Origin: Eledone cirrhosa
Lineage: Eukaryota
Length of the DNA stretch: 64,000 nucleotides
Assembly (NCBI GenBank): GCA_964016885.1
Contig: OZ024742.1
Span: 78,678,001-78,742,000, forward strand
Direction of reading: 5' to 3'
The notes under the pieces were generated by a model. The model saw only the letters and a list, made by a program, of their open reading frames with translations. It was not told where the DNA came from and searched no databases. Position 1 is the stretch's first letter, and the number at the start of each line of letters is the position of its first letter. The translations under genes and the position numbers were made by a program. Below are positions 1-64,000 of this stretch, piece by piece.

Positions 1-982
1 TCTTTTGAAATTCTTTCCATTAATTTTAGAAACTGTGTGCGTTTGGGATCTGCCTTTTACTGTGTTTCTCTAATGTACAAATTACTTGGTTTTATTGTTG
101 TTGCTGTTCCTATTCATATTGTTGTTTTTGCTGCTGCTCCTGTTGATGTTATTGTTTTTGATATAGTTTTTGTCGTTGCTGTTGATGATGATGTTTTTAT
201 TATTTTAACAAGAATAGTATTTTCTTTGCTTTTACAATTCATCTTGCATTGAAAAATTTATATATATACAGTATATGTTTAAAGCCATTCTTTTGCCAGA
301 ATGACTCATTCAATATTTGACCAACAATGCTTTTTGAAACTCTTGGAAAGATAATCCATTACGAGGTTGCGTATAATGCAAGAAATAGCAGGCATATCAC
401 TCACAGATAACACTACCATTTCAAGAAGTGAGGGAAAGGTACATTGGATAAAGGTGTTCTAGGTGATGGATCCAACATCACATTTGACAATGAGCATACC
501 ACTGTCATCTCAACTGAAAGTTATTAAAGTAACATCTAATTATATTTTATTGGCACATGTAGCTTTAATGTAATTTTCAGGCAGAATCTGCATGATAATA
601 TGTAACAAGACTTGATCTATTAATTACAGGTAAAATCCAGCTGACAGACTTCCACACAATTTCTATCTACCTAATTTCACTCACAGATGCAAGATGCCAC
701 AGACTGCAGCCAAACCCAGAACCTCATGATTATGAAGTAGATTTCTTCACTACTCAGCTATGTCTGCATCCACAGAATCCTGTATACATTATAACTTGGT
801 AAATAACAAGATAGTCATTGCTTCATGTGTATCTACTTGATGAAAGACAATCTGGGGATAAACACAGTAACATACTAGTTTTGAAAGAGTGGGAGTATGG
901 GCCCAAAATGCCCAAGAATGACACACTGCTGAAGATGTGTGCCAAGCAGCCAACATATAATATATATATAAATATATATATA

Positions 983-3680
983 TCATCATCATCATCATCA
1001 TCATCAACGTTTAACGTCCGTGTTCCACGCTTGCATGGGTTTGGACGGGGGTAGTCCCACTTGAGGCAAGAGTGATTGTCTTGCTCGCATAGGACTGTCT
1101 GGCAGGTTTTCTACAGTTGGATGCCCTTCCTAACACCAACCACATTTACAGTGTGGGTCTGGGAGGTTTTTACCGTGTTGCCTACACGGCCACATTACAG
1201 CGTGGACTGTGTGTTTTTTTGTCGTGACACCTACACGATCTCATTTGTTTCGGCCCGGATGGCGCGGCACCAACATAACTTTACATAGGACGGGGTGGTG
1301 TGGATGGGGTGGGGGTGGTGGTGGTGGGACGGGGTGTATTTTGTTAGAGATGCCTACTGGCAAGGCGGGTCTTCTCTGTTACTGAGTACCGCCAAAGGTC
1401 TCGGTCCAGTGACATTGTCTTGGAGAGGTGTAAGTGTGTGAGGTCGGAGTTTATCAGCTCGTCCCAGGTTTTTCTAGGTCTGCCTATTCCGTGGCTACCG
1501 TCTATCTTTATTGCCCTGCACTTTGTTATACAGCTATCGACTTTCATGCGCATCACGTGTCCATACCAACGTAGCCTTCTCTCGAGTAAACAACATCTGA
1601 TCCCTCTTATCTCTAATTTTTTCCTTAGTTCGTTTATGCTTTGCCGTTCACGTATATTACTGTTACACATCCAGCGGAGCATGCAAGCTTCGTTCCTCTC
1701 TAGTCTGCGTATATCCTCTGCACACAATGCCCAGGTCTCACTGCCATGCAACATTGCTGTTCGTATGCAGGCATCGTACAACCTGCCTTTCATTTTTAGG
1801 GAGAACCCTTTAGCAGCTAATAGTGGTATAAGCTCTCTGAACTTTTTCCAACCAGTTCTGACTCTAGCTACAGTACTTTCAGAGCACCCTCCCCCACTGC
1901 TGATTTTATCGCCCAGGTAACGGAAGCTGTCCACTATTTCTATAGAACCCTCTGCGCAATTGAAAGAGCTAGTATTGTGTGGGCACTTGCTGCTACTTAT
2001 TGCACCAGAACACCGGCCACATGTAAAATCTATGTTCTTAGTTAGCTTACCTGTGATCCCACTACATCTTTTATGCACCCATACTTTGCATTTAGGACAC
2101 AAAATGGAGTTTCTACCTACGCCTTTCCTACACACCGAGCACGACCATTTCCCAGAAGGGACCGCCGCCTTGTTTTCTTTCCTACAAACTAGAACTTTGG
2201 TCTTAGCCAGGTTAATTTTAAGTCCTTTTGACTCTAGGCCGTGCTTCCATGTTTGGAATTTCTTCTCTAGCTCGGCCATTGATTCCGCTATGAGTGTCAG
2301 GTCGTCTGCGTATAGGAGTTCCCATGGGCAGCCTGTCTTGAACTCCTCTGTTATAGCCTGAAGGGCAATAATAAATAGTAGGGGGCTGAGAACAGAGCCC
2401 TGATGGACGCCAACTTTTACGCTAAACTCTTCACTATATTCGTTGTTAATTCTAACCTTGCTGACTGTTTCTTTATACATGGCTTGTATAGCCCTCACAA
2501 GCCATTCGTCAACGCCTAGTTTTCTAAGAGCCCACCAGATAATGGAGCGGGGGACTCTGTCGAAGGCTTTCTCCAAGTCGACAAAAGCTAAGTAGAGGGG
2601 TTTACCTTTAGCTAGGTACTTCTCCTGTAGTTGTCGTACTATGAAAAGAGCGTCTGTGGTACTTTTGCCTGACACAAACCCGAACTGCATTTCATCTAGG
2701 TCAATTCTCTCTCTGATTAGTTGCGCTATTACTTTTTCTGTGACCTTCATGACCTGGTCGATTAATTTAATGCCTCTATAGTTACTCCTATCTAGGGCGT
2801 CTCCTTTACCCTTATAACAGTTAACGATGATTCTGCTATGCCAGTCCTTCGGAACAACCCCATTCTGTACGACTTGGTTAACTATGCGGGTGACCATGGT
2901 GTGTCCCACCGTGCCAGATGCCTTCAGCATCTCAGCAACTATTTCCGAAGGCCCAGCCGCCTTACCTGTCTTCATATCCTTGATTGCCTTACTTATTATA
3001 CTCCCCTCGACTAACACTGCTGGTCCCTCTATTGGGTCGACATGGGGGAGACTGTCTTTCTCCCATTTATTCTCCTCATTTAGTAGCCTTTCATAGTGAC
3101 ACTTCCAAGCTGCCTTCTTATCAGTGTCGGTGATGGCAAGTATGCCATCATCGTTAAGTACACACTTCTCCCCGACAATATCACGATTTTCCTTGACGCA
3201 TTGCCTAGCAATCCTGAACACCTCACGTTTTTGGTCATCGCGTTGTAGGACATGCTTGAACTTTCTTTCCTCAGCTTCCCTTCTTGCTAAGTACACTTCT
3301 CTCCTAGCTTCCCTCCTGGCCACTTGATAGTCTACTCTACTTCCCCCATCCCGCCATACTTTCCAAGCCTGCTTTTTGGCCTTAATTGACTCCTCCACCT
3401 TACTGTTCCACCACCATGTTACTCTCCTCCTGCCTACAGGCCTGCTCCAGCCACAGACTTCGTCTGTGGCCAACAGCAGGTTTGCTTTCAGAAATTCCCA
3501 CTGTCCCTCTATATTGTCCGACTCTAAGTGTTCTTCCTTACTGTCGAAAGCATCAAGTAATATGTTTTGAAATTTATTTTTGGCTGTGGGGTCCTTTAGC
3601 TTCCATATTTTTCTCCTGAGGATAGTCCTCTTCTGCTGTCGAGTACGTCTCGACCTGACTATGAGGTCGCTAATTATCAA
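983..3680 (-). mobile_element. RTE-clade LINE, family A1, 5'-truncated, with 3' UTR and (GAT)n tail, inserted in (TA)n
   Basis: (CAT)n at 983-1007, 3' UTR to 1343, RT ORF, abrupt end at 3680; (TA)n on both sides. Confidence 0.93.
1344..3680 (-). pseudogene. Truncated LINE ORF: RT domain with embedded PHD-type finger; endonuclease domain missing
   Basis: Motifs YRGIKL, QFGF, FVDLEKAFD, GVHQGSVLSP, YADD, FRYLG, ERRLRWYGHV, GRPRKTW; uninterrupted 778 codons. Confidence 0.92.
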
Positions 3681-3760
3681 TATATATATATATATATATT
3701 AGAAAGTGAGGTTTTTTTTACAAAATGAAAAATAACCGAGGTGTCCTACACGAGTGGAAG

Positions 3761-3981
3761 TATAAAGAAAAAGAGATGAAATCGAAAATGCAACTGAAGT
3801 CTTATTTTTTTTTTAAATATATATATTTATTTGGTTCCTTTACCGGTTTCGCAGTTCTTCTGCTTTTCAAAAGGTGAGTTGAGATGGAGGGTCTGTGGTT
3901 TTTCTCACAAGGAACCAAATAAATATATATATTTTTTAAAAAAATAAGACTTCAGTTGCATTTTCGATTTCATCTCTTTTT

Positions 3982-3990
<9 letters not shown>
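3761..3990. repeat. Inverted repeat, ~80-bp arms (3761-3840 and 3909-3988) around a 68-bp spacer
   Basis: TATAAAGAAAAAGAGATGAAATCG...GGTTCCTT is reverse-complemented as AAGGAACC...CGATTTCATCTCTTTTTCTTTATA. Confidence 0.92.
3837..3874 (-). ncRNA. Degenerate type I hammerhead ribozyme
   Basis: Minus strand CCUU-UUGAAAA-GCAG-aagaa-CUGC-GAAA-CCGG-UA-AAGG: stems I and II pair, stem III is palindromic, two substitutions in CUGANGA. Confidence 0.7.
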
Positions 3991-4034
<44 letters not shown>

Positions 4035-4053
<19 letters not shown>

Positions 4054-4210
4054 TAGGTTGGTGTTAGGAAGGGCATCCAGCTGTAGAAATTAAGCCAAAA
4101 TCAGTTCTGTATGTACAAGACATGGTCACCTGACTTGGCATTGCCCACAACAAGACAACCCGCCTAACCCATGCTAGTGTGGAAGAATGCATGTAAAATG
4201 GTGATGATGA
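4035..4210 (+). mobile_element. RTE family A-type 3' UTR/tail fragment
   Basis: GGTTGGTGTTAGGAAGGGCATCCAGCTGTAGAAAT...AACCCATGCTAG...GATGATGA matches 48121-48285. Confidence 0.8.
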
Positions 4211-5392
4211 CACACACATGTATATAATTTTTTTATGCTTGCTTTTCCAGGCTGGCATGGTTGATGACCATTCAGTGAAGTACAGCTAAGAGTTGGTGTG
4301 GAAGAGAAAGACCAAGAAAAATATGGACAACAGTGGTGAAAACTGATCTCAAGAAACTGACACTGAAAAAGATGCAAAAGTAAATACACAGGTAGAGAGA
4401 TGTGGTATAAGAGAGAAAACATCTTACTCATGCTACAATTGAGAAATGAAAGTATAAATGGCAATGTCCATGAGAGGATGTAAGAAACTCTCAGGAGAGT
4501 TGGACAACAGAAGGTCTTAAGAGAAAAGGAACCTCTTTCAAGCAAATGCTTTGGCTCTCAACTTCTTACACTTAAAAAGAGTGTGGCTGCATCCAGATCA
4601 TGATTCCTTGGTACCCTTCTGCTGCCATTTAGCCATTCAGATAGCACAGACTTGTTGTGTACATAAACCATATGGAGATTTTGTTGACAGGATCTAGCTC
4701 TTTTCCATTGCCTCTGCTTCCAAACTTACATCTATGATTATATAGTCTGGTAAATAGTTTAAATGTTGTCATGCTCTTTTAGCATGTAAAGTAATCAGGA
4801 TTGATACTGGAATTAACAATGTAATCATTGGAATTTTGTCTAAGAAATTCCATCATAGATAAAAATCGATGTTAGCATGGAAATTCTGATGATTATTATG
4901 CAAATGTTGATAATAAATAATTTAAAAAATACTGTAAAATCCTTAAGCATGGTTTCAAGTGCAGCTAGGAGCCTAGCTAAATACATTAAAATAGACAGCA
5001 TAGATTAACTTATGTTAAACATTGACTCAAGGAGTTCTCTATACAGTTATTTGGCTTGCTAGAAATAGCTGCCTATCTCTTTCAAATCACACCTTTCTCC
5101 TCTAAAAATGGATGACACTTTGGACATAGTCAAAGCAGAGTCAACCCTGACCATTGTACCATTTTAGTGGCATCTACAACTACACTTTTGAATGTCTTAT
5201 TCACCTTTTTAATGAGTTGGTATATGATTTGTGGAAAATGTTGCTGCTATTTTTAGCAGGTCAAGCAATCCCATAGTGGCTTCCTTGCTGGTTGAAGTGT
5301 TTGTTTTAGTATGGTTGCTATCAGTGAATACTCAGGGTTATATTGGTTATCATGGTTATTGTTTCCGTTGTTCTTTCTGCTACTACTGTAAT

Positions 5393-5838
5393 CAACCATT
5401 CTCTACTCTCTACACACAGACATATTGCAACCATTCTCTTCTCTCTACACACAGACATATTGCAACCATTCTCTTCTCTCTACACACAGACATATTGCAA
5501 CCATTCTCTTCTCTCTACACACAGACATATTGCAACCATTCTCTTCTCTCTACACACAGACATATTGCAACCATTCTCTTCTCTCTACACACAGACATAT
5601 TGCAACCATTCTCTTCTCTCTACACGCAGACATATTGCAACCATTCTCTTCTCTCTACACACAGACATATTGCAACCATTCTCTTCTCTCTACACACAGA
5701 CATATTGCAACCTTTCGCTTCTCTCTACACGCAGACATATTGCAACCATTCTCTTCTCTCTACACACAGACATATTGAAACCATTCTCTTCCTCCTACAC
5801 ACAAATATTACAACCATTTTCTCTTGTATACACACACA
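5393..5838. repeat. 35-bp minisatellite, ~12 copies
   Basis: Unit CAACCATTCTCTTCTCTCTACACACAGACATATTG at 35-bp period; edge copies degenerate. Confidence 0.95.
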
Positions 5839-6603
5839 TAATACACACCAATCAATTCTACAAGATCAACCAGAGATCAATCATGGTAATGATTGTGATG
5901 ATTGTCACAGTAGACCAACAAGTGTGCAATAGTAGTAGTGATTCTATTGATAGTCATGGTGGTGGTGGTAGTGGTGATGGTGGTGATCGTAATGATAATG
6001 TTAGGAAGAGTGAAGCATGATGATCCTAACAACAATGAAGATGCTGCTGATGTTAGAGATGATATTCACTTCATCTCATAAAAGATATATGAAAACATAC
6101 AAATGAATAAATAAAATATAACAAAATCAAATGAAAATTTGACCAAAAGGAGACTATAATGAATTGAACTGAAAATGCAAACAAAACCAGCTGAAAAGAC
6201 AAAAGGGAAATTGGTAGAATTTCAAGAAGTCCTTCCACTGATCACATATTGAATAGCATGGTATTTATAGTAAGGAAATTGTCAGATAATGCATCAAAGT
6301 TACTCTATTCCGATTCCTCCACAAAGCCATTTATTCTGGGAAACTCTCCAAGAGAGATGGTTTATTGAAAAAGGAGGGGAAAAAAGACTAAACAAATAAA
6401 CAGAAAAACAAACAAAAACAAGAAAGAATAAAACATTAAGCACTTATTTGAGAATAGTTTACATTGGGATTACATGAGTGTGTGTGTGTGCATGCATATA
6501 TATACACACACACACACTAATATATGTATATGTGTGTGTATTTATATATATATATATATACACATACATATATGTGCTTGTGTGTGTATGTATGTATATA
6601 TGT

Positions 6604-6668
<65 letters not shown>

Positions 6669-7128
6669 TATATATATATATGCTAGCGTGGAAGATGGAC
6701 GTTAAACGATGATGATGATGATGATGACATACATGTGTGTATGCCATGCATTTATGTAAATGTGAAAGTCATAGGAAATATGGATTAAGGTCAAACTAAA
6801 AAGAGAGAAGCATTTGAAAAGAAGAGAGACATCTTCACACATGAACATATGTAAAGATAGAGACCAAGCACATGTGTGCATGCATGTGTATATCTAGTCA
6901 CTTTCAATCACACATGCTCTCAATCTTTACCTTGGCTGAAATGTGCAGCTTCAAGACATTAGCTTGTAGGTCATTTATCATGTTTTATATGTTCTCTGTT
7001 AAACATAAATATATAAATACATATGTTTACACATGCACACACATGCACGCACACACATACATATACATAAATATAGATCATTTTTCATCTAGTCCACAAA
7101 TGTTGTATATTCACATTATATATTCTTG

Positions 7129-7323
7129 TAATAATTGTTTCTACTTTTGGTACAAGGCCAGCAATTATCCCAGTGTATTACTGCTACTTTATTTTATCGA
7201 CTCCGTAAGGATGAAAAGCAAAGTTAACCTCGGCGGGATTTGAACTCAGACCATAAAGGGCCGTAACTCTTTGCTGGAAAGCATGGCGTCCGACCCTCCA
7301 TCGATACTACCAATCCACCGCCC
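7129..7323 (-). mobile_element. tRNA-derived SINE, family S1
   Basis: A/B-box-like head (GAGTTCAAATCC) and TTTCATCCTTACGG.GTCGATAAAATAA.GTA.CAG body; same sequence recurs near 11158, 23164, 52470, 56868, 58360, 58487. Confidence 0.8.
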
Positions 7324-7852
7324 TTATATATTCTTGTAATAAATACACGGAGGAGGTATATAACCTAATTTATGAACTGATATTGCCATTTTCAAAACAG
7401 CTAGGGAGTTACATGTATGTGCGTGTCAGTGGGAAGAAGCTACCAATTTGAGTAATTTAGATACACCCTTTTCAAGTGAATAAAATTATATACCATTCCA
7501 GGGTAGTGGATTAGTGAAATTGTTAGAGTGTGGGATGAGATGCCTCACAGTATTTATTCCAGCCCATTGCTTTCTAACTTGTGTGCTAGAGTTAATCCAT
7601 AGCTTGGTTTAACACTGCCATTTGGATTTTGGGTGCTTTTAGTAGAGGAAACCTTGTAACAAGCATTTCGTCCAGGTTTCTGGTATGAGGATACTTTGTT
7701 ATGCAGCACTTGTCTCAGATGTCTTCACAAAGACCATGAGCATTGCCCTTTCCTCACTGACTAAACAATATAAATAAATAGAAACAGAAAGGAGAAACCC
7801 TTTCATAGATGTTAGACATATTAGAAATAATAGACATCTTTCTGGTCCTACA

Positions 7853-8285
7853 ACAAAAATTGCCCAGTCCACGCTGTAAAGTGGTCATGTAGGTGACATG
7901 ACAAAAAGTGCCCAGACCACACTGTAAAGTGGTCATGTAGGTGACATGACAAAAAGTGCCCAGTCCATACTGTAAAGTGGTCATGTAGGCCACATGATAA
8001 AGAGTGTCCAGTCCACACTGTAAAGTGATCACGCTGGTGTCACAACAAAAAGTGCCTAGTCCACACTGTAAAAGTTGTTGTTTTGGTGCCATGATAAAAG
8101 GCATCAAGTCCAAGCTGAGAACACAGTTGCCATTAGGAAGGGCATCCAGCCATAGAAACCAAACCAGAAACAGTTCTGTATGAGTAAGACACAATCATTC
8201 AACCTGACTTGACTCACAATGAGACACCTCATCTAACCCATGCTAGCACGGAAAAATAGGCATTAAATGGTGATGATGGTGATAA
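7853..8285 (+). mobile_element. RTE-type 3' end with ~5 tandem copies of a 48-bp unit, then tail
   Basis: Unit ACAAAAAGTGCCCAGTCCACACTGTAAAGTGGTCATGTAGGTGACATG at 7853, 7901, 7949, 7997, 8045; then AGGAAGGGCATCCAGC...AACCCATGCTAGC...GATGAT. Confidence 0.8.
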
Positions 8286-11157
8286 TAATGTTTCCATCAA
8301 ATCACATCCTACCTTTGTATGAAATGAAAGACAAATTTTACTCCTAAAATATACAAAAAATAAAACAGGTTGGTCCTAGCTGCAACACCTTTGAACAAAG
8401 TTCTGCTGCATTGTTGTTGAGTTCCTGATCAACCCTAATCTTCCATACAACTGAAAACCCTCTACGAATGTGTAATTCAATTGTTTTGTTGACACATGCT
8501 ATACAATAGTGTAATGTAAAGAAGATAGAAATGCACTAGTCTGGAAAATTTTTGATACCACCTCATATATATATATTTATTATTAGCACAGATTAAATTT
8601 TAAGATTAAATGCTTTCACGCCTTTATATTGATATGCATTTGAATTACTGAAGGTGTATTTAAAATTTGATATGCAAAGCACACAGTTTCCCTTAGACAC
8701 AATGAAAAAGGTTCACGGCAGCATTGTTAAAACGTATATAGTGGTTAAAAGGTAACATAATCACATATGATATTGTATGGAGAATCCAAGAAAAAGAAAA
8801 CATACCATATATAAATGGAACAAGAGATTAGGTATGCATATCAGAGAAGGCTAATATATTGGAAAGCAGTAAAATATCTATCAATTACCCTAATACTTAT
8901 TCAGAGAACTTTGGAACTTGTAACCATTTTCATAAATAAGTATTAAAATTTTGGCATCTGACCATACCAACTGACTAAGTACAGGATGCCAGATGGAGTA
9001 GGTATCATCAGAATCTACTATACCACTTTTATTCCCATGGCTTGTACACCATAATCCTACAACTCTGCCATTCTAAATCTTTCAGTTCATAGCGCATTTT
9101 GGTGTTACTTTACACCCACGCTGTGTATACTTTATTTTTAATATTGTTAAATAAAAATATGTCTCAGTTATATGTATTTTGTAGTATTTACTTGGTACGA
9201 AATGATGAGAATTATGATCACTTTAATTCACATTTTTGCTTACTGTTTCTTTGTTTATATATATCCAGGGGATTGAACAACCAATTTTTAAAATTCAAAA
9301 TGTATTTCACTTCCACTGTAATATAACTAGAGATTTTATTAGATAGATTTCACTCGGGGAAGGTAGCCATAGCATACTTTCTTTCTGAACAAGAAGATAT
9401 TTGTTAAAAAGACAACATAGTCAATCGATATTATGCCTCTGTGTTTACCTGTAGTATCTGATAGTTATGACTTAACCTTTTAACATGCAACTCACATGGC
9501 AAAACTTCAAGTAGAAATCTTTTGACAGCTGTTGTAATATAGAATACATTATATAATGTATATATTATAAACATAAGTATAAAAGAAACTGATCTAAATG
9601 GGTTAAAGTACTTAATTTTGTTGTTTTTCATTATTTCTATAATACATCCAAATACAACTTGTGGATTCTGGAATCAACATAAGATTTGAGAGTTCCATGA
9701 GAAAAATCTCTGTGCATTTCATTTCCTTACATGACATGATTTAAGGAATTTGTATGTAAGTTGAGTAATAGAATCTTTCTGCAGCAATATACCTGGTTAT
9801 TTCTTGACTTTCTAACAATAAGAGGATAAAGAGGAAATATATATAATATTCTTTGTAAGAAACTATACATTGTTAATGCTAAGAAATTAAGCAAAAATAT
9901 ATAGAAATATATAAAAATATGATAATACATAGATATAAATTGAGGGAGAGATGGTATGTATTTAAGAGTGTGTGTAGTGTATATGTATATATGCATGCGT
10001 ATATTTATGCAAGTTGGAAAGCAAGAGATGGGATTGATAAAAATATATATAGTTAAAGACAGGTATATATGGAAAATTAAAAGATTTATAAATGTATATT
10101 TAGGACTATACATATATATCCATCAACCAAAATAAAGAGCCCAAAGAGGCAGCAGATGTATAACATGAGACAAATTCTACTTTTCTTTCCCAGTTATCAG
10201 CATTTTAGTGCTTGTTCATTTCTTGGTATAGCTCAATCACCCTACCTTGGTCAGTATATGCCTCTTGCAGCTAGATTTTTTTCTTCAAGATATAGTAACT
10301 AAGTGAATGTAGTTTAGAGTTGGTATACTAAATCCTTCCATGTCATAAGAGGTGACTAAATAGATTGGCATTAAGAAGGACATCAAGTTGTGAAACATTG
10401 CTTCAAAAAATAAACTAACATGATTATAAAGCCTCTCAAAGCACCTAAATGTCTAACTCTTACTTCTACAGAGAAAATGGTCTTAAAATATTTGCAGTTG
10501 TATTCACTAAAGATTATGTCATGGTGTAGTGTTAAGTGACCAAATCATTTCTGACAATTGGCAAGAATTTCATAGTTAGCAGTTTTCCCAAAAATGTTAT
10601 CCCTAACATTCCCATCATTTCAATGGTCTATATAAAAAATGTGAAGGGTCTTTCTATAACATTTCATTCCAAAGGCTATCATTCATTTGTCAGCATCTAA
10701 TGTCCATGATTAGCACCTATTGGCTCTATTTGTAATTAGTATTGCTCTTTAAAATGAGTTTTTGTTGTTATTGGAATATTTTCTTATTCAAACAGAATTT
10801 AATATTGATAAAGCTGATGTAACGACTGCATTTCAGTACTTTATTTTTTTTCTGTTATAATATTTTGCTATCATTCTTTTCAAATATTGAAATTCAACTT
10901 GTTTGTTGTTCTTTCAATTTTGTTCAAAAGAGGTTGACTGTTTTACTTTTATTATCAAAATCAGTAGAATGTCAGACATGTTTAGCAGCATAGAGTTATG
11001 CCCTTTTATGCTCCGAGTTCAAAGTTATCTTTGTTTTCATCCTCAGCAGTTCAATAAAATTGAATACCAGTAACACACAGGAGTCGATTAAATTGACTTT
11101 CTCCACTGCCAAAAAAAGTGTTGGCATCATGCTTAGATCAGAAACCATTATTATAAT

Positions 11158-11405
11158 GGGTAGATTGGCAGTATCGGTAGAGCGTTGGATAACATGCTTT
11201 GAGGCACACAGTTACAGCTCTTTACGTTCTGAGTTCAAATCCTGCTAAGGTTAGCTTTGTCTTTTATTCTTATAGGCTTGATAAAATAAAGTACCAGTAA
11301 TGTGCTGGGGTCGATAAGATACGGTATCAGTAACATGAATTTAATTGCACCCCCCCCCCCCCCATCCCCAAATGGTTGGCCTTGTGCCTAAATTAGAAAC
11401 CAATA
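11158..11405 (+). mobile_element. tRNA-derived SINE, family S1
   Basis: GATTGGCAGTATCGGTAGAGCG...GAGTTCAAATCC...GATAAAATAAAGTACCAG...GGCCTTGTGCC; reverse of 7129-7323. Confidence 0.75.
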
Positions 11406-13269
11406 ATACAATGGGAATGAAAATAATAATTATGTTAAAAAACTGTACAATAATAATTATGTTATTGAATAAAAAGAAATGAAAAGTAGAGAAAGATTAA
11501 GAAAAAAGAATGAAGCGATGAAAGAAAGGTAGAAGAGAAAGAGGTGGTGTTTAAGATGTACCCTGCAGACAAAATGGCAAAATGGCCACAGAGAATGGCC
11601 AGTGGCATCTACTACAACAACCACCCCACCTCATAGGCTCTTTCCTCAAGTAGGCTGCTGTCTTTCTAATTTTACAGTGACCCATACAAAAAGGAAACGA
11701 TCAGTCAAGCCAGAGTATTTAGTTAACTGTTTAAAAAAAAAAAAATGTTTTTCATTGCTAAGCTATTCTTCATTTCATCCCAACAACTCAATATCATAAG
11801 CAGTTTTATTACTAACTTCTCTACATCCTAATTTAATATTTCCTTCAAGTCATTGTATATTCTAAATACACATTGTAAATGCTTGGTAAAAACTTAGCTT
11901 TGTCTGACAGTAACTATTGTTTTAAAAAAGTAGTTATCCAGGTGTTTTTTTTCGAACAAAACCAGACTTTTCATTGTCTGTTCATAAAATGAAATAACAT
12001 TTACTACTATTATCTTCTGATAATAAAATATAATGCTCCATGCTACACAAAATCTACAGCTTTTTTGACGTCTGATTGATGTTCCAGTTATATTTTTCTG
12101 TTTGGAAATTAATGTAATAAATCTGTTCAACAGTGTTTTTCTCTTCTTGGAATCCAACCTGTTTCCCTAAGTATAATTTTTGAGCATGGTTTCAATAACC
12201 AATAAAGAAATATTTCATATATAACACGTATGACTTTCAGATATTGACAGAAACTTCTACCTATACAGCTGCATCTGAAATTTAATTATAGCAGTTAAAT
12301 GTTCCTTGATCTGGCAATTTGAGAATAACTGAATCAGAAATAGCTACTGATTACAATCTACTAGCAACTAAGAAAACTTGAGCTATCAAATCTTCTTTTG
12401 AGATAACAATAGATGTAGGATGTGTCACCCTCTCTCCTTCTCCCTTTCTTTTCTTGCCTAATAGTCCTTGCTCTATCCCTCCTTTTCCTCTCATTTATAA
12501 CATTTATAAACCTTCCCAATGCTACTTTCTTTTTCTGTGATTTATTATTCTTATGTAATTTTATCCTAAGAATATATTTGAGCATTTTGAAATAGAAGAT
12601 TTATATAGAAGTTTTATACAGAAAAAAAAAATATGATGGTGAAATGACAATATGTACACAACATTAAAGATGTCACATCTGTTGAGCTTTCCTTCTGCTT
12701 TAAACTTCAAAGATTACAGTTTTATTTCTGTTACAGCCAGTACCACAATTGATATATAAATAAATAAAACAACTTCTACATTTTCTGTCTCACCTATGCC
12801 ACGTGGGTAGAACAAAGGCATTGCCATGAAGAACAGCCAACAATTCCCACTTCATCAGCCATTCTACCTCATAAAGTTCTTTCTTCAGGTTCAACAGCTT
12901 GATTCCAGAAGAGAAAAATGGTTATCCTATCTGAACATCTGCCTTCAACCCAGTTGAAGGCAAAATAGCAGAATTTTTCTGATTCACACATGAAAGGCCA
13001 ATGTGTACCACAACTCCTCGTGTACTCATCTTAAAAACTAAAGGTGTAGACAATGACATATGCTTTGTTACAAGGTACTCCAGATGGAGGTAAAATGATT
13101 CTCTTGCAGAATAAATTACATTTGATATTGTCTCAGTCTTGAAATCTGAACAAAACTAAAGATGATTAGAAACAACAAATAATTTTATCCAGCATTCTTC
13201 TTTCAACAACAACAACAATACTAATATGGGTTTGAGAAAACTCTTTCTTTTAGATGACCATGTGGTGAT

Positions 13270-13630
13270 AACTATACCGCTGGTACCACAATAACATACC
13301 TAGTCCACCCTCTAAACTGATAGGGCTTGTGTCGCAATAAAACTCACAGTTCACCCTGTGAATTGGTAGTGTTGGTGCTAGAACAAACCACACCTAGTTC
13401 ACCCTGTAATATAGCAGGACTGGTACAACGATAACATACCTTGTATATCCTGTCAACTGGTAGTGCTGGTGCTACAACAAAACACACCCAGTACTTTCAG
13501 TAAGATGTTTGATGTTGGGAAATATGAAACGTGTCACATGAGGTCACTTTGACCAGTCTGGTCTTGAATAATTACAGCTCATCCAACCCATGCTAGCATG
13601 GAAAGCAAATAAAAAAAAATGATGATGATT
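13270..13630 (+). mobile_element. Old retroposon 3' end with degenerate tandem units and RTE-type tail
   Basis: Repeated CACCTAGTTCACCCTGT.AA.TGGTAGTG.TGGTGCTA units; AACCCATGCTAGCATGGAAA...GATGATGAT at the end. Confidence 0.55.
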
Positions 13631-13712
13631 ATAACTATGATTAAGTGAGATATCTCCCTATTCCATGCAATGTATCTATTCTTATAATCTTCTAAACACA
13701 CACGGATATATG

Positions 13713-13754
<42 letters not shown>

Positions 13755-15099
13755 CACACATGAATATATAAATATATATACACACAAATGAACATATACA
13801 TATATACACACATGAACATATATATATATACACATACATGCATGAATATATAAATATATAAATATATAAATAGCCCTGCTAGGGCAAGAAATAAAATTCT
13901 AATTTTATTTTATAAATATATATATATATAGTAATAATAATAAATAATAATAATATATATATATATATATATATCAATACATACATATGTAAACACTACC
14001 CACCTCTATCCCTTTCTACACAAAGCACCTTAATTGCTATGAACATAATCCTTTGTAAGTGGTGGAAGATCTAAAACCAACAAACTAAGAATAGACATTC
14101 TTTTCAATTCTATTATTATTAGTAGTATTAGAAGGAGATTAGTAATTTAATTAGTGTCTATATGTGCAAAAATATATATGTGCACGTATATATATGTGCA
14201 TGTATATGTGCATGCACGTGTGTGTGTGTAAAAATGAGTATGAGGCAAAATGAAGAATATCGAAGGCAGCAAAAGTACACCTTTAAGTGTAATTGTTGTG
14301 GTTGTTGTTTCAAAATTGCATTCATATACTCATACACACACACACACACGCACACATATATATATAGAGAGAAATAGAGAGAAATAGAGAGAGAGGGGGG
14401 GGGGGAGACATAGGCATATATACTGTCAGTGACATAGCATGTGTGTATAATGTTTCAGCATATGTGTCTATGCAATTTATTTCTATAGATATGTAAATAT
14501 ACATATAATCATAACTATGCAGTAACATGTATGCATGTGTGTGTATGCATGTGTGTGTATGCATGTGTGTGTGCGTGTGTGAGCATGTATGGCAACATAT
14601 ATATGAATACATATATACTCAGATTAGCACTTTCCTTTCTTTATATTTTTACTGTTTTTATTTCTTTGTTTTTACTTATTATTATTATTTACTTACTTAT
14701 TTATTTATTTTTTTAAACAAAGAGTCCAAATGGAAAAAGCTTTTAATATTGATTACATCTTTCATTGCAATCATTTGCCTAAAACCACTCTCCTGTCAGT
14801 GAGTTGAAAATGGTCCAACTTAACAAATGCTTTTTAACACACAATACATTGTTGAATTTACTTTCACTTTACTCTTCTTCTTCTTCATTAATTTTCCACC
14901 CTCTCTTCCTCTCTTTCGTTCATTCACTCTTTCCTTTCTTCCGTTCATTCAATTTTATACATAGGTACATATTTACGTCTGAGTATATATAAGTATATAC
15001 ATATATGTGTGTGTGTATCTGTCTAAACATGTAGGCATGTGTGTGTGTGTGTGTGTATATATATATACACACACACATATATATATTCTCATATATGTA

Positions 15100-15240
15100 G
15101 GCACATGGCTTAGTGGTTAGAGCTTTGGCTTTGCAATCGAAAGGTTGTGAGTTCAATTCTCAGACCGGGTGATGTGTTGTTTCCTTGATCAAGACACTTT
15201 ATTTTACATTGCTCCAGTTTACTCAGCTGTAGAAATGAGA
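15100..15240 (+). mobile_element. tRNA-derived SINE head with CORE-like domain, family S2
   Basis: TGGCTTAGTGGTTAG A box, GAGTTCAATTC B box, CCTTGATCAAGACACTTT...CTCAGCTGTAGAAATGAG; related copies near 16490, 50700, 51880, 53420, 60800. Confidence 0.75.
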
Positions 15241-15268
15241 TGATAGGGACTGGGGTCCCTATCATTCC

Positions 15269-15434
15269 ACTGCAAAGTGGTCGTGGAGGTGCCACGGCAA
15301 AAAAGCACCCAGCACTCACTTTAAATGAGGTTGGTGTTAGGAAGGGCATCCAGCTGTAGAAATCAAGCCAGAATCAGTTCCCGTCCCACCCTTGCAAGCA
15401 GGGAAAAGTGGACGTAAAATGATGATGATGATGA
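15269..15434 (+). mobile_element. Chimeric RTE 3' fragment: family A UTR joined to family B tail
   Basis: 15269-15381 matches the A2 3' UTR; 15381-15434 matches the B end (CGTCCCACCCTTGCAAGCAGGGAAAAGTGGACGTAAAATGAT). Confidence 0.8.
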
Positions 15435-15484
15435 TATATATATATATATATATATATTCACACAACACACACATATATATTCAC

Positions 15485-15516
<32 letters not shown>

Positions 15517-15813
15517 ATACATATTCACATATACATATATATACACACACACATATATATATATGCATGTATTTGTATAAATATGTCTGTGTGTGTGTGT
15601 GTTTGTGTATATATATTTAGACATCAATATAGTTATTTACATTGAGTTGTGTTGTTATTTCTTTACTTTTATTCTGGTTATTGTTGTTTGCTAGTTCACA
15701 CACTCTGTTTAGACTCCCATGTGTGAGCATGCAACTTTAAAAACATGTGCATGTATATGAATGTATGTGTATATAACCCATGCAAGCATGGAAAAACATG
15801 TGTATAATAGTGG

Positions 15814-15851
<38 letters not shown>

Positions 15852-15892
15852 GTTATGATGATGATGATGATGGTCATCGTCGTCGTCGTCGT

Positions 15893-16262
15893 CATCATCA
15901 TCATCATTTTACATCCACTTTTCCCTGCTTGCAAGGGTGGGACAGGTCCTATTCAGCATTCCATCTCCCCACTTGTCACGGTCCTTCGTCATCTTCTCCG
16001 TGAGCTTCAGCGATCTGAGGTCCACTCTCACCACTTCCGCCTATGTTTTTTGTGTTCTTCCTCTACTACGTCTTCCTTCTACTGGCACATCTTGGCACTT
16101 CTTTACCCAGCGATCATCCTTCATGCGCATCACATGTCCATACCATCTCAGCCTTCTCTCCTGCACACTACAACTTATCCTTCTCATACACAGTTTCTCT
16201 CTCAACTCACCCATGCTTGGTCGTTCACGTACATTGACATTACACATCCAACGGAGCATGCT
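15893..16262 (-). mobile_element. RTE family B 3' fragment
   Basis: MLRWMCNVNVRERPS...ERRLRWYGHVMRM; (CAT)n tail. Confidence 0.9.
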
Positions 16263-17564
16263 AATGATGATATAAATATATATCCACCTATGGGTCCTGA
16301 TATAGAGGAAGAATTAACCCTAGCAAATGACTGATATTTATCACTCTTGAAAATATAAAAGGTAAAGTTGACTTTTGTAGGAATTAAACTCAGCCAGAGA
16401 AAATACAGCAAAGCAGTCTACCCAGTATTCTAATGACTCTACCAATTCATTAGAAATGCACATACACATGCGCCACCCTACATAAACTCATGCATGTTGC
16501 AAAGGAAAATGGCCCAGTTATTGGGTATTATTCTCACGACCATAAAGTTGTGGTTTCAATTCCTAGGACCCAGCAACAAGACTCTTTATTTCCTATTGTT
16601 GCTATTTACCTGTGCCAATCTATGTTGAAATTTGCTTTTCCTTGGGTGAACATTGATGGTGTGGAAAGGAGAGACAGACTTGCATGGATCACTGTTGGTC
16701 TTCTTTCGTGTAGGCGTACTCCTTCAAGAGAAACTTTCCAGTTGACTGAATATGGCCTTCTTTGTACATAAGCATTGATAGTTTCATAATTAAATTTGTT
16801 TATTTATTAAAAAAGGCATTTTTAATTGCTTGTTATATTAACCATCACATGTTCTACAATTCAAAACTATTCACTTTAAAATGTTTATATTTAGCTGAAA
16901 TCGTATGTGAGAATCTTTGTTAAATTATATTCCAAAACATAAACAAGATAATGATAAATTTAGTTGTATTATTAAAGACAAATTTTATTTTATTTTTAGA
17001 ATTAATTGAAAAATTTTAGGCAGTGTCTTTCATTAAAAATATAGGAATAGAAGTTTAAGCATTTTAAGTTTTCTTCTATGCAACATACTAGATAGTATGA
17101 TCATCTTTATGATGGTTCTTATCTATTTACATTTCTACTTACTTGCTGGTCAATCTCTCAACCAACCCCATACATCCAACTGTCTATGAAACATGACTAT
17201 TTTTGTACCTATCTAATCATCCAATTATTTTTTCTTCCTACTTTTCTTACCTATCAACTTATCAATTTATCTATATATCTAGAACAAATCTATTTCACTA
17301 GCTATCATATAACAATATATTTATGTATCTATGACATACTTGTTTACAAGCCCCTCCAACTATCTGTTCATCCACATTTACAATTCATTTCCATGTATCA
17401 GAGTAACTACACATTTATAGGTTTGACTATAGAGTTATACATCACTCTTCATATCAATCTAGATATATTTATCTACCTATCTAACTATTAACTTAAAATT
17501 CATGCCTGCATACACACACACACAGACCCATATATTTATCAATATGTATATGTATATCCAGAGT

Positions 17565-18973
17565 CAGTGTGTCAGAGAGAATTGTGATGTCATTGGAGAG
17601 AAGTGTATCCGGAATGATAAAGGTGAGCTTGCCCTCACAAGTGCCGAGAAGAAAGATGCATGGAAGAGTCATTATGATAGATTACTAAATGAGGAGAATG
17701 CATGGGAAGAAGAGACCCTACCCCAAGTAGACCCTATAGAGGGGCCAACAGTACAAGTCAGCAGCAGCGTAGTAAGTAAGGCAATCAAAGATATGAAGAT
17801 GGGGAAGGCAACCGGTCCATCGGGTATAGCTGCTGAGATGCTGAAAGCATCTGGGTCTGTAGGCCACACTATAACCACACGTATTGTTAACCAGGTAATA
17901 CTAGAAGGTGTACACAAGATGTACACAATGGGTACACAAGAGATGTAGCGGGATCTCAGGAAGCTTAATTAAGAATGTAGGCTTCACATGCAGCAGTTGT
18001 GCTGGGACAGCAAGCAGCAAACAGCGACAGGAAACAAGTACCACCAATCCCTGGGAGGGCTCTGTAGAAACAGTAGACAGCTTCTGCTACCTAGGTGACC
18101 AAATTAGCAGCGGAGGTGGGTGTTCAGAAAGTACAATAACTAGGGTAAGAACGGGATGGAAGAAGTTTAGGGAACTACTACCACTGCTAGCTGCAAAAGG
18201 CTTCTCCCTCAAAATGAAAGGCAGACTGTATGATGCGTGTATCCGAACAGAGATGTTGCATGGTAGTGACACCTGGGCGCTGAAGGTGGAAGACTTACGT
18301 AGATTAGAGAGAAACGAAGCCTGCATGCTCCGATGGATGTGTAATAGTAATATACGCGAACGACAAAGCATATATGAATTGAGAGAGAGACTGAGCATAA
18401 GAGGAATCAAATGCTGTGTGCAGGAGAGGCGGTTGCGTTGGTATGGACATGTGATGCGTATGAAGGATGACAGCTGCATAAAAAGGTGCAGAGCACTAGA
18501 AGTTGATGGAAACCGCGGAGTGGGGAGACCCAAGATGACCTGGGATGAGGTGATAAAAGCCGACCTTACCCAATTACACCTCTCAAAGGCGATGACACAC
18601 GACCGTGACCTCTGGCGTCACGCAGTAATACAGAGTACCCGACCGCCCATGGGTACAAGCTGAAGCATATAGACAATATGCCCCCACACCCCTTACTGCA
18701 AGGTGGTCGTGGAGGTGCCACGGCAAAAAAGCCCCCAGCCCACACTGTAAAGTGGTCGTGTAGGTGCCACGAAAAAGCACCCAGCACTCACTGTAAATGA
18801 GGTTGGTGTTAGGAAGGGCATCCAGCTGTAGAAATCAAGCCAAATCAGTTCCTGTATGAGCAAGGCATGGTCAGCCGACCAGACACTGCCCACAACAGGA
18901 CAACCCGTCTAACCCATGCTAGCATGGAAGAACGGACGTAAAACGGTGAAGATGATGATGATGATGATGATGA
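17565..18973 (+). mobile_element. RTE family A2 copy, 5'-truncated, with internal deletion of the RT core
   Basis: Matches ~46134-46476, then jumps to ~47250-48285; full 3' UTR and (GAT)n. Confidence 0.92.
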
Positions 18974-19135
18974 TAGACATACTTGCATACAGAATTATAC
19001 AACAATCTCCATAGAGACATATATATATTTCCTTTAACATCATGTTTATATATATGGCTGAAAATGAACGAACAAAAGACAGGAGGTAATTGTACACAGT
19101 TATATTAGGTTCACGCTTGGTGGATGTGGTGAAGG

Positions 19136-19171
19136 TTTCAACGTTTCGGACATAAGTCTTTCATCGAGGAA
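19136..19171 (-). ncRNA. Degenerate minimal hammerhead ribozyme in a Penelope-like fragment (~19050-19250)
   Basis: UUCC-UCGAUGA-AAGAC-uuau-GUCC-GAAA-CG-UU-GAAA; flank TATATTAGGTT.ACGCTTG shared with the 53662 element. Confidence 0.55.
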
Positions 19172-19273
19172 GTGCAGATAGGGAGAGTATAGGAACTCTG
19201 AGAGGGAGTAAGGAGGGTTTTAGGGAGGGAAGTTACAAAGTAAAATATACAATATATACAATAGACAGAGAGA

Positions 19274-19315
<42 letters not shown>

Positions 19316-19318
<3 letters not shown>

Positions 19319-20213
19319 TCATCATTTTACGTCCGCTTTTCCCTGCTTGCAAGAGTGGGACGGGTCTTATTCAGCACAGCAACTCTCTACTCGTCACGGT
19401 CCTTCGTCATCTCCACCGTGAGCTTCAATGATCTGAGGTCTGTTCTCACCACCTCCGCCCATGTTTTTCGTGGTCTACCTCTACCACGTCTTCCTTCAAC
19501 TGGCATTTCCTGGCACTTCTTCACCCATCGGTCATCCTCCATGCGCATCACATGACCATAGCACCTCAGTCTCCTCTCCCATACACTACATTCTATCCCT
19601 CTCAGACACAGTTTCTCTCTCAACACATTTATGCTGGGTCGTTCACGCACATTTACACTGCACATCCAACGGAGCATGCTTGCCTCATTTCTCTCCAGCC
19701 ATCGCATATCCTCTGCAGTTGCTGCCCATGTCTCACTACCATGCAGCATCGCGCTCCTCACACAGGCATCATACAACTGGCCTTTCGTACACAGGGAGAA
19801 AGCCTTCTTCGTCAACAGAGGAAGCAGCTCCCTAAACTTCTTCCAACCCGTCCTTATTCTAGATACTATGGCCTCGGAACACCCTCCTCCCATGCTAATC
19901 TGATCTCCTAGGTACCGGAAGCTATCCACCACTTCTATAGCGCCCCCCTGCATCTGAAAAATGTGTCTATCAATGCGACTTCTACTGTCTAATTTCCCTG
20001 TACATCTACTGCATACATATTTCTCCCTACCTGTTAGTTTGCCTGCTATCCCGCTACATCTCTTGTGTACCCAGGATCTGCATTGTGTGCATTTTATAGA
20101 ATTTATGCCAGTTCCTTGTCTGCATATCGAACATGGCCATTTCCCTGACGGAATCAGAGTTTTGTCCTCTTCTCTACTCATCAACACTTTTGTCTTAGCT
20201 AGGTTCACTCTCA
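19316..20213 (-). mobile_element. RTE family B, 5'-truncated, includes PHD-type finger
   Basis: VNLAKTKVL-WPCSICRQG...CTQCRSWVHKRC...CSRC-FRYLG...GRGRPRKTW; (CAT)n tail next to (TA)n. Confidence 0.92.
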
Positions 20214-20214
20214 T

Positions 20215-20281
20215 GACAACCCGTCTAACCCATGCTAGCGTGGAAGAACGGACGTAAAAAGGTGATGATGATGATGATGAT
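20215..20281 (+). mobile_element. RTE family A2 terminal tail, inverted relative to the adjoining B copy
   Basis: GACAACCCGTCTAACCCATGCTAGCGTGGAAGAACGGACGTAAAA + (GAT)n. Confidence 0.88.
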
Positions 20282-20674
20282 ATATATATACACACACAGA
20301 CACACACATATATATATACACACACACACACACATATATATATACGCACACACATATATATTATGGGTGTGTGTATATATATATATATATGTGCGTGCTT
20401 ATGTATATATGTATATATACACACATACACTTATATTCAAATATAAATAGATATTTCCATATGTCCAGCGCAACAGTTTTTTCTATATAACCATATTATC
20501 TGAATTCTTATTATTCTGTAGAAAAGCTTTTATTTTTGCTATCAATAGACATGTTAAGCTCATTCAATAAATTAATATATTCAGTACTTTATATATCGGT
20601 CTCTGCACATGTATATATATGTTGGTGTGCGTTTGAGCACAAGTATATATATGTGTGGATAGACACACACAAAA

Positions 20675-21074
20675 GTATATATATACATATATGTATATAT
20701 ATGTGTATATATATATATACATATATAAGTATATATACATACATACATATACATATATATATATATACATATATATATACTTATATACATATATATATAC
20801 ATATATATGTACACATATATATACACATACATATACACATATATACACATACATATACACATACATATACACATATATATATATATATACACATATATAT
20901 ACACACATATATGCACATATATATAAACATATATATATATATAGACACATATATGCACATATATATAAACATATATATACACATACATATAAACATATAT
21001 ACACACCCACATATATATACATATATATAAACATATATACACACCCACGCATATATACATACATATATATACAC

Positions 21075-21107
<33 letters not shown>

Positions 21108-21156
21108 ATATATACATACACACACACATACATATATATATATACACATATATATA
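20675..21156. repeat. Compound (TA)/(CA) microsatellite
   Basis: Alternating purine-pyrimidine run; source of the spurious Y/I/H/T-rich ORFs. Many similar tracts elsewhere. Confidence 0.95.
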
Positions 21157-21470
21157 TGTTAAGGTGTGTGAATATGTTTATGTGTTTATCCTGTTTTTAT
21201 ACTAAGTGTATTCATAAATAAAATCATGTTTATATGTTTATTGTCCTTGTTTTCACAATGCTTTTATGTTTGTTTTCCTTCTACCCATAGATGTTCCACT
21301 GTGTACTTGTGTATGTGTAGCTGTCTGCATGTGTGTCTAGGTGTGTGTAAATGTTGGTGCACATGAATGTGTGTAAGACACCCTTTGTGTGTGATTATTT
21401 TATTTATGCTAATGCAAGTGTGCATATAAGTGCATGCCTGTATGTAAGTATAAATGTGTGCATCTGTGTG

Positions 21471-21501
<31 letters not shown>

Positions 21502-21581
21502 CTGTGTGAAAATATAAGTGTGTGTATCAGTATGCATGCATTTATGTTACTTGTCTGTTCAAATCTACATATATTTGTATG

Positions 21582-21616
<35 letters not shown>

Positions 21617-21837
21617 ATCATAATCATTTATATATGATGATGATGATGATGATGATGATCACGATAATATACACACACACATATATATATATGTGTGAAT
21701 GTAGATGTGTATTTATGTGTATGTGTAAGAGTACATGTGAGAAAGAGTTTGTGTGCGTTCTGTTTTAGTGTCATGTAGGACAAAATACTGATATAGAAGC
21801 TTCCAGGTGAAGATTTAAATAGATAAAAACTACAATC

Positions 21838-21885
<48 letters not shown>

Positions 21886-22549
21886 TCATCATCATTTTAT
21901 GATGATGATGATGATGATGATGATATATATATTTATATATATATACACACATATATACTCATATAAATTTTCATGAATTATCTTGGAGAAATGATGGCCT
22001 AGATTTCTTTAGAAAGGCCAGAGACAGAAACTTATAAAAAAAAGTAGACAAAAACAACAACGACAACAACAACACCAAGAAAGCTATTTATTGAACCATA
22101 TATTCTGCAGACTATACAGTTCGATTATCAATTAGTCGGGTACATTGGTTGGGTATGTGGAGTAATGGTGGTGTTGATCATTATAATGATGGTAGTGTTG
22201 GTGATGTTGGCCATAGTTATAATAATGATGGTTGCAATATTTATAATAATAGCAGTGTTGATGGTGGTAATGATGATGTTGATGGTGTTGATGATAGTTA
22301 TAATGCTGTTAGTGATGGTGCTGGTGGTGGCAGTTGTTATAATGATGCTAGTTCATAATTTCAATGGTTTACTTATTATTCGATATGATTTATTGTTTTG
22401 TTTTTGTTTGTTTTTCTGTTTCTTTTATTTCTGATACAGCAGATTTATATAGATAATCGAAGGTGAAAGAAAACAAAATCTATTTATTGATGTGTGTGTG
22501 TTTATATATATATATATATATATATACAATCAAGACATATGTGTGTGTA

Positions 22550-22606
<57 letters not shown>

Positions 22607-22709
22607 CCCATGCTAGCGTGGAAAAATGGACGTCAAACACAAATGATGATTATATGGGTGTGATGATAATAATGTAGCTTCTACAGGACTAGAACTGTTG
22701 TATTCATGA

Positions 22710-22830
22710 TCATATTCTTTCGGTCATTATCCAAGATTTAGGACCCGAGGTAAGGGTTGGCATGAATACTGAATTGAAGATAATGTGTTTGGCTTTTACA
22801 TCTCTTATGACATTTCTTAAATCTGAGTGG
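22710..22830 (-). mobile_element. Highly decayed LINE RT C-terminal fragment
   Basis: KHIIFNSVFMPTLTSGPKSWIMTE resembles the RTE K..iy..i..p.l.yG.E.W motif. Confidence 0.45.
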
Positions 22831-24344
22831 TTAACGATCGTATTAATTATTTTACATCTACATTTCCTCAGACAGGGTTTACATTTTGCTGTAGTAGGCA
22901 TCGTTTAACCTCCGGTCAAATCTACTCTGACAAACTCTATCATGAAAGGTGTTCAATCTATGACCATCTGATTTTTTATTTAATAAATAAAGTATACAGA
23001 ATAATGTTATCCTCAAATAGCACCCTACCATCTTTGGGGTATGGGGGTGCTGCTATTTGTAGCAGGTTGAGTGACCACATTGAGATAGACTTCTCAAAAT
23101 AATTGATGGGACTAAAGAGAAGATCCACTGAACTTCTGTGCCAAAACTTCACATTTATGTATATAATTGTTTCCACTTTTGGCACAAGGCCAGCAATTTG
23201 GAATGAAGAAGGGAAAGTCGATTAAATTGACCCTAGTACGTATTACTGGTACTTTATTTTATCAACCCCTATAAGGATGAAAAGCAAAGTTAATCTCAAC
23301 AGGTTTATCTTTACCTTTCATCATGTGTAAATAATGTATGAATATTGACAATACATAAAATAATATAAAATACAAGCTGTACAGGTTTCTAATTTACATA
23401 ATTAATATTATTTTTTATTCTGATTTATTTATTTAAGTTTTTTAACATGTCTGGGGGGTCAATGAAGTATCAAGGATTCTATGAAAGGGGCAATGGTATA
23501 AAATGTTTAGGGTTCCCTTACATATATTTGTTCATATAGTGTGTTACTTGTAACTGCTGCCATGACTATATGGATTTCTCAGATTTTGACCAAGCAATCT
23601 TTGATAGAAGAAAAATTGCTTTAAATTATGAAACATGCCTGGCATGAATGGTGAAGGAAGGAGGAATTTAAGATAATGGCATTTCTACAAATGATGAATA
23701 TCATGGTGAATACCATTATGATGACACTTGTGACAATGAGGATGAAAATATTGATGACATGAATAATAGTGATGCATATTTGATGATGATGGATAGGCTG
23801 AAATATTAGAGTGCCAGATGGCATCCTTTGCAGTATCTGTTCCAATTCAATGTATTTTCAGTTCAAATCCAACCTCCTATAATAAGAAAATTGGTAACAT
23901 GATGAAATTTAAGGCCCATATCTTTAAAGCAGCCAAGAAAACTCCAATGAGGTGCAACCATATAGGTGGTTAGCTAAACCTGCACATGTGTGAGCCATCA
24001 CAATAACAACCACAGCAATACTTAAATCACACACTTACATATGTTTGAGTATCTGTGATGCAAGTGGAATGATATCAATTGAAGTGGAGTAGAGATGAGT
24101 GGAGATGGGTTGAAATGCTGATCAGATTAGATAGGAAGGAATGCTAGTTAGAAAAGCAGAGTAACAGTAAACAGCTAAGTTTCACAACCTTCTTGGTTAA
24201 CACTACCTCCTGCATCAACACAGGAACATAAACACACCTGGTCACCAGTCATGAATGCTATCAGATTCATTATTACAGCCACCAGTACAAACACCAGCAC
24301 CATCCTCAGTGGTAGATAATTGAATACACACACACTATCTATAG

Positions 24345-24518
24345 CAGTGGTAGCCAACCAGTGGTCCACGGACCATTGGCAGTCCGAGAGAAAGATTTTG
24401 TGGACTGCAAAGAAATTTCAATGTATTTATCTTTTTAAAAAAATTCATATTAGTGATCTGCAGGATTTAAAATTATGAATTTAGTGGTCCTTGAGGTCCA
24501 AAAGGTTGGTAACTATTG
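24345..24518. mobile_element. hAT-type MITE
   Basis: Imperfect TIRs CAGTGGTAGCCAACC / GGTTGGTAACTATTG; 8-bp TSD ATCTATAG / ATCTATAA. Confidence 0.75.
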
Positions 24519-24680
24519 ATCTATAATTTTGATCGGTCAATATTAACCTAGTGCTCTACAGGTTCTGTGTCTACCTATCAATCTGTCTGCCCATATATTT
24601 ATCTATTTATCACTTGTTTGCAATGTCTAATCCGAAACACACAAATACAGTAATAAAAAATTAAAATAATAATAATAATA

Positions 24681-24756
<76 letters not shown>

Positions 24757-25611
24757 CAATGATGACTGGAATGTTTCATAAAAGAAAAATGTAAGAAAGA
24801 AAATTCAGTTTTTAATCATAACCCTCTCTCCCCTTTACACTGCTCTACCAAATATAAAAAAAAAAAAATAATAATAATAATGTGAAATGACTTTTAAAAA
24901 GCACATCTTTTTGGTTTATTTTACAATTTTATCACTCAGCACAGCATCAACCTGCCACCTCTCTTCAATTTAGCAACCAACAACTACACCGATCACAACA
25001 CATTACATCACCACACTATGATACATTTAAATCATGTCAATTTACATTGCATTTTTTCCCCAACAATAAGTAGGTAATAGTGCCTCAAGTTATAAAAATA
25101 CTGCAACTACTACTAATACTACTGCTGCTGCTGCTACTACTATTACTACTACTACTACCACCACTAATAATAATAATAATAATAATGATATAAATAATAA
25201 TAGTAATAAAAATTAGAATACATAAGAAAAAACAAGGAAGAAAATATACATTGGTACGAGCCAATACATGTTCATCATGTTATTTGCATGTAAGACATTT
25301 TACATTTTATCAAGCAGGCAGTTAGACGCTAGGTCCTAGGTGGGGCACCACAGCACCATAAAGAGAAGCTAATGCATTTAGGTGACGTACAGCAATCAAG
25401 CTAGCTAATTTGAGCACTAGCTGCTAATGGCATGAAATCAGTAACAGGCCCTTCGGCTGGTTCAAGAGGCAATTGCAGGAACTAGGTTTAGAAATACGTG
25501 CTTGAGTAGCTAGTAAGACTTTGTGTAAGTCAGAGAGTGTATGTGCATGTGTGTGTATGCGTGTATCTGTGCATGTATATATATATATATACACGTGTAC
25601 ATGCATGTGTG

Positions 25612-25650
<39 letters not shown>

Positions 25651-25866
25651 TTAAACATATAAATACATACATACCCACAAACAAACAAACACACATAAAT
25701 GTGCACACACTCACACACATACATCAATAATTATGTATGAACGTGTGTATTTATATAGGTAATATGTATGTAATGTATATATAGTATTATTATTATCATA
25801 CTTTTTGCGTCCCCTTTTCCACTATGTACATATATATAATGGATGTATATTTATACACACACACAT

Positions 25867-28451
25867 ATCATCATCATCATCATCATCACCGTTTTACGTC
25901 CGTTCTTCCACGCTAGCATGGGTTAGACGGGTTGTCCTGTTGTGGGCAGTGTCTGGTCGGCTGACCATGCCTTGCTCATACAGGAACTGATCTGGCTTGA
26001 TTTCTACAGCTGGATGCCCTTCCTAACACCAACCTCATTTACAGTGAGTGCTGGGTGCTTTTTCGTGGCGCCTACACGTCCACTTTACAGTGTGGGCTGG
26101 GTGCTTTTTTGCCGTGGCACCTCCACGACCACCTTGCGGTGGGGGGGGGGGGGGCATATTGTTTATATGCTTCAGCATGTACCCATGGGAGGTCGGGTAC
26201 CCTGTATTACTGCGTGACGCCAGAAGTCACGGTCGTGTGTCATTGACTTTGAGAGGTGTAGTTGGGTAAGGTCGGCTTTTATCACCTCATCCCAAGTCAT
26301 CTTGGGTCTCCCCACTCCGCGGTTTCCATCAACTTCTAGTGCTCTGCACCTTTTTATGCAGCTGTCATCCTTCATACGCATCACATGTCCATACCAGCGT
26401 AACCGCCTCTCCTGCACGCAGCATTTGATTCCTCTTATGCTCAGTCTCTCTCTCAATTCATTTATGCTTTGTCGTTCACGTATATTACTGTTACACATCC
26501 ATCGGAGCATGCAGGCTTCGTTTCTCTCTAATCTACGTAAGTCTTCCACCTTCAGCGCCCAGGTCTCACTACCATGCAACATCGCTGTTCGGATACACGC
26601 ATCATACAGTCTGCCTTTCATTCTGAGGGAGAAGCCTTTTGCAGCTAGCAGTGGTAGTAGTTCCCTAAACTTCTTCCATCCCGTTCTTACCCTAGTTATT
26701 GTACTTTCTGAGCACCCACCTCCGTTGCTAATTCGGTCACCTAGGTAGCAGAAGCTGTCTACTGTTTCTACAGGGCCCTCCCAGAGATTGGTGGTACTTG
26801 TTTCCTGTGGCTGTTTGCTTGCTGTTTCAGCACAGCTGCTGCATGTGAATCCTACATTCTTAATTAAGCTTCCTGAGATCCCGCTACATCTCTTGTGTAC
26901 CCATTGTTTGCATTTGGGGCAAAGAATGGAGTTCCTACCTACACCTTTCCTACATACTGAGCAAGGCCATTTCCCTGAGGGGATCTGGGTTCTGTTTTCT
27001 CGTCTACTTATAAGGACCTTAGTCTTTGTCATGTTGACTTTGAGGCCCTTTCTCTCTAGTCCCTGCTTCCAGGTTTGGAATTTATTCTCTAGTTCTACCA
27101 TAGATTCAGCTATGAGTGCGAGGTCATCAGCATACAGGAGTTCCCATGGGCATCCGGTCTTAAACTCCTCCGTTATTGCCTGCAGGACTATGATGAACAG
27201 GAGAGGGCTAAGAACAGAGCCCTGGTGGACCCCAACCTGTACGCTAAATTCCTCGCTATACTCATTGCCAATCCTAACTTTGCTGACTGCTCCCCTATAC
27301 ATGGCTTGTACCGCTTTCACAAGCCATTCATCTACTCCTAGTTTTCTAAGAGCCCACCAGATTACTGCACGTGGAACTCTGTCAAAGGCTTTCTCAAGGT
27401 CGACAAATGCCAAGTAGAGTGGCTTACTTTTAGCTAGGTACTTTTCCTGTAATTGCCTCACAAGGAAGAGCGCATCAGTGGTGCCTTTCCCTGGTACAAA
27501 CCCAAATTGCATCTCGTCTATATTCACCCGGTCCCTAATCAGCTGTGCTATAACTCTTTCTGTTACTTTCATGACCTGGTCCATCAACTTTATACCTCTA
27601 TAGTTTCCTCTATCTAGTGCATCGCCTTTACCTTTGTAGCAGTTGACAATGATGCTACTGCACCAATCTTTTGGTATGGCCCCCTCTAGTATTACCTGGT
27701 TAACAATACGTGTGGTTATAGTGTGACCTACAGACCCAGATGCCTTCAGCATCTCGGCAGCTATACCCGATGGACCGGTTGCCTTCCCTATCTTCATATC
27801 TCTGATTGCCTTACTTACTACGCTGCCGCTGACTTGTACTGCTGGTCCCTCTATAGGGTCTACGTGGGGTAGGGTCTCTTCTTCCCATGCATTCTCCTCA
27901 TTTAGTAATCTATCATAATGACTCTTCCATGCATCTTTCTTCTCAGCACTTGTGAGGGCAAGCTCACCTTTATCATTCCGGATACACTTCTCTCCAATGA
28001 CATCACAACTATCTCTGACACACTGCCTCGCAATCTTGAATACCTCCTGTTTCTGGTCCTCACGTTGTAAAACATGCTTGAATTTTCTATCCTCTGCTTC
28101 CCTCCTAGCTAAGTATACTTGTCGCCTAGCTTCCCTCTTGGTCTCTATGTAATGTACCCTGCTCCCCCCGTTCTTCCATTCTTTCCATGCCTGTCTCTTG
28201 GCCTTGACTGCTTCATCTACCTTATTGTTCCACCACCAAGTCACTCTCCTCCTGCTTGAGGTCTTACTCCAGCCACAAACCTCATCCGTCGCCTCTAGTA
28301 AGTTATTTTTTAGGAACTCCCAGTTCTCTTCTACGTTAAATGTCTCTATCTGTTCTTCTTTACTGTCGTAGGCGTTGAGTAAAATATCTTTAAATCTGTT
28401 ACTGGTTGAGGGGACTTTCAGCTTCCAGATCTTTCTTCTCCAGGTTGGCCT
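25867..28451 (-). mobile_element. RTE family A2, 5'-truncated, near-identical to 45707-48285
   Basis: Open RT frame 26172-28451; protein differs from the full-length copy at about two visible residues (IET/IVT, KKF/KKL). Confidence 0.95.
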
Positions 28452-29061
28452 ACATCCGCTTTTCCCTGCTTGCAATATACATATATATATATATATATAT
28501 ATATGTGATGGATGTACATATATATATAACACCTAAGTATTACTGTGTATGCATATATCATCATCATCATCGTTTAACGTCCATTTCCCAAGCAAGCATG
28601 TAGTAAACGATATATGTGTGTTTGTGTGTGTGTGTGTGTGTGTGTTTGTTTTTTGGAATAATTATACATGTATTTGAAGGTATTGATGTGTGTATGTAAC
28701 CATCTGTGTGTGTGAATATTTAGATCTAGTTATACATAAGACACATTACATAAATCTACATCTGCCAACATATACGTGGGAAATGGAAACGTGTTCTTTC
28801 TTCTGGAAAATAGAAAATTAAATGTATGTGAACGTGTATGTAGATATGTGAATGTATACATAGCGATATGATGTATATGTAGGTATGTGAATGCATATAT
28901 AGGTATATCGATTTATATGTAGGTATGTAAATGTGTATATAGGTATGTGAATGTACATGCATACATGCATCAGAGTTTAAATTAAAGGCAAGGCAGCTAA
29001 GCTGCATTTACATATATTACCATTTATATATTTAGGTGGATGCAGGATAGGACAGGATAGG

Positions 29062-29093
<32 letters not shown>

Positions 29094-30900
29094 ATACACA
29101 TATATACTTTCACCCACATCACTGTTCCTTGTCCAAACCATGACAATGCAGCTCACAATAGATATACCAACAGATGCGACACACACTCTTCTAGGCCACT
29201 TCCATGACCAGACACTTACATTTCTATAGTGTCACCCCACCCCCACCCTCCACCCAGTGGTGGTCACATGATAAAATGTACCCACTAGTGCTTGTACCAT
29301 AATAAAAGCACCCAGTCAAATATGTAAAGTACGTTACCCAGTACACCAAAAAGTTAACCTGGCTGTAGTTTCTTAACTATATAAGTTTCGCTAAAAAACA
29401 ATCTTTAGTAGACAGGCATGACACTGGCTGTCAATGAGAGTGCCTTAGAATTGTCACATAAAAAAGCCTACCTGGCACATCACCTAGTCTTCCTACATAT
29501 AGTCAAGCCATGTAGTCATTTTACCTGCAAGCAATCATAACCAAATGTTTATGCATAAATATATATGTGTGTATGTATATATATACAAGTCTGTGTTACT
29601 GACGTCTCAGACAGACTAGGGGCAACATTTCAATTACATACAATCCCTGCATGCTACATAATATATTGGGTGCTGTTTATCATGGTATCAGCACTTAGGG
29701 TGACTGTCATGTCATTGGCACAACTGAAGAGTTCTCTCACTCTTGGCAGAAACATAACTAACCTTCCTCTTAATAATCTTATGATTCGAGCATTGTTTGG
29801 CAAAATAAAATTCTGTTGGAAACTTTTAATATAATTATGAACACTTTAAGGTGGGCTATTTGGTATCATAGAACTACAGGCAGTTTCAGAAGATTGTTTT
29901 TTGTAAAAGTAAAAGTATACAAAAAAGAAAGAAAAAAAAAAAGAAACACAGAGATAGATAACTAAGGATCTAACTGAATAAATATATAAAAACATAGAAA
30001 TTAAAAGTCACATAGCTTATGTCTTTCTTGGAAAGATGGAGCTCTAAGCGAAATTTCAGCTACCTTGCTGCAAAAGTGGCCTAGAAGTTGGATAATACAA
30101 AGATGTACGTATGTACATACAAACATACATATCGTGTTTTGTCAGTGTGTTAGTCTCCACAAGTTTGCCAATCACCTACAGACATCTTGTTATTGATGTG
30201 AAAGGTGAAAATCAACTGTTACTGGATGGACAAACAATGCCCAGTTCCAGCATATCTTAGCATGATTGGGAGCAGGTGAACATGGTTTAGAAGAAACTGC
30301 AGAGCTGTCGGTCATGATATAAATCTTGTCTGATAATCTGCAAGTGTGCAGGTGTAACACCAGAGTAGCAAGTCTCACCACTGAGCCATAATAAAGATGG
30401 ACGTTAAACGATGATGATGATGATGATGATATATATATATACATTAATTCAACAGTAAGAATTGCCTAGATAAAATGTATGTAAACCTATGTGTATATAT
30501 ACACATATATAGGTGCAATGACATAAGAAGATCTGAAAGTAAGTGAATGAACTTACATAAAGATGGTAAATGATCGATTCTTAATTTCCATATATATATG
30601 TATGTGTGTATATATATATATACATATATATACACATACATACGCACACACACACACACATATACATACACATATTAACAAAGAAAATCGGAAAGATGGT
30701 AAATTCTGATTCCTAATTTCTATACAGCTGTTTCAGGAAGTAGGAGAAGTAGTACCAAATACCAAATACATGGCACCATTGTGACAAATTAGTCGAAGTG
30801 GCTTAAGGTCCTAACTTTTAACATCAATGGCTCGGACCTCAGTTAGCGTCCAGTCAAGTAGTCCAAATTTAGTGTCAACAGCCACAACAAACACATTTAA

Positions 30901-31340
30901 CTAATGTATTGGTATGCAATGGGGCCCACCCACAGCCCCGGCGGACAGAATGGAGAAGGCATTTTCCTGGAGAACGGCAAGGTAGACGCGCTGGAAAAGC
31001 CACTCCAACTCGCGGGGCTCACACCTGCGGCTGGCCAGCTCACCGCCTATGGTGGTGAGTAAGGAGGTAGCTCTGGGGCCGAGGACACCCGAAGTCTCCA
31101 CTGCCAGGGGAACGACCGCAAACCTGTTGAAGAGCGACTGGTATTTGAGGAGTTTGGCCTCCTCAGCCCGACGTGCAGCAGAACCTGGGTCAGTCGCAGC
31201 CTGCACCAGGTTGCGGCTGCAGAAAGTGTTGGTGCAAGTGGCATCCCAGAAGAGGGGTTTGCCACAGCGGAACGGGAAGATGGTCATGCCATCTGGCCTT
31301 TTGCCGTCCCCTCGATTCAGCCCCACCGGCTCGAGGTCCT
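30901..31340 (-). mobile_element. CRE-clade non-LTR retrotransposon 3' fragment (restriction-like endonuclease domain)
   Basis: EPVGL.R.DGKRPDG.T..P...GK.L.WDAT...AE..K..KY...PLAVET.G..G...FQR...AV...NA; GC-rich island. Confidence 0.8.
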
Positions 31341-31776
31341 AACAGTTGCTGTTTTTAGTATGCTGGTTGACCTGGGCATTTGTCAAACAATATGGTTAAT
31401 AATTTTATGTATTAATCAAAATTTTAATATATGTAATTCTCTTCCTAGCATTACATTTTAGTAGAGTTGTTTCCTTTTAGACCAAACGTGCTCCTACTTC
31501 TAGCAATACCATTGGCCTCCCATTTCCTTATATTATAATATCTTCACAAGTTGTTTTGAATCTATGGTGATTCGTCGTATCCAATGAGTTTAGTAAGGCA
31601 GATTTGTACTGATGGTGGGCTGGTTTGTCTTAATGTGCTATTCATTATATACACATCATCATCATCATCATCATCATCATCATTTAACGTCTATCTTCCA
31701 CACTAGCATGGGTTAGACGGGAGTTGTGCCACTTGAGGCAAGATTCGTCAGGTGACCATGTCTCGCTCATACATAC

Positions 31777-31849
<73 letters not shown>

Positions 31850-32521
31850 AAAATATGTGAAATCCTTGGTACAGTTAGTTATATTTTAAAACAAAGAAAG
31901 GAATGACTTCATATATACATACATATACACACATATATATATATATACAAACACACACACACACACATACATATATACACACACACCCACATATAAACAG
32001 ACGTATGTAAAACATTGTGCAGAATGTGTTGCATTCAAAATGTCTCATGTATGTGAATTCATTATGATCATAAAAGATAATTATTGAAACCTACTAAAAT
32101 GATTCTGCTGTTTCAAGTTAGTTCCAAAACACAAAAACAATTGTAAAAACTCATGTATCACATGGTAAGAATTATACATAAAAGAGAATACATGCATATA
32201 TATATACATATATATATATATGAGTGTGTGTGTGGGTGTGTGTGTGTGTAGATATATATATATAACACATATATATCTATATATATATATATTTGTATTT
32301 TTATATACACATATATATCTATATTTGTATATATACATATATATATATGAGTGTGTGTGTGTGTGTAGATATATATATAACACACATATATATATATGAT
32401 ATATATATATATATATGATATATATATATATATATTTGTATATACACATATATATCTATATTTGTATATATACATATATATATTTGTATATGTACATATA
32501 CATTTATATATACATTTCTAG

Positions 32522-32558
<37 letters not shown>

Positions 32559-33008
32559 AATATACATATACTTATATATATTTATACACACAAACCTTTA
32601 TATCATCATCATCATCTTCGTTTAACGTCTATGTATGTATGAAAATCTTAAAAGTGATTATTATAAAGACATCAAAGTGATAAAATAAAGCCGTATATCA
32701 ATAGGTGTTGGTCGTTTGATACACAGGATATCGGAATGGCTGGTGTGTGTATGTGAATAACATCAAATGATTGAATTGTATAATATTGTGTTTTAAGACT
32801 ACAAACAGCAGCTCAAGTTCAATAAGTTGAACTACATTGTGTAGACCATATTAATGATCATATATATATAACAATAGGAATTGGGGTTAGAGTTGAAAAT
32901 TAGGCGAAACAAAAAAGAATCTATTTAATGTTAAGAGAAATAGAAATAAATACACAATTAATGAGGAAAATGACACTTGTATGCATGATGTATGTATGTA
33001 CATAAGCA

Positions 33009-33244
33009 AGAGCCTTGTTTCAGGGGTCCCCCATGGGACAAGCCCCCCCCAAACACACACTTTTTCAAACGTCTATATTTTATTTTTTGTTTATTTGATA
33101 TAATAAATTCTTTTTAAGCTTTTTTTTTTTATAATATATAAAATTTAATTAGCGTAAAATTTTGCTTATGTGAAAGGGTCTAGGAAAGGCACCATAAGCA
33201 ATTTATGCTCCTTTAAGAATCAACAAAGGCAAACAAGGCCCCTG
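33009..33244. mobile_element. Probable MITE
   Basis: Ends AGAGCCTTGTTT / AAACAAGGCCCT are inverted. Confidence 0.45.
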
Positions 33245-33350
33245 TACATATGTATGTATGTATGTATGTGTATGTATACAGGACCAGTTTAGAACTTGGG
33301 GTACACAGAGCAATTCATTTTTTAACAAAACATACATTTGTGTATGTGTT

Positions 33351-33391
<41 letters not shown>

Positions 33392-33662
33392 AAGAAGAAG
33401 AAGCCCTTTCCAGAAAGGTAGGGTCTTTGTTTGATGAGGGAGGATCCAGGGCATTTTCCCCACTGCCCCCGATATATACAGCCCTGTATACACACACACA
33501 TACATACATATACATACATATATGCACATACATCTATACACACACACATACATATATATATACACATACATCTATACACACATGCATACATATATACACA
33601 TACATCTATACACACACACATACATATACACACACACATACATCTATATATACACACACACA

Positions 33663-34140
33663 TTTATGGATGTGTAATAGTAATATACGTGAAGGGCAGA
33701 AATTAGGAATAAGAGGGATCAGATGTTGTTTACTCGAGAGAAGACTATGTTGGTACGGTCACGTGATGCGCATGAAAGACGACAGTTGTATAAAAAAGTG
33801 CAGGGCGATAAAAATAGATGGTAGCCACGGAGTAGGCAAACCCAGAAAAACCTGGGACGACTTGATAAATTCCGACCTCACACACTTACACCTCTCCAAG
33901 ACAATGTCACTGGACCGAGATCTTTGGCGCTACAGAAGACCCGCCTTGCCTAAGTACAAAGCGAAACCTACAGTCAGTAGGCACCTCTAACAAAAATACA
34001 CCCCCGTCTCACTACCCCCACCCCATCCTCACCACCCTTTCAATGTAAAGTTATGTTGGTACCACAACATCCAGTCCGAAACAAATGAGGTCGTGTAGGT
34101 GTCACGACAAAAAAACACACAGTCCATGCTGTAATGTGGA
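33663..34140 (+). mobile_element. RTE family A1 3' fragment
   Basis: WMCNSNIRE...RCCLLERRL.WYGHV...SRHL stop and UTR, matching the reverse of ~1190-1675 with small deletions. Confidence 0.88.
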
Positions 34141-35246
34141 CACCTTCAAGGGTGTTTAAAATCTAAAATCTAGTGCAAAATATCAGCTTGCCAAATCTTT
34201 CCATATTTAAAGATGACACAGTTGTGAGTTGGTCTTATTTTAGGCCAACAGTATCCATTCCTATCTGCATTATATATGTATTTACAAAACCTTTGGTTGG
34301 CTTATATTATTGGAGTTATCTGCCTTGTTCTTTAATTTTCTTTTTAGCACTTCCAAAGGGAACTTTTTGGTTACTAATTGTATTGATAATCTTAGTTAAA
34401 GTTATTTTTTACTGAGCTAACTTTATTATTTCTGTGTATATTCAGAGTTGGGATCAGGAAGGATATCCAGCTGTAAAACAGTGTTTAAAAGAAAACCACG
34501 ATAGACATAAAGCTTGTTATGGGGTCTGCAAGGTTAACTAACCCCTTTTTAGCTTTTTTATTATATAGATATAATTACAATTTCTATTATATTGTTGTTA
34601 TTGTTTGTGATGTTTTAGTTAGTGATTTGAGATAACCAACACTGATGTTGTTTACTTTATACTATCTACTTGGTATCTCATAATTTCTGAGTTCAAATCC
34701 CACTTGGGGCTTCTTGTCACCTTTCAGCTCTACAGATTTGATAAAATAATTATTCATAATGTGCTGTGTGTGCACACAAAAAAAACACACACACACACAG
34801 TTGTTTATTTTTGCCTGTTCCTTTTATATGATCTATTTTCTTGCTGTTGTTGCTCTTCCTGTATTACTGATACATACTTCTATTATTATTCATTTATATA
34901 TTCATTTATTGTCATTCAGAAATAAATATTTTCAATCCATTTTTTTATTTTCACTCTTATATTTAATTCATTGTTGTTATTGTTTTAGTAGTTGCTGTTA
35001 TTGTTGTTATTGTAATTTTTGGTAGCCAATTGTAAGAGGAACAAAAATGGATGACAATCAGAAACTGTCAATTTCAGCTGTCTGGTGGGAAATTAACTCC
35101 TAATCTAATTTCTCACAAAAGCTTGAACCATGTATGAGAGGGAAGACAGAGCTTCGCTATTATTTTTTGTCTTTCTTTGTTACAGAAAGTGAACAATGAA
35201 TATAGTATAAGAGAAAATAGAATTGCTATATAATATATATATATTT

Positions 35247-35277
<31 letters not shown>

Positions 35278-35550
35278 AGTAACATAAAACATAGATTACA
35301 TACATGTGTGTGTGCTGCTGTAACACTGGAAGAATAAATATTGATTAATGTCTACGGCTGTGTACAACAATGCTCCCTATTCTTCAGTTGGGGAGACACA
35401 ATGAGAGAGAATTAAGATGGGATTATAAGTCAATGGACTTAACTACAGTGTAATTGAGAGGTACTTCCTTTTATTGATGGCAGTGAGAGTTGAAATTTAG
35501 AGCATTGAGATGCCAAATTATATATCATAAGACATGTTGTCCACTTCATA

Positions 35551-35957
35551 CTAGGATCAGCTGAAAGGTTCGTTGGCTGACCAAGATATTATCATGGAAT
35601 AATTAAATGAGGTTTAACCCTTTAGCATTTAAATCTGGACAGAATTCTCTCACCTCTTTCTGTTCAAACCAGCAGTAACTGGCCTCTCATACTGATGTTA
35701 AGGCATTGTTCTCAAAATATATAATTTCAAAATCTCATAGATTCGATATTATGTAAGATATCTGAGATAAAGCCTTTACCACAAAAATAAAATAATATAT
35801 ATATAGAGTAATGTAAATGCTAAAGGGTTAATTTTCAACATAGTCCTTGGAAACAAACAATGCAGTTATTAATAAAAAGAGTTGAAATTAATTCATGCTA
35901 GATTTCATTAGCATCAATGCTTCATTGTCAGCTTATGGAACTTTCAACTAGCCCTCG
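35551..35957. mobile_element. Tc1/mariner-type MITE interrupted by a piggyBac-type MITE
   Basis: TA-CTAGGATCAGCTGAAAGGTTC ... GAACTTTCAACTAGCCCTCG-TA; related ends at ~53290-53310 and 54436-54621. Confidence 0.6.
35618..35827. mobile_element. piggyBac-type MITE
   Basis: TTAA-CCCTTTAGCATTTA ... TAAATGCTAAAGGG-TTAA: perfect 14-bp TIR and TTAA TSD. Confidence 0.85.
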
Positions 35958-36444
35958 TATATCATGAGACATCTTGTCCATCTCATATATGCTATTCTTT
36001 TATTCCATAACAGTTTTCTGTCAATAAACTGTGGCCAAGCTGGAGTGCCAATGTTAAGATATTTGTTTGGTGTGATCATATTGAGTTCACTTCTTATTTC
36101 ATAGTGGCCTGATAATTTATTTTATCAATCTCTATTTAAAAACTCCCTAATTTCCAAGGCAGTGACAAACACACCATAAAATACACCAGTTTTTAATCTA
36201 GATAAATATAAAACAAACACACTCACTCATACACCTACAAATATATATATATATATTTGTGTGTGTGTGTGTTGTTTGTGTGTATATATACACAACAGGT
36301 GTATCCCCAGTTTTAAAATAATTATTCTGTATCCCTGCACATCATAAAGGGTGACATCAGATAGCAAAACACTGCCTCATAACTCCTATCTAACTCATGA
36401 TATCATGGCCATAAAAAGAAGACAATAATGATATACACACACAC

Positions 36445-36668
36445 AGACTGTAAAGTGGTCGTGTAGGTGTCTCAATAAAAAGCACCCTGTCCACACTGTA
36501 AATGTGGTTGCCATTAGAAAGGGGATTCAACCATAAAAACCAGGCCAGAATCAGTCCTGTATAAGCAAGACATGGTCATCTGATCTGGTATGTCTCACAA
36601 CAAGACAACTCATCTAACCCATGCTAGCATGGAAAAATAGATATTAAACGGTGATGATGCTGATGATA
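36445..36668 (+). mobile_element. RTE family A-type 3' UTR/tail fragment
   Basis: CTGTAAAGTGGTCGTGTAGGTG...AACCCATGCTAGCATGGAAA...GGTGATGAT. Confidence 0.8.
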
Positions 36669-37394
36669 CACACATATATACACTCACACAACCATATTTT
36701 GTACAGTTTCTAGCTACTAATATCCGCCATTTACAAGGTGTAAGTCATCTGAGGTCCGAACATGATACTTACCTAAGATGCCATACAACAGAATTGAACC
36801 AGCAACCTTATGGTGACAAAGTCAACTTCATGTATACAAAAAACATATGAACACATATTTACTATGCAGGAAATGAAAGACAGTAGGAGAAAATCAAACA
36901 GAAAGAAAATATTTTCATATCACCAGCATACTGTATATATTCATTTTGAAAATGAAAGTACAAAACCAAAGACAAAAACAAAACAAACAAAAAGAAACAG
37001 GATATATAATACATAAGGTGTACGGAAGCTGACATTGAGGATATCAACATATGTATATATATGACATTATGTCTAAACAGAAAGTAGAAATATTAGAAGA
37101 CATTATGTAGTCTGGTATTACAAAAACTACATATTGTCTAGTTTGTGATGGCAGCAATGATTATAGTCAATATATGTCAATGCTGACTCAAGAGATGCTG
37201 GAAATATTATATGATAGGTTCTGAATAGTGGGAAAGAACAAATGTTATAGAATATTTCATAGTAAATGAAAATACAAACATTATACAGTATATCCCAAAA
37301 GATTTGAGATTTTGTTCAAAAAGATGTACTTGTGTTTGTCTATATACTTTGATACAATGTATTTGTGTATGTACATACAATCATACACACAGAT

Positions 37395-37429
<35 letters not shown>

Positions 37430-37437
37430 TATATATG

Positions 37438-37509
<72 letters not shown>

Positions 37510-37973
37510 CAGACACACAAATACATATGTATGTATAACCCATGCTAGCGTGGAAAGTGGACGTTAAACGAGGATGCTGATGATGGTGTGTGTGTGTGTG
37601 TACGAGCGTAAATGTATTTCTTTTCGTGAATGAGTGAGGATGTTTAAATGGCTGTATGCTTGTGTTCATGATTATTTTAATGTTAGACTGAACAATGTGT
37701 CTGTGTGTGTGTCTATGTGTGTTTCTGTGTATGCAAGTGTGTGTGAAATATATTTGCAGGATATTTCTTTTAGTACTTCTGTTTGAGTGGTTGTATGCAG
37801 GCATGAGTGTAGACACTGCAAATGTTTGGGTTTATCCATTCAATCTGTGGTGTTTGTAGGTGGTCCGTATAATTGTTTAAGTGATTATGCTCTCCAGTGC
37901 ATAAATATGTATTTACATAAATATTATACACACACATATGTATATATATACACACACACACACATATATATAT

Positions 37974-38057
<84 letters not shown>

Positions 38058-38181
38058 GCATGTATGTGTGTGTGGGTGTATCGGAATGCATAATCAATTA
38101 CAGATAATTGTTGTTGTTGTTAATGATCCCATTTGGAACTGAAAGAACTATGATTAAATTAATGATTTCAATACACCGGCT

Positions 38182-38766
38182 CAGAGCAGGAGAGTTAAGG
38201 CGAAAAAGATATCAGATGCTGAATTTGCCGACGACATAGTTTTGGTGACAAACACAGTGAAGGAGGCAGAGGATTTGATGCAGGAGGTTGAGACTGTGTC
38301 GATGAGTGTGGGGCTGAGAATGAATGAGATTAAGACAAAATATCTGGTAGAGAATGTTGAGAAGCCAGAAGGGATTACTAATGTAGGTGGGAAGCCACTA
38401 GAATTGGTTGAGAACTTCCTGTATTTGGGAGCAAAGATTGGGAATACGGAAGATGATGTGGTCGAGAAGAAGAGCAAAGCCTGGGCGGCGTGCCACAGCT
38501 TGAGATCGGTGTGGAAGTCAGACCTTCGTGAAGACCTGAAGATCCGCGTCGTCATTGCTGTAGTGGAGTCTGTGCTGCTGTACGGGTCTGAGACTTGGAC
38601 ACTGACCAAGAAACTCACTCAGATGGTGAATGGGTGCTACACGAGAATGCCGAGGATGGCTCTGAACATTAATCAGTATACACTGATGATGAAAAACTCA
38701 GAGCTGTATGGGAGCCTCCCAAAAGTCAGCTCAAAAGTGACACAGAGAAGACTGAGGTTAGCGTGA
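38182..38766 (+). mobile_element. RT fragment of a different RTE-like LINE family, without PHD insert
   Basis: FADDIVL...GLRMNEIKTK...VENFLYLG...VLLYGSETW...RRLRLA. Confidence 0.85.
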
Positions 38767-38870
38767 TTTTAACGTGTGGCATTGTTTGACTCAACAAGAT
38801 GTTTACTTAGTTGTGGCATTCGGATGGCCGATTCCAGACAGTTCCTAGGTAAGCAGTTCCTGGAGTATTA

Positions 38871-38933
38871 ATAATGAAGGAATGAAGAATAACACGTATA
38901 GCTTATCAGTGTTATTCTTCACTCCTTCATTAT
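38871..38933. repeat. 25-bp-arm hairpin abutting (TA)n
   Basis: ATAATGAAGGAATGAAGAATAACAC / GTGTTATTCTTCACTCCTTCATTAT, one mismatch, 13-nt loop. Confidence 0.85.
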
Positions 38934-40876
38934 ATATATATATATTATGACCGTTTATAAGTGGGATACAGACTCTTGGCCTGTCTGGGAGATCAGTAGC
39001 CCTACTTCAGTACTGACTTGGTCTATGTAGACCTGTCCAACCTTTTCTAGCAGGGAAAGCAAATGTTAAATGATGATGGTATATCTTATTGGAAGTTACA
39101 TATTTATAATTGTTACTTCAAGATTCTTATTACTGGTTTTTAGTAAATTATGAAAATGTGGCATATGTTTTTATAGTTGTCCAAAGGTAGGCAACAAGAA
39201 ACTCAGAGTAACGATTTCTTAAGTAGCAGCTTCCAATGAACCATTGAATACTCTCTTTTCTTATTTGTTTAGTTTACATCTATTTTTACACACACACACA
39301 CACAATGAACTTGCAGAAGAATAAGCCTCGGAATGATTTGAAATGTTGTGAAGGCTGGATCTCACAAAAGAGATAACAAGTGACCAAAACAAGTGGAAAC
39401 CCACTGCCCTGAATGTGACCCAACAGTCAATTGTGTAAAATAGGTGTAAAATTATGATGATGATGAGGATGATGATAATGTTAACTGTGATAGTGATAAT
39501 GATGGTGATTATTATGGTGATGCATGCCTGTCTGTTCTACTCTCTAGTTATATGTATATTCATTACCATGTTACATTAATGTTTACATAACTAGTTAATA
39601 TTTGTGCATCATCAATACTATTATTAATCCAGCTTTGGCAATAGTCTTGTGGGGGGATAACTGGGGACATGATTGTAGGTCATCAAAGTTGATGACACAC
39701 TGGTTTAGTGACCAACTAAATATCATTAGAATTCAGTGATGCCACACTAGACTAACTCTGATATGAAACCTGACACACCTACTGGGCAAATGTCAAATGC
39801 CAATGAATAGCAATAAATCATGACATGGACTGAACTAGAGGAAGCAGCTAATTGCAATTAAAGCAGGAAGTAAACAAATAAATATTACATCATCTTTGTT
39901 GTCATCATCATTGTTGCTTTTGCATCTGCTTTTCCATGCTAACTTGGAGTAGACAAGACATTTTGAGAGTGTGATTTAATTGCCGCTTATGACATAACAA
40001 TACATTGTACCCATTCTACAATCCAGGATACTGTTTTTGCTGTTATCAAGTAATAGACAGAACACTGACAAAATTATTACCAGTCCAAAGTTGAGGATTG
40101 GCAGAATTGTTAGAGCTTCAGGAGATGGTGTGTGTTGTGTCTATTCTGGTTCTTTGTGTTCTGTGTTCAAATCCCAGTGTCTTATTTAGATAGTAGACAT
40201 CATACCTAAACAAATTTAACAACACCACATTACATTGTAAGGTTTCATACTCATTGTGATATGCATTCTGAGGCAATGTTTTACAGGCAGCTGCCTCCCT
40301 TGTTTTTAGTTCCCTATTATGGAATGAAGAACTACGGTATACCTATCCTAAAATGAATACATATGGAACATTGCAAATAAGTAAATAAATTATAAAGAGT
40401 CCAGAGTAGTAGATTTACAGAATTGTTAGAGCTTAAAGAGATGGTGTGTTGTGTTTATTCTGGTTCTTTGTGTTCCGAGTTCAAATCCCTCTGTGTCTCA
40501 TTTAAATATATTTGCTGTTAACTCTACAATGAGGTTATTCTTGTTAGTGAGGAATAACATGGTCCCAGAAGGAAAATATCTAACTATAGGCTTAACAGCA
40601 ATCTATATTGATGCAGGACATGGAAATAAGATAGTTGATAGTAGTTTCCATAAGACAAACTATATAAGAAGAGGAATTTGGTATATTAAACAATAGTTAG
40701 AATGGTTTAACTATTTAGTAGTTTCAGAAGAACAGATTGCAAGAATAGTCAACTGCCTTCTCTTTTCTTGGGCCCACACCTTTACATAAAGATGTAAGGG
40801 CACTATTGTGTCACACAACATGTCTTAGGCATTTAAAACCAAGCAATGCTTATCACTCTTCAGATAATTGTAAATA

Positions 40877-43800
40877 ATTGTATCTCTCTCAGTTATTTAC
40901 CATGCGACCCTCAGTTCCTACCCCCCCCCCTCTCTCTATGCACTTCTTTAAGGCTTACTACCCTGTCTTTAACCTAATTCATTCAATCTGAAAATATTGA
41001 AGAGATAAGACACTTTCCCATTCTTCTCTGCTAAAATGTACCACTAGAGCTGATTCAAATTTTCCCAGCCAGCCATCCACCTAATCTACGAAGGTATTTT
41101 AGCCTACATATTGTCGTTAATATTATGATGTTCCCTGCTGTATTAGCGTTAAATTTTCCCTGCTGTATTAGCGATAAATTTTCGAGGGTTTCTCTTAGTA
41201 GCTTTTTTCATGTCGTTAATATTATGATGTTCCCTGCTGTATTAGCGTTAAATTTTCCCTGCTGTATTAGCGATAAATTTTCGAGGGTTTCTCTTAGTAG
41301 CTTTTTTCATGACGTTATTATTGTTAATTTTACTGATGTAGTATTAACTTATTAACTTGGATATTTACCATGCGGTATTCTAATCCTATTGTATCTCTCT
41401 CAGTTATTTACCATGCGACCCTCAGTTCCTACCCCCCCCTCTCTCTATGCACTTCTTTAAGGCTTACTACCCTGTCTTTAACCTAATTCATTCAATCTGA
41501 AAATATTGAAGAGATAAGACACTTTCCCATTCTTCTCTGCTAAAATGTACCACTAGAGCTGATTCAAATTTTCCCAGCCAGCCATCCACCTAATCTACGA
41601 AGGTATTTTAGCCTACATATTGTCGTTAATATTATGATGTTCCCTGCTGTATTAGCGTTAAATTTTCCCTGCTGTATTAGCGATAAATTTTCGAGGGTTT
41701 CTCTTAGTAGCTTTTTTCATGTCGTTAATATTATGATGTTCCCTGCTGTATTAGCGTTAAATTTTCCCTGCTGTATTAGCGATAAATTTTCGAGGGTTTC
41801 TCTTAGTAGCTTTTTTCATGTCGTTAATATTATGATGTTCCCTGCTGTATTAGCGTTAAATTTTCCCTGCTGTATTAGCGATAAATTTTCGAGGGTTTCT
41901 CTTAGTAGCTTTTTTCATGTCGTTAATATTATGATGTTCCCTGCTGTATTAGCGTTAAATTTTCCCTGCTGTATTAGCGATAAATTTTCGAGGGTTTCTC
42001 TTAGTAGCTTTTTTCATGTCGTTAATATTATGATGTTCCCTGCTGTATTAGCGTTAAATTTTCCCTGCTGTATTAGCGATAAATTTTCGAGGGTTTCTCT
42101 TAGTAGCTTTTTTCATGACGTTATTATTGTTAATTTTACTGATGTAGTATTAACTTATTAACTTGGATATTTACCATGCGGTATTCTAATCCTATTGTAT
42201 CTCTCTCAGTTATTTACCATGCGACCCTCAGTTCCTACCCCCCCCCTCTCTCTATGCACTTCTTTAAGGCTTACTACCCTGTCTTTAACCTAATTCATTC
42301 AATCTGAAAATATTGAAGAGATAAGACACTTTCCCATTCTTCTCTGCTAAAATGTACCACTAGAGCTGATTCAAATTTTCCCAGCCAGCCATCCACCTAA
42401 TCTACGAAGGTATTTTAGCCTACATATTGTCGTTAATATTATGATGTTCCCTGCTGTATTAGCGTTAAATTTTCCCTGCTGTATTAGCGATAAATTTTCG
42501 AGGGTTTCTCATAGTAGCTTTTTTCATGTCGTTAATATTATGATGTTCCCTGCTGTATTAGCGTTAAATTTTCCCTGCTGTATTAGCGATAAATTTTCGA
42601 GGGTTTCTCTTAGTAGCTTTTTTCATGTCGTTAATATTATGATGTTCCCTGCTGTATTAGCGTTAAATTTTCCCTGCTGTATTAGCGATAAATTTTCGAG
42701 GGTTTCTCTTAGTAGCTTTTTTCATGTCGTTAATATTATGATGTTCCCTGCTGTATTAGCGTTAAATTTTCCCTGCTGTATTAGCGATAAATTTTCGAGG
42801 GTTTCTCTTAGTAGCTTTTTTCATGACGTTATTATTGTTAATTTTACTGATGTAGTATTAACTTATTAACTTGGATATTTACCATGCGGTATTCTAATCC
42901 TATTGTATCTCTCTCAGTTATTTACCATGCGACCCTCAGTTCCTACCCCCCCCCTCTCTCTATGCACTTCTTTAAGGCTTACTACCCTGTCTTTAACCTA
43001 ATTCATTCAATCTGAAAATATTGAAGAGATAAGACACTTTCCCATTCTTCTCTGCTAAAATGTACCACTAGAGCTGATTCAAATTTTCCCAGCCAGCCAT
43101 CCACCTAATCTACGAAGGTATTTTAGCCTACATATTGTCGTTAATATTATGATGTTCCCTGCTGTATTAGCGTTAAATTTTCCCTGCTGTATTAGCGATA
43201 AATTTTCGAGGGTTTCTCTTAGTAGCTTTTTTCATGTCGTTAATATTATGATGTTCCCTGCTGTATTAGCGTTAAATTTTCCCTGCTGTATTAGCGATAA
43301 ATTTTCGAGGGTTTCTCTTAGTAGCTTTTTTCATGACGTTATTATTGTTAATTTTACTGATGTAGTATTAACTTATTAACTTGGATATTTACCATGCGGT
43401 ATTCTAATCCTATTGTATCTCTCTCAGTTATTTACCATGCGACCCTCAGTTCCTACCCCCCCCCCTCTCTCTATGCACTTCTTTAAGGCTTACTACCCTG
43501 TCTTTAACCTAATTCATTCAATCTGAAAATATTGAAGAGATAAGACACTTTCCCATTCTTCTCTGCTAAAATGTACCACTAGAGCTGATTCAAATTTTCC
43601 CAGCCAGCCATCCACCTAATCTACGAAGGTATTTTAGCCTACATATTGTCGTTAATATTATGATGTTCCCTGCTGTATTAGCGTTAAATTTTCCCTGCTG
43701 TATTAGCGATAAATTTTCGAGGGTTTCTCATAGTAGCTTTTTTCATGTCGTTAATATTATGATGTTCCCTGCTGTATTAGCGTTAAATTTTCCCTGCTGT

Positions 43801-44623
43801 ATTAGCGATAAATTTTCGAGGGTTTCTCTTAGTAGCTTTTTTCATGTCGTTAATATTATGATGTTCCCTGCTGTATTAGCGTTAAATTTTCCCTGCTGTA
43901 TTAGCGATAAATTTTCGAGGGTTTCTCTTAGTAGCTTTTTTCATGTCGTTAATATTATGATGTTCCCTGCTGTATTAGCGTTAAATTTTCCCTGCTGTAT
44001 TAGCGATAAATTTTCGAGGGTTTCTCTTAGTAGCTTTTTTCATGACGTTATTATTGTTAATTTTACTGATGTAGTATTAACTTATTAACTTGGATATTTA
44101 CCATGCGGTATTCTAATCCTATTGTATCTCTCTCAGTTATTTACCATGCGACCCTCAGTTCCTACCCCCCCTCTCTCTATGCACTTCTTTAAGGCTTACT
44201 ACCCTGTCTTTAACCTAATTCATTCAATCTGAAAATATTGAAGAGATAAGACACTTTCCCATTCTTCTCTGCTAAAATGTACCACTAGAGCTGATTCAAA
44301 TTTTCCCAGCCAGCCATCCACCTAATCTACGAAGGTATTTTAGCCTACATATTGTCGTTAATATTATGATGTTCCCTGCTGTATTAGCGTTAAATTTTCC
44401 CTGCTGTATTAGCGATAAATTTTCGAGGGTTTCTCTTAGTAGCTTTTTTCATGTCGTTAATATTATGATGTTCCCTGCTGTATTAGCGTTAAATTTTCCC
44501 TGCTGTATTAGCGATAAATTTTCGAGGGTTTCTCTTAGTAGCTTTCTTCATGACGTTATTATTGTTAATTTTACTGATGTAGTATTAACTTGGATATTTA
44601 CCATGCGACCCTCAGTTCCTACC
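40877..44623 (+). repeat. Nested tandem array: six monomers (starts 40877, 41388, 42194, 42902, 43412, 44121), each ~312 bp plus n x 99 bp, n = 2,5,4,2,4,2
   Basis: First five monomer lengths 511, 806, 708, 510, 709; the 99-mer itself holds a 25-bp direct repeat (TTCCCTGCTGTATTAGCGWTAAATT); copies almost identical. Confidence 0.96.
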
Positions 44624-44866
44624 TCACAATGTCCCTCCCCCCCACCCCCACACACCACCATAGTCTATTCGACCAATCAAACCTAGCATGCCATTTCCAC
44701 TGCTGCTGCTGCTACTACCTGCCTAACTAACTCTCTCCTCCTCTGGCGCATCCCAACACACCCTGCCATTACCCCACCACCACTGTCCTTCTAGCCCTCA
44801 ATTTTCCCACCGTTATGGATGGATGAGCTGGGAATACACGAGCAACTCTGAATCAATAGATGAAAT

Positions 44867-47800
44867 ATGAATCTGCGAGCTACCAAGCACCCACGTGAAG
44901 CGCCAACCCAGAGACCCTCCCCTACGAGTGTCGACAAATGCCCAAAACTCCGAGTTGGTACCATCAATGTAGGCTCAATGAAAGGAAGAGCAGGAGAAAT
45001 CGTAGAAATGCTAGAGCGAAAGGAAGTTGATGTATGCTGTGTGCAAGAGACTAGATGGAGAGGAGGGTCTGCTAGAGTCCTTGTAGGAAAAAGCCAGTGC
45101 TACAAATTTTTCTGGGTGGGAAATGACGATGGGATGGGTGGTGTAGGTATACTATTAGCTGACAAGTGGGTAGATAAAGTAATCTCAGTGTACAGGGTAA
45201 ATGCAAGAATCATTAAACTCAGACTAGTCCTGAATAAGACAATTACCACAATAATATCAGCTTACGCACCCCAATCGGGGCTGCCAGACGAACTTAAGGA
45301 TAGGTTTTACGAGTCCCTAATACACACTACTGCTCTAACAGACGACAAGGACTTCCTAATCATTGCAGGAGATTTTAACGGACACATAGGTAAACACTGC
45401 GACGGCTTCAATAGAGTACATGGAGGCCATGGAGTTGGCACAAGAAATGAGGAAGGATTCAGACTTCTAGAATTCTGCGACGCCAATGACATGTCGATAT
45501 GTAACACAAACTTTAAAAAACCCGACAACCACCTGATCACCTATAGATCAGGGGAGCACTCTAGTCAGTTAGATTTTATCCTCATCAGAGGACGTGACAG
45601 ATGGACGGTCGTAAACACAAAAGCCTTCCCTAGTGAGGAATGTACATCCCAACATAGCTTAGTTGTCAGCGACCTCACGGTCAGAACTAGACGAGCCCTG
45701 AAACAGAGGCCAACCTGGAGAAGAAAGATCTGGAAGCTGAAAGTCCCCTCAACCAGTAACAGATTTAAAGATATTTTACTCAACGCCTACGACAGTAAAG
45801 AAGAACAGATAGTGACATTTAACGTAGAAGAGAACTGGGAGTTCCTAAAAAATAACTTACTAGAGGCGACGGATGAGGTTTGTGGCTGGAGTAAGACCTC
45901 AAGCAGGAGGAGAGTGACTTGGTGGTGGAACAATAAGGTAGATGAAGCAGTCAAGGCCAAGAGACAGGCATGGAAAGAATGGAAGAACGGGGGGAGCAGG
46001 GTACATTACATAGAGACCAAGAGGGAAGCTAGGCGACAAGTATACTTAGCTAGGAGGGAAGCAGAGGATAGAAAATTCAAGCATGTTTTACAACGTGAGG
46101 ACCAGAAACAGGAGGTATTCAAGATTGCGAGGCAGTGTGTCAGAGATAGTTGTGATGTCATTGGAGAGAAGTGTATCCGGAATGATAAAGGTGAGCTTGC
46201 CCTCACAAGTGCTGAGAAGAAAGATGCATGGAAGAGTCATTATGATAGATTACTAAATGAGGAGAATGCATGGGAAGAAGAGACCCTACCCCACGTAGAC
46301 CCTATAGAGGGACCAGCAGTACAAGTCAGCGGCAGCGTAGTAAGTAAGGCAATCAGAGATATGAAGATAGGGAAGGCAACCGGTCCATCGGGTATAGCTG
46401 CCGAGATGCTGAAGGCATCTGGGTCTGTAGGTCACACTATAACCACACGTATCGTTAACCAGGTAATACTAGAGGGGGCCATACCAAAAGATTGGTGCAG
46501 TAGCATCATTGTCAACTGCTACAAAGGTAAAGGCGATGCACTAGATAGAGGAAACTATAGAGGTATAAAGTTGATGGACCAGGTCATGAAAGTAACAGAA
46601 AGAGTTATAGCACAGCTGATTAGGGACCGGGTGAATATAGACGAGATGCAATTTGGGTTTGTACCAGGGAAAGGCACCACTGATGCGCTCTTCCTTGTGA
46701 GGCAATTACAGGAAAAGTACCTAGCTAAAAGTAAGCCACTCTACTTGGCATTTGTCGACCTTGAGAAAGCCTTTGACAGAGTTCCACGTGCAGTAATCTG
46801 GTGGGCTCTTAGAAAACTAGGAGTAGATGAATGGCTTGTGAAAGCGGTACAAGCCATGTATAGGGGAGCAGTCAGCAAAGTTAGGATTGGCAATGAGTAT
46901 AGCGAGGAATTTAGCGTACAGGTTGGGGTCCACCAGGGCTCTGTTCTTAGCCCTCTCCTGTTCATCATAGTCCTGCAGGCAATAACGGAGGAGTTTAAGA
47001 CCGGATGCCCATGGGAACTCCTGTATGCTGATGACCTCGCACTCATAGCTGAATCTATGGTAGAACTAGAGAATAAATTCCAAACCTGGAAGCAGGGACT
47101 AGAGAGAAAGGGCCTCAAAGTCAACATGACAAAGACTAAGGTCCTTATAAGTAGACGAGAAAACAGAACCCAGATCCCCTCAGGGAAATGGCCTTGCTCA
47201 GTATGTAGGAAAGGTGTAGGTAGGAACTCCATTCTTTGCCCCAAATGCAAACAATGGGTACACAAGAGATGTAGCGGGATCTCAGGAAGCTTAATTAAGA
47301 ATGTAGGATTCACATGCAGCAGCTGTGCTGAAACAGCAAGCAAACAGCCACAGGAAACAAGTACCACCAATCTCTGGGAGGGCCCTGTAGAAACAGTAGA
47401 CAGCTTCTGCTACCTAGGTGACCGAATTAGCAACGGAGGTGGGTGCTCAGAAAGTACAATAACTAGGGTAAGAACGGGATGGAAGAAGTTAAGGGAACTA
47501 CTACCACTGCTAGCTGCAAAAGGCTTCTCCCTCAGAATGAAAGGCAGACTGTATGATGCGTGTATCCGAACAGCGATGTTGCATGGTAGTGAGACCTGGG
47601 CGCTGAAGGTGGAAGACTTACGTAGATTAGAGAGAAACGAAGCCTGCATGCTCCGATGGATGTGTAACAGTAATATACGTGAACGACAAAGCATAAATGA
47701 ATTGAGAGAGAGACTGAGCATAAGAGGAATCAAATGCTGCGTGCAGGAGAGGCGGTTACGCTGGTATGGACATGTGATGCGTATGAAGGATGACAGCTGC

Positions 47801-47986
47801 ATAAAAAGGTGCAGAGCACTAGAAGTTGATGGAAACCGCGGAGTGGGGAGACCCAAGATGACTTGGGATGAGGTGATAAAAGCCGACCTTACCCAACTAC
47901 ACCTCTCAAAGTCAATGACACACGACCGTGACTTCTGGCGTCACGCAGTAATACAGGGTACCCGACCTCCCATGGGTACATGCTGA
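44867..47986 (+). CDS. LINE polyprotein: apurinic-like endonuclease + reverse transcriptase with embedded PHD-type zinc finger (1039 aa)
   Basis: APE motifs TINV, VQET, SAYAPQ, GDFNGH, LDFIL, QH; RT motifs QFGF, DLEKAFD, QGSVLSP, YADD (47024-47035), YLG; C4HC3 at 47189-47326. Confidence 0.96.
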   Translation: MNLRATKHPREAPTQRPSPTSVDKCPKLRVGTINVGSMKGRAGEIVEMLERKEVDVCCVQETRWRGGSARVLVGKSQCYKFFWVGNDDGMGGVGILLADKWVDKVISVYRVNARIIKLRLVLNKTITTIISAYAPQSGLPDELKDRFYESLIHTTALTDDKDFLIIAGDFNGHIGKHCDGFNRVHGGHGVGTRNEEGFRLLEFCDANDMSICNTNFKKPDNHLITYRSGEHSSQLDFILIRGRDRWTVVNTKAFPSEECTSQHSLVVSDLTVRTRRALKQRPTWRRKIWKLKVPSTSNRFKDILLNAYDSKEEQIVTFNVEENWEFLKNNLLEATDEVCGWSKTSSRRRVTWWWNNKVDEAVKAKRQAWKEWKNGGSRVHYIETKREARRQVYLARREAEDRKFKHVLQREDQKQEVFKIARQCVRDSCDVIGEKCIRNDKGELALTSAEKKDAWKSHYDRLLNEENAWEEETLPHVDPIEGPAVQVSGSVVSKAIRDMKIGKATGPSGIAAEMLKASGSVGHTITTRIVNQVILEGAIPKDWCSSIIVNCYKGKGDALDRGNYRGIKLMDQVMKVTERVIAQLIRDRVNIDEMQFGFVPGKGTTDALFLVRQLQEKYLAKSKPLYLAFVDLEKAFDRVPRAVIWWALRKLGVDEWLVKAVQAMYRGAVSKVRIGNEYSEEFSVQVGVHQGSVLSPLLFIIVLQAITEEFKTGCPWELLYADDLALIAESMVELENKFQTWKQGLERKGLKVNMTKTKVLISRRENRTQIPSGKWPCSVCRKGVGRNSILCPKCKQWVHKRCSGISGSLIKNVGFTCSSCAETASKQPQETSTTNLWEGPVETVDSFCYLGDRISNGGGCSESTITRVRTGWKKLRELLPLLAAKGFSLRMKGRLYDACIRTAMLHGSETWALKVEDLRRLERNEACMLRWMCNSNIRERQSINELRERLSIRGIKCCVQERRLRWYGHVMRMKDDSCIKRCRALEVDGNRGVGRPKMTWDEVIKADLTQLHLSKSMTHDRDFWRHAVIQGTRPPMGTC

Positions 47987-50900
47987 AGCATATAAACAAT
48001 ATGCCCCCCCCCCCCACCGCAAGGTGGTCGTGGAGGTGCCACGGCAAAAAAGCACCCAGCCCACACTGTAAAGTGGACGTGTAGGCGCCACGAAAAAGCA
48101 CCCAGCACTCACTGTAAATGAGGTTGGTGTTAGGAAGGGCATCCAGCTGTAGAAATCAAGCCAGATCAGTTCCTGTATGAGCAAGGCATGGTCAGCCGAC
48201 CAGACACTGCCCACAACAGGACAACCCGTCTAACCCATGCTAGCGTGGAAGAACGGACGTAAAACGGTGATGATGATGATGATGAGATCTGGCCACAATA
48301 AATTTGTTCCAGAAATAGAAAGGGTGAGATTTGAACTCAGATCTCAAAACACATACCTCAAAGCATTTATTCTATTCAATATTCTAATGACTCTGCCAAC
48401 TGGCCATCCTAATGGCAAAATGGTGCCATTATTTTTAATATCAAACCATAAAAGAGGAAGCTCAGACAACAAATAAATGAAATAAGACTGGCAGAAAAGG
48501 AAGAGTGAGTTGGATTTTTCTATTCATGCTATTTATTTTGTTTTTTTCATATATTACTGGTGTCATCATTATTTTAAATGCATTATTGTCGGATGTTGTT
48601 GGTACTGTTACCATAGGATTCTATGCAATTGTTGTTGTCATTCAAAAGTTTGTGTTTTGCCATTGTAGTTGTTGTATCCATTCATTTTCATTATAACTGA
48701 TGTTGCTGCTGCTGTTGTTGATGTATTTATTACTATAGCTGCTGGTGTTGTTGAAGTTATCTTCATCATCATTGTCTCTGCACTTGTTACACTGTTGTTG
48801 TTATAATTACCAATTGTTGTTGTTGTTGTATTGTAGGCACCATTGTTAGTGATGTCTTTTCACATTGAAAAAGATGCAGCCTCTAGTTTCTATCATTATG
48901 ATATTATAATTGCTTTTGTTGTTGCCATCACAGTAGCATCTATTGTTGTTATTTTTATTGTTGTTGTTTGAGAAGTAGGAATGTGTGTGTGTAGTGGAAA
49001 GAAGAAACTTGTCATCAGTGATAAAGATGTAATTATAATAATGATGTGTCATTTTTGTTTGCTTGCTTGCTTCCTTAGCTTTGTTTTTCATACAAAATAC
49101 ACCTGGTGTTCTCTCTGCCAATCCACCTCTCATTCTCATACAAAAGATGGACAACATAGGAACACAAACTCATACACCATACACAGAGAATTACTATTCT
49201 TCTGAGAATACATCAAATGTCTAGAGAACATCTTTAGAAAATATCACTAAAGAAGAAACATATACTTGCAACACTACAAAAAAAGCATTAGTAAAAATAA
49301 AGAAAAAAAACAAGCAAATGCATACATGCACACATATACACACATGTATACATACATGCATTGCGTACATACATATATACATACACTACATATATAAATA
49401 CATACATAGTACGACAACACTGAGTGTTCTCTTGGGAATAGAAGGCTATTAGACTTAGTGTAATGAATATTATTCATCCTTTATGATTTTGCTATCAACT
49501 AGCCTATTTAAGAATCTTCCTTTTTTCATAATCCTGATGAGTCCCATTATGCATTGTGTTGTTGAGTATGCCATTGAAATTTCTATCTCATGTGGTTTAT
49601 CAATATAACTGAACTCATGTTTCTTCAAGCTATATCTAAAAACTGACAATTGAAACAAAAGTCTCTTTGCAATTTTACAACGTTTCTGTTGCTTCACAAT
49701 TAAATAGGCTGGACTATCCTAATGAACCTATTAACAACTAAGAGAATAAAACTGTTCAAACTAAATATTTTTTTTACTATATTTCTAATAAAATCCACTG
49801 TCCATGATCTTCAATTAATCTTGAAATTAATCAAGAATTTTCAAAGATTTAGTAAAATAACTTTTCAGTTAAGCTGGTACGTGGAGGTTATTACATAATG
49901 TTATGATGAAAGGGGTTTTGATAAATATCATCATCATCCATCATCTAGGTGTGCTTATTGCACAGATAGTCATAACTCATCTTTCCAATCTGTTCGGTCT
50001 GCCATTGCTTGTGGTAGGTCTTCTCAGGCATACTCAGAATCCTTACACAGTTGCTTTATGCAGGTTCAATGTAGTCTACCAACATTTGTGTACCCATGCT
50101 TCGGTTGCTAAAGAAGAATGTTGCTGCTGAAATAATCCTTTGCTCTCCAGCAATGTCTAGTGAAGAACAAGATTCGTTGATAAATATAAACATTTTAAAT
50201 AAACAGTTTGTATTTTAAAACCAGGATTGGTTTTAGACTATGTGATATCTTGGCCAGAGTCACTGTGCAGTACCTCCATTGGTCATACATTTTCTCAATG
50301 GCCTATGGGTGCCTTTAGCAGAATCTGCTTTATAATAAGTAAACCCGAAATTTCTGTCAGGCTCTCAATTTTGTGCCATTATGTAAATCATTTGGGTTGG
50401 TGACAATTTTTTTTTTCTTTTTACATTTTGATAAATAGTCTACGGCTACTATCCTCTTTCTCCAAGGGATTTGGAGGTGTGGGGGTGAAAATGGACAGTT
50501 TGGCTCACAGAGAACCCAAAAATCATGGCAAACAATTGAACTAAACAATATGTTGAATGTTATAGGGACGAAGAAAGGAATTCGATTGACAAGACCCCAG
50601 ACCTCATTCGCTTGCAGAGTTTGTCTCGTCAAATCGGACAAAGGAAATAATGTTTCCATTGGTCTTTCCATTGCTGATACTATCTCCCAGAAATAAAGTG
50701 TCTTACTTAAGGACGTAATGCATAACCCAGTCTGAAGATCAAACTCACAACTTCATGATTGTGAATCCAATTCTCTAAGCACTGAGCCACACACCTTCAC
50801 TTCAATGTTATATTTCCTGCTCTTGGATTGCAAATGCATAACCTTCATATGATGTATCATGATGTATTTATGTGTATATACAAGTATTACAACAACTATC

Positions 50901-51694
50901 CAGACATGTATAACAACATGCATATACATAAATATATATATATATAGCATGCATATTCCCGAGTTGTGTTGGGGGTAACCACAGTTGAAAAAGTTACTAA
51001 ATACATTGTTAGAGTATAAACATTTTTATTATATATAGAAGTGACTTCTACAAGATTAGAATTGGTTCATTCAAATTAAATCATCAGGAATGTCCTGATA
51101 TGTATATGCATGTATGTGTGTGTGTATATATATATTTATGTCATGTCCTTCTCAAGTGCTACTGTAACATGTAACCCAATACAACCTGTCCCATGGTTGG
51201 GTCATCGGCAACTAAACTGGCAGCCTCACCAAGCTAGCTTGATGAGGAGAGTGATATTTGGACACCCTACAGAATGAAATACAAGACTCGGCAAAGAGTG
51301 GAGGAACTCAGCAGAGTCAATGGCCATCCAAATAGTATTTTGTTTTTTTATCTGGGAGTGAAAGGCCCCCAGTTGTTGTCACAACACCTTTCTAAGAGAG
51401 GGGAAACTCTGAAAAAAAAAAAACCTGTGGCTTCGAAAGCATCTGATGATGTTGGCCAGTTCTCCTTTTCAGGTAGTGTTTTCAATACTCAGAGAGTGGG
51501 ATTGGTTGAGTACAAGGCCTTTCCCCACTTAAAAAACATTCAAAGCACAGGCATTGCTTGTTCAGGATATGTTACAGATTCATGTGGTTGACTGTAGCCT
51601 AAAAATGCACCAAACTATAATCTGACAAGCGATTGCAATACACTTAGCAGAGTTTGCAGCCATCATATATATATATATACATATATATATAAAG

Positions 51695-52027
51695 GGTAAA
51701 AAACCCCTTCAGTCATGGATGACCATGGGATTTGCACCTAGAAAGTTCCCCTCCGAGGCATAAGTCCACGCAAGGTTGTTTGTGGAAGACCAGCAGATGC
51801 CCATGTATACCAGTCTCCCCTTTCAATGCCACCAATGTTGTCTACAGGAAAAACAATATAGCTTAGCACCAGTGACGTCACAACTCATTTCTACAGTTAA
51901 GTGAACTGGGGCAATGTCAAATAAAGTGTTTTCCTCAAGAACACAACGCAAAGCCCGGTCCAAGAATTGAATTCACAACCTCATCATTGTAAGCCCAACG
52001 CTCCAACCACTAAGCCATGTGCCTTCA
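51695..52027 (-). mobile_element. tRNA-derived SINE S2, near-complete copy between microsatellites
   Basis: Reverse reads GAAGGCACATGGCTTAGTGGTTGGAGCG...GAATTCAATTC...CTTGAGGAAAACACTTTATTT. Confidence 0.7.
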
Positions 52028-52028
52028 C

Positions 52029-52079
<51 letters not shown>

Positions 52080-53166
52080 TTTGTGTGTATAATAAAACGT
52101 CAAATGTGTATATACAAATTATGCTTTGAAATATCAGATTTACTTCATGTCTTTCTAAGAACAATAGATATATGTATGTTAAGTGATTTCAAATAAGAAA
52201 TGAAAGCAGGTCACACTTATCAATAGATTTGGGATCTTATTGCTTCAAGACAACCATCAAGATTGCTGTGAAAAGTAGCATGTAGTAAACATACTCCCAA
52301 AGTAGATATAAGTATTGATACAATGCTTCAAATATGAGAAGACAGAAAGTAATTTAGTGTTTAGAAAATATTATCAGATTAGACATAAACATTGACTGGC
52401 AAAACTAAAATCTTTTGTGACCATAATTCTAAGGAAATACACTGCCTATGTTTTTTGTTTAGTGTTATAAATAATTGTTTCTACTTTCGACACAAGGCCA
52501 GCAATTACCCAGTACATTACTGGTACTTTATTTGATTGACCTCATAAGGATAAAAGGCAAAGTTAACCTTGGCGGGATTTGAACTCAGATGGTTCAAATA
52601 ATTTAATCTTTTAAGGGGTTTAGTAAAATAAAAAAATTTTCAAAACAATACATAGCGAAGAGATTGGACATTGAAGCACTGAGAATTAATGCACAGCGTC
52701 TGGGAAATATGAGGTTCAAATCTTCATAGCAGCTAATGGCGAATTTTAAGGGTTTTCACACTATTTTATAAGCTATTTCATAGCATCTCAGCGCATGAGC
52801 ACATCATACTTTACATTAATTGTTTTAATTTTAAGAAATTATGATAGGGAGTTCTAATTTAAATATGAATATATGAAAATAAAAATGTTTGTAACAAAAT
52901 GTGAAAGAGAGTTATTCAGGGAATATTCTCAATGAAGATATAAGCATTGACTGAATGAATATGCAAGGAATTATATGAGAATTGAAACAAATATTTGTTT
53001 TGAATGTGGGAAATATTCCTTGTGTAGTAATGACACAGAATATATCTAAAGGTTAACTAGAATAGGAAATAATGCATAATACACCGATCATCAACAATTA
53101 TTTTTATATATATATCATCATCATCACCGTTTTACGTCCGTTCTTCCATGCTAGCATGGGTTAGAC

Positions 53167-53203
<37 letters not shown>

Positions 53204-53324
53204 AATCACTGCAGTTCTTAACAAGAAGAGTTGAAATTAATGCAATGAAGATTTCACAACATTAACATCAATTCATCGTCAACCTATGAACTTTTCAGTC
53301 AACACTCGTACATGAACATATAAC

Positions 53325-53541
53325 GGAATGATCGACTTTCGTCAAATCGGACCGAGGAAACAATGTTTGCCGTTGGTCTTTCCAATTGCTAATACTATCT
53401 ATCGGTCGCAACTCCAGGTAGAAGGAGCAACGTGAAATAAAATATCTTGCTCAAAGACATAACGCATCGCCTGGTCCAGGAATCAAATTCACAACCTTAC
53501 GATTACGAATCCAATTCTCTAACCACTCAGCCACATGCCTT

Positions 53542-53545
<4 letters not shown>
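53325..53545 (-). mobile_element. tRNA-derived SINE, S2-related
   Basis: Same head as 15100 and 52027; body GTCAAATCGGAC..AGGAAA.AATGTTT shared with 50628-50800. Confidence 0.65.
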
Positions 53546-53577
<32 letters not shown>

Positions 53578-53661
53578 AAAGTTAAACAGAAATAACAACA
53601 CAATCGGTACAGTATATGGGAGGGATATATTAGGTTAACGCTTGATATAGCAGGAAGAGGG

Positions 53662-53697
53662 TCTTGACGTTTGGGACGCTAGTCCTTCATCAGAAGA
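53662..53697 (-). ncRNA. Minimal type I hammerhead ribozyme with one core substitution, in a Penelope-like fragment (~53575-53800)
   Basis: UCUU-CUGAUGA-A-GGAC-uagc-GUCC-CAAA-CG-UC-AAGA; GAAA changed to CAAA. Confidence 0.75.
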
Positions 53698-53821
53698 AAG
53701 AATGAGAAATAAGATAGATTGAGGGGACGGGTGGGTTGGAATTGGAAAAAATGTCTTTAGATAAAAATAACAGGTCCATTCATATTGACATGTCCTGCAA
53801 AACACACACACGCACATATAT

Positions 53822-54355
53822 ATCATCATCATCATCATCATCACCGGTTTAGGTCTGTTCTTCCACGCTAGCATGGGTTAGATTGGTTGTCCTGTTGTGG
53901 GCAGTAGCCAGTCGGCTGACCATGCCTTGCTCATACGGGAACTGATTCTGGCTTGATTTCTACAGCTGGATGCCCTTCCTAACACCAACCTCATTTACAG
54001 TGAGTGCTGGGTGCTTTTTTTCCATGGCGCCTACACGTCCACTTTACAGTGTGGGTTGGGTGCTTTTTTGCCATGGCACCTCCACGACCACTTTGCAGTG
54101 GGAGGGTGTGGGGGGCATAGTGTCTATATGCTTCAGCTTCGGCTTGTACCCGTGGGAGGTCGGGTCTTCTGTATTACTGCGTGACACTAGAGGTCACGGT
54201 CGTGTGTCATCGCCTTTGAGAGGTGTAATTGGGTACGGTCGGCTTTTATCACCTCATCGACTTCGAGTGCTCTGCACCTATTTTTGCAGCTAGCAGTGGC
54301 AGTAGTTCCCTGAACTTCTTCCATCCCGTTCTTACCCTAGTTATTGTACTTTCCG

Positions 54356-54360
<5 letters not shown>
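53822..54360 (-). mobile_element. RTE family A2 3' fragment with internal deletions
   Basis: Tail, 3' UTR and ORF end match 25867-26290, then jumps to the 26340 and 26640-26712 equivalents. Confidence 0.88.
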
Positions 54361-54389
<29 letters not shown>

Positions 54390-54402
54390 CATCATCATCA
54401 CG

Positions 54403-54433
<31 letters not shown>

Positions 54434-54435
54434 TA

Positions 54436-54621
54436 CGACGGTCGACTGTAAACTTTGTATGCTGACTATGAAGGAAAGATGCTAGTACTGTGAAATCTTG
54501 ATAGTATTAATTTCAACTATACTTATTAATAACTGCAGTGATTCTCTCCAGAAACTATGTTGAAAACTAAACCTCATTTGGTCATTCCATTTTAGCATAT
54601 GAACTTTTCAGCTAACCATTG
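54436..54621. mobile_element. Tc1/mariner-type MITE, decayed
   Basis: TA-CGACGGTCGACTGTAAACTTTG ... GAACTTTTCAGCTAACCATTG-TA; internal similarity to 35551-35957. Confidence 0.5.
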
Positions 54622-55005
54622 TATCTTGTTTTCATGATGTGGCATTGTCTCATTTTGTTGAATGACTCATGTTCTGTACAATCATTTCTTATTTTGTCTA
54701 TTCAATAGTAGCTCTAGAGCCTTATAAGCTACTGATGCAGCACTAGTTCTGGTCTGACTATATGCATTGACAACGGCTTGTAAGTTAACCTATCATAACT
54801 GTATTATTACATAACCTACAGTCAGTGGCTGAAGAAGAAAACTTTGTTTTCCACATGTCTGAGTCCATTAAATGATTTTGTGTTCTTGTGATCATTTTCC
54901 TACCTCTCCTTGATTGAAGATGCACATAAATTTAATCTATACATAGTTCAATAATAAACAAGACAAACACAGAGATGTAAAAACACAGTCTCATGAGTTT
55001 CACAC

Positions 55006-55041
<36 letters not shown>

Positions 55042-56867
55042 CGTGTGTGTGTGTATCATCATCATCATCGTTTAACGTCCATTTTGCATGCTAGCATAGG
55101 TTATATGGTTTGTCTTGTTTGTGGCAAATCGGGTCAGGTGACTATGTCTTGCTCATACAGATCTGTTTCTGGCTTGGTCTATATATATATAGATATAGAT
55201 AGATAGATAGATCATCATCATCATTATCATTATCCTTTAACATATATATATATATATTGTTAAATAAGAATGTTGACAAAGATGATGATGATAATGCTGA
55301 ACTAAAGAAAGCAATCAATTTTACAGTGCTACTAATGTTTATTAGATACAATCTATGCCAGAGTTATATCTATTTACAAAGCAGGTGGACTGGACTATTG
55401 AGAATTTTAAATATGTCAGCCATATTAAGGCTAGTGTGTATATGGGCTACAATCTGACATCCCTCGACTGCTTGCCAGTAGTATTCTATTTACTCGGCCA
55501 CCCAAGTCCTCTTTTGCATATATGTTTATACTAGAATGATGAACATACTGATTTTTATGGGAATAACTATTTTTAGAGCTGGATAATAAGTAACCCTATG
55601 CAAAAATTACTTATCAAGATCTATTTGAAAATGTGGTCATGTGTGTTTGTCTCAACACATATTCACATTCAAGCCACGTGGACATTTGGTGGCCTCTTGT
55701 ATAAAAAATACACCCCCACAGCTCAACAGCTTGGTGTCTAAAACTCAGGGGAACAAGTACCACACTTAAAAAAACATATAACAGAAGGACCTGTGGCTGT
55801 AGAATACTGCCTCAAAAAGCCTTATTCAATGCATGATAGCATGGTAAAATGATGATGATGATACCGTTTAAAATGATGATGATGATACCGTTTTACCTAA
55901 AAGGACAAAATAATGAATACTAACTGAAAATAAGGATAGGGGTGTAGGGAAGGAGAACAGCCATAGTGACAACAACAACAACAAATATAACAGTAGTAAG
56001 GAAGACAATTACCACATCAAGGGTAACAACAACAGCAGTAATTATTTCCCTCTAATTAAGATTAATAACTTAACTGGAACAAATTTCTCAATGAAAATGA
56101 TTCAAATTCTATGACTTTTAGAATACCATGGACATTTCACTCTTCTTTTTTTTTTTTTTTTAACATTTTTACATGTTTGTTTTTTTTTTTCATTTTATTT
56201 CAACATTTCCTCATTTTTTTCTCTTGCAATTTCTTCTATTTATTTAGATTTTTTTTTCCTTTTTCCGTTTCTCTCAATCGTCTAATTGGTGATTGCACAA
56301 AGGTGAAAAAGTGGAGGATAATAATTAATTAACTCCACCAATCAATATAATAATGCTCCAGAATTATTTCCAGACGTATTGAATTAGAGAAAAATGATAT
56401 TTCTAACAAAATCAAATGGTCAGCACAGATTTGTATTAAAAATGGAAATAAACGAAAACAAAATACGGTATCCACTCCCCACAAGAAAAGAAAACAAAAA
56501 CAAAAATAATAACAGAAATAAAATAAAACAAAAAACATTCCACTTTGAAAGCCTGTTTGATCTGACCAATAAGAGTCTGAGGAAACAAGATGGAGAAAGT
56601 TTCAAATTTCTCTTCCCTCTTTTGTCATCATCAACAATGATGAGCTGTTTTGGTCATTTAAATATAATTAGGTACCATAAGGCCAAGTTGTTAGGGTTTT
56701 AGACAAATATTTTGTAGTATTTGTTCTATCTCTCTGCAACATCTGATGCTCAAACAATTATGTAAATCCACTGCCATAAAATGGTACTTTTTTATCAACC
56801 TTGAAAGACTCAAAGGTAAAGCTGAACTTCGTGGGATTTGAACTCAAAATATGAAATCTTGGAACAA

Positions 56868-57058
56868 ATAATTGTTTCGACCTTTGGCACAAGGCCAGCA
56901 ATTATTCCAGTGCATTACTGGTGCTTTATTTTATCAACCCATAAGGATGAAAGGCAAAGTTAACTTTGGCAGGATTTGAACTCAGACCGTAAAGGGCCGT
57001 AACTCTATGCTGCAAAGCATGGCGAATGACCCTCTACCAATACTGCCAATCCACTGCC
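56868..57058 (-). mobile_element. tRNA-derived SINE, family S1
   Basis: Colinear with 7129-7323. Confidence 0.8.
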
Positions 57059-57125
57059 TAAACCTGGAACAAATAAGACAAAGTAATTATTCTACACTCC
57101 AACACCTGTCAATTTACTGCCTTAA

Positions 57126-57445
57126 CCCTTTAGCATTCACAAAATCTGCCCCGGTTGAGCTAAACATGGTCCTATGACCTCATTCTCTCTCTAAGGGTCA
57201 ACTCGTCCTACCCATGCTAGCGTGGAAGATGGACGTTAAACAATGATGATCATGATTACTCTATATTTACTATTATATTTTCATGGTAAACACTTTATTT
57301 CCCAAAATATTGAATCTAGAGATTTTGATATTTGTTATTTTGAGAACAATACCATAACATAAGCATGAGCAGCCAGTCATGGCAGTCTGAACAGAAAGAG
57401 GTGAGAGAATTCTGGCCAGATACAGTTGGTTTAAATGCTAAAGAG
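57126..57445. mobile_element. piggyBac-type MITE containing an RTE tail insert (~57195-57250)
   Basis: TTAA-CCCTTTAGCATT ... AATGCTAAAGAG-TTAA; same TIR as 35618. Confidence 0.75.
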
Positions 57446-58486
57446 TTAAATATAAACTAAAAAGTTTTTTGTTAGTCTGTGTTCTCAGCTAAAAATATAC
57501 CCATGGGATAAACCTACAGTAAAATCATTAAATAATAAATGTCTTTGATAAAAATACTTATCTCTTATGGTTTGTAGTTAACTGCAGAAAGTCTTCATAA
57601 GATACTAACTCAAGTATTTGTCAACTACGTTTCTTTGGCAAGCTATTGAGAATGCCTAGAAAATGGCATAAAATTGCACTGAAATACGGATAAAATATAA
57701 AGATAGACTTCTAAAAGTTTTGAAAGATAATTAACCAGAAATTCCACATATAGAAATGGATGAGTTGGGATTTGAAAGGTAATTAACTAAGGATTCCACA
57801 TATAGAAGTATATGATTTGGGAGTTCAGTCACTGAAAAAAAAAAACACCCTGCCACCCTACCCTCTCCTTTCAATGACAAGCAATGCTTTCAATGCAACT
57901 TGTCAGTTAAGCTAAGTCTGTATAATAACATACATAATTCTTCCACCCATGAAATGGAGAAAATAGTTGTCAGCTGCTATATAACATTTAAGAAATAAAA
58001 ACAAAAATGTTACATGTTGCTCAGTTGGTTTTGATGATGAGTGTTTCAGTTGTTTGGTCAACAGAATTACCTACTTGTTAAATTAAAGTGTAAATGGCTG
58101 AGTATTCCACATACACAGAGATTCAGCAAGACACTGTGCATGACAAGGCTAGCTTTTTGTCTTACAGTCCTTTTCATGGGCTTCCACGTAGTTTCCCTAT
58201 TCCCCATATCATTCCCAGGGCTTGGGTTATAGTAAAATATACTTGTTTAAGATACCACACAATGGGACCAAACCTGCTACCAAGGTACACAAAGCTGTGT
58301 TCAGTAATGGAGTAATGCTGTGCAATAAAAAATAAAATTGATAATAATAATTATAATAATAATTGTTTCTACTTTTGGCACAGGCATTACTAGTATTTTA
58401 TTTTACCGACCCCGTAAGGATGAAAGGCAAAGTTAACCTTGGTGGGATTTGAATTCACTGAAGCTAACTTTGCCTCAGTAATAATA

Positions 58487-58672
58487 AATAATTGTTTCTA
58501 CTTTTGGCACAAGGCCAGCAATTATCCAGTACATTACTGGTACTTTATTTTATCGACCCCGTAAGGATGAAAGGCAAAGTTAACTTCGGCGGGATTTGAA
58601 CTCAGTTCGTAAAGGGACGTAACTGTGCTGCAAAGCATGGTGTCTGACCCTCTACCGATACTGCCAATCCAC
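58487..58672 (-). mobile_element. tRNA-derived SINE, family S1 (partial copy just upstream at ~58360-58455)
   Basis: Colinear with 7129-7323. Confidence 0.8.
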
Positions 58673-59400
58673 AATGGTGATGATTATGTAAACGGGGGTG
58701 GTCATTGTGGTGTTTGAGGGGTAATGTCAATGATAGTGGTGATGGTGATGACAGGAGAAATGTTGACAATGATGATGATAATGTTAACACAGATTCAAGG
58801 CTAGAGAAATCACTTGTTTAAATCAACCCTAATATTTGACTGGTACTTTATATTATCAGCCTCAGAGGGATGAAAGGCAAAGCTGGGACCATTTTAAGAT
58901 TTAAACTCAGAACTGGAAACAATGCCATGAAGCATTTTGTCTAATGCTCAAACAATTCACTCAAGTTGCTCAACCCTCAATAACAACAACAACAATAAAT
59001 AAATAAATGAATAGAAAATAATATTAATACATTCTAAAGTAGAATTGTCTACAGACTTACAATTTATGAGACATTAATTTCTGTCACTTGTATTGTAGAA
59101 AATAAAAAATAAATTCAAAAGGAAAGTTAAGGGGATGTAATGGATTAGATGCTTACTCTTTAATGTATCTTATCTACTTTAAAGCCTTAATGTCTTCTAA
59201 GCTGAATCTTATTGCAGTTGACATTAGCTTTCTTTCAGTGAAAGATCAGTAAAATGACTGCAACTTATTAGTCACATATTGCAGCACTATAGCTGATTGA
59301 CAGAACAAAATAAAAAAAAAAAGGCTTGTATCTAGTAATGATATCAATGTTTGATTCTGCCTTATGTTTTTCCATAACTGTTGCTGACAACTACTGAAGT

Positions 59401-60190
59401 AGTTATTAGATAAATAGATATGTTTCTTTTATTTGCCACTAGGGCATCAAAAGTGGGACAAGTACAAAGGGGGGAGTTTACACAAAAAGGCGTCCCCAAT
59501 AAGGAGGAGGCAATAACAAAATATAAAAATAAAATAAGATATAACAAAAAATAAAATTTTTAACAAAATCCTCAATAGAGAGGAGGCGCCTTGGGGGGTC
59601 GCACACACCCCCGAAAAAAGTGTGCAACCCTTCTCCTCAGGAGCACAGAGAAGGGGTGCTCCCTTGGTCTTTCATCTTCCTCACCTATAGTCTGATGTAG
59701 AGTGAAGGCCCATTCACACGGGCCATTCTCGCCACTTTCACCCATCTTTCATAGAAACGGCTGGGGTGCAGCACCTCTCTCTCCATCCTGATCCTTCTTC
59801 CGAAATGATATCGGAAGAAACGGACCAGTTGTTGGCCAGAGAGAAAGGTGCCTGACCTCAGTCCTTTCAGACGCGTCCACCATACAACCTCTTTCGCCAT
59901 GGCTATTACGCACAGAAACACCGCCTCTGCTTCATCTTTGAAGGGGGGAGGCGGCTTGATCATTACAATAGACTCGGTGGTCAACCGGATCGGTCCCACC
60001 CTTGACAGCAGTTGTTCGACATAGCCCCACAGATCGGCAATGCCCGAGCAGTGTACCAATGCGTGTGCAACGGTTTCCTCGTCGCACACGCATCTGGGAC
60101 AGATCTTTAGTCGGGGTCCCTACCCGGGCGCCCGTGTCTGTAGAGCCTTTCTCGAACGGGTAAAGCCCCTCGGTAGCACTGCCAGGCCAT
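59401..60190 (-). mobile_element. L1/Tx1-like LINE 3' fragment (C-terminal CCHC region and 3' UTR)
   Basis: CPRC...EETVAHALVHC...LW motif in the frame ending at 59685; GC-rich; T-rich UTR. Confidence 0.75.
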
Positions 60191-60573
60191 ATATTCCTGT
60201 CTGCTTGTCAGTCAAGCTGTGTGACTGCATGAATGAGTAAATATTATATATGATATACATAAATAAAAGGAGTGTGTTGCTGTTGTTGTTGTTGTTGTGG
60301 TGGTGGTGGCTGTAGTTGTTTTAGCACAGTTATTAGATAAATAGATAGAAGGATAAGTAGTTCTTTTGGTGTGGGAGGTGAATGGTCAGGGCAGGAAACA
60401 GCTGCCTTTGCAAAACAGTAAAAAGACACTCATATATTCCTGTCTGCTTGTCAGTCAAGCTGTGTGACTGCATGAATGAGTAAATATTATATATGATATA
60501 CATAAATAAAAGGAGTGTGTTGCTGTTGTTGTTGTTGTTGTGGTGGTGGTGGCTGTAGTTGTTTTAGCACAGT
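60188..60573. repeat. 143-bp direct duplication (60188-60330 and 60431-60573) with a 100-bp spacer
   Basis: Both copies read CATATATTCCTGTCTGC...TTAGCACAGT. Confidence 0.93.
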
Positions 60574-61200
60574 GGAGTTCTGATTGAGCTGATCTATGAT
60601 TAAATGACATTATAGCAGCAATCATCCAATATTTTTTCTTCTTTTAAATACAGTGTATATAGGACTATGAAGGTCTGTCTTGAGCCTGGAGGCTCATCAA
60701 GACAGTGATTATCCTGGTTTCCATGCCATGAATTAACAGTGTACAACACTCCCCATTGAACAGAACTCCAGTCCAATGCAGGATTAAACCCCCAGCTACA
60801 GCTGGTACTCATTGTCAGTTGAGTATAATGGAATAACATGACATGATGTGTGTTGCTCAAGAAAAGAATACATAACCCTATCCAGGAATCAAACTCACAA
60901 CATTATGATTGCAAGTACAACACCCTTACCACTAGGCTACACACCTCCACATTTGGGACTATGGTATATGTAATATATTGTCTATTTTAACAATACCACC
61001 AGACCACCACACCTTTGGGTGCTTTAGCAGAGTTCCTTCTGTTACCAACTTTCAAGTCAAATCATTGACCTTGTCTGAGACAACTTCCTCTCTTTTCTCC
61101 ATATGTCTCAAAAGGCCCTGCAAAGGGGATTTCTACTGCATTTACTCTTCTGACTAAACCATAAAGCAAATATATCATGATATATATCTTCCCTTTTTAA

Positions 61201-61416
61201 CCCTTTTGTTACCAACCAGGCCAAAACTGGCTCTGGTTCTATGAAATAAAATCACCTCCTTTGAAGGTTACCAATTTAAATTAAATACATCCAACATAAT
61301 TTTATATAAACTTTACATTGGTAATGAAATAATTAATAATTTTAGTAAATCTTTCCAAATTCTTCATTAATTAATTGAAATAGAGTGTATTTCATTTGAA
61401 ATAAGATCATGAAGGG
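61201..61416. mobile_element. Decayed piggyBac-type MITE
   Basis: TTAA-CCCTT ... AAGGG-TTAA ends. Confidence 0.5.
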
Positions 61417-62327
61417 TTAAAATGATAGTGTGGAATGTAAGGGCAATTTGGCAGCTAATTCTAGTAAGTCAAGCAGCTACATAAATATTCCTTCACTTGA
61501 CTCAATAAGAAAAGGTTTCAAGAAGCTACATAGGTACATAGCTACATTTCTGGCAAGCCAGATGTGTGTATGTATGAGTGTGTGTGCACATGCATGTGTC
61601 AGTATGAATGAATGGCAGATTCATGGAAGAAATATAATTACAGAGAAGAGAAATATGGCCACTGAATCCAGATAATCTGTGGCAACTGGAGAAGTTTATT
61701 AGGAGTTGATTATAGTTGCTCAATACACATCATAAATTTATGAGATAGCTTGAGAGCAAATGAGCTAAGAAAATTGTTGGAAATCAAAGACAATGTCTGA
61801 TATATTTAGGGAAGATGACTCTACATTGGTGAACACCTGAAATGCATATGGATGATGCATGTTGATGAGGTGATATCAGCTAGTGGTGGATATGATAATA
61901 TAGCAAAAGTAGGAAGATAGATATAGTTATGCTGCAACATCAAAAAGCATGGAAATATATTATAATGTAAATATGTTCAATTTCTGGCTAGTATTGGAAA
62001 TCAAATAATATAAGCTTGATGGTGGTCGGGGTGGTAATGATAATGATGGTATTTTTGAAATCTTAATATTGCTGCTCAAATATCAACTATGGTGGAGGAC
62101 TGACAACTTTATATATACAATGACATCGCAAATTATACAAAAATACACAAATATGCAGCCTACATTAACATATAAATATCATATATAGGTAGCCAAATTA
62201 CCAACAGGCATATGCATACACACAGCATGTATTCAATATATTTTCACACACATACTAAACATCCTCTCCTACATATAATCACACATGCAAAGGTCTAACT
62301 CACACACATATCTAATCATGCACACAT

Positions 62328-62370
<43 letters not shown>

Positions 62371-62375
<5 letters not shown>

Positions 62376-63121
62376 GTTTACATATATATATATATATATA
62401 TATGTGTTTTGCAACGGGTCACTTTGTGGCTCAATGAAGAGTTAATAAATTAAATAATCAGAGCTATATATCATAAAACATGTCTATAGAATCACCAGAT
62501 AAAATATATACCGTTTCCTCTCCCAATTAGCATAATTAACCATATAAAAAATCAATTAGACCAAGCTATAAGAATAAAGGCTCCTATGAAGAAATCTCCG
62601 ACAAATAACCGAAAGCAGCCCTTCGCGGATGGTTGCGACGGAGTATTTATCGAGTATTTGGACAGCGTGTATAAATCGACCAAATATACAGTCAACTAAA
62701 CAGAATTAGGTGTAAAATAAACTAGAAGAAAAGTGAACATATTTAGTTACCTCTACCATGGTTTCGTCCGCATTTTAAGATATCCGATAAGATTGGAAAT
62801 CTAGAGCACCGGACTCTTCAGGAGTTAGCTCAAATTTAGACAATTAATTTTCCAAAGTGATCGCGCCAAGAATACATTAAAAAATGGCTAAGAATCGTGA
62901 AGTTAGAAAGGATGTGATTAGTTGCTTACGGCTGGTAGGCTTTTTGCTAGAAAGCGCAGCCCAATACAGCCAAAATTGTATCTCAACCTAAAGGGAGATT
63001 ATTACATATAAAGGTTTACATATATATATATATATGTGTTTTGCAACAGGTCACTATGCTAATTGGGAGAGGAAACGGTATATATTTTATCTGGTGATTC
63101 TATAGACATGTTTTATGATAT
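62371..63121 (-). mobile_element. Non-coding hammerhead-bearing retroelement (retrozyme or Penelope pseudo-LTR-like)
   Basis: Direct repeat 62371-62423 / 63009-63055; inverted repeat 62468-62534 / 63055-63121; central hammerhead; no ORF of 60 aa or more in the unit; flanked by (TA)n. Confidence 0.75.
62745..62830 (-). ncRNA. Type I hammerhead ribozyme, intact catalytic core
   Basis: AGCUAACUC-CUGAAGA-GUCCG-[39-nt hairpin]-CGGAC-GAAA-CCAUGG-UA-GAGGUAACU; predicted cut after GUA, between 62754 and 62753. Confidence 0.85.
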
Positions 63122-63168
63122 CTCTATATATATACATATCTATCTATCTAGCCGCCGCTGCCGCCGTC

Positions 63169-64000
63169 ACCATCACCATCATCATCATCATCATTTTATA
63201 TCCGCTTTTCCCTGCTTGCAAGGGTGGGACCGGTCTTATTCAGCACAGCATCTCTCCACTCGTCACGGTTCTTCGTCATCTCCACCGTGAGATTCAACGA
63301 TCTGAGGTCTGTTCTCACCACCTCCGCCCATGTTTTTCGTGGTCTACCTCTACCACGTCTTCCTTCAACTGGCATTTCCTGGCACTTCTTCACCCATCGA
63401 TCATCCTCCATGCACATCACATGTCCATACCACCGCAGTCTCTTCTCTCGCACACTACATTCTATCCCTCTCAGACACAGTTTCTCTCTCAATACATTCA
63501 TGCTGGGTCGTTCACGCACATTTACACTGCACATCCAACGGAGCATGCTTGCCTCATTTCTCTCCAGCCGTCGCATATCCTCTGCAGTTGCTGCTCATGT
63601 ATCACTACCATACAGCATCGCGCTCCTCACACAGGCATCATATATCGGCCCTTCATACGCAGGGAGAAAGCCTTCTTCGTCAACAGAGGAAGCAGCTCCC
63701 TAAACTTCTTCCAACCCATCCTTATTCTAGATACTATGGCCTCAGAACACCCCCTCCCATGCTAATCTGATCTAATAGGTACCGGAAGCTATCCACCACT
63801 TCTATAGCACCCGCCTGCATTTGAAAAATGTGTCTATCAATGCGACTTCTACTGTCTAATTTCCCTGTACATCTACTGCAAACCTATTTCTCTCTACCTG
63901 TTAGTTTGCCTGCTATCCCACTACATCTCTTGTGTACCCAGGATCTGCATTGTGTGCATTTTATAGAATTTATGCCAGTTCCTTTTCTGCATATCGAACA
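63169..64000 (-). mobile_element. RTE family B 3' portion, runs off the window end; frameshifted
   Basis: Colinear with 19316-20132; LERNEASMLRWMC...GRGRPRKTW; (CAT)n tail. Confidence 0.92.

What the first reader, a model, noticed from the sequence alone, without database searches (positions are those of the whole stretch)
3761..3990. Inverted repeat begins exactly at the predicted hammerhead cleavage site
Seen: the minus-strand hammerhead would cut ...CCGGUA/AAGGAACCAAAU. The inverted copy at 3909 starts precisely AAGGAACCAAAT, and the preceding base does not match (C versus A). Established: Penelope-like elements carry hammerheads and often show inverted terminal segments. Inference: the inverted arm is a cDNA copy of the self-cleaved 3' product. 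If so, it is a genomic fossil showing the ribozyme cut in vivo and defined the template end.
Basis: partly seen in the sequence, partly recalled or inferred. Interest (0 to 1): 0.72.

Follow-up and report, generated by a model that had tools for sequence, protein, structure and literature searches.

The report
Penelope-type stub with inverted arm
This is a short copy of a very abundant, likely Penelope-type jumping gene whose inverted arm does start exactly at the predicted cut site of its small self-cutting RNA, but the few other inverted copies seen break elsewhere, so it likely does not prove that the RNA cuts itself in living cells.

Summary
Observation confirmed: the arms 3761-3840 and 3909-3988 are 77 of 80 nt complementary, and the right arm starts on the first base after the predicted GUA cut of a minus-strand minimal hammerhead. 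The core UUGAAAA is not decayed. It is the published U3-A8 variant, and no family-majority change is listed in it. The unit is a 289-nt head-to-head insertion between (TA)n tracts with a 61-nt one-sided tail, the known Penelope-like layout, from a very high-copy family.

The 'fossil of cleavage' reading is not borne out at family level. None of 4 directly listed inversion joints in other copies ends at the cut (3843, 3867, 3871, 3873), and depth shows no step there, whereas the tail boundary does. The sample is small, so a minor cleavage route stays open (about 30% for this copy).

Unexpected: the recurring breakpoint is the other one, 3908 (3 of 4 joints), which is the unit's only GTRAG splice-donor motif. 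This scan noted the same arm-at-cut-site pattern before in other genomes and judged it a mild hot spot.

The parts
3700..3908 (-). Long copy of the element, 209 nt, no ORF; member of a very high-copy family
   Evidence: 7128 contig records of run X1 laid on it, all 30 bins covered in all 4 runs; no second copy in the window
3837..3874 (-). Minimal type I hammerhead with palindromic helix III (predicted to work only as a dimer)
   Evidence: Sequence, numbering and dimer fold -22.5 kcal/mol with both stem II hairpins kept
3864..3870 (-). Core UUGAAAA, the U3-A8 covariant of CUGANGA
   Evidence: variant described in PMC4209133; no variant at 3861-3872 among the 40 best-supported rows (45 weaker rows not shown)
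3840..3841 (-). Predicted cleavage site (after GUA, between 3841 and 3840)
   Evidence: predicted from the fold, cleavage not tested
3909..3988 (+). Inverted, 5'-shortened second copy (mirror of 3840-3761), starting at the predicted cut
3700..3760 (-). 61-nt tail present on the long copy only; 3761 is a family-wide 3' end followed by (TA)n
   Evidence: table 7: loose end at 3761 with a TA-rich consensus is the top row of X1 (50 contigs) and is listed in X6 (2); depth rises 25% (X1) and 37% (X6) across it
3680..3699 (.). (AT)10 tract at the long copy's 3' end
   Evidence: Sequence
3989..4050 (.). (TA)n tract at the inverted arm's 3' end
   Evidence: Sequence
3746..3908 (-). Possible 163-nt spliceosomal intron: GTGAG at 3908, pyrimidine tract then TAG/G at 3746; splicing untested
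   Evidence: the only GTRAG and the only pyrimidine-tract + YAG/G match in the sense element
1344..3679 (-). Left flank: 5'-truncated LINE copy (RT and PHD domains), unrelated to the element
   Evidence: Pfam RVT_1 E 1.9e-32; 75% identical to the longer copy at 44864-47986; 'RTE-like' is my recalled label
4049..4210 (+). Right flank: fragment of the repeat that follows the 3' end of those LINE ORFs
   Evidence: 86.5% identity to 48115-48276 and 26041-25880

Best explanation
The locus is a head-to-head pair of short copies of a very abundant hammerhead-bearing element between two (TA)n tracts, likely inserted by a Penelope-type reverse transcriptase/endonuclease acting in trans, and the inverted arm's start at the predicted cut site is likely one draw from a scatter of stop points over the ribozyme rather than a dedicated cleavage end. 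Inferred mechanism: the endonuclease nicks both strands of a (TA)n target. One nick primes cDNA at the family's outer 3' start (3700) and runs to the family's recurrent 5' end (3908). The other primes at the inner start (3761, where the RNA reads UAUA and can pair with the TA primer) and stops, or is trimmed, within the folded ribozyme region. The two cDNA 3' ends are then joined, here without microhomology. Shown: geometry, tail, family abundance, core state, positions of other joints. Inferred: every enzymatic step, and the Penelope-type parent (no ORF is linked).
For: Layout matches the described Penelope-like insertion: inverted 5'-truncated copy at the 5' end, one-sided tail, (TA)n target (PMC8557442 passages; PMC3846280 passages). 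Two RT start sites bounding the tail and nicking of both strands of AT-rich DNA were shown in vitro (PMC11167929); opposite-strand joints are 3843/3904, 3867/3908, 3871/3908 and 3873/3908, so 0 of 4 have the short arm at 3840; none of the 5 further joints with filler letters (kind not printed) has 3840 either. Depth across the cut: X1 1.414M, 1.358M, 1.298M, then up to 1.551M; X6 rises 2129 to 2679; X21 plus-mates rise 1211 to 1283. Table 6 lists no place where many molecules begin or end. 3840 is not among the 24 loose-end rows shown, whereas the tail boundary 3761 is the top row for X1. Hammerhead mutants inserted normally in vitro and uncut RNA was the dominant template. Minimal hammerheads cleave weakly, and not as monomers (PMC4209133).
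Against: The match is exact to the base with zero inward microhomology, which is what run-off from a cut end would give. The joint sample is tiny: the 95% upper bound on the share at the cut is 53% for n=4 and 31% for n=8. Contigs drop rare variants, and this copy's own junction was not listed. Even a 1-5% cleavage route would make this copy 41-89% likely to be one of its products (assumed spans). X21 minus-mates fall 440, 419, 338 across 3840-3853 and X4 falls 69 to 65 (part of the X21 fall is the 3843/3904 joint, 60 reads). 238 loose-end rows were not shown. The family sequence upstream of 3908 is unknown, so outward microhomology is untested.
Confidence: 0.5

Rival explanations
1. One reading: two RNAs dimerise through the ACCGGU palindrome, one is cut after GUA, and its 3' product, which still carries both RT start sites, is copied from 3761 until the enzyme runs off the cut end at 3840. 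That cDNA is joined blunt to the long cDNA.
For: Exact register and blunt joint. The U3-A8 core is the family norm rather than decay. The dimer fold keeps stem II and pairs the palindrome. A Penelope-like hammerhead cleaves in vitro when its protein is present. R2 elements are a precedent for a ribozyme cut setting a genomic 5' junction (PMC3774820, start of abstract only).
Against: 0 of 4 other direct joints and no depth step at 3840. In PAc the cut is 26 nt past the start codon while +20 was the shortest active 5'-truncated template (the next tile position was not found in the supplements). No RNA-seq ends at the cut in that study. 2 of the 3 other 3908 joints are also blunt by the window's sequence, so bluntness does not single out 3840.
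Confidence: 0.3
2. Fold-back self-priming: one cDNA reaches 3908, its 3' end loops back or jumps onto itself and is extended on DNA from 3840 to 3761, where TATA pairs with the (TA)n target. The arm is then a DNA-templated copy and says nothing about RNA ends.
For: Self-priming was proposed for palindromic Penelope junctions (PMC3846280). The deepest direct contig joint, 3873/3908 (depth 81, 2 contigs, also 20 reads in X21), has a 5-nt fold-back match in the window's sequence. Both arms carry the same minority letter at 3797, where 71% of X1 depth differs, as one template would give.
Against: No pairing is available at 3840 (0 nt). The fold-back hairpin is no more stable than shuffles (z 0.27 and 0.31). 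The tool printed 0 shared letters for the 3873 joint. One active source copy also explains shared letters.
Confidence: 0.15
3. The inversion is an assembly chimera or a later local rearrangement, not part of the insertion.
For: The 3840/3908 junction was not listed in the 4 runs laid; the best run holds 65% of the sampled words of 3400-4400.
Against: The arm ends exactly at the family's inner 3' end and is followed by its own (TA)n tract; the arms differ at 3 bases; joints of the same geometry occur in other copies.
Confidence: 0.05

Closest known systems
Endonuclease-bearing Penelope-like element insertions (Penelope/Poseidon, Neptune, Hydra clades; PMC8557442, PMC3846280)
   Same: Head-to-head inverted 5'-truncated copy, one-sided tail, hammerhead near the 3' end (cut 140 nt from the outer end; Hydra-clade motifs lie about 100-200 nt from theirs), (TA)n target
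   Different: No ORF or tandem pLTR here; tail 61 nt against the usual 30-40 nt; hammerhead differs from every row of that paper's File S2, including Hydra-1_oBim; clade unassigned
Minimal hammerheads of metazoan Penelope-like elements, U3-A8 variant of the Schistosoma Cercyon family (PMC4209133)
   Same: U3-A8 core, short helix I (4 bp), G10.1-C11.1, palindromic helix III region; mostly single dispersed motifs; opposite-strand pairs known
   Different: Helix II is 4 bp, not 7-8, and has no extra base between 9 and 10.1; activity of this family untested
PAc (Poseidon of Anolis carolinensis), in vitro mechanism (PMC11167929)
   Same: Two RT start sites bounding a tail, AT-rich target, hammerhead about 80-90 nt upstream of the inner start
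   Different: PAc is autonomous with a C3-G8 core; there, cleavage was dispensable and left no RNA-seq ends
Non-LTR retrozymes (PMC7229834; bioRxiv 10.64898/2026.07.22.740005)
   Same: Short non-coding unit with a type I hammerhead, low GC, likely mobilised by Penelope-like elements
   Different: Retrozymes are head-to-tail tandem arrays with canonical hammerheads and circular RNAs; this is a dispersed head-to-head unit with a minimal hammerhead
R2 retrotransposon HDV-like ribozyme (PMC3774820, start of abstract; PMC6765202 section 11)
   Same: [quoted passage not shown]
   Different: In R2 it is the rule and was shown; here the cut site is not the dominant 5' end

Membership tests
Penelope-like element (EN+) | ORF with telomerase-like RT and GIY-YIG endonuclease | tested here: not met
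   No ORF in the 289-nt unit; no ORF of 120 aa or more lies within 3700-3988. The parent could not be sought: no genome held. So this is a non-coding derivative or 3' stub that works like a PLE, not a shown autonomous member.
Penelope-like element (EN+) | Inverted 5'-truncated copy joined at the 5' end | tested here: met
   same geometry in 4 other joints
Penelope-like element (EN+) | Tail extension on one end only | tested here: met
   3700-3760; 3761 is a family-wide end; longer than the usual 30-40 nt
Penelope-like element (EN+) | Hammerhead motif in the terminal repeat | tested here: met
   3874-3837
Penelope-like element (EN+) | AT-rich or (TA)n target | tested here: met
   Both flanks; TA-rich loose ends at 3761 and 3901 in other copies
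Penelope-like element (EN+) | Partial-tandem pLTR arrangement | tested here: not met
   No direct repeat of the unit nearby or in the window
Minimal type I hammerhead (min-HHR) | Conserved core with a 3-8 Watson-Crick pair, G12 A13 A14, U16.1 H17 | tested here: met
   U3-A8, G12 A13 A14, U16.1 A17; variant published
Minimal type I hammerhead (min-HHR) | Helices I and II and a palindromic helix III region | tested here: met
   4 bp + 4 bp + ACCGGU. The family's majority letters at 3874-3875 shorten the direct helix I to 3 bp.
Minimal type I hammerhead (min-HHR) | Self-cleavage as a dimer | not testable with these tools
   Needs a bench assay
Rfam hammerhead families | Score at or above the gathering threshold | tested here: not met
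   0 matches in the window
Non-LTR retrozyme | Head-to-tail tandem units, each with a hammerhead | tested here: not met
   Single hammerhead, head-to-head layout; arrays elsewhere in the genome not testable
Ribozyme-defined 5' end (R2-like role) | Genomic 5' ends pile up at the cleavage site | tested here: inconclusive
   0 of 4 direct joints and no depth step: not the main end; a minor route is not excluded

The most novel reading that the evidence does not exclude
Both sides of this junction are RNA-processing ends. The long copy starts at the G of a 5' splice site (3908, GTGAG), the recurring 5' end in this family, because the template is a splicing intermediate (lariat intron still joined to its downstream exon). 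The short arm starts at the hammerhead cut. Penelope-type retrotransposition would then draw on spliceosome-cut and ribozyme-cut RNAs, which would explain intron retention and give the hammerhead an in vivo role, both readable from genomic breakpoint histograms.
Probability: 0.08. Interest if true: 0.75.

Novelty: new member of a known kind. Interest (0 to 1): 0.3.

Why it matters
Whether the hammerheads of Penelope-like elements cut in vivo and shape the template is an open question (PMC8557442 and PMC4209133 passages say so; PMC11167929 found no sign of it). One junction cannot answer it. A family this abundant could, since a breakpoint histogram from an assembly would show or exclude a single-base peak at the cut. 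The same histogram would test the unexpected pile-up at the splice-donor motif at 3908. As it stands the locus is an ordinary truncated insertion.

Tried and rejected
Whole-genome analysis: no genome held, so the decisive histogram could not be made. Rfam: 0 matches. Family copies in the window: none beyond the arm. Collection scans with short hammerhead motifs: 0 matches in metagenome contigs, 0 in viral contigs, 8 in a second metagenome scan; all 8 align only over 20-25 nt around the motif and were dropped as chance. Sequencing runs: no RNA holder listed; 4 of the 23 listed runs were laid, and only on 3700-3908. Folding: neither the monomer hammerhead, the whole element (z 0.76) nor the cDNA fold-back beats shuffles. 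Identity with published Naiad, Chlamys or Hydra consensus sequences: three short motifs of the element gave 2, 0 and 0 hits in the PMC8557442 supplement, and both hits are in unrelated context (line breaks in that file could hide a match). 'Decayed core' rejected. Literature on genomic breakpoints at the hammerhead cut or on lariat templates: searches listed no paper whose title or abstract start reports it, and none of the passages I read does; most subscription papers are not held, PMC5785218 was not available, and bioRxiv supplements are closed. Host not identified; the 'octopus' searches rested on my recalled guess from the repeat content. Earlier-scan look-ups by sequence and place were empty.

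Full report
Observation. The inverted repeat is real: arms 3761-3840 and 3909-3988, 80 nt, 68 nt apart. A base-by-base check gives 77 of 80 pairs, with three adjacent mismatches at a T/A homopolymer boundary; pairing ends at 3841/3908 and 3760/3989. The minus strand holds a minimal type I hammerhead at 3874-3837. Its predicted cut falls between 3841 and 3840, and 3909 mirrors 3840, so the arm begins on the first base of the predicted 3' product with no inward microhomology. Rfam does not detect it and the monomer folds no better than shuffles, which fits a motif without a stable helix III; the modelled dimer pairs the palindrome and keeps both stem II hairpins.

The core. It is instead a compensatory U3-A8 pair, reported for about 1,300 motifs of the Schistosoma Cercyon family (PMC4209133, parts 1-2 of 4 read). 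In one search the 40 best-supported variant rows include every high-share difference between this copy and the family (3757, 3773, 3797, 3874, 3875) and none at 3861-3872; 45 weaker rows were not shown. So U3-A8 is the family norm.

What the unit is. Read on the minus strand, the unit is: (TA)n, the arm in antisense, the junction, a 209-nt copy (3908-3700), then (TA)n. It lies between a 5'-truncated LINE (RVT_1; 75% identical to the copy at 44864-47986) and a fragment of the repeat that follows those LINE ORFs. No genome was held, so family data come from one lay of 4 of 23 listed runs on 3700-3908 at 80% likeness. The family is very abundant: 7128 contig records in X1, with summed depth about 1-2 million against 5-16 for the single contigs listed (a rough sign, not a copy number). 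Position 3761 is a family-wide 3' end followed by TA-rich sequence (50 contigs in X1, the top loose-end row; depth up 25% in X1 and 37% in X6). So 3700-3760 is a one-sided tail. An inverted 5'-truncated copy, a one-sided tail, a (TA)n target and a hammerhead near the 3' end are the described marks of Penelope-like insertions (PMC8557442, passages and supplement part 2; PMC3846280, passages). No ORF is linked, so membership is inferred from layout.

One search lists 8 joints: 4 skips and 4 opposite-strand joints (3843/3904, 3867/3908, 3871/3908, 3873/3908). None has the short arm at 3840; the nearest is 3 nt upstream. Five more joints with filler letters (3830/3815, 3892/3814, 3898/3867, 3905/3853, 3907/3877; kind not printed) also miss it. 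Depth shows no consistent step at the cut: X1 1.414M, 1.358M, 1.298M, 1.348M, 1.499M, 1.551M over 3833-3874; X6 rises; X21 plus-mates rise, while X21 minus-mates fall 440, 419, 338 and X4 falls 69 to 65. No place with many starts or ends was listed, and 3840 is absent from the 24 loose-end rows shown (238 not shown). The tail boundary serves as a positive control, since it does show. The limits are real: contigs drop rare joints, this copy's own junction was not listed, and the 95% upper bound on the share at the cut is 53% for n=4 and 31% for n=8. The cut site is therefore not the dominant end, but a minor route is open. If such a route made even 1-5% of arms, this copy would be 41-89% likely to come from it (assumed spans of 70-150 nt). 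What this copy cannot do is show that the route exists, because it was picked out for the coincidence.

Published evidence. In the purified PAc system (PMC11167929, parts 1-2 of 4 read, supplements searched by term) the protein nicks both strands of AT-rich DNA and starts at two internal sites that bound the tail. The hammerhead cleaves only with protein, catalytic mutants insert normally, uncut RNA is the main template, and no RNA-seq reads began or ended at the cut. The shortest active 5'-truncated template began at +20, just upstream of the cut at +26. Minimal hammerheads showed no monomer activity and low dimer activity. R2 is the precedent for a ribozyme-set 5' junction (PMC3774820, search listing and start of abstract only; PMC6765202, section 11 part 1 and passages). 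Retrozymes differ in being head-to-tail arrays (PMC7229834, passages; bioRxiv 10.64898/2026.07.22.740005, part 1 of 5 and passages; its supplements are closed). PMC6962438 (passages) added nothing.

Mechanism. Most likely (0.5) two target nicks primed two cDNAs, one from 3700 to 3908 and one from 3761 that stopped or was trimmed within the folded ribozyme region, and their 3' ends were joined. Stalling at the structure would by itself favour ends near 3837-3874, where all 4 direct joints fall (inference). Run-off from a self-cut RNA remains possible for this copy (0.3). DNA fold-back (0.15) fits the 3873/3908 joint, which has a 5-nt match in the window's sequence, but has no pairing at 3840. 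An artefact is unlikely (0.05).

An unexpected lead. The recurring breakpoint is the other side. Three of the 4 direct joints use 3908 exactly, and other long-side ends lie at 3901, 3903, 3904, 3905, 3906 and 3907 (tables 5, 5c, 7, 8). Because 3908 was also the last base of the stretch I laid, an edge effect cannot be excluded, although no filler row reaching 3908 was listed, as copies running past it should give. Position 3908 begins the only GTRAG in the sense element (chance about 0.0008 at a fixed place, noticed after the fact), and a pyrimidine tract with TAG/G ends at 3746. That would be a 163-nt intron holding the hammerhead. Introns in Penelope terminal repeats are known (PMC2377424, passages). 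The 3843 arm also begins on a GTRA. Splicing is untested, and a transcription start at 3908 is the plainer reading.

Earlier notes of this scan (AI notes on other genomes, unchecked) describe the same arm-at-cut pattern as a mild hot spot, with the main break at the ribozyme's upstream edge, and a U3:A8 subfamily. My small sample agrees: 3 of 4 short arms end at 3867-3873. These notes are not independent support.

Verdict. Observation confirmed; interpretation partly supported; new member of a known kind; interest 0.3.

Noticed in passing
window 3908 and 3746 (minus strand): The long copy's 5' end is the element's only GTRAG donor motif and recurs in 3 of 4 direct inversion joints; a pyrimidine tract with TAG/G at 3746 would close a 163-nt intron around the hammerhead. 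An edge effect of the laid stretch is possible.
   Followed up: partly
window 3874-3878: The family splits here: about half of X1 depth and about three quarters of X21 reads carry other letters at 3874-3875, which shortens the direct helix I to 3 bp and removes the 5-nt fold-back match to the 3908 end.
   Followed up: partly
window 3812-3814 and 3935-3937: The only differences between the arms are one 3-nt shift of a T/A boundary that makes the right arm more palindromic; the same letters vary in the family.
   Followed up: no
window 3706-3710 and 3904-3908: The two ends of the long copy share a 5-nt inverted match, which pairs in the centroid fold; likely chance.
   Followed up: no
window 1344-3698, 26172-28532, 44864-47986: Near-intact LINE ORFs of 784, 786 and 1040 aa; the first has RT and PHD-finger hits, and the last two look nearly identical, suggesting recent activity.
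   Followed up: partly
window 5288-5913: 35-bp tandem repeat, about 13 or more copies.
   Followed up: no
window 41544-44686: Four near-identical blocks of a tandem repeat with a 33-codon period, seen as repeated ORFs.
   Followed up: no
run X4 (organism B): The same element family is present at low depth in a second organism label, 12 records laid, including a copy ending at 3901 next to (TA)n.
   Followed up: no

Follow-up and report, generated by a model that had tools for sequence, protein, structure and literature searches.

A tandem monomer array as the mobile 5' end of a young single-ORF LINE in Eledone cirrhosa

Introduction

In the window (the whole stretch of 64,000 nucleotides of Eledone cirrhosa DNA analysed here, positions 78,678,001 to 78,742,000 of contig OZ024742.1) an intact LINE is directly preceded by a nested tandem array, and the question arises whether this array is the element's own 5' end, and how such a terminal array could be maintained in a retrotransposon family whose copies are variably truncated at the 5' side. 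For mouse L1 the regaining of the 5' monomers lost at each jump is stated as an open problem, and unequal crossing over, slippage and template switching by the reverse transcriptase (RT) were left as speculation (bioRxiv 2022.08.06.500894). An original prediction, made from the letters of the locus, had described the array as a modular, self-renewing promoter and 5' UTR of about 4 kb, spliced to the LINE.

Structure of the window copy

The array occupies 40877..44606 (+ strand) and, based on its sequence and its genome-wide linkage, is the 5'-truncated front end of the LINE. Its six monomers start at 40877, 41388, 42194, 42902, 43412 and 44121 and contain n = 2, 5, 4, 2, 4 and 2 inner units, respectively. 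A monomer consists of a head of about 234 bp, n units of 99 bp and a tail of 78 bp; the lengths are 311-313+99n, and 289+198 for the last one. Two imperfect 25-bp copies are present in each 99-mer (an 18-mer core was matched 38 times, i.e. 2 x 19), and the 19 inner units fall into three sequence types, three of them carrying a substitution (in monomers 3 and 5 the first unit has T>A at its base 84, and one further unit has T>C), while the length of a poly-C run (7-10) is the sole difference among the six heads. The predicted nesting of 25-bp, 99-bp and monomer repeats, six times over and nearly mutation-free, was thus confirmed. The motif TATTTACCATGCG was counted 12 times, and TCAGTT twice in each monomer. 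The two-monomer block at 42194..43411 (+, n=4 and n=2) is repeated at 43412-44606 with the same rare T>A in both, and is likely a local duplication; this substitution was found at none of the other loci compared.

At 44607 GACCCTCAGTTCCTACC leads on into a non-repeated leader, or tether, of 260 bp (44607..44866, +). It is followed by a single ORF of 1039 amino acids (44867..47986, +), intact as originally stated, with an APE-type endonuclease, a reverse transcriptase and a PHD finger, and by a 3' UTR (47987..48284, +) with a (GAT)n tail at its end. The last monomer had been supposed to be spliced to the leader through a shared 13-mer: the continuation into the leader was found as described, but the short 13-mer junction is also found within arrays (6 loci), and L190 has the long junction running directly into the leader, so that the short one is a variant of the monomer and not a special splice. 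Similarly, the two TCAGTT motifs per monomer are real, but they had been placed at the monomer start, and phasing from the leader puts them at its end. That the window copy starts with base 1 of the monomer as originally delimited is due only to its being cut there; the 5' ends of other copies lie all over the monomer. AGAT at 40862..40865 (+) and the same letters at 48285..48288 (+) are the left and right copies of a likely target-site duplication of 3-4 bp. Eleven extra bases at the 5' junction (40866..40876, +) derive from neither flank nor monomer, and are not in the contig of another sample, X2, which is discussed below.

The 4-kb leader region (array and tether) contains 93 ATGs, and protein would therefore probably be made from RNAs starting near the last monomers, or via internal entry. 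A coding role for the 99-bp (33-codon) unit was rejected, as frames of 172-205 amino acids are limited to the 99-bp type; the inner period is 98 bp in most multi-unit copies. The monomer junction at 41375-41403 (CTAAT, a pyrimidine run and CAG) has what we take to be a resemblance to a splice acceptor.

Pfam matches in the ORF were PF03372, PF14529 and PF00078 (exo/endo/phos, RVT_1) plus PHD, and its best PDB match was L1 ORF2p (E 7.5e-33). An N-terminal APE endonuclease followed by reverse transcriptase, together with a fixed 3' tail, variable 5' truncation and no LTRs, identifies the family as an APE-type LINE; the best target-site duplication matches in 46 copies are mostly 3-5 bp, lengths which chance can yield. 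The single ORF, the absence of ORF1 and the microsatellite 3' tail are RTE features, and judged from this architecture alone the family probably belongs to RTE, single-ORF organization being found likewise in Vingi and L2-2 (PMC13708176). At least 120 homologues were listed; these, like the atlas clusters, bear no clade names. Parts of the 3' UTR (47987-48284) have matches among short repeats of very high abundance, both in flanks and in other sequencing runs, at depths up to millions, as a SINE having its tail in common with the LINE would.

Further repeats were recognized elsewhere in the window. A second 5'-truncated copy of the array-bearing family lies at 25871-28451 (-), 99.8% identical over 2581 bp, and an older, broken one at 17561-18964 (95.7%). 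Fragments of a third family, which is more distant (DNA identity about 68-71%) and has many genomic copies at 98-99%, lie at 19387-20430 (-) and 63106-63770, and a separate 35-bp minisatellite (12.9 copies, 94% matches) at 5393-5840.

Genome-wide linkage of the array and the LINE

The assembly comprises 3.0 Gb. The best 40 places of a search with the monomer head fell in 26 loci including the window, and all 25 others lead into the LINE, one of them through an internal deletion; among further loci 12 of 13 do so, and the remaining one consists of array throughout the 16.9 kb followed. Conversely, the leader as query found 39 other copies, each with array sequence directly upstream (less than 35 bp of it in 3). 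In C1 the first 100 monomer-junction matches formed 33 clusters, all just upstream of the ORF start or the leader junction, as were 31 of the 32 tail-motif clusters; array motifs were present upstream of 29 of 33 leader matches and missing at 4. Counting exact motifs over the genome, we obtained 548 array-leader junctions, 532-566 leader matches, 830 ORF starts (about 270 thus having no exact leader motif), 4959 ORF ends and, as a measure of satellite scale, 2462 monomer tails. In the fetched copies the array is always upstream and in the same orientation as the LINE, and was never found as the 3' flank of a copy.

Array type and ORF are also inherited together: the 98-bp inner junction was detected in 50 of 51 informative copies with T at 46663 and in 0 of 35 with A (Fisher p 2e-23). 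The family is very young, the ORF being intact in 82 of 104 aligned copies, with a median of 2 rare changes per 3.4 kb. These data show that the array forms the 5' end of the family itself, co-mobilised with the ORF; the original claim that it is part of the element rather than a mere neighbour therefore stands, and the check proposed with it, that the monomer occurs genome-wide upstream of the LINE with variable n, gave the expected outcome.

The contig of run X2 shows 0 differences to 40510-40865 and then continues with 372 letters unlike the window. It thus departs from the flank precisely where the insertion was predicted, as an empty allele would; the AGAT duplication is consistent with this break. 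It is likely, as anticipated, that the array is absent from the empty site. The flank contig came from X2 alone, X1, X5 and X6 yielding none and being uninformative on the state of the site, and a search for a flank paralog as a proxy of the empty site gave two short partial matches and nothing more.

With these data there is hardly any room for an independent satellite hit by a LINE insertion or for an assembly artefact. Array lengths were taken from one assembly, and at G000:C1:81424773 a monomer-tail match, possibly a solo piece, has neither leader nor ORF motif near; both could be cited for such a reading. It is contradicted by the constant upstream position and orientation, by the way in which the array tracks ORF alleles, and by the flank contig of the other sample, which is without the array.

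Some further observations concern individual loci and other samples. At L195 and L282 (G000:C4:7082500-7102499) the array extends over at least 16.9 kb, and its monomers are rearranged in complex ways. L009, L074 and L112 have parts of the ORF or array in inverted orientation at their 5' junction, as twin priming would leave. In the runs X1, X6 and X7, labelled as three other organisms, near-identical pieces of the window LINE family were met (contigs of 1351 bp and 1273 bp, each differing at a single place, and shorter pieces in X7; compared region L075:6064-7558, leader and endonuclease), which could be due to recent horizontal transfer or to cross-sample contamination.

5' ends of the copies and the role of the array

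For the 5' ends we excluded the window, the loci found through the array, the tandem duplicate L179 and open-ended arrays, and one copy with an N gap was treated as censored. The remaining 111 closed 5' ends are spread over 85 positions with at most 4 at any one of them, and no preferred start within the monomer was detected (scan P 0.10-0.55); 42 of 85 5' flanks are TA-rich. Had transcription started at the TCAGTT motifs of each monomer, as was originally suggested in calling them initiator-like, full-length copies would be phased. In fact the window, L064, L119, L120 and L185 begin within 10 bases of the originally delimited monomer start, but several of the copies starting there came from a search favouring whole heads. 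In the region of the motifs (monomer bases 8-45) 7 ends were found against 6.6 expected in the first set (n=85), and 1 against 2.0 in the second (n=26), and the sister monomer described below contains no TCA[GT]T[CT]. Starts at TCAGTT are accordingly very improbable. Another candidate, a start site at head 98-112 near TCATTC, had 10 ends against 2.6 expected in the first set; this excess was post hoc, was set as a test ahead of the second set, and was rejected there (1 against 0.9 in 26 new ends).

Array lengths range from about 20 bp to 35 kb with a median of about 1 kb, so the length of about 4 kb given in the original prediction is right for the window copy but represents one draw from this range. 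Over the first 2 kb of the array copies are lost at a rate of 0.70 per kb (117 copies, 6 censored), and over the ORF at 0.58-0.66 per kb, as calculated from the exact-motif counts 4959, 830 and 548. Owing to this similarity the ends resemble ordinary drop-off of RT on a template which exceeds most copies in length. A unique cap upstream of the longest arrays was looked for and rejected: five long arrays were traced to their ends, and all begin mid-monomer.

The monomer array is likely to have a promoter role. The array might instead be a passenger minisatellite in the 5' UTR, devoid of any promoter function, the RNA coming from the leader or from read-through. It would grow as tandem repeats do. 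In favour of this reading, no fixed start is seen, an Rfam scan of 43900-48400, limited to known families, gave no ribozyme (and a chance match to snR32, E 2.4), fold z-scores are -0.7 to 0.1, and the n=2 monomer is not a CpG island (GC 0.36, CpG o/e 0.77; the inner unit has CpG o/e 1.38 at GC 0.34). Tandem repeats of plant LTR retrotransposons, too, occasionally expand into satellites (PMC7004042). Nevertheless, the leader and junction counts are flat (532-566), which means that no 5' ends pile up inside the leader, and because the arrays were retrotransposed with the ORF, the RNA must start upstream of the array or within it.

The sister family bears on the same question. Its ORF is 74-75% identical to that of the window family, and one of its copies, 5'-truncated, is found in the window itself at 1344-3698 (-); this copy is very young, 40 of the 40 hits listed being 100% identical over 253 bp. 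Twenty sister copies were fetched, 10 of them picked for their long 5' ends, and in 12 of the 20 a 635-bp tandem monomer was reached, extending over more than 8 kb in two, with scattered 5' ends. It joins at the homologous start of the leader (bases 13-55 of the window leader have 84-86% similarity to the start of the sister leader), and its comparison with the window monomer by BLAST gave nothing better than E 0.14. In these two families, then, unrelated 5' monomers appear to have replaced each other between lineages. Different monomers at the same point suggest that the arrangement was selected, and in the light of this the passenger minisatellite is unlikely.

Long arrays and regrowth

Past 4 kb the loss drops to 0.15-0.24 per kb, and arrays reaching 10 kb are 2 of 117 against 0.16 expected. 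Four LINE-linked arrays measure 14.4, 15.7, 16.0 and 34.6 kb, the last being 62 monomers; each has the same leader at its end and starts mid-monomer, and two of the four come from the leader-found set. At constant drop-off (0.58-0.70 per kb) 560 copies should contain fewer than 0.2 arrays of 14 kb and fewer than 2e-6 of 34 kb. Furthermore, locus-private variants recur as blocks of 13 and 8 monomers (4.5-6 kb); an autocorrelation test for blocks on poly-C was weak and missed the lag of 13 monomers. At 52 loci 79 singleton variants were found against 122 expected from the age of the ORF, and 37 multi-copy variants; the private-ORF yardstick behind this expectation is inflated, since about 114 of more than 500 copies were aligned. 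The agreement of neighbouring monomers in n, quoted below, also speaks for regrowth. The arrays of 14-35 kb above the drop-off rate, taken together with the block duplications, make regrowth as DNA likely, and they support the claim that the array is renewable.

We consider it probable that this mobile 5' end of a young single-ORF LINE acts as a monomeric promoter and 5' UTR which is truncated and regrown. Copies with long arrays would be transcribed from inside the array or across it, and RT would fall off at about 0.6-0.7 per kb, leaving most daughters with about 1 kb. A few daughters would then expand their monomers as DNA by unequal exchange or slippage and would become the next donors, a donor bias that we infer. 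As to transcription, the run search returned a single RNA run, containing 0.06 of the words.

The array might, on the other hand, be built during insertion, RT re-priming on the matching place of another monomer of the same or a second RNA, so that one or two monomers are copied repeatedly and the template is in effect endless. The element would then possess no true 5' end and would write an open-ended satellite at each insertion. Several data suit this alternative. From the ORF into the array the loss per kb shows no increase, though most copies have about 1 kb of it. Monomers are uniform within a locus yet differ between siblings: neighbouring monomers have equal n in 43 of 57 pairs against 19.4 when permuted within four ORF clades, and siblings have equal n at the same rank in 51 of 180 pairs. 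Template switching, moreover, is among the mechanisms proposed for monomer recovery in mouse L1 (bioRxiv 2022.08.06.500894). The array is longer where private ORF changes are fewer (rho -0.30, p 0.005, n=88), and this presence of longer arrays on younger copies speaks against slow growth in place and keeps re-priming as a rival. The copy with the 34.6-kb array has 0-1 private ORF changes, thus either growth was very fast or the length was inherited. What weighs against re-priming is the expectation of fewer than 2e-6 arrays of 34 kb quoted above, together with the blocks of 8 and 13 monomers sharing private variants, which need a long initial template. We regard it as rather unlikely, but if it were true, a single-ORF retrotransposon would in a single step rebuild its own promoter and seed satellites as long as 35 kb.

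The donor of the window copy was sought among related arrays. Its array type (99-bp junction, (TC)3 and the unit T>A) is present at no other locus among the matches listed, about 44 further matches of the 99-bp junction perhaps including a relative, and its leader allele is unique genome-wide; both speak for regrowth. The 15.7-kb array of the 99-bp type in C4 has none of the five derived alleles of the window, and the 13 other (TC)3 loci are all without the 99-bp junction; both candidates were rejected.

The preferred model of truncation and regrowth could be separated from re-priming by comparisons of donors with daughters and of alleles, as the family offers hundreds of near-identical copies, with n as a built-in counter and private variants as markers. 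The front ends of these LINEs become satellites of 10-35 kb, which short-read consensus libraries are likely to miss.

Comparison with known systems

The 5' A-module of the Dictyostelium element TRE5-A can be tandem. This 200-bp module has promoter activity on a non-LTR element, similarly to what we propose here, but TRE5-A has two ORFs and targets tRNA genes (PMC3159450). LTR retrotransposons of Lathyrus also bear short arrays which occasionally become long, but these arrays are internal and expand near centromeres (PMC7004042), whereas the array of the window family is terminal, at the 5' end of a LINE, and stays attached to the ORF. Some LINEs carry a self-cleaving 5' ribozyme, HDV-like or of another kind; in the window family none was detected among known Rfam families.

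Among cephalopod elements, RTE-BovB of about 3.2-3.6 kb is expanded (PMC10294476), and RTE-2_OV of octopus, set beside the window family by its description, also has a single ORF with endonuclease, RT and zinc finger and a microsatellite 3' end; it differs in an ORF of 1109 amino acids and a 5' UTR of about 600 nt, and the word 'tandem' is absent from the main text of that paper (PMC9115989). UTRs are not mentioned in the accessible part of PMC13282606. In the literature outside Repbase and most subscription papers, long tandem arrays at the 5' end of RTE-type LINEs were not found described.

The closest likeness is to mouse L1, where the 5' UTR consists of A, Tf or Gf monomers and a tether (PMC5381506, PMC9022269). 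In both cases a non-repeated tether of about 250 bp connects the ORF with tandem monomers of variable number, copies begin inside a monomer, younger copies hold more monomers, and unrelated 5' UTRs are swapped among related lineages (PMC5381506, PMC9022269). Mouse monomers are CpG islands of about 200 bp, 3-4 on average and more than 10 in 7 of 5765 loci, and starts cluster at nt 70-110 near a YY1 site (PMC9022269). The window family shares neither the clustered starts nor the CpG-island monomers: it has one ORF, AT-rich monomers of 410-2200 bp with a variable inner repeat, no preferred start, and up to 62 monomers in 34.6 kb. It should be emphasized that its variable tandem monomers and tether move with the element, as in the mouse L1 type, by which the monomer-and-tether design is extended to single-ORF LINEs. 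We conclude that the arrangement is a variant of the monomer design of mouse L1, and a far longer one.

Follow-up and report, generated by a model that had tools for sequence, protein, structure and literature searches.

What is the short, hammerhead-bearing repeat that interrupts a TA microsatellite near the end of this stretch of DNA, and how did it get there? The window, by which we mean the whole stretch of 64 kb that was analysed, consists of AT-rich, animal-like DNA (GC 0.28-0.48 per 2 kb) that is dense in microsatellites. A sequence-only reading of it had proposed a candidate retrozyme or circular-RNA retroelement. We consider it probable that the locus holds one inserted copy of a many-copy, non-coding hammerhead repeat that was copied into a TA microsatellite by a Penelope-type element (PLE), which would make it a non-LTR retrozyme. 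The parts of this reading are not equally secure: that the repeat belongs to a family of non-autonomous hammerhead retroelements is very likely, and a PLE is likely to have been its mobiliser, but on whether the template was circular rather than linear and multimeric the arguments are evenly balanced.

The hammerhead unit

The locus holds 1.07 units plus an exact inverted copy of 67 bp, inserted in (TA)n (Table 1), and the 632-bp unit occurs once within the window. As the sequence-only reading had it, the ends of the unit repeat directly, including a TA run (62365-62426 and 63003-63058), and a 67-bp segment is copied again in inverted orientation at the 5' edge. The offset between the terminal repeats is 632-638, since the internal TA run measures 22 nt in one and 16 nt in the other; they also differ by one substitution (62416 G, 63048 A), which is a CpG-type change.

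That reading had furthermore reported the absence of an ORF, and this stands. The longest stop-to-stop frame wholly within the unit counts 69 aa, none of ten unit frames matched Pfam, and the most open frame, with X at its stops, gave no match among 1.84 billion proteins; protein similarity and ORFs are absent on both sides of the hammerhead. Because it lacks an ORF for a telomerase-like reverse transcriptase and a GIY-YIG endonuclease, the unit is not an autonomous PLE. Two coding candidates were dropped, namely a remnant coding region 3' of the hammerhead, where three frames are broken and the most open one is without protein matches, and a suspected likeness of the downstream frame to PLE N-termini, which the protein search did not support. 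A tRNA search of the unit found no tRNA and no tRNA head, and a scan of it for bacterial promoters and terminators is uninformative.

Table 1. Features of the insertion and its immediate flanks, in window coordinates
Feature	Position	Strand	Remark
(TA)17 run, left target microsatellite	62338..62371		
Terminal repeat, 3' copy, with internal 22-nt TA run; outer edge is end B	62365..62426	-	
Full 632-bp non-coding unit, 35% GC	62405..63036	-	
End A (tail-less), putative start of reverse transcription, ~97 nt inside end B	62465..62468	-	
Segment from which the inverted copy derives; 3' strand of the predicted rod base	62468..62534	-	
Predicted long rod	62475..62765	-	fold prediction
Apical stem-loop of the rod, CGCGAAG loop core, candidate protein-binding site	62615..62636	-	
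Type I hammerhead motif, predicted cut 62754/62753	62745..62830	-	
Extra hairpin inside loop II	62778..62802	-	p 0.84-0.88
Terminal repeat, 5' copy, extra ~0.07 unit, pseudo-LTR-like partial tandem	63003..63054	-	
Inverted, 5'-truncated second copy, 3' end outward	63055..63121	+	67/67 identical to 62468-62534
Right flank, TA/TCTA-rich host microsatellite	63122..63150		no target-site duplication discernible

So does the unit carry a hammerhead, or a chance likeness of one? On the minus strand a complete type I core is present, with CUGAAGA (62821-62815), a stem II of 5 bp (GUCCG/CGGAC, 62814-10/62770-66), GAAA after stem II, and GUA. Loop II counts 39 nt and contains a further hairpin, and helix III consists of one pair and a palindromic tetraloop (C-CAUG-G), with the 8-nt palindrome ACCAUGGU at this helix. 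Stem I is paired at seven of nine positions, and helix I is open-ended. The core rules (CUGANGA, GAAA and UH, with G10.1-C11.1 and C15.2-G16.2) all hold, and the helices can form with 7/9 positions in I, 5 bp in II and either 1 bp (monomer) or 6 bp (dimer) in III. The core nucleotides, the hairpin-extended stem II, the palindromic stem III and the 7/9 pairing of stem I had each been claimed from the letters, and each was recovered.

A hammerhead descriptor found this one site on both strands of the window, and among 200 dinucleotide-shuffled windows a single one gave any loose match and none an equally good one, with strict cut-offs that were derived from this very hammerhead. Rfam reported no family at gathering level in the window. 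With a 181-bp stretch the sole family was Hammerhead_1, aligned to the hammerhead core at 16.6 bits (E 0.18), which does not reach the gathering score of 34 for RF00163; loop II of that model is much shorter than the 39 nt present here. With a 901-bp stretch, Hammerhead_1 was absent among the 21 matches listed, and the miRNA and snoRNA matches there were set aside as noise from TA runs. None of 38 listed variable sites falls within the 29 core and stem II/III positions (chance P 0.15). We conclude that the hammerhead in the 632-bp unit is a sequence motif beyond chance.

Two further signals lie within the motif. Helix III holds an ATG with strong surroundings (ACCATGG). In helix I, the 3' strand reads AG/GTAA like a splice donor, a sequence that recurs nowhere else in the unit and whose frequency in the window is 0.24 per kb. 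CTAAT and TTTAG follow it, which could speculatively mark a retained intron of 55 nt (62750-62696, minus strand). PLEs carry introns near their hammerhead.

Copies in public DNA runs and the ends of the insertion

The segment 62405-63016 was compared at 80% likeness with four of 12 public DNA runs (X1, X4, X8 and X10); some of the unit is present in nine of the 12 runs listed, all 12 of which are without an RNA label. Matches were found in 2718 contigs of X1, 3747 reads of X10, 45 contigs of X4 and nine contigs of X8. The four runs come from four studies, X1 and X10 deriving from organism A, X4 from organism B and X8 from organism E; since X1 may be the window's own source, it is counted as non-independent of the window. 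The family covers all 30 bins of the segment in both X1 and X10, and the identity of its copies ranges from 99+ to under 90%.

The head-to-tail joint from 63016 to 62405 is found in 27 X10 reads that begin at six different places; their shorter side reaches as many as 45 letters, whereas the window locus could supply only ~22. One X1 contig holds a head-to-tail junction with 38 other intervening letters (23 at the window locus), two groups of X10 reads show further variants of it, and one X4 contig runs from 62974 back to 62409. Because other copies show the junction with different letters, the terminal repeat belongs to the element and is not host DNA; a host origin of the direct repeat, which the sequence-only reading had named as a ground for giving up its proposal, is thereby answered at the family level, the junction recurring in other copies. 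As regards tandem multimers, for which it had proposed a check, other copies do have head-to-tail junctions, but two hammerheads never lie within a single record. A tandem with two hammerheads is absent at the window locus, with its 1.07 units, and among the records in X1, X4, X8 and X10, and no single read or contig of these runs spans a whole unit.

Sequencing depth is higher over the 3' 210 nt of the unit than over the rest, 8.3x in X1 and 8.7x in X4, but only 1.7x in X10. Since subfamilies diverge at this very step, 5' truncation accounts for it only in part, related families contributing as well, and it does not give a copy number. The 3' 210 nt are common to divergent subfamilies. One subfamily carries a 14-letter insertion at 62899 (51 + 35 X10 reads), and another an extra helix I base at 62822 (64 X10 reads, four X1 contigs and one X8 contig) that, judged by eye, would give five contiguous helix I pairs. 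Scans for exact patterns gave no loci in metagenome, viral and prokaryote contigs, which are non-animal collections and uninformative on range. The unit is a non-coding retroelement family and not a chance motif. It shares with metazoan non-LTR retrozymes that it is non-coding, has a GC content below 50%, carries a type I hammerhead and is multicopy; the tandem of two hammerheads is the exception, as the window locus lacks it.

Could the unit instead be the pseudo-LTR (pLTR) end of an autonomous, protein-coding PLE, left over from 5' truncation or recombination, with no independent 632-nt family behind it? PLE hammerheads reside in pLTRs and most PLE copies are truncated, according to the available text of PMC4209133. 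The sharing of the 3' 210 nt between divergent subfamilies, one of them perhaps autonomous, would agree with such an origin, as would the well-placed ATG in helix III and the splice-donor-like sequence after the cut site. Beyond end B, however, the sequence re-enters the start of the unit, both in the window and in other copies, with 27 joint reads where the depth of the last bin is 54. Together with the lack of coding signs on either side of the hammerhead, this makes a PLE remnant highly doubtful.

On the sense (hammerhead) strand, the main copy ends leftward in (TA)17, at the tailed end B, and the inverted copy ends rightward in TA-rich DNA at a position equivalent to 62468, which is end A; both 3' ends point outward. 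The outer end of the inverted copy was also found independently, since at 62465 the sequence of 150 X10 reads departs from the unit and continues as a TA-rich consensus (agreement 0.61) finishing in a TA run, although an AGCT site (62462-62465) adjoins this end in what is a restriction library. End A is absent among the six X1 loose-end rows listed (320 more), and end B is seen at the window locus only. All six listed (of 12) X10 'molecule end' peaks lie at AATT sites; they were rejected as element ends, being artefacts of the restriction library. At 62513, where the window has a minority base (15% of the X1 depth), the inverted copy has it too, which hints at a single template for both cDNAs; the copy breaks off at 62534, where the strongest predicted helix has its foot. 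Both flanks are TA-rich microsatellite with no clear target duplication, and the left boundary is ambiguous (62365-62371) because the last TA bases are common to the element end.

A partial tandem, an inverted 5'-truncated copy, two 3' ends and a microsatellite target together form the PLE footprint as published. PLE insertions are described with a partial tandem, an adjoining inverted 5'-truncated copy, a one-ended tail, a pLTR hammerhead and a bias towards (TA)n or other microsatellites (PMC8557442), and the PAc protein of an anole PLE nicks and extends both DNA strands, with two internal RNA starts by which the tail is defined (PMC11167929). The sequence-only reading had left the inverted copy unexplained; it matches this published signature (PMC8557442). 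Mobilisation in trans by a Penelope-type enzyme and targeting of TA repeats, both of which it had proposed, fit the geometry of the insertion, but the partner is unseen in the window, where none of 110 non-LINE frames (of 201 frames of at least 70 aa) matched PLE-type families. Given the TA bias, such a partner would be expected to be of the Neptune or Nematis type, with the CX2-5CxxC linker.

Such geometry might also arise at the DNA level, if a satellite fragment that happens to contain a hammerhead was rearranged by repair or template switching in the TA run, or as an artefact of assembly. TA runs are fragile, the flanks are simple repeats, and the window locus is itself unverified by reads across its flanks or inversion. 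Nevertheless, the inverted copy ends where the 150 family reads also end, the motif was not matched in shuffles at the same strictness, and the geometry fits a described retroelement footprint; we find this explanation barely credible.

A different enzyme may be sought among the LINEs in which the window is rich, and whose APE-RT-PHD architecture we take to be of the RTE type. Twin priming produces LINE inversions, and in this manner a SINE-like repeat moved by these LINEs could have acquired its inverted copy. Recent, intact APE-RT-PHD LINEs are abundant in the window, and ~40 bp beyond the right edge of the insertion there is a LINE tail. The unit, however, shows no similarity to the window LINE copies beyond TA runs and has neither a (CAT)n tail nor a tRNA head. 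Moreover, two internal 3' ends and a more-than-unit length are traits of PLEs and not of LINEs, going by PMC11167929 as far as available, so that movement by LINEs appears very unlikely.

The LINEs and other repeats around the locus deserve a description of their own. An intact frame of 1040 aa (44864-47986, plus strand) encodes an APE endonuclease, a reverse transcriptase (RT) and a PHD finger, and its protein has relatives at 56-64%. A second, inverted and 5'-truncated copy (25871-28451, minus strand) is 99.8% identical to it over 2581 bp, from which we infer a recently active LINE family; older relatives lie at 1344-3698, 17463-18968, 19315-20430 and 63179-64000. In its composition and LINE tails the window is reminiscent of cephalopod genomes. 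A different LINE-type RT fragment of 202 aa occupies 38158-38766 on the plus strand (RVT_1, E 1.7e-5). A young tandem array (40877-44607, 97-99% identity), with units of about 510-810 bp and nested 99-bp sub-repeats in variable number, ends ~260 bp before the intact LINE frame and has no hammerhead by descriptor. Furthermore, an exact direct duplication of 143 bp is found at 60188-60330 and 60431-60573, and members of a dispersed repeat family, with identities of 76-92%, at five or more sites (7130-7322, 11160-11309, 52467-52589, 56790-57058 and 58353-58672).

Predicted fold and the nature of the template

Folding of the sense strand of 62470-62765 gave a z of -2.2, with five of 200 shuffles as good, and +1.5 for the plus strand; for the circular unit, z was -2.7 on the sense strand (30 shuffles) and 0.0 on the opposite one. 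By these models, the unit RNA is self-paired on the sense strand only, and modestly so. The predicted rod runs for ~290 nt from 62765 to 62475 on the minus strand, its strongest helix (62698-62685/62533-62546) counting 14 bp at p 0.99; the best arm duplex was reached by four of 300 shuffles, the arm having been picked after the fold. CUAUAG at 62490-62485 (minus strand) resembles the helix III palindrome, as does the common variant CUAUGG (62485, about 40% of X10 reads), and intramolecular pairing with helix III is conceivable.

At the apex of the rod, the CGCGAAG loop core is kept in four sequence classes, as seen by eye in consensus strings. The apical stem is GCAACC/GGCUGC in the window, and GUGG/CCAC in one class (346 X10 reads), where two pairs have changed on both sides and one pair is repaired; another class (113 reads, 11 contigs) has a perfect 6 bp, GCAGCC/GGCUGC. 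On the basis of this comparison, which is a single hand alignment of consensus strings with one arm visible in the fourth class, the apical stem is predicted to covary among subfamilies. Covariation over the whole rod is insignificant: among 40 of 215 variant rows, 11 keep a pair, 11 break one and 18 are unpaired, the null being 12.9 breaks (P 0.28). Three predicted pairs that vary on both sides (P 0.02) were not taken as support, as only two of the three are compatible and the alleles are unphased.

And what of the ribozyme within this fold? In the monomer only stem II is predicted to form, the active fold costing 8-13 kcal/mol. The hammerhead had been called intact, which holds for its sequence but not for its monomeric active fold, predicted to be unfavourable with stem I pair probabilities of 0.006-0.015 in the 86-nt motif. 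Two 86-nt motifs in an unconstrained co-fold give a double hammerhead (-43.4 vs -36.4 kcal/mol for two monomers); with flanks, its predicted energy lies 17-21 kcal/mol above that of the free co-fold. In the ensemble, the strands of helices I and III pair with 62456-62500 around end A, with a mean p of 0.62 and 0.76, and end A is itself predicted to be unpaired. A designed anti-hammerhead duplex was considered and rejected, since the isolated duplexes are no stronger than chance (106 and 138 of 300 shuffles as good). The off-fold of the hammerhead is a prediction at the level of the model and not evidence of design. By prediction, too, the single hammerhead at the window locus functions only when dimerised; as it would need a second copy, this locus could not release a monomer by itself. 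HHR_Amex1 of axolotl, in which helix III also has one pair and a palindromic tetraloop, works as a dimer (PMC7229834, Cervera & de la Pena 2020), and by likeness to axolotl retrozymes with this helix III type, cleavage that depends on a dimer, followed by circularisation, may apply to the present family as well.

In the main rival reading no circle is involved, and a PLE enzyme copied a linear read-through transcript of tandem copies, with the hammerhead a passenger of the pLTR, as in a Penelope-type SINE. Between the terminal repeats there is a difference of one base and of 6 nt in the TA run, as would be expected of neighbouring units, although a CpG-type substitution and slipping TA runs imply that both differences may postdate insertion. 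The predicted cost of the active fold agrees with a passenger role, and the available portions of several reports add to this: uncleaved RNA is the main substrate of the anole PLE, for which hammerhead mutants leave insertion in vitro unimpaired (PMC11167929), eight of nine Xenopus retrozyme dimers failed to cleave (bioRxiv 10.64898/2026.07.22.740005), and Naiad PLEs and the non-autonomous Chlamys build the same structures without a hammerhead (PMC8557442). The anole data and the inactive Xenopus dimers would permit a hammerhead that merely travels along. Against this, no part of the core is missing, the palindrome of helix III is perfect, none of the 38 listed variable sites touches the core (weak at P 0.15), and self-pairing extends over the whole unit on the sense strand but not on the other. 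All in all, we judge a linear template without a circle to be unlikely, if worth serious attention.

For the retrozyme reading that we prefer, insertion could proceed as follows. Tandem copies elsewhere would be transcribed on the hammerhead strand, and two hammerheads would pair via the ACCAUGGU palindrome and cut, yielding monomers of ~632 nt, which may be circularised by a host ligase. The monomer RNA would then fold into the rod, with the ribozyme off, and be bound by the PLE protein, perhaps at the conserved apical loop. The PLE reverse transcriptase-endonuclease would nick both strands of (TA)n, and cDNA would be primed at two internal sites with ~97 nt between them, both of which finish in a short UA run able to pair with the target. 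The first cDNA would run once round plus ~50 nt, producing the terminal repeat and the tail, the second would be halted after 67 nt at the strongest helix, and head-to-head joining of both would leave the inversion.

A bolder version of this scheme can be imagined. In the ~630-nt circular RNA the hammerhead would be locked off by pairing around the start of reverse transcription, the conserved apical loop would recruit the PLE enzyme, whose binding or copying would switch the ribozyme on, and the insertions would record two-strand priming on the circle by TA microhomology. We deem this improbable as a whole. If true, a PLE protein would couple ribozyme cleavage to retrotransposition, in a retrozyme built like a plant retrozyme or a viroid.

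Comparison with known systems

The class of element as such has already been described and is widespread (PMC7229834, bioRxiv 10.64898/2026.07.22.740005). That retrozymes are non-autonomous PLE derivatives is the thesis of the latter (Li, Clavereau & Pollet 2026), and the link had previously been argued from co-occurrence, shared hammerheads and pLTR similarity, as far as the accessible text of these sources goes. New here is a PLE insertion footprint directly on a short non-coding hammerhead unit, which links retrozyme and PLE by mechanism; its size and predicted blocked fold, nearer to those of plant retrozymes, its long structured loop II and its long tail are further differences. In the open literature (subscription journals, supplements, Repbase and Dfam lying outside the scope), no description of this unit family or of PLE-type inversions at retrozyme insertions was found. 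With mapped candidate starts, a candidate binding loop and a predicted off-fold, the unit offers a small substrate for in vitro PLE assays, which could address what PLE hammerheads do and whether circles are the template.

Metazoan non-LTR retrozymes, in the parts of the reports available, share with the unit a non-coding, low-GC sequence with one type I hammerhead (PMC7229834, bioRxiv 10.64898/2026.07.22.740005), head-to-tail organisation, dispersed monomers and PLEs as their proposed mobiliser, and HHR_Amex1 has the same helix III type (PMC7229834). With 632 nt the unit exceeds the 150-450 given in PMC7229834 but lies within the 51-972 of bioRxiv 10.64898/2026.07.22.740005. It differs by its structured 39-nt loop II, and its hammerhead is predicted to be paired away, whereas metazoan circles are mostly predicted with the hammerhead free (PMC7229834). 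Metazoan retrozymes have two hammerheads where the window locus has one; the preprint's criterion for an active element is two or more units in a row, each bearing a complete hammerhead, monomers also being counted as family members (bioRxiv 10.64898/2026.07.22.740005). An inverted copy and two defined 3' ends set the window locus apart, the word 'inverted' being absent from PMC7229834 in its available form. RNA circles have been demonstrated for metazoan retrozymes, in contrast to the present family, known from DNA alone.

Canonical EN+ PLEs (Penelope/Poseidon, Neptune, Nematis and Hydra), as described in the accessible sections, also have a pLTR partial tandem with an inverted 5'-truncated copy at the 5' end (PMC8557442, PMC4209133), as well as a one-ended tail, a palindromic helix III and an AT-rich or microsatellite target without visible duplication (PMC8557442, PMC4209133, PMC11167929). 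These elements, however, carry an RT/GIY-YIG frame and repeat with a period of several kb, unlike the frameless unit with its 632-bp period, and their tail of 30-40 bp compares with ~97 nt here. PAc starts at sites non-homologous to the cut DNA (PMC11167929), whereas the ends in the window finish in UA runs able to pair with the target. Typically, the minimal hammerheads of PLEs have a bulged base before stem II, which the window hammerhead lacks.

The Chlamys elements MRC1 and Chlamys-N4 are likewise short, non-autonomous PLE derivatives, with pLTRs, head-to-tail insertions, heavy 5' truncation and microsatellite targets (PMC8557442, PMC9977147). They differ in that they occur in green algae, insert into (C)n or (CA)n and have a known partner (PMC8557442, PMC9977147), and most Chlamys are described without a canonical hammerhead. 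Plant LTR retrozymes, finally, have a type III hammerhead, true LTRs, a 4-bp target duplication, a GC content above 55% and a Gypsy partner, none of which applies to the window unit. Yet at 600-800 nt, and with an RNA predicted to be self-paired with its ribozyme blocked (PMC7229834 and PMC7761336, in the portions accessible), they are alike to it in size and in predicted fold.
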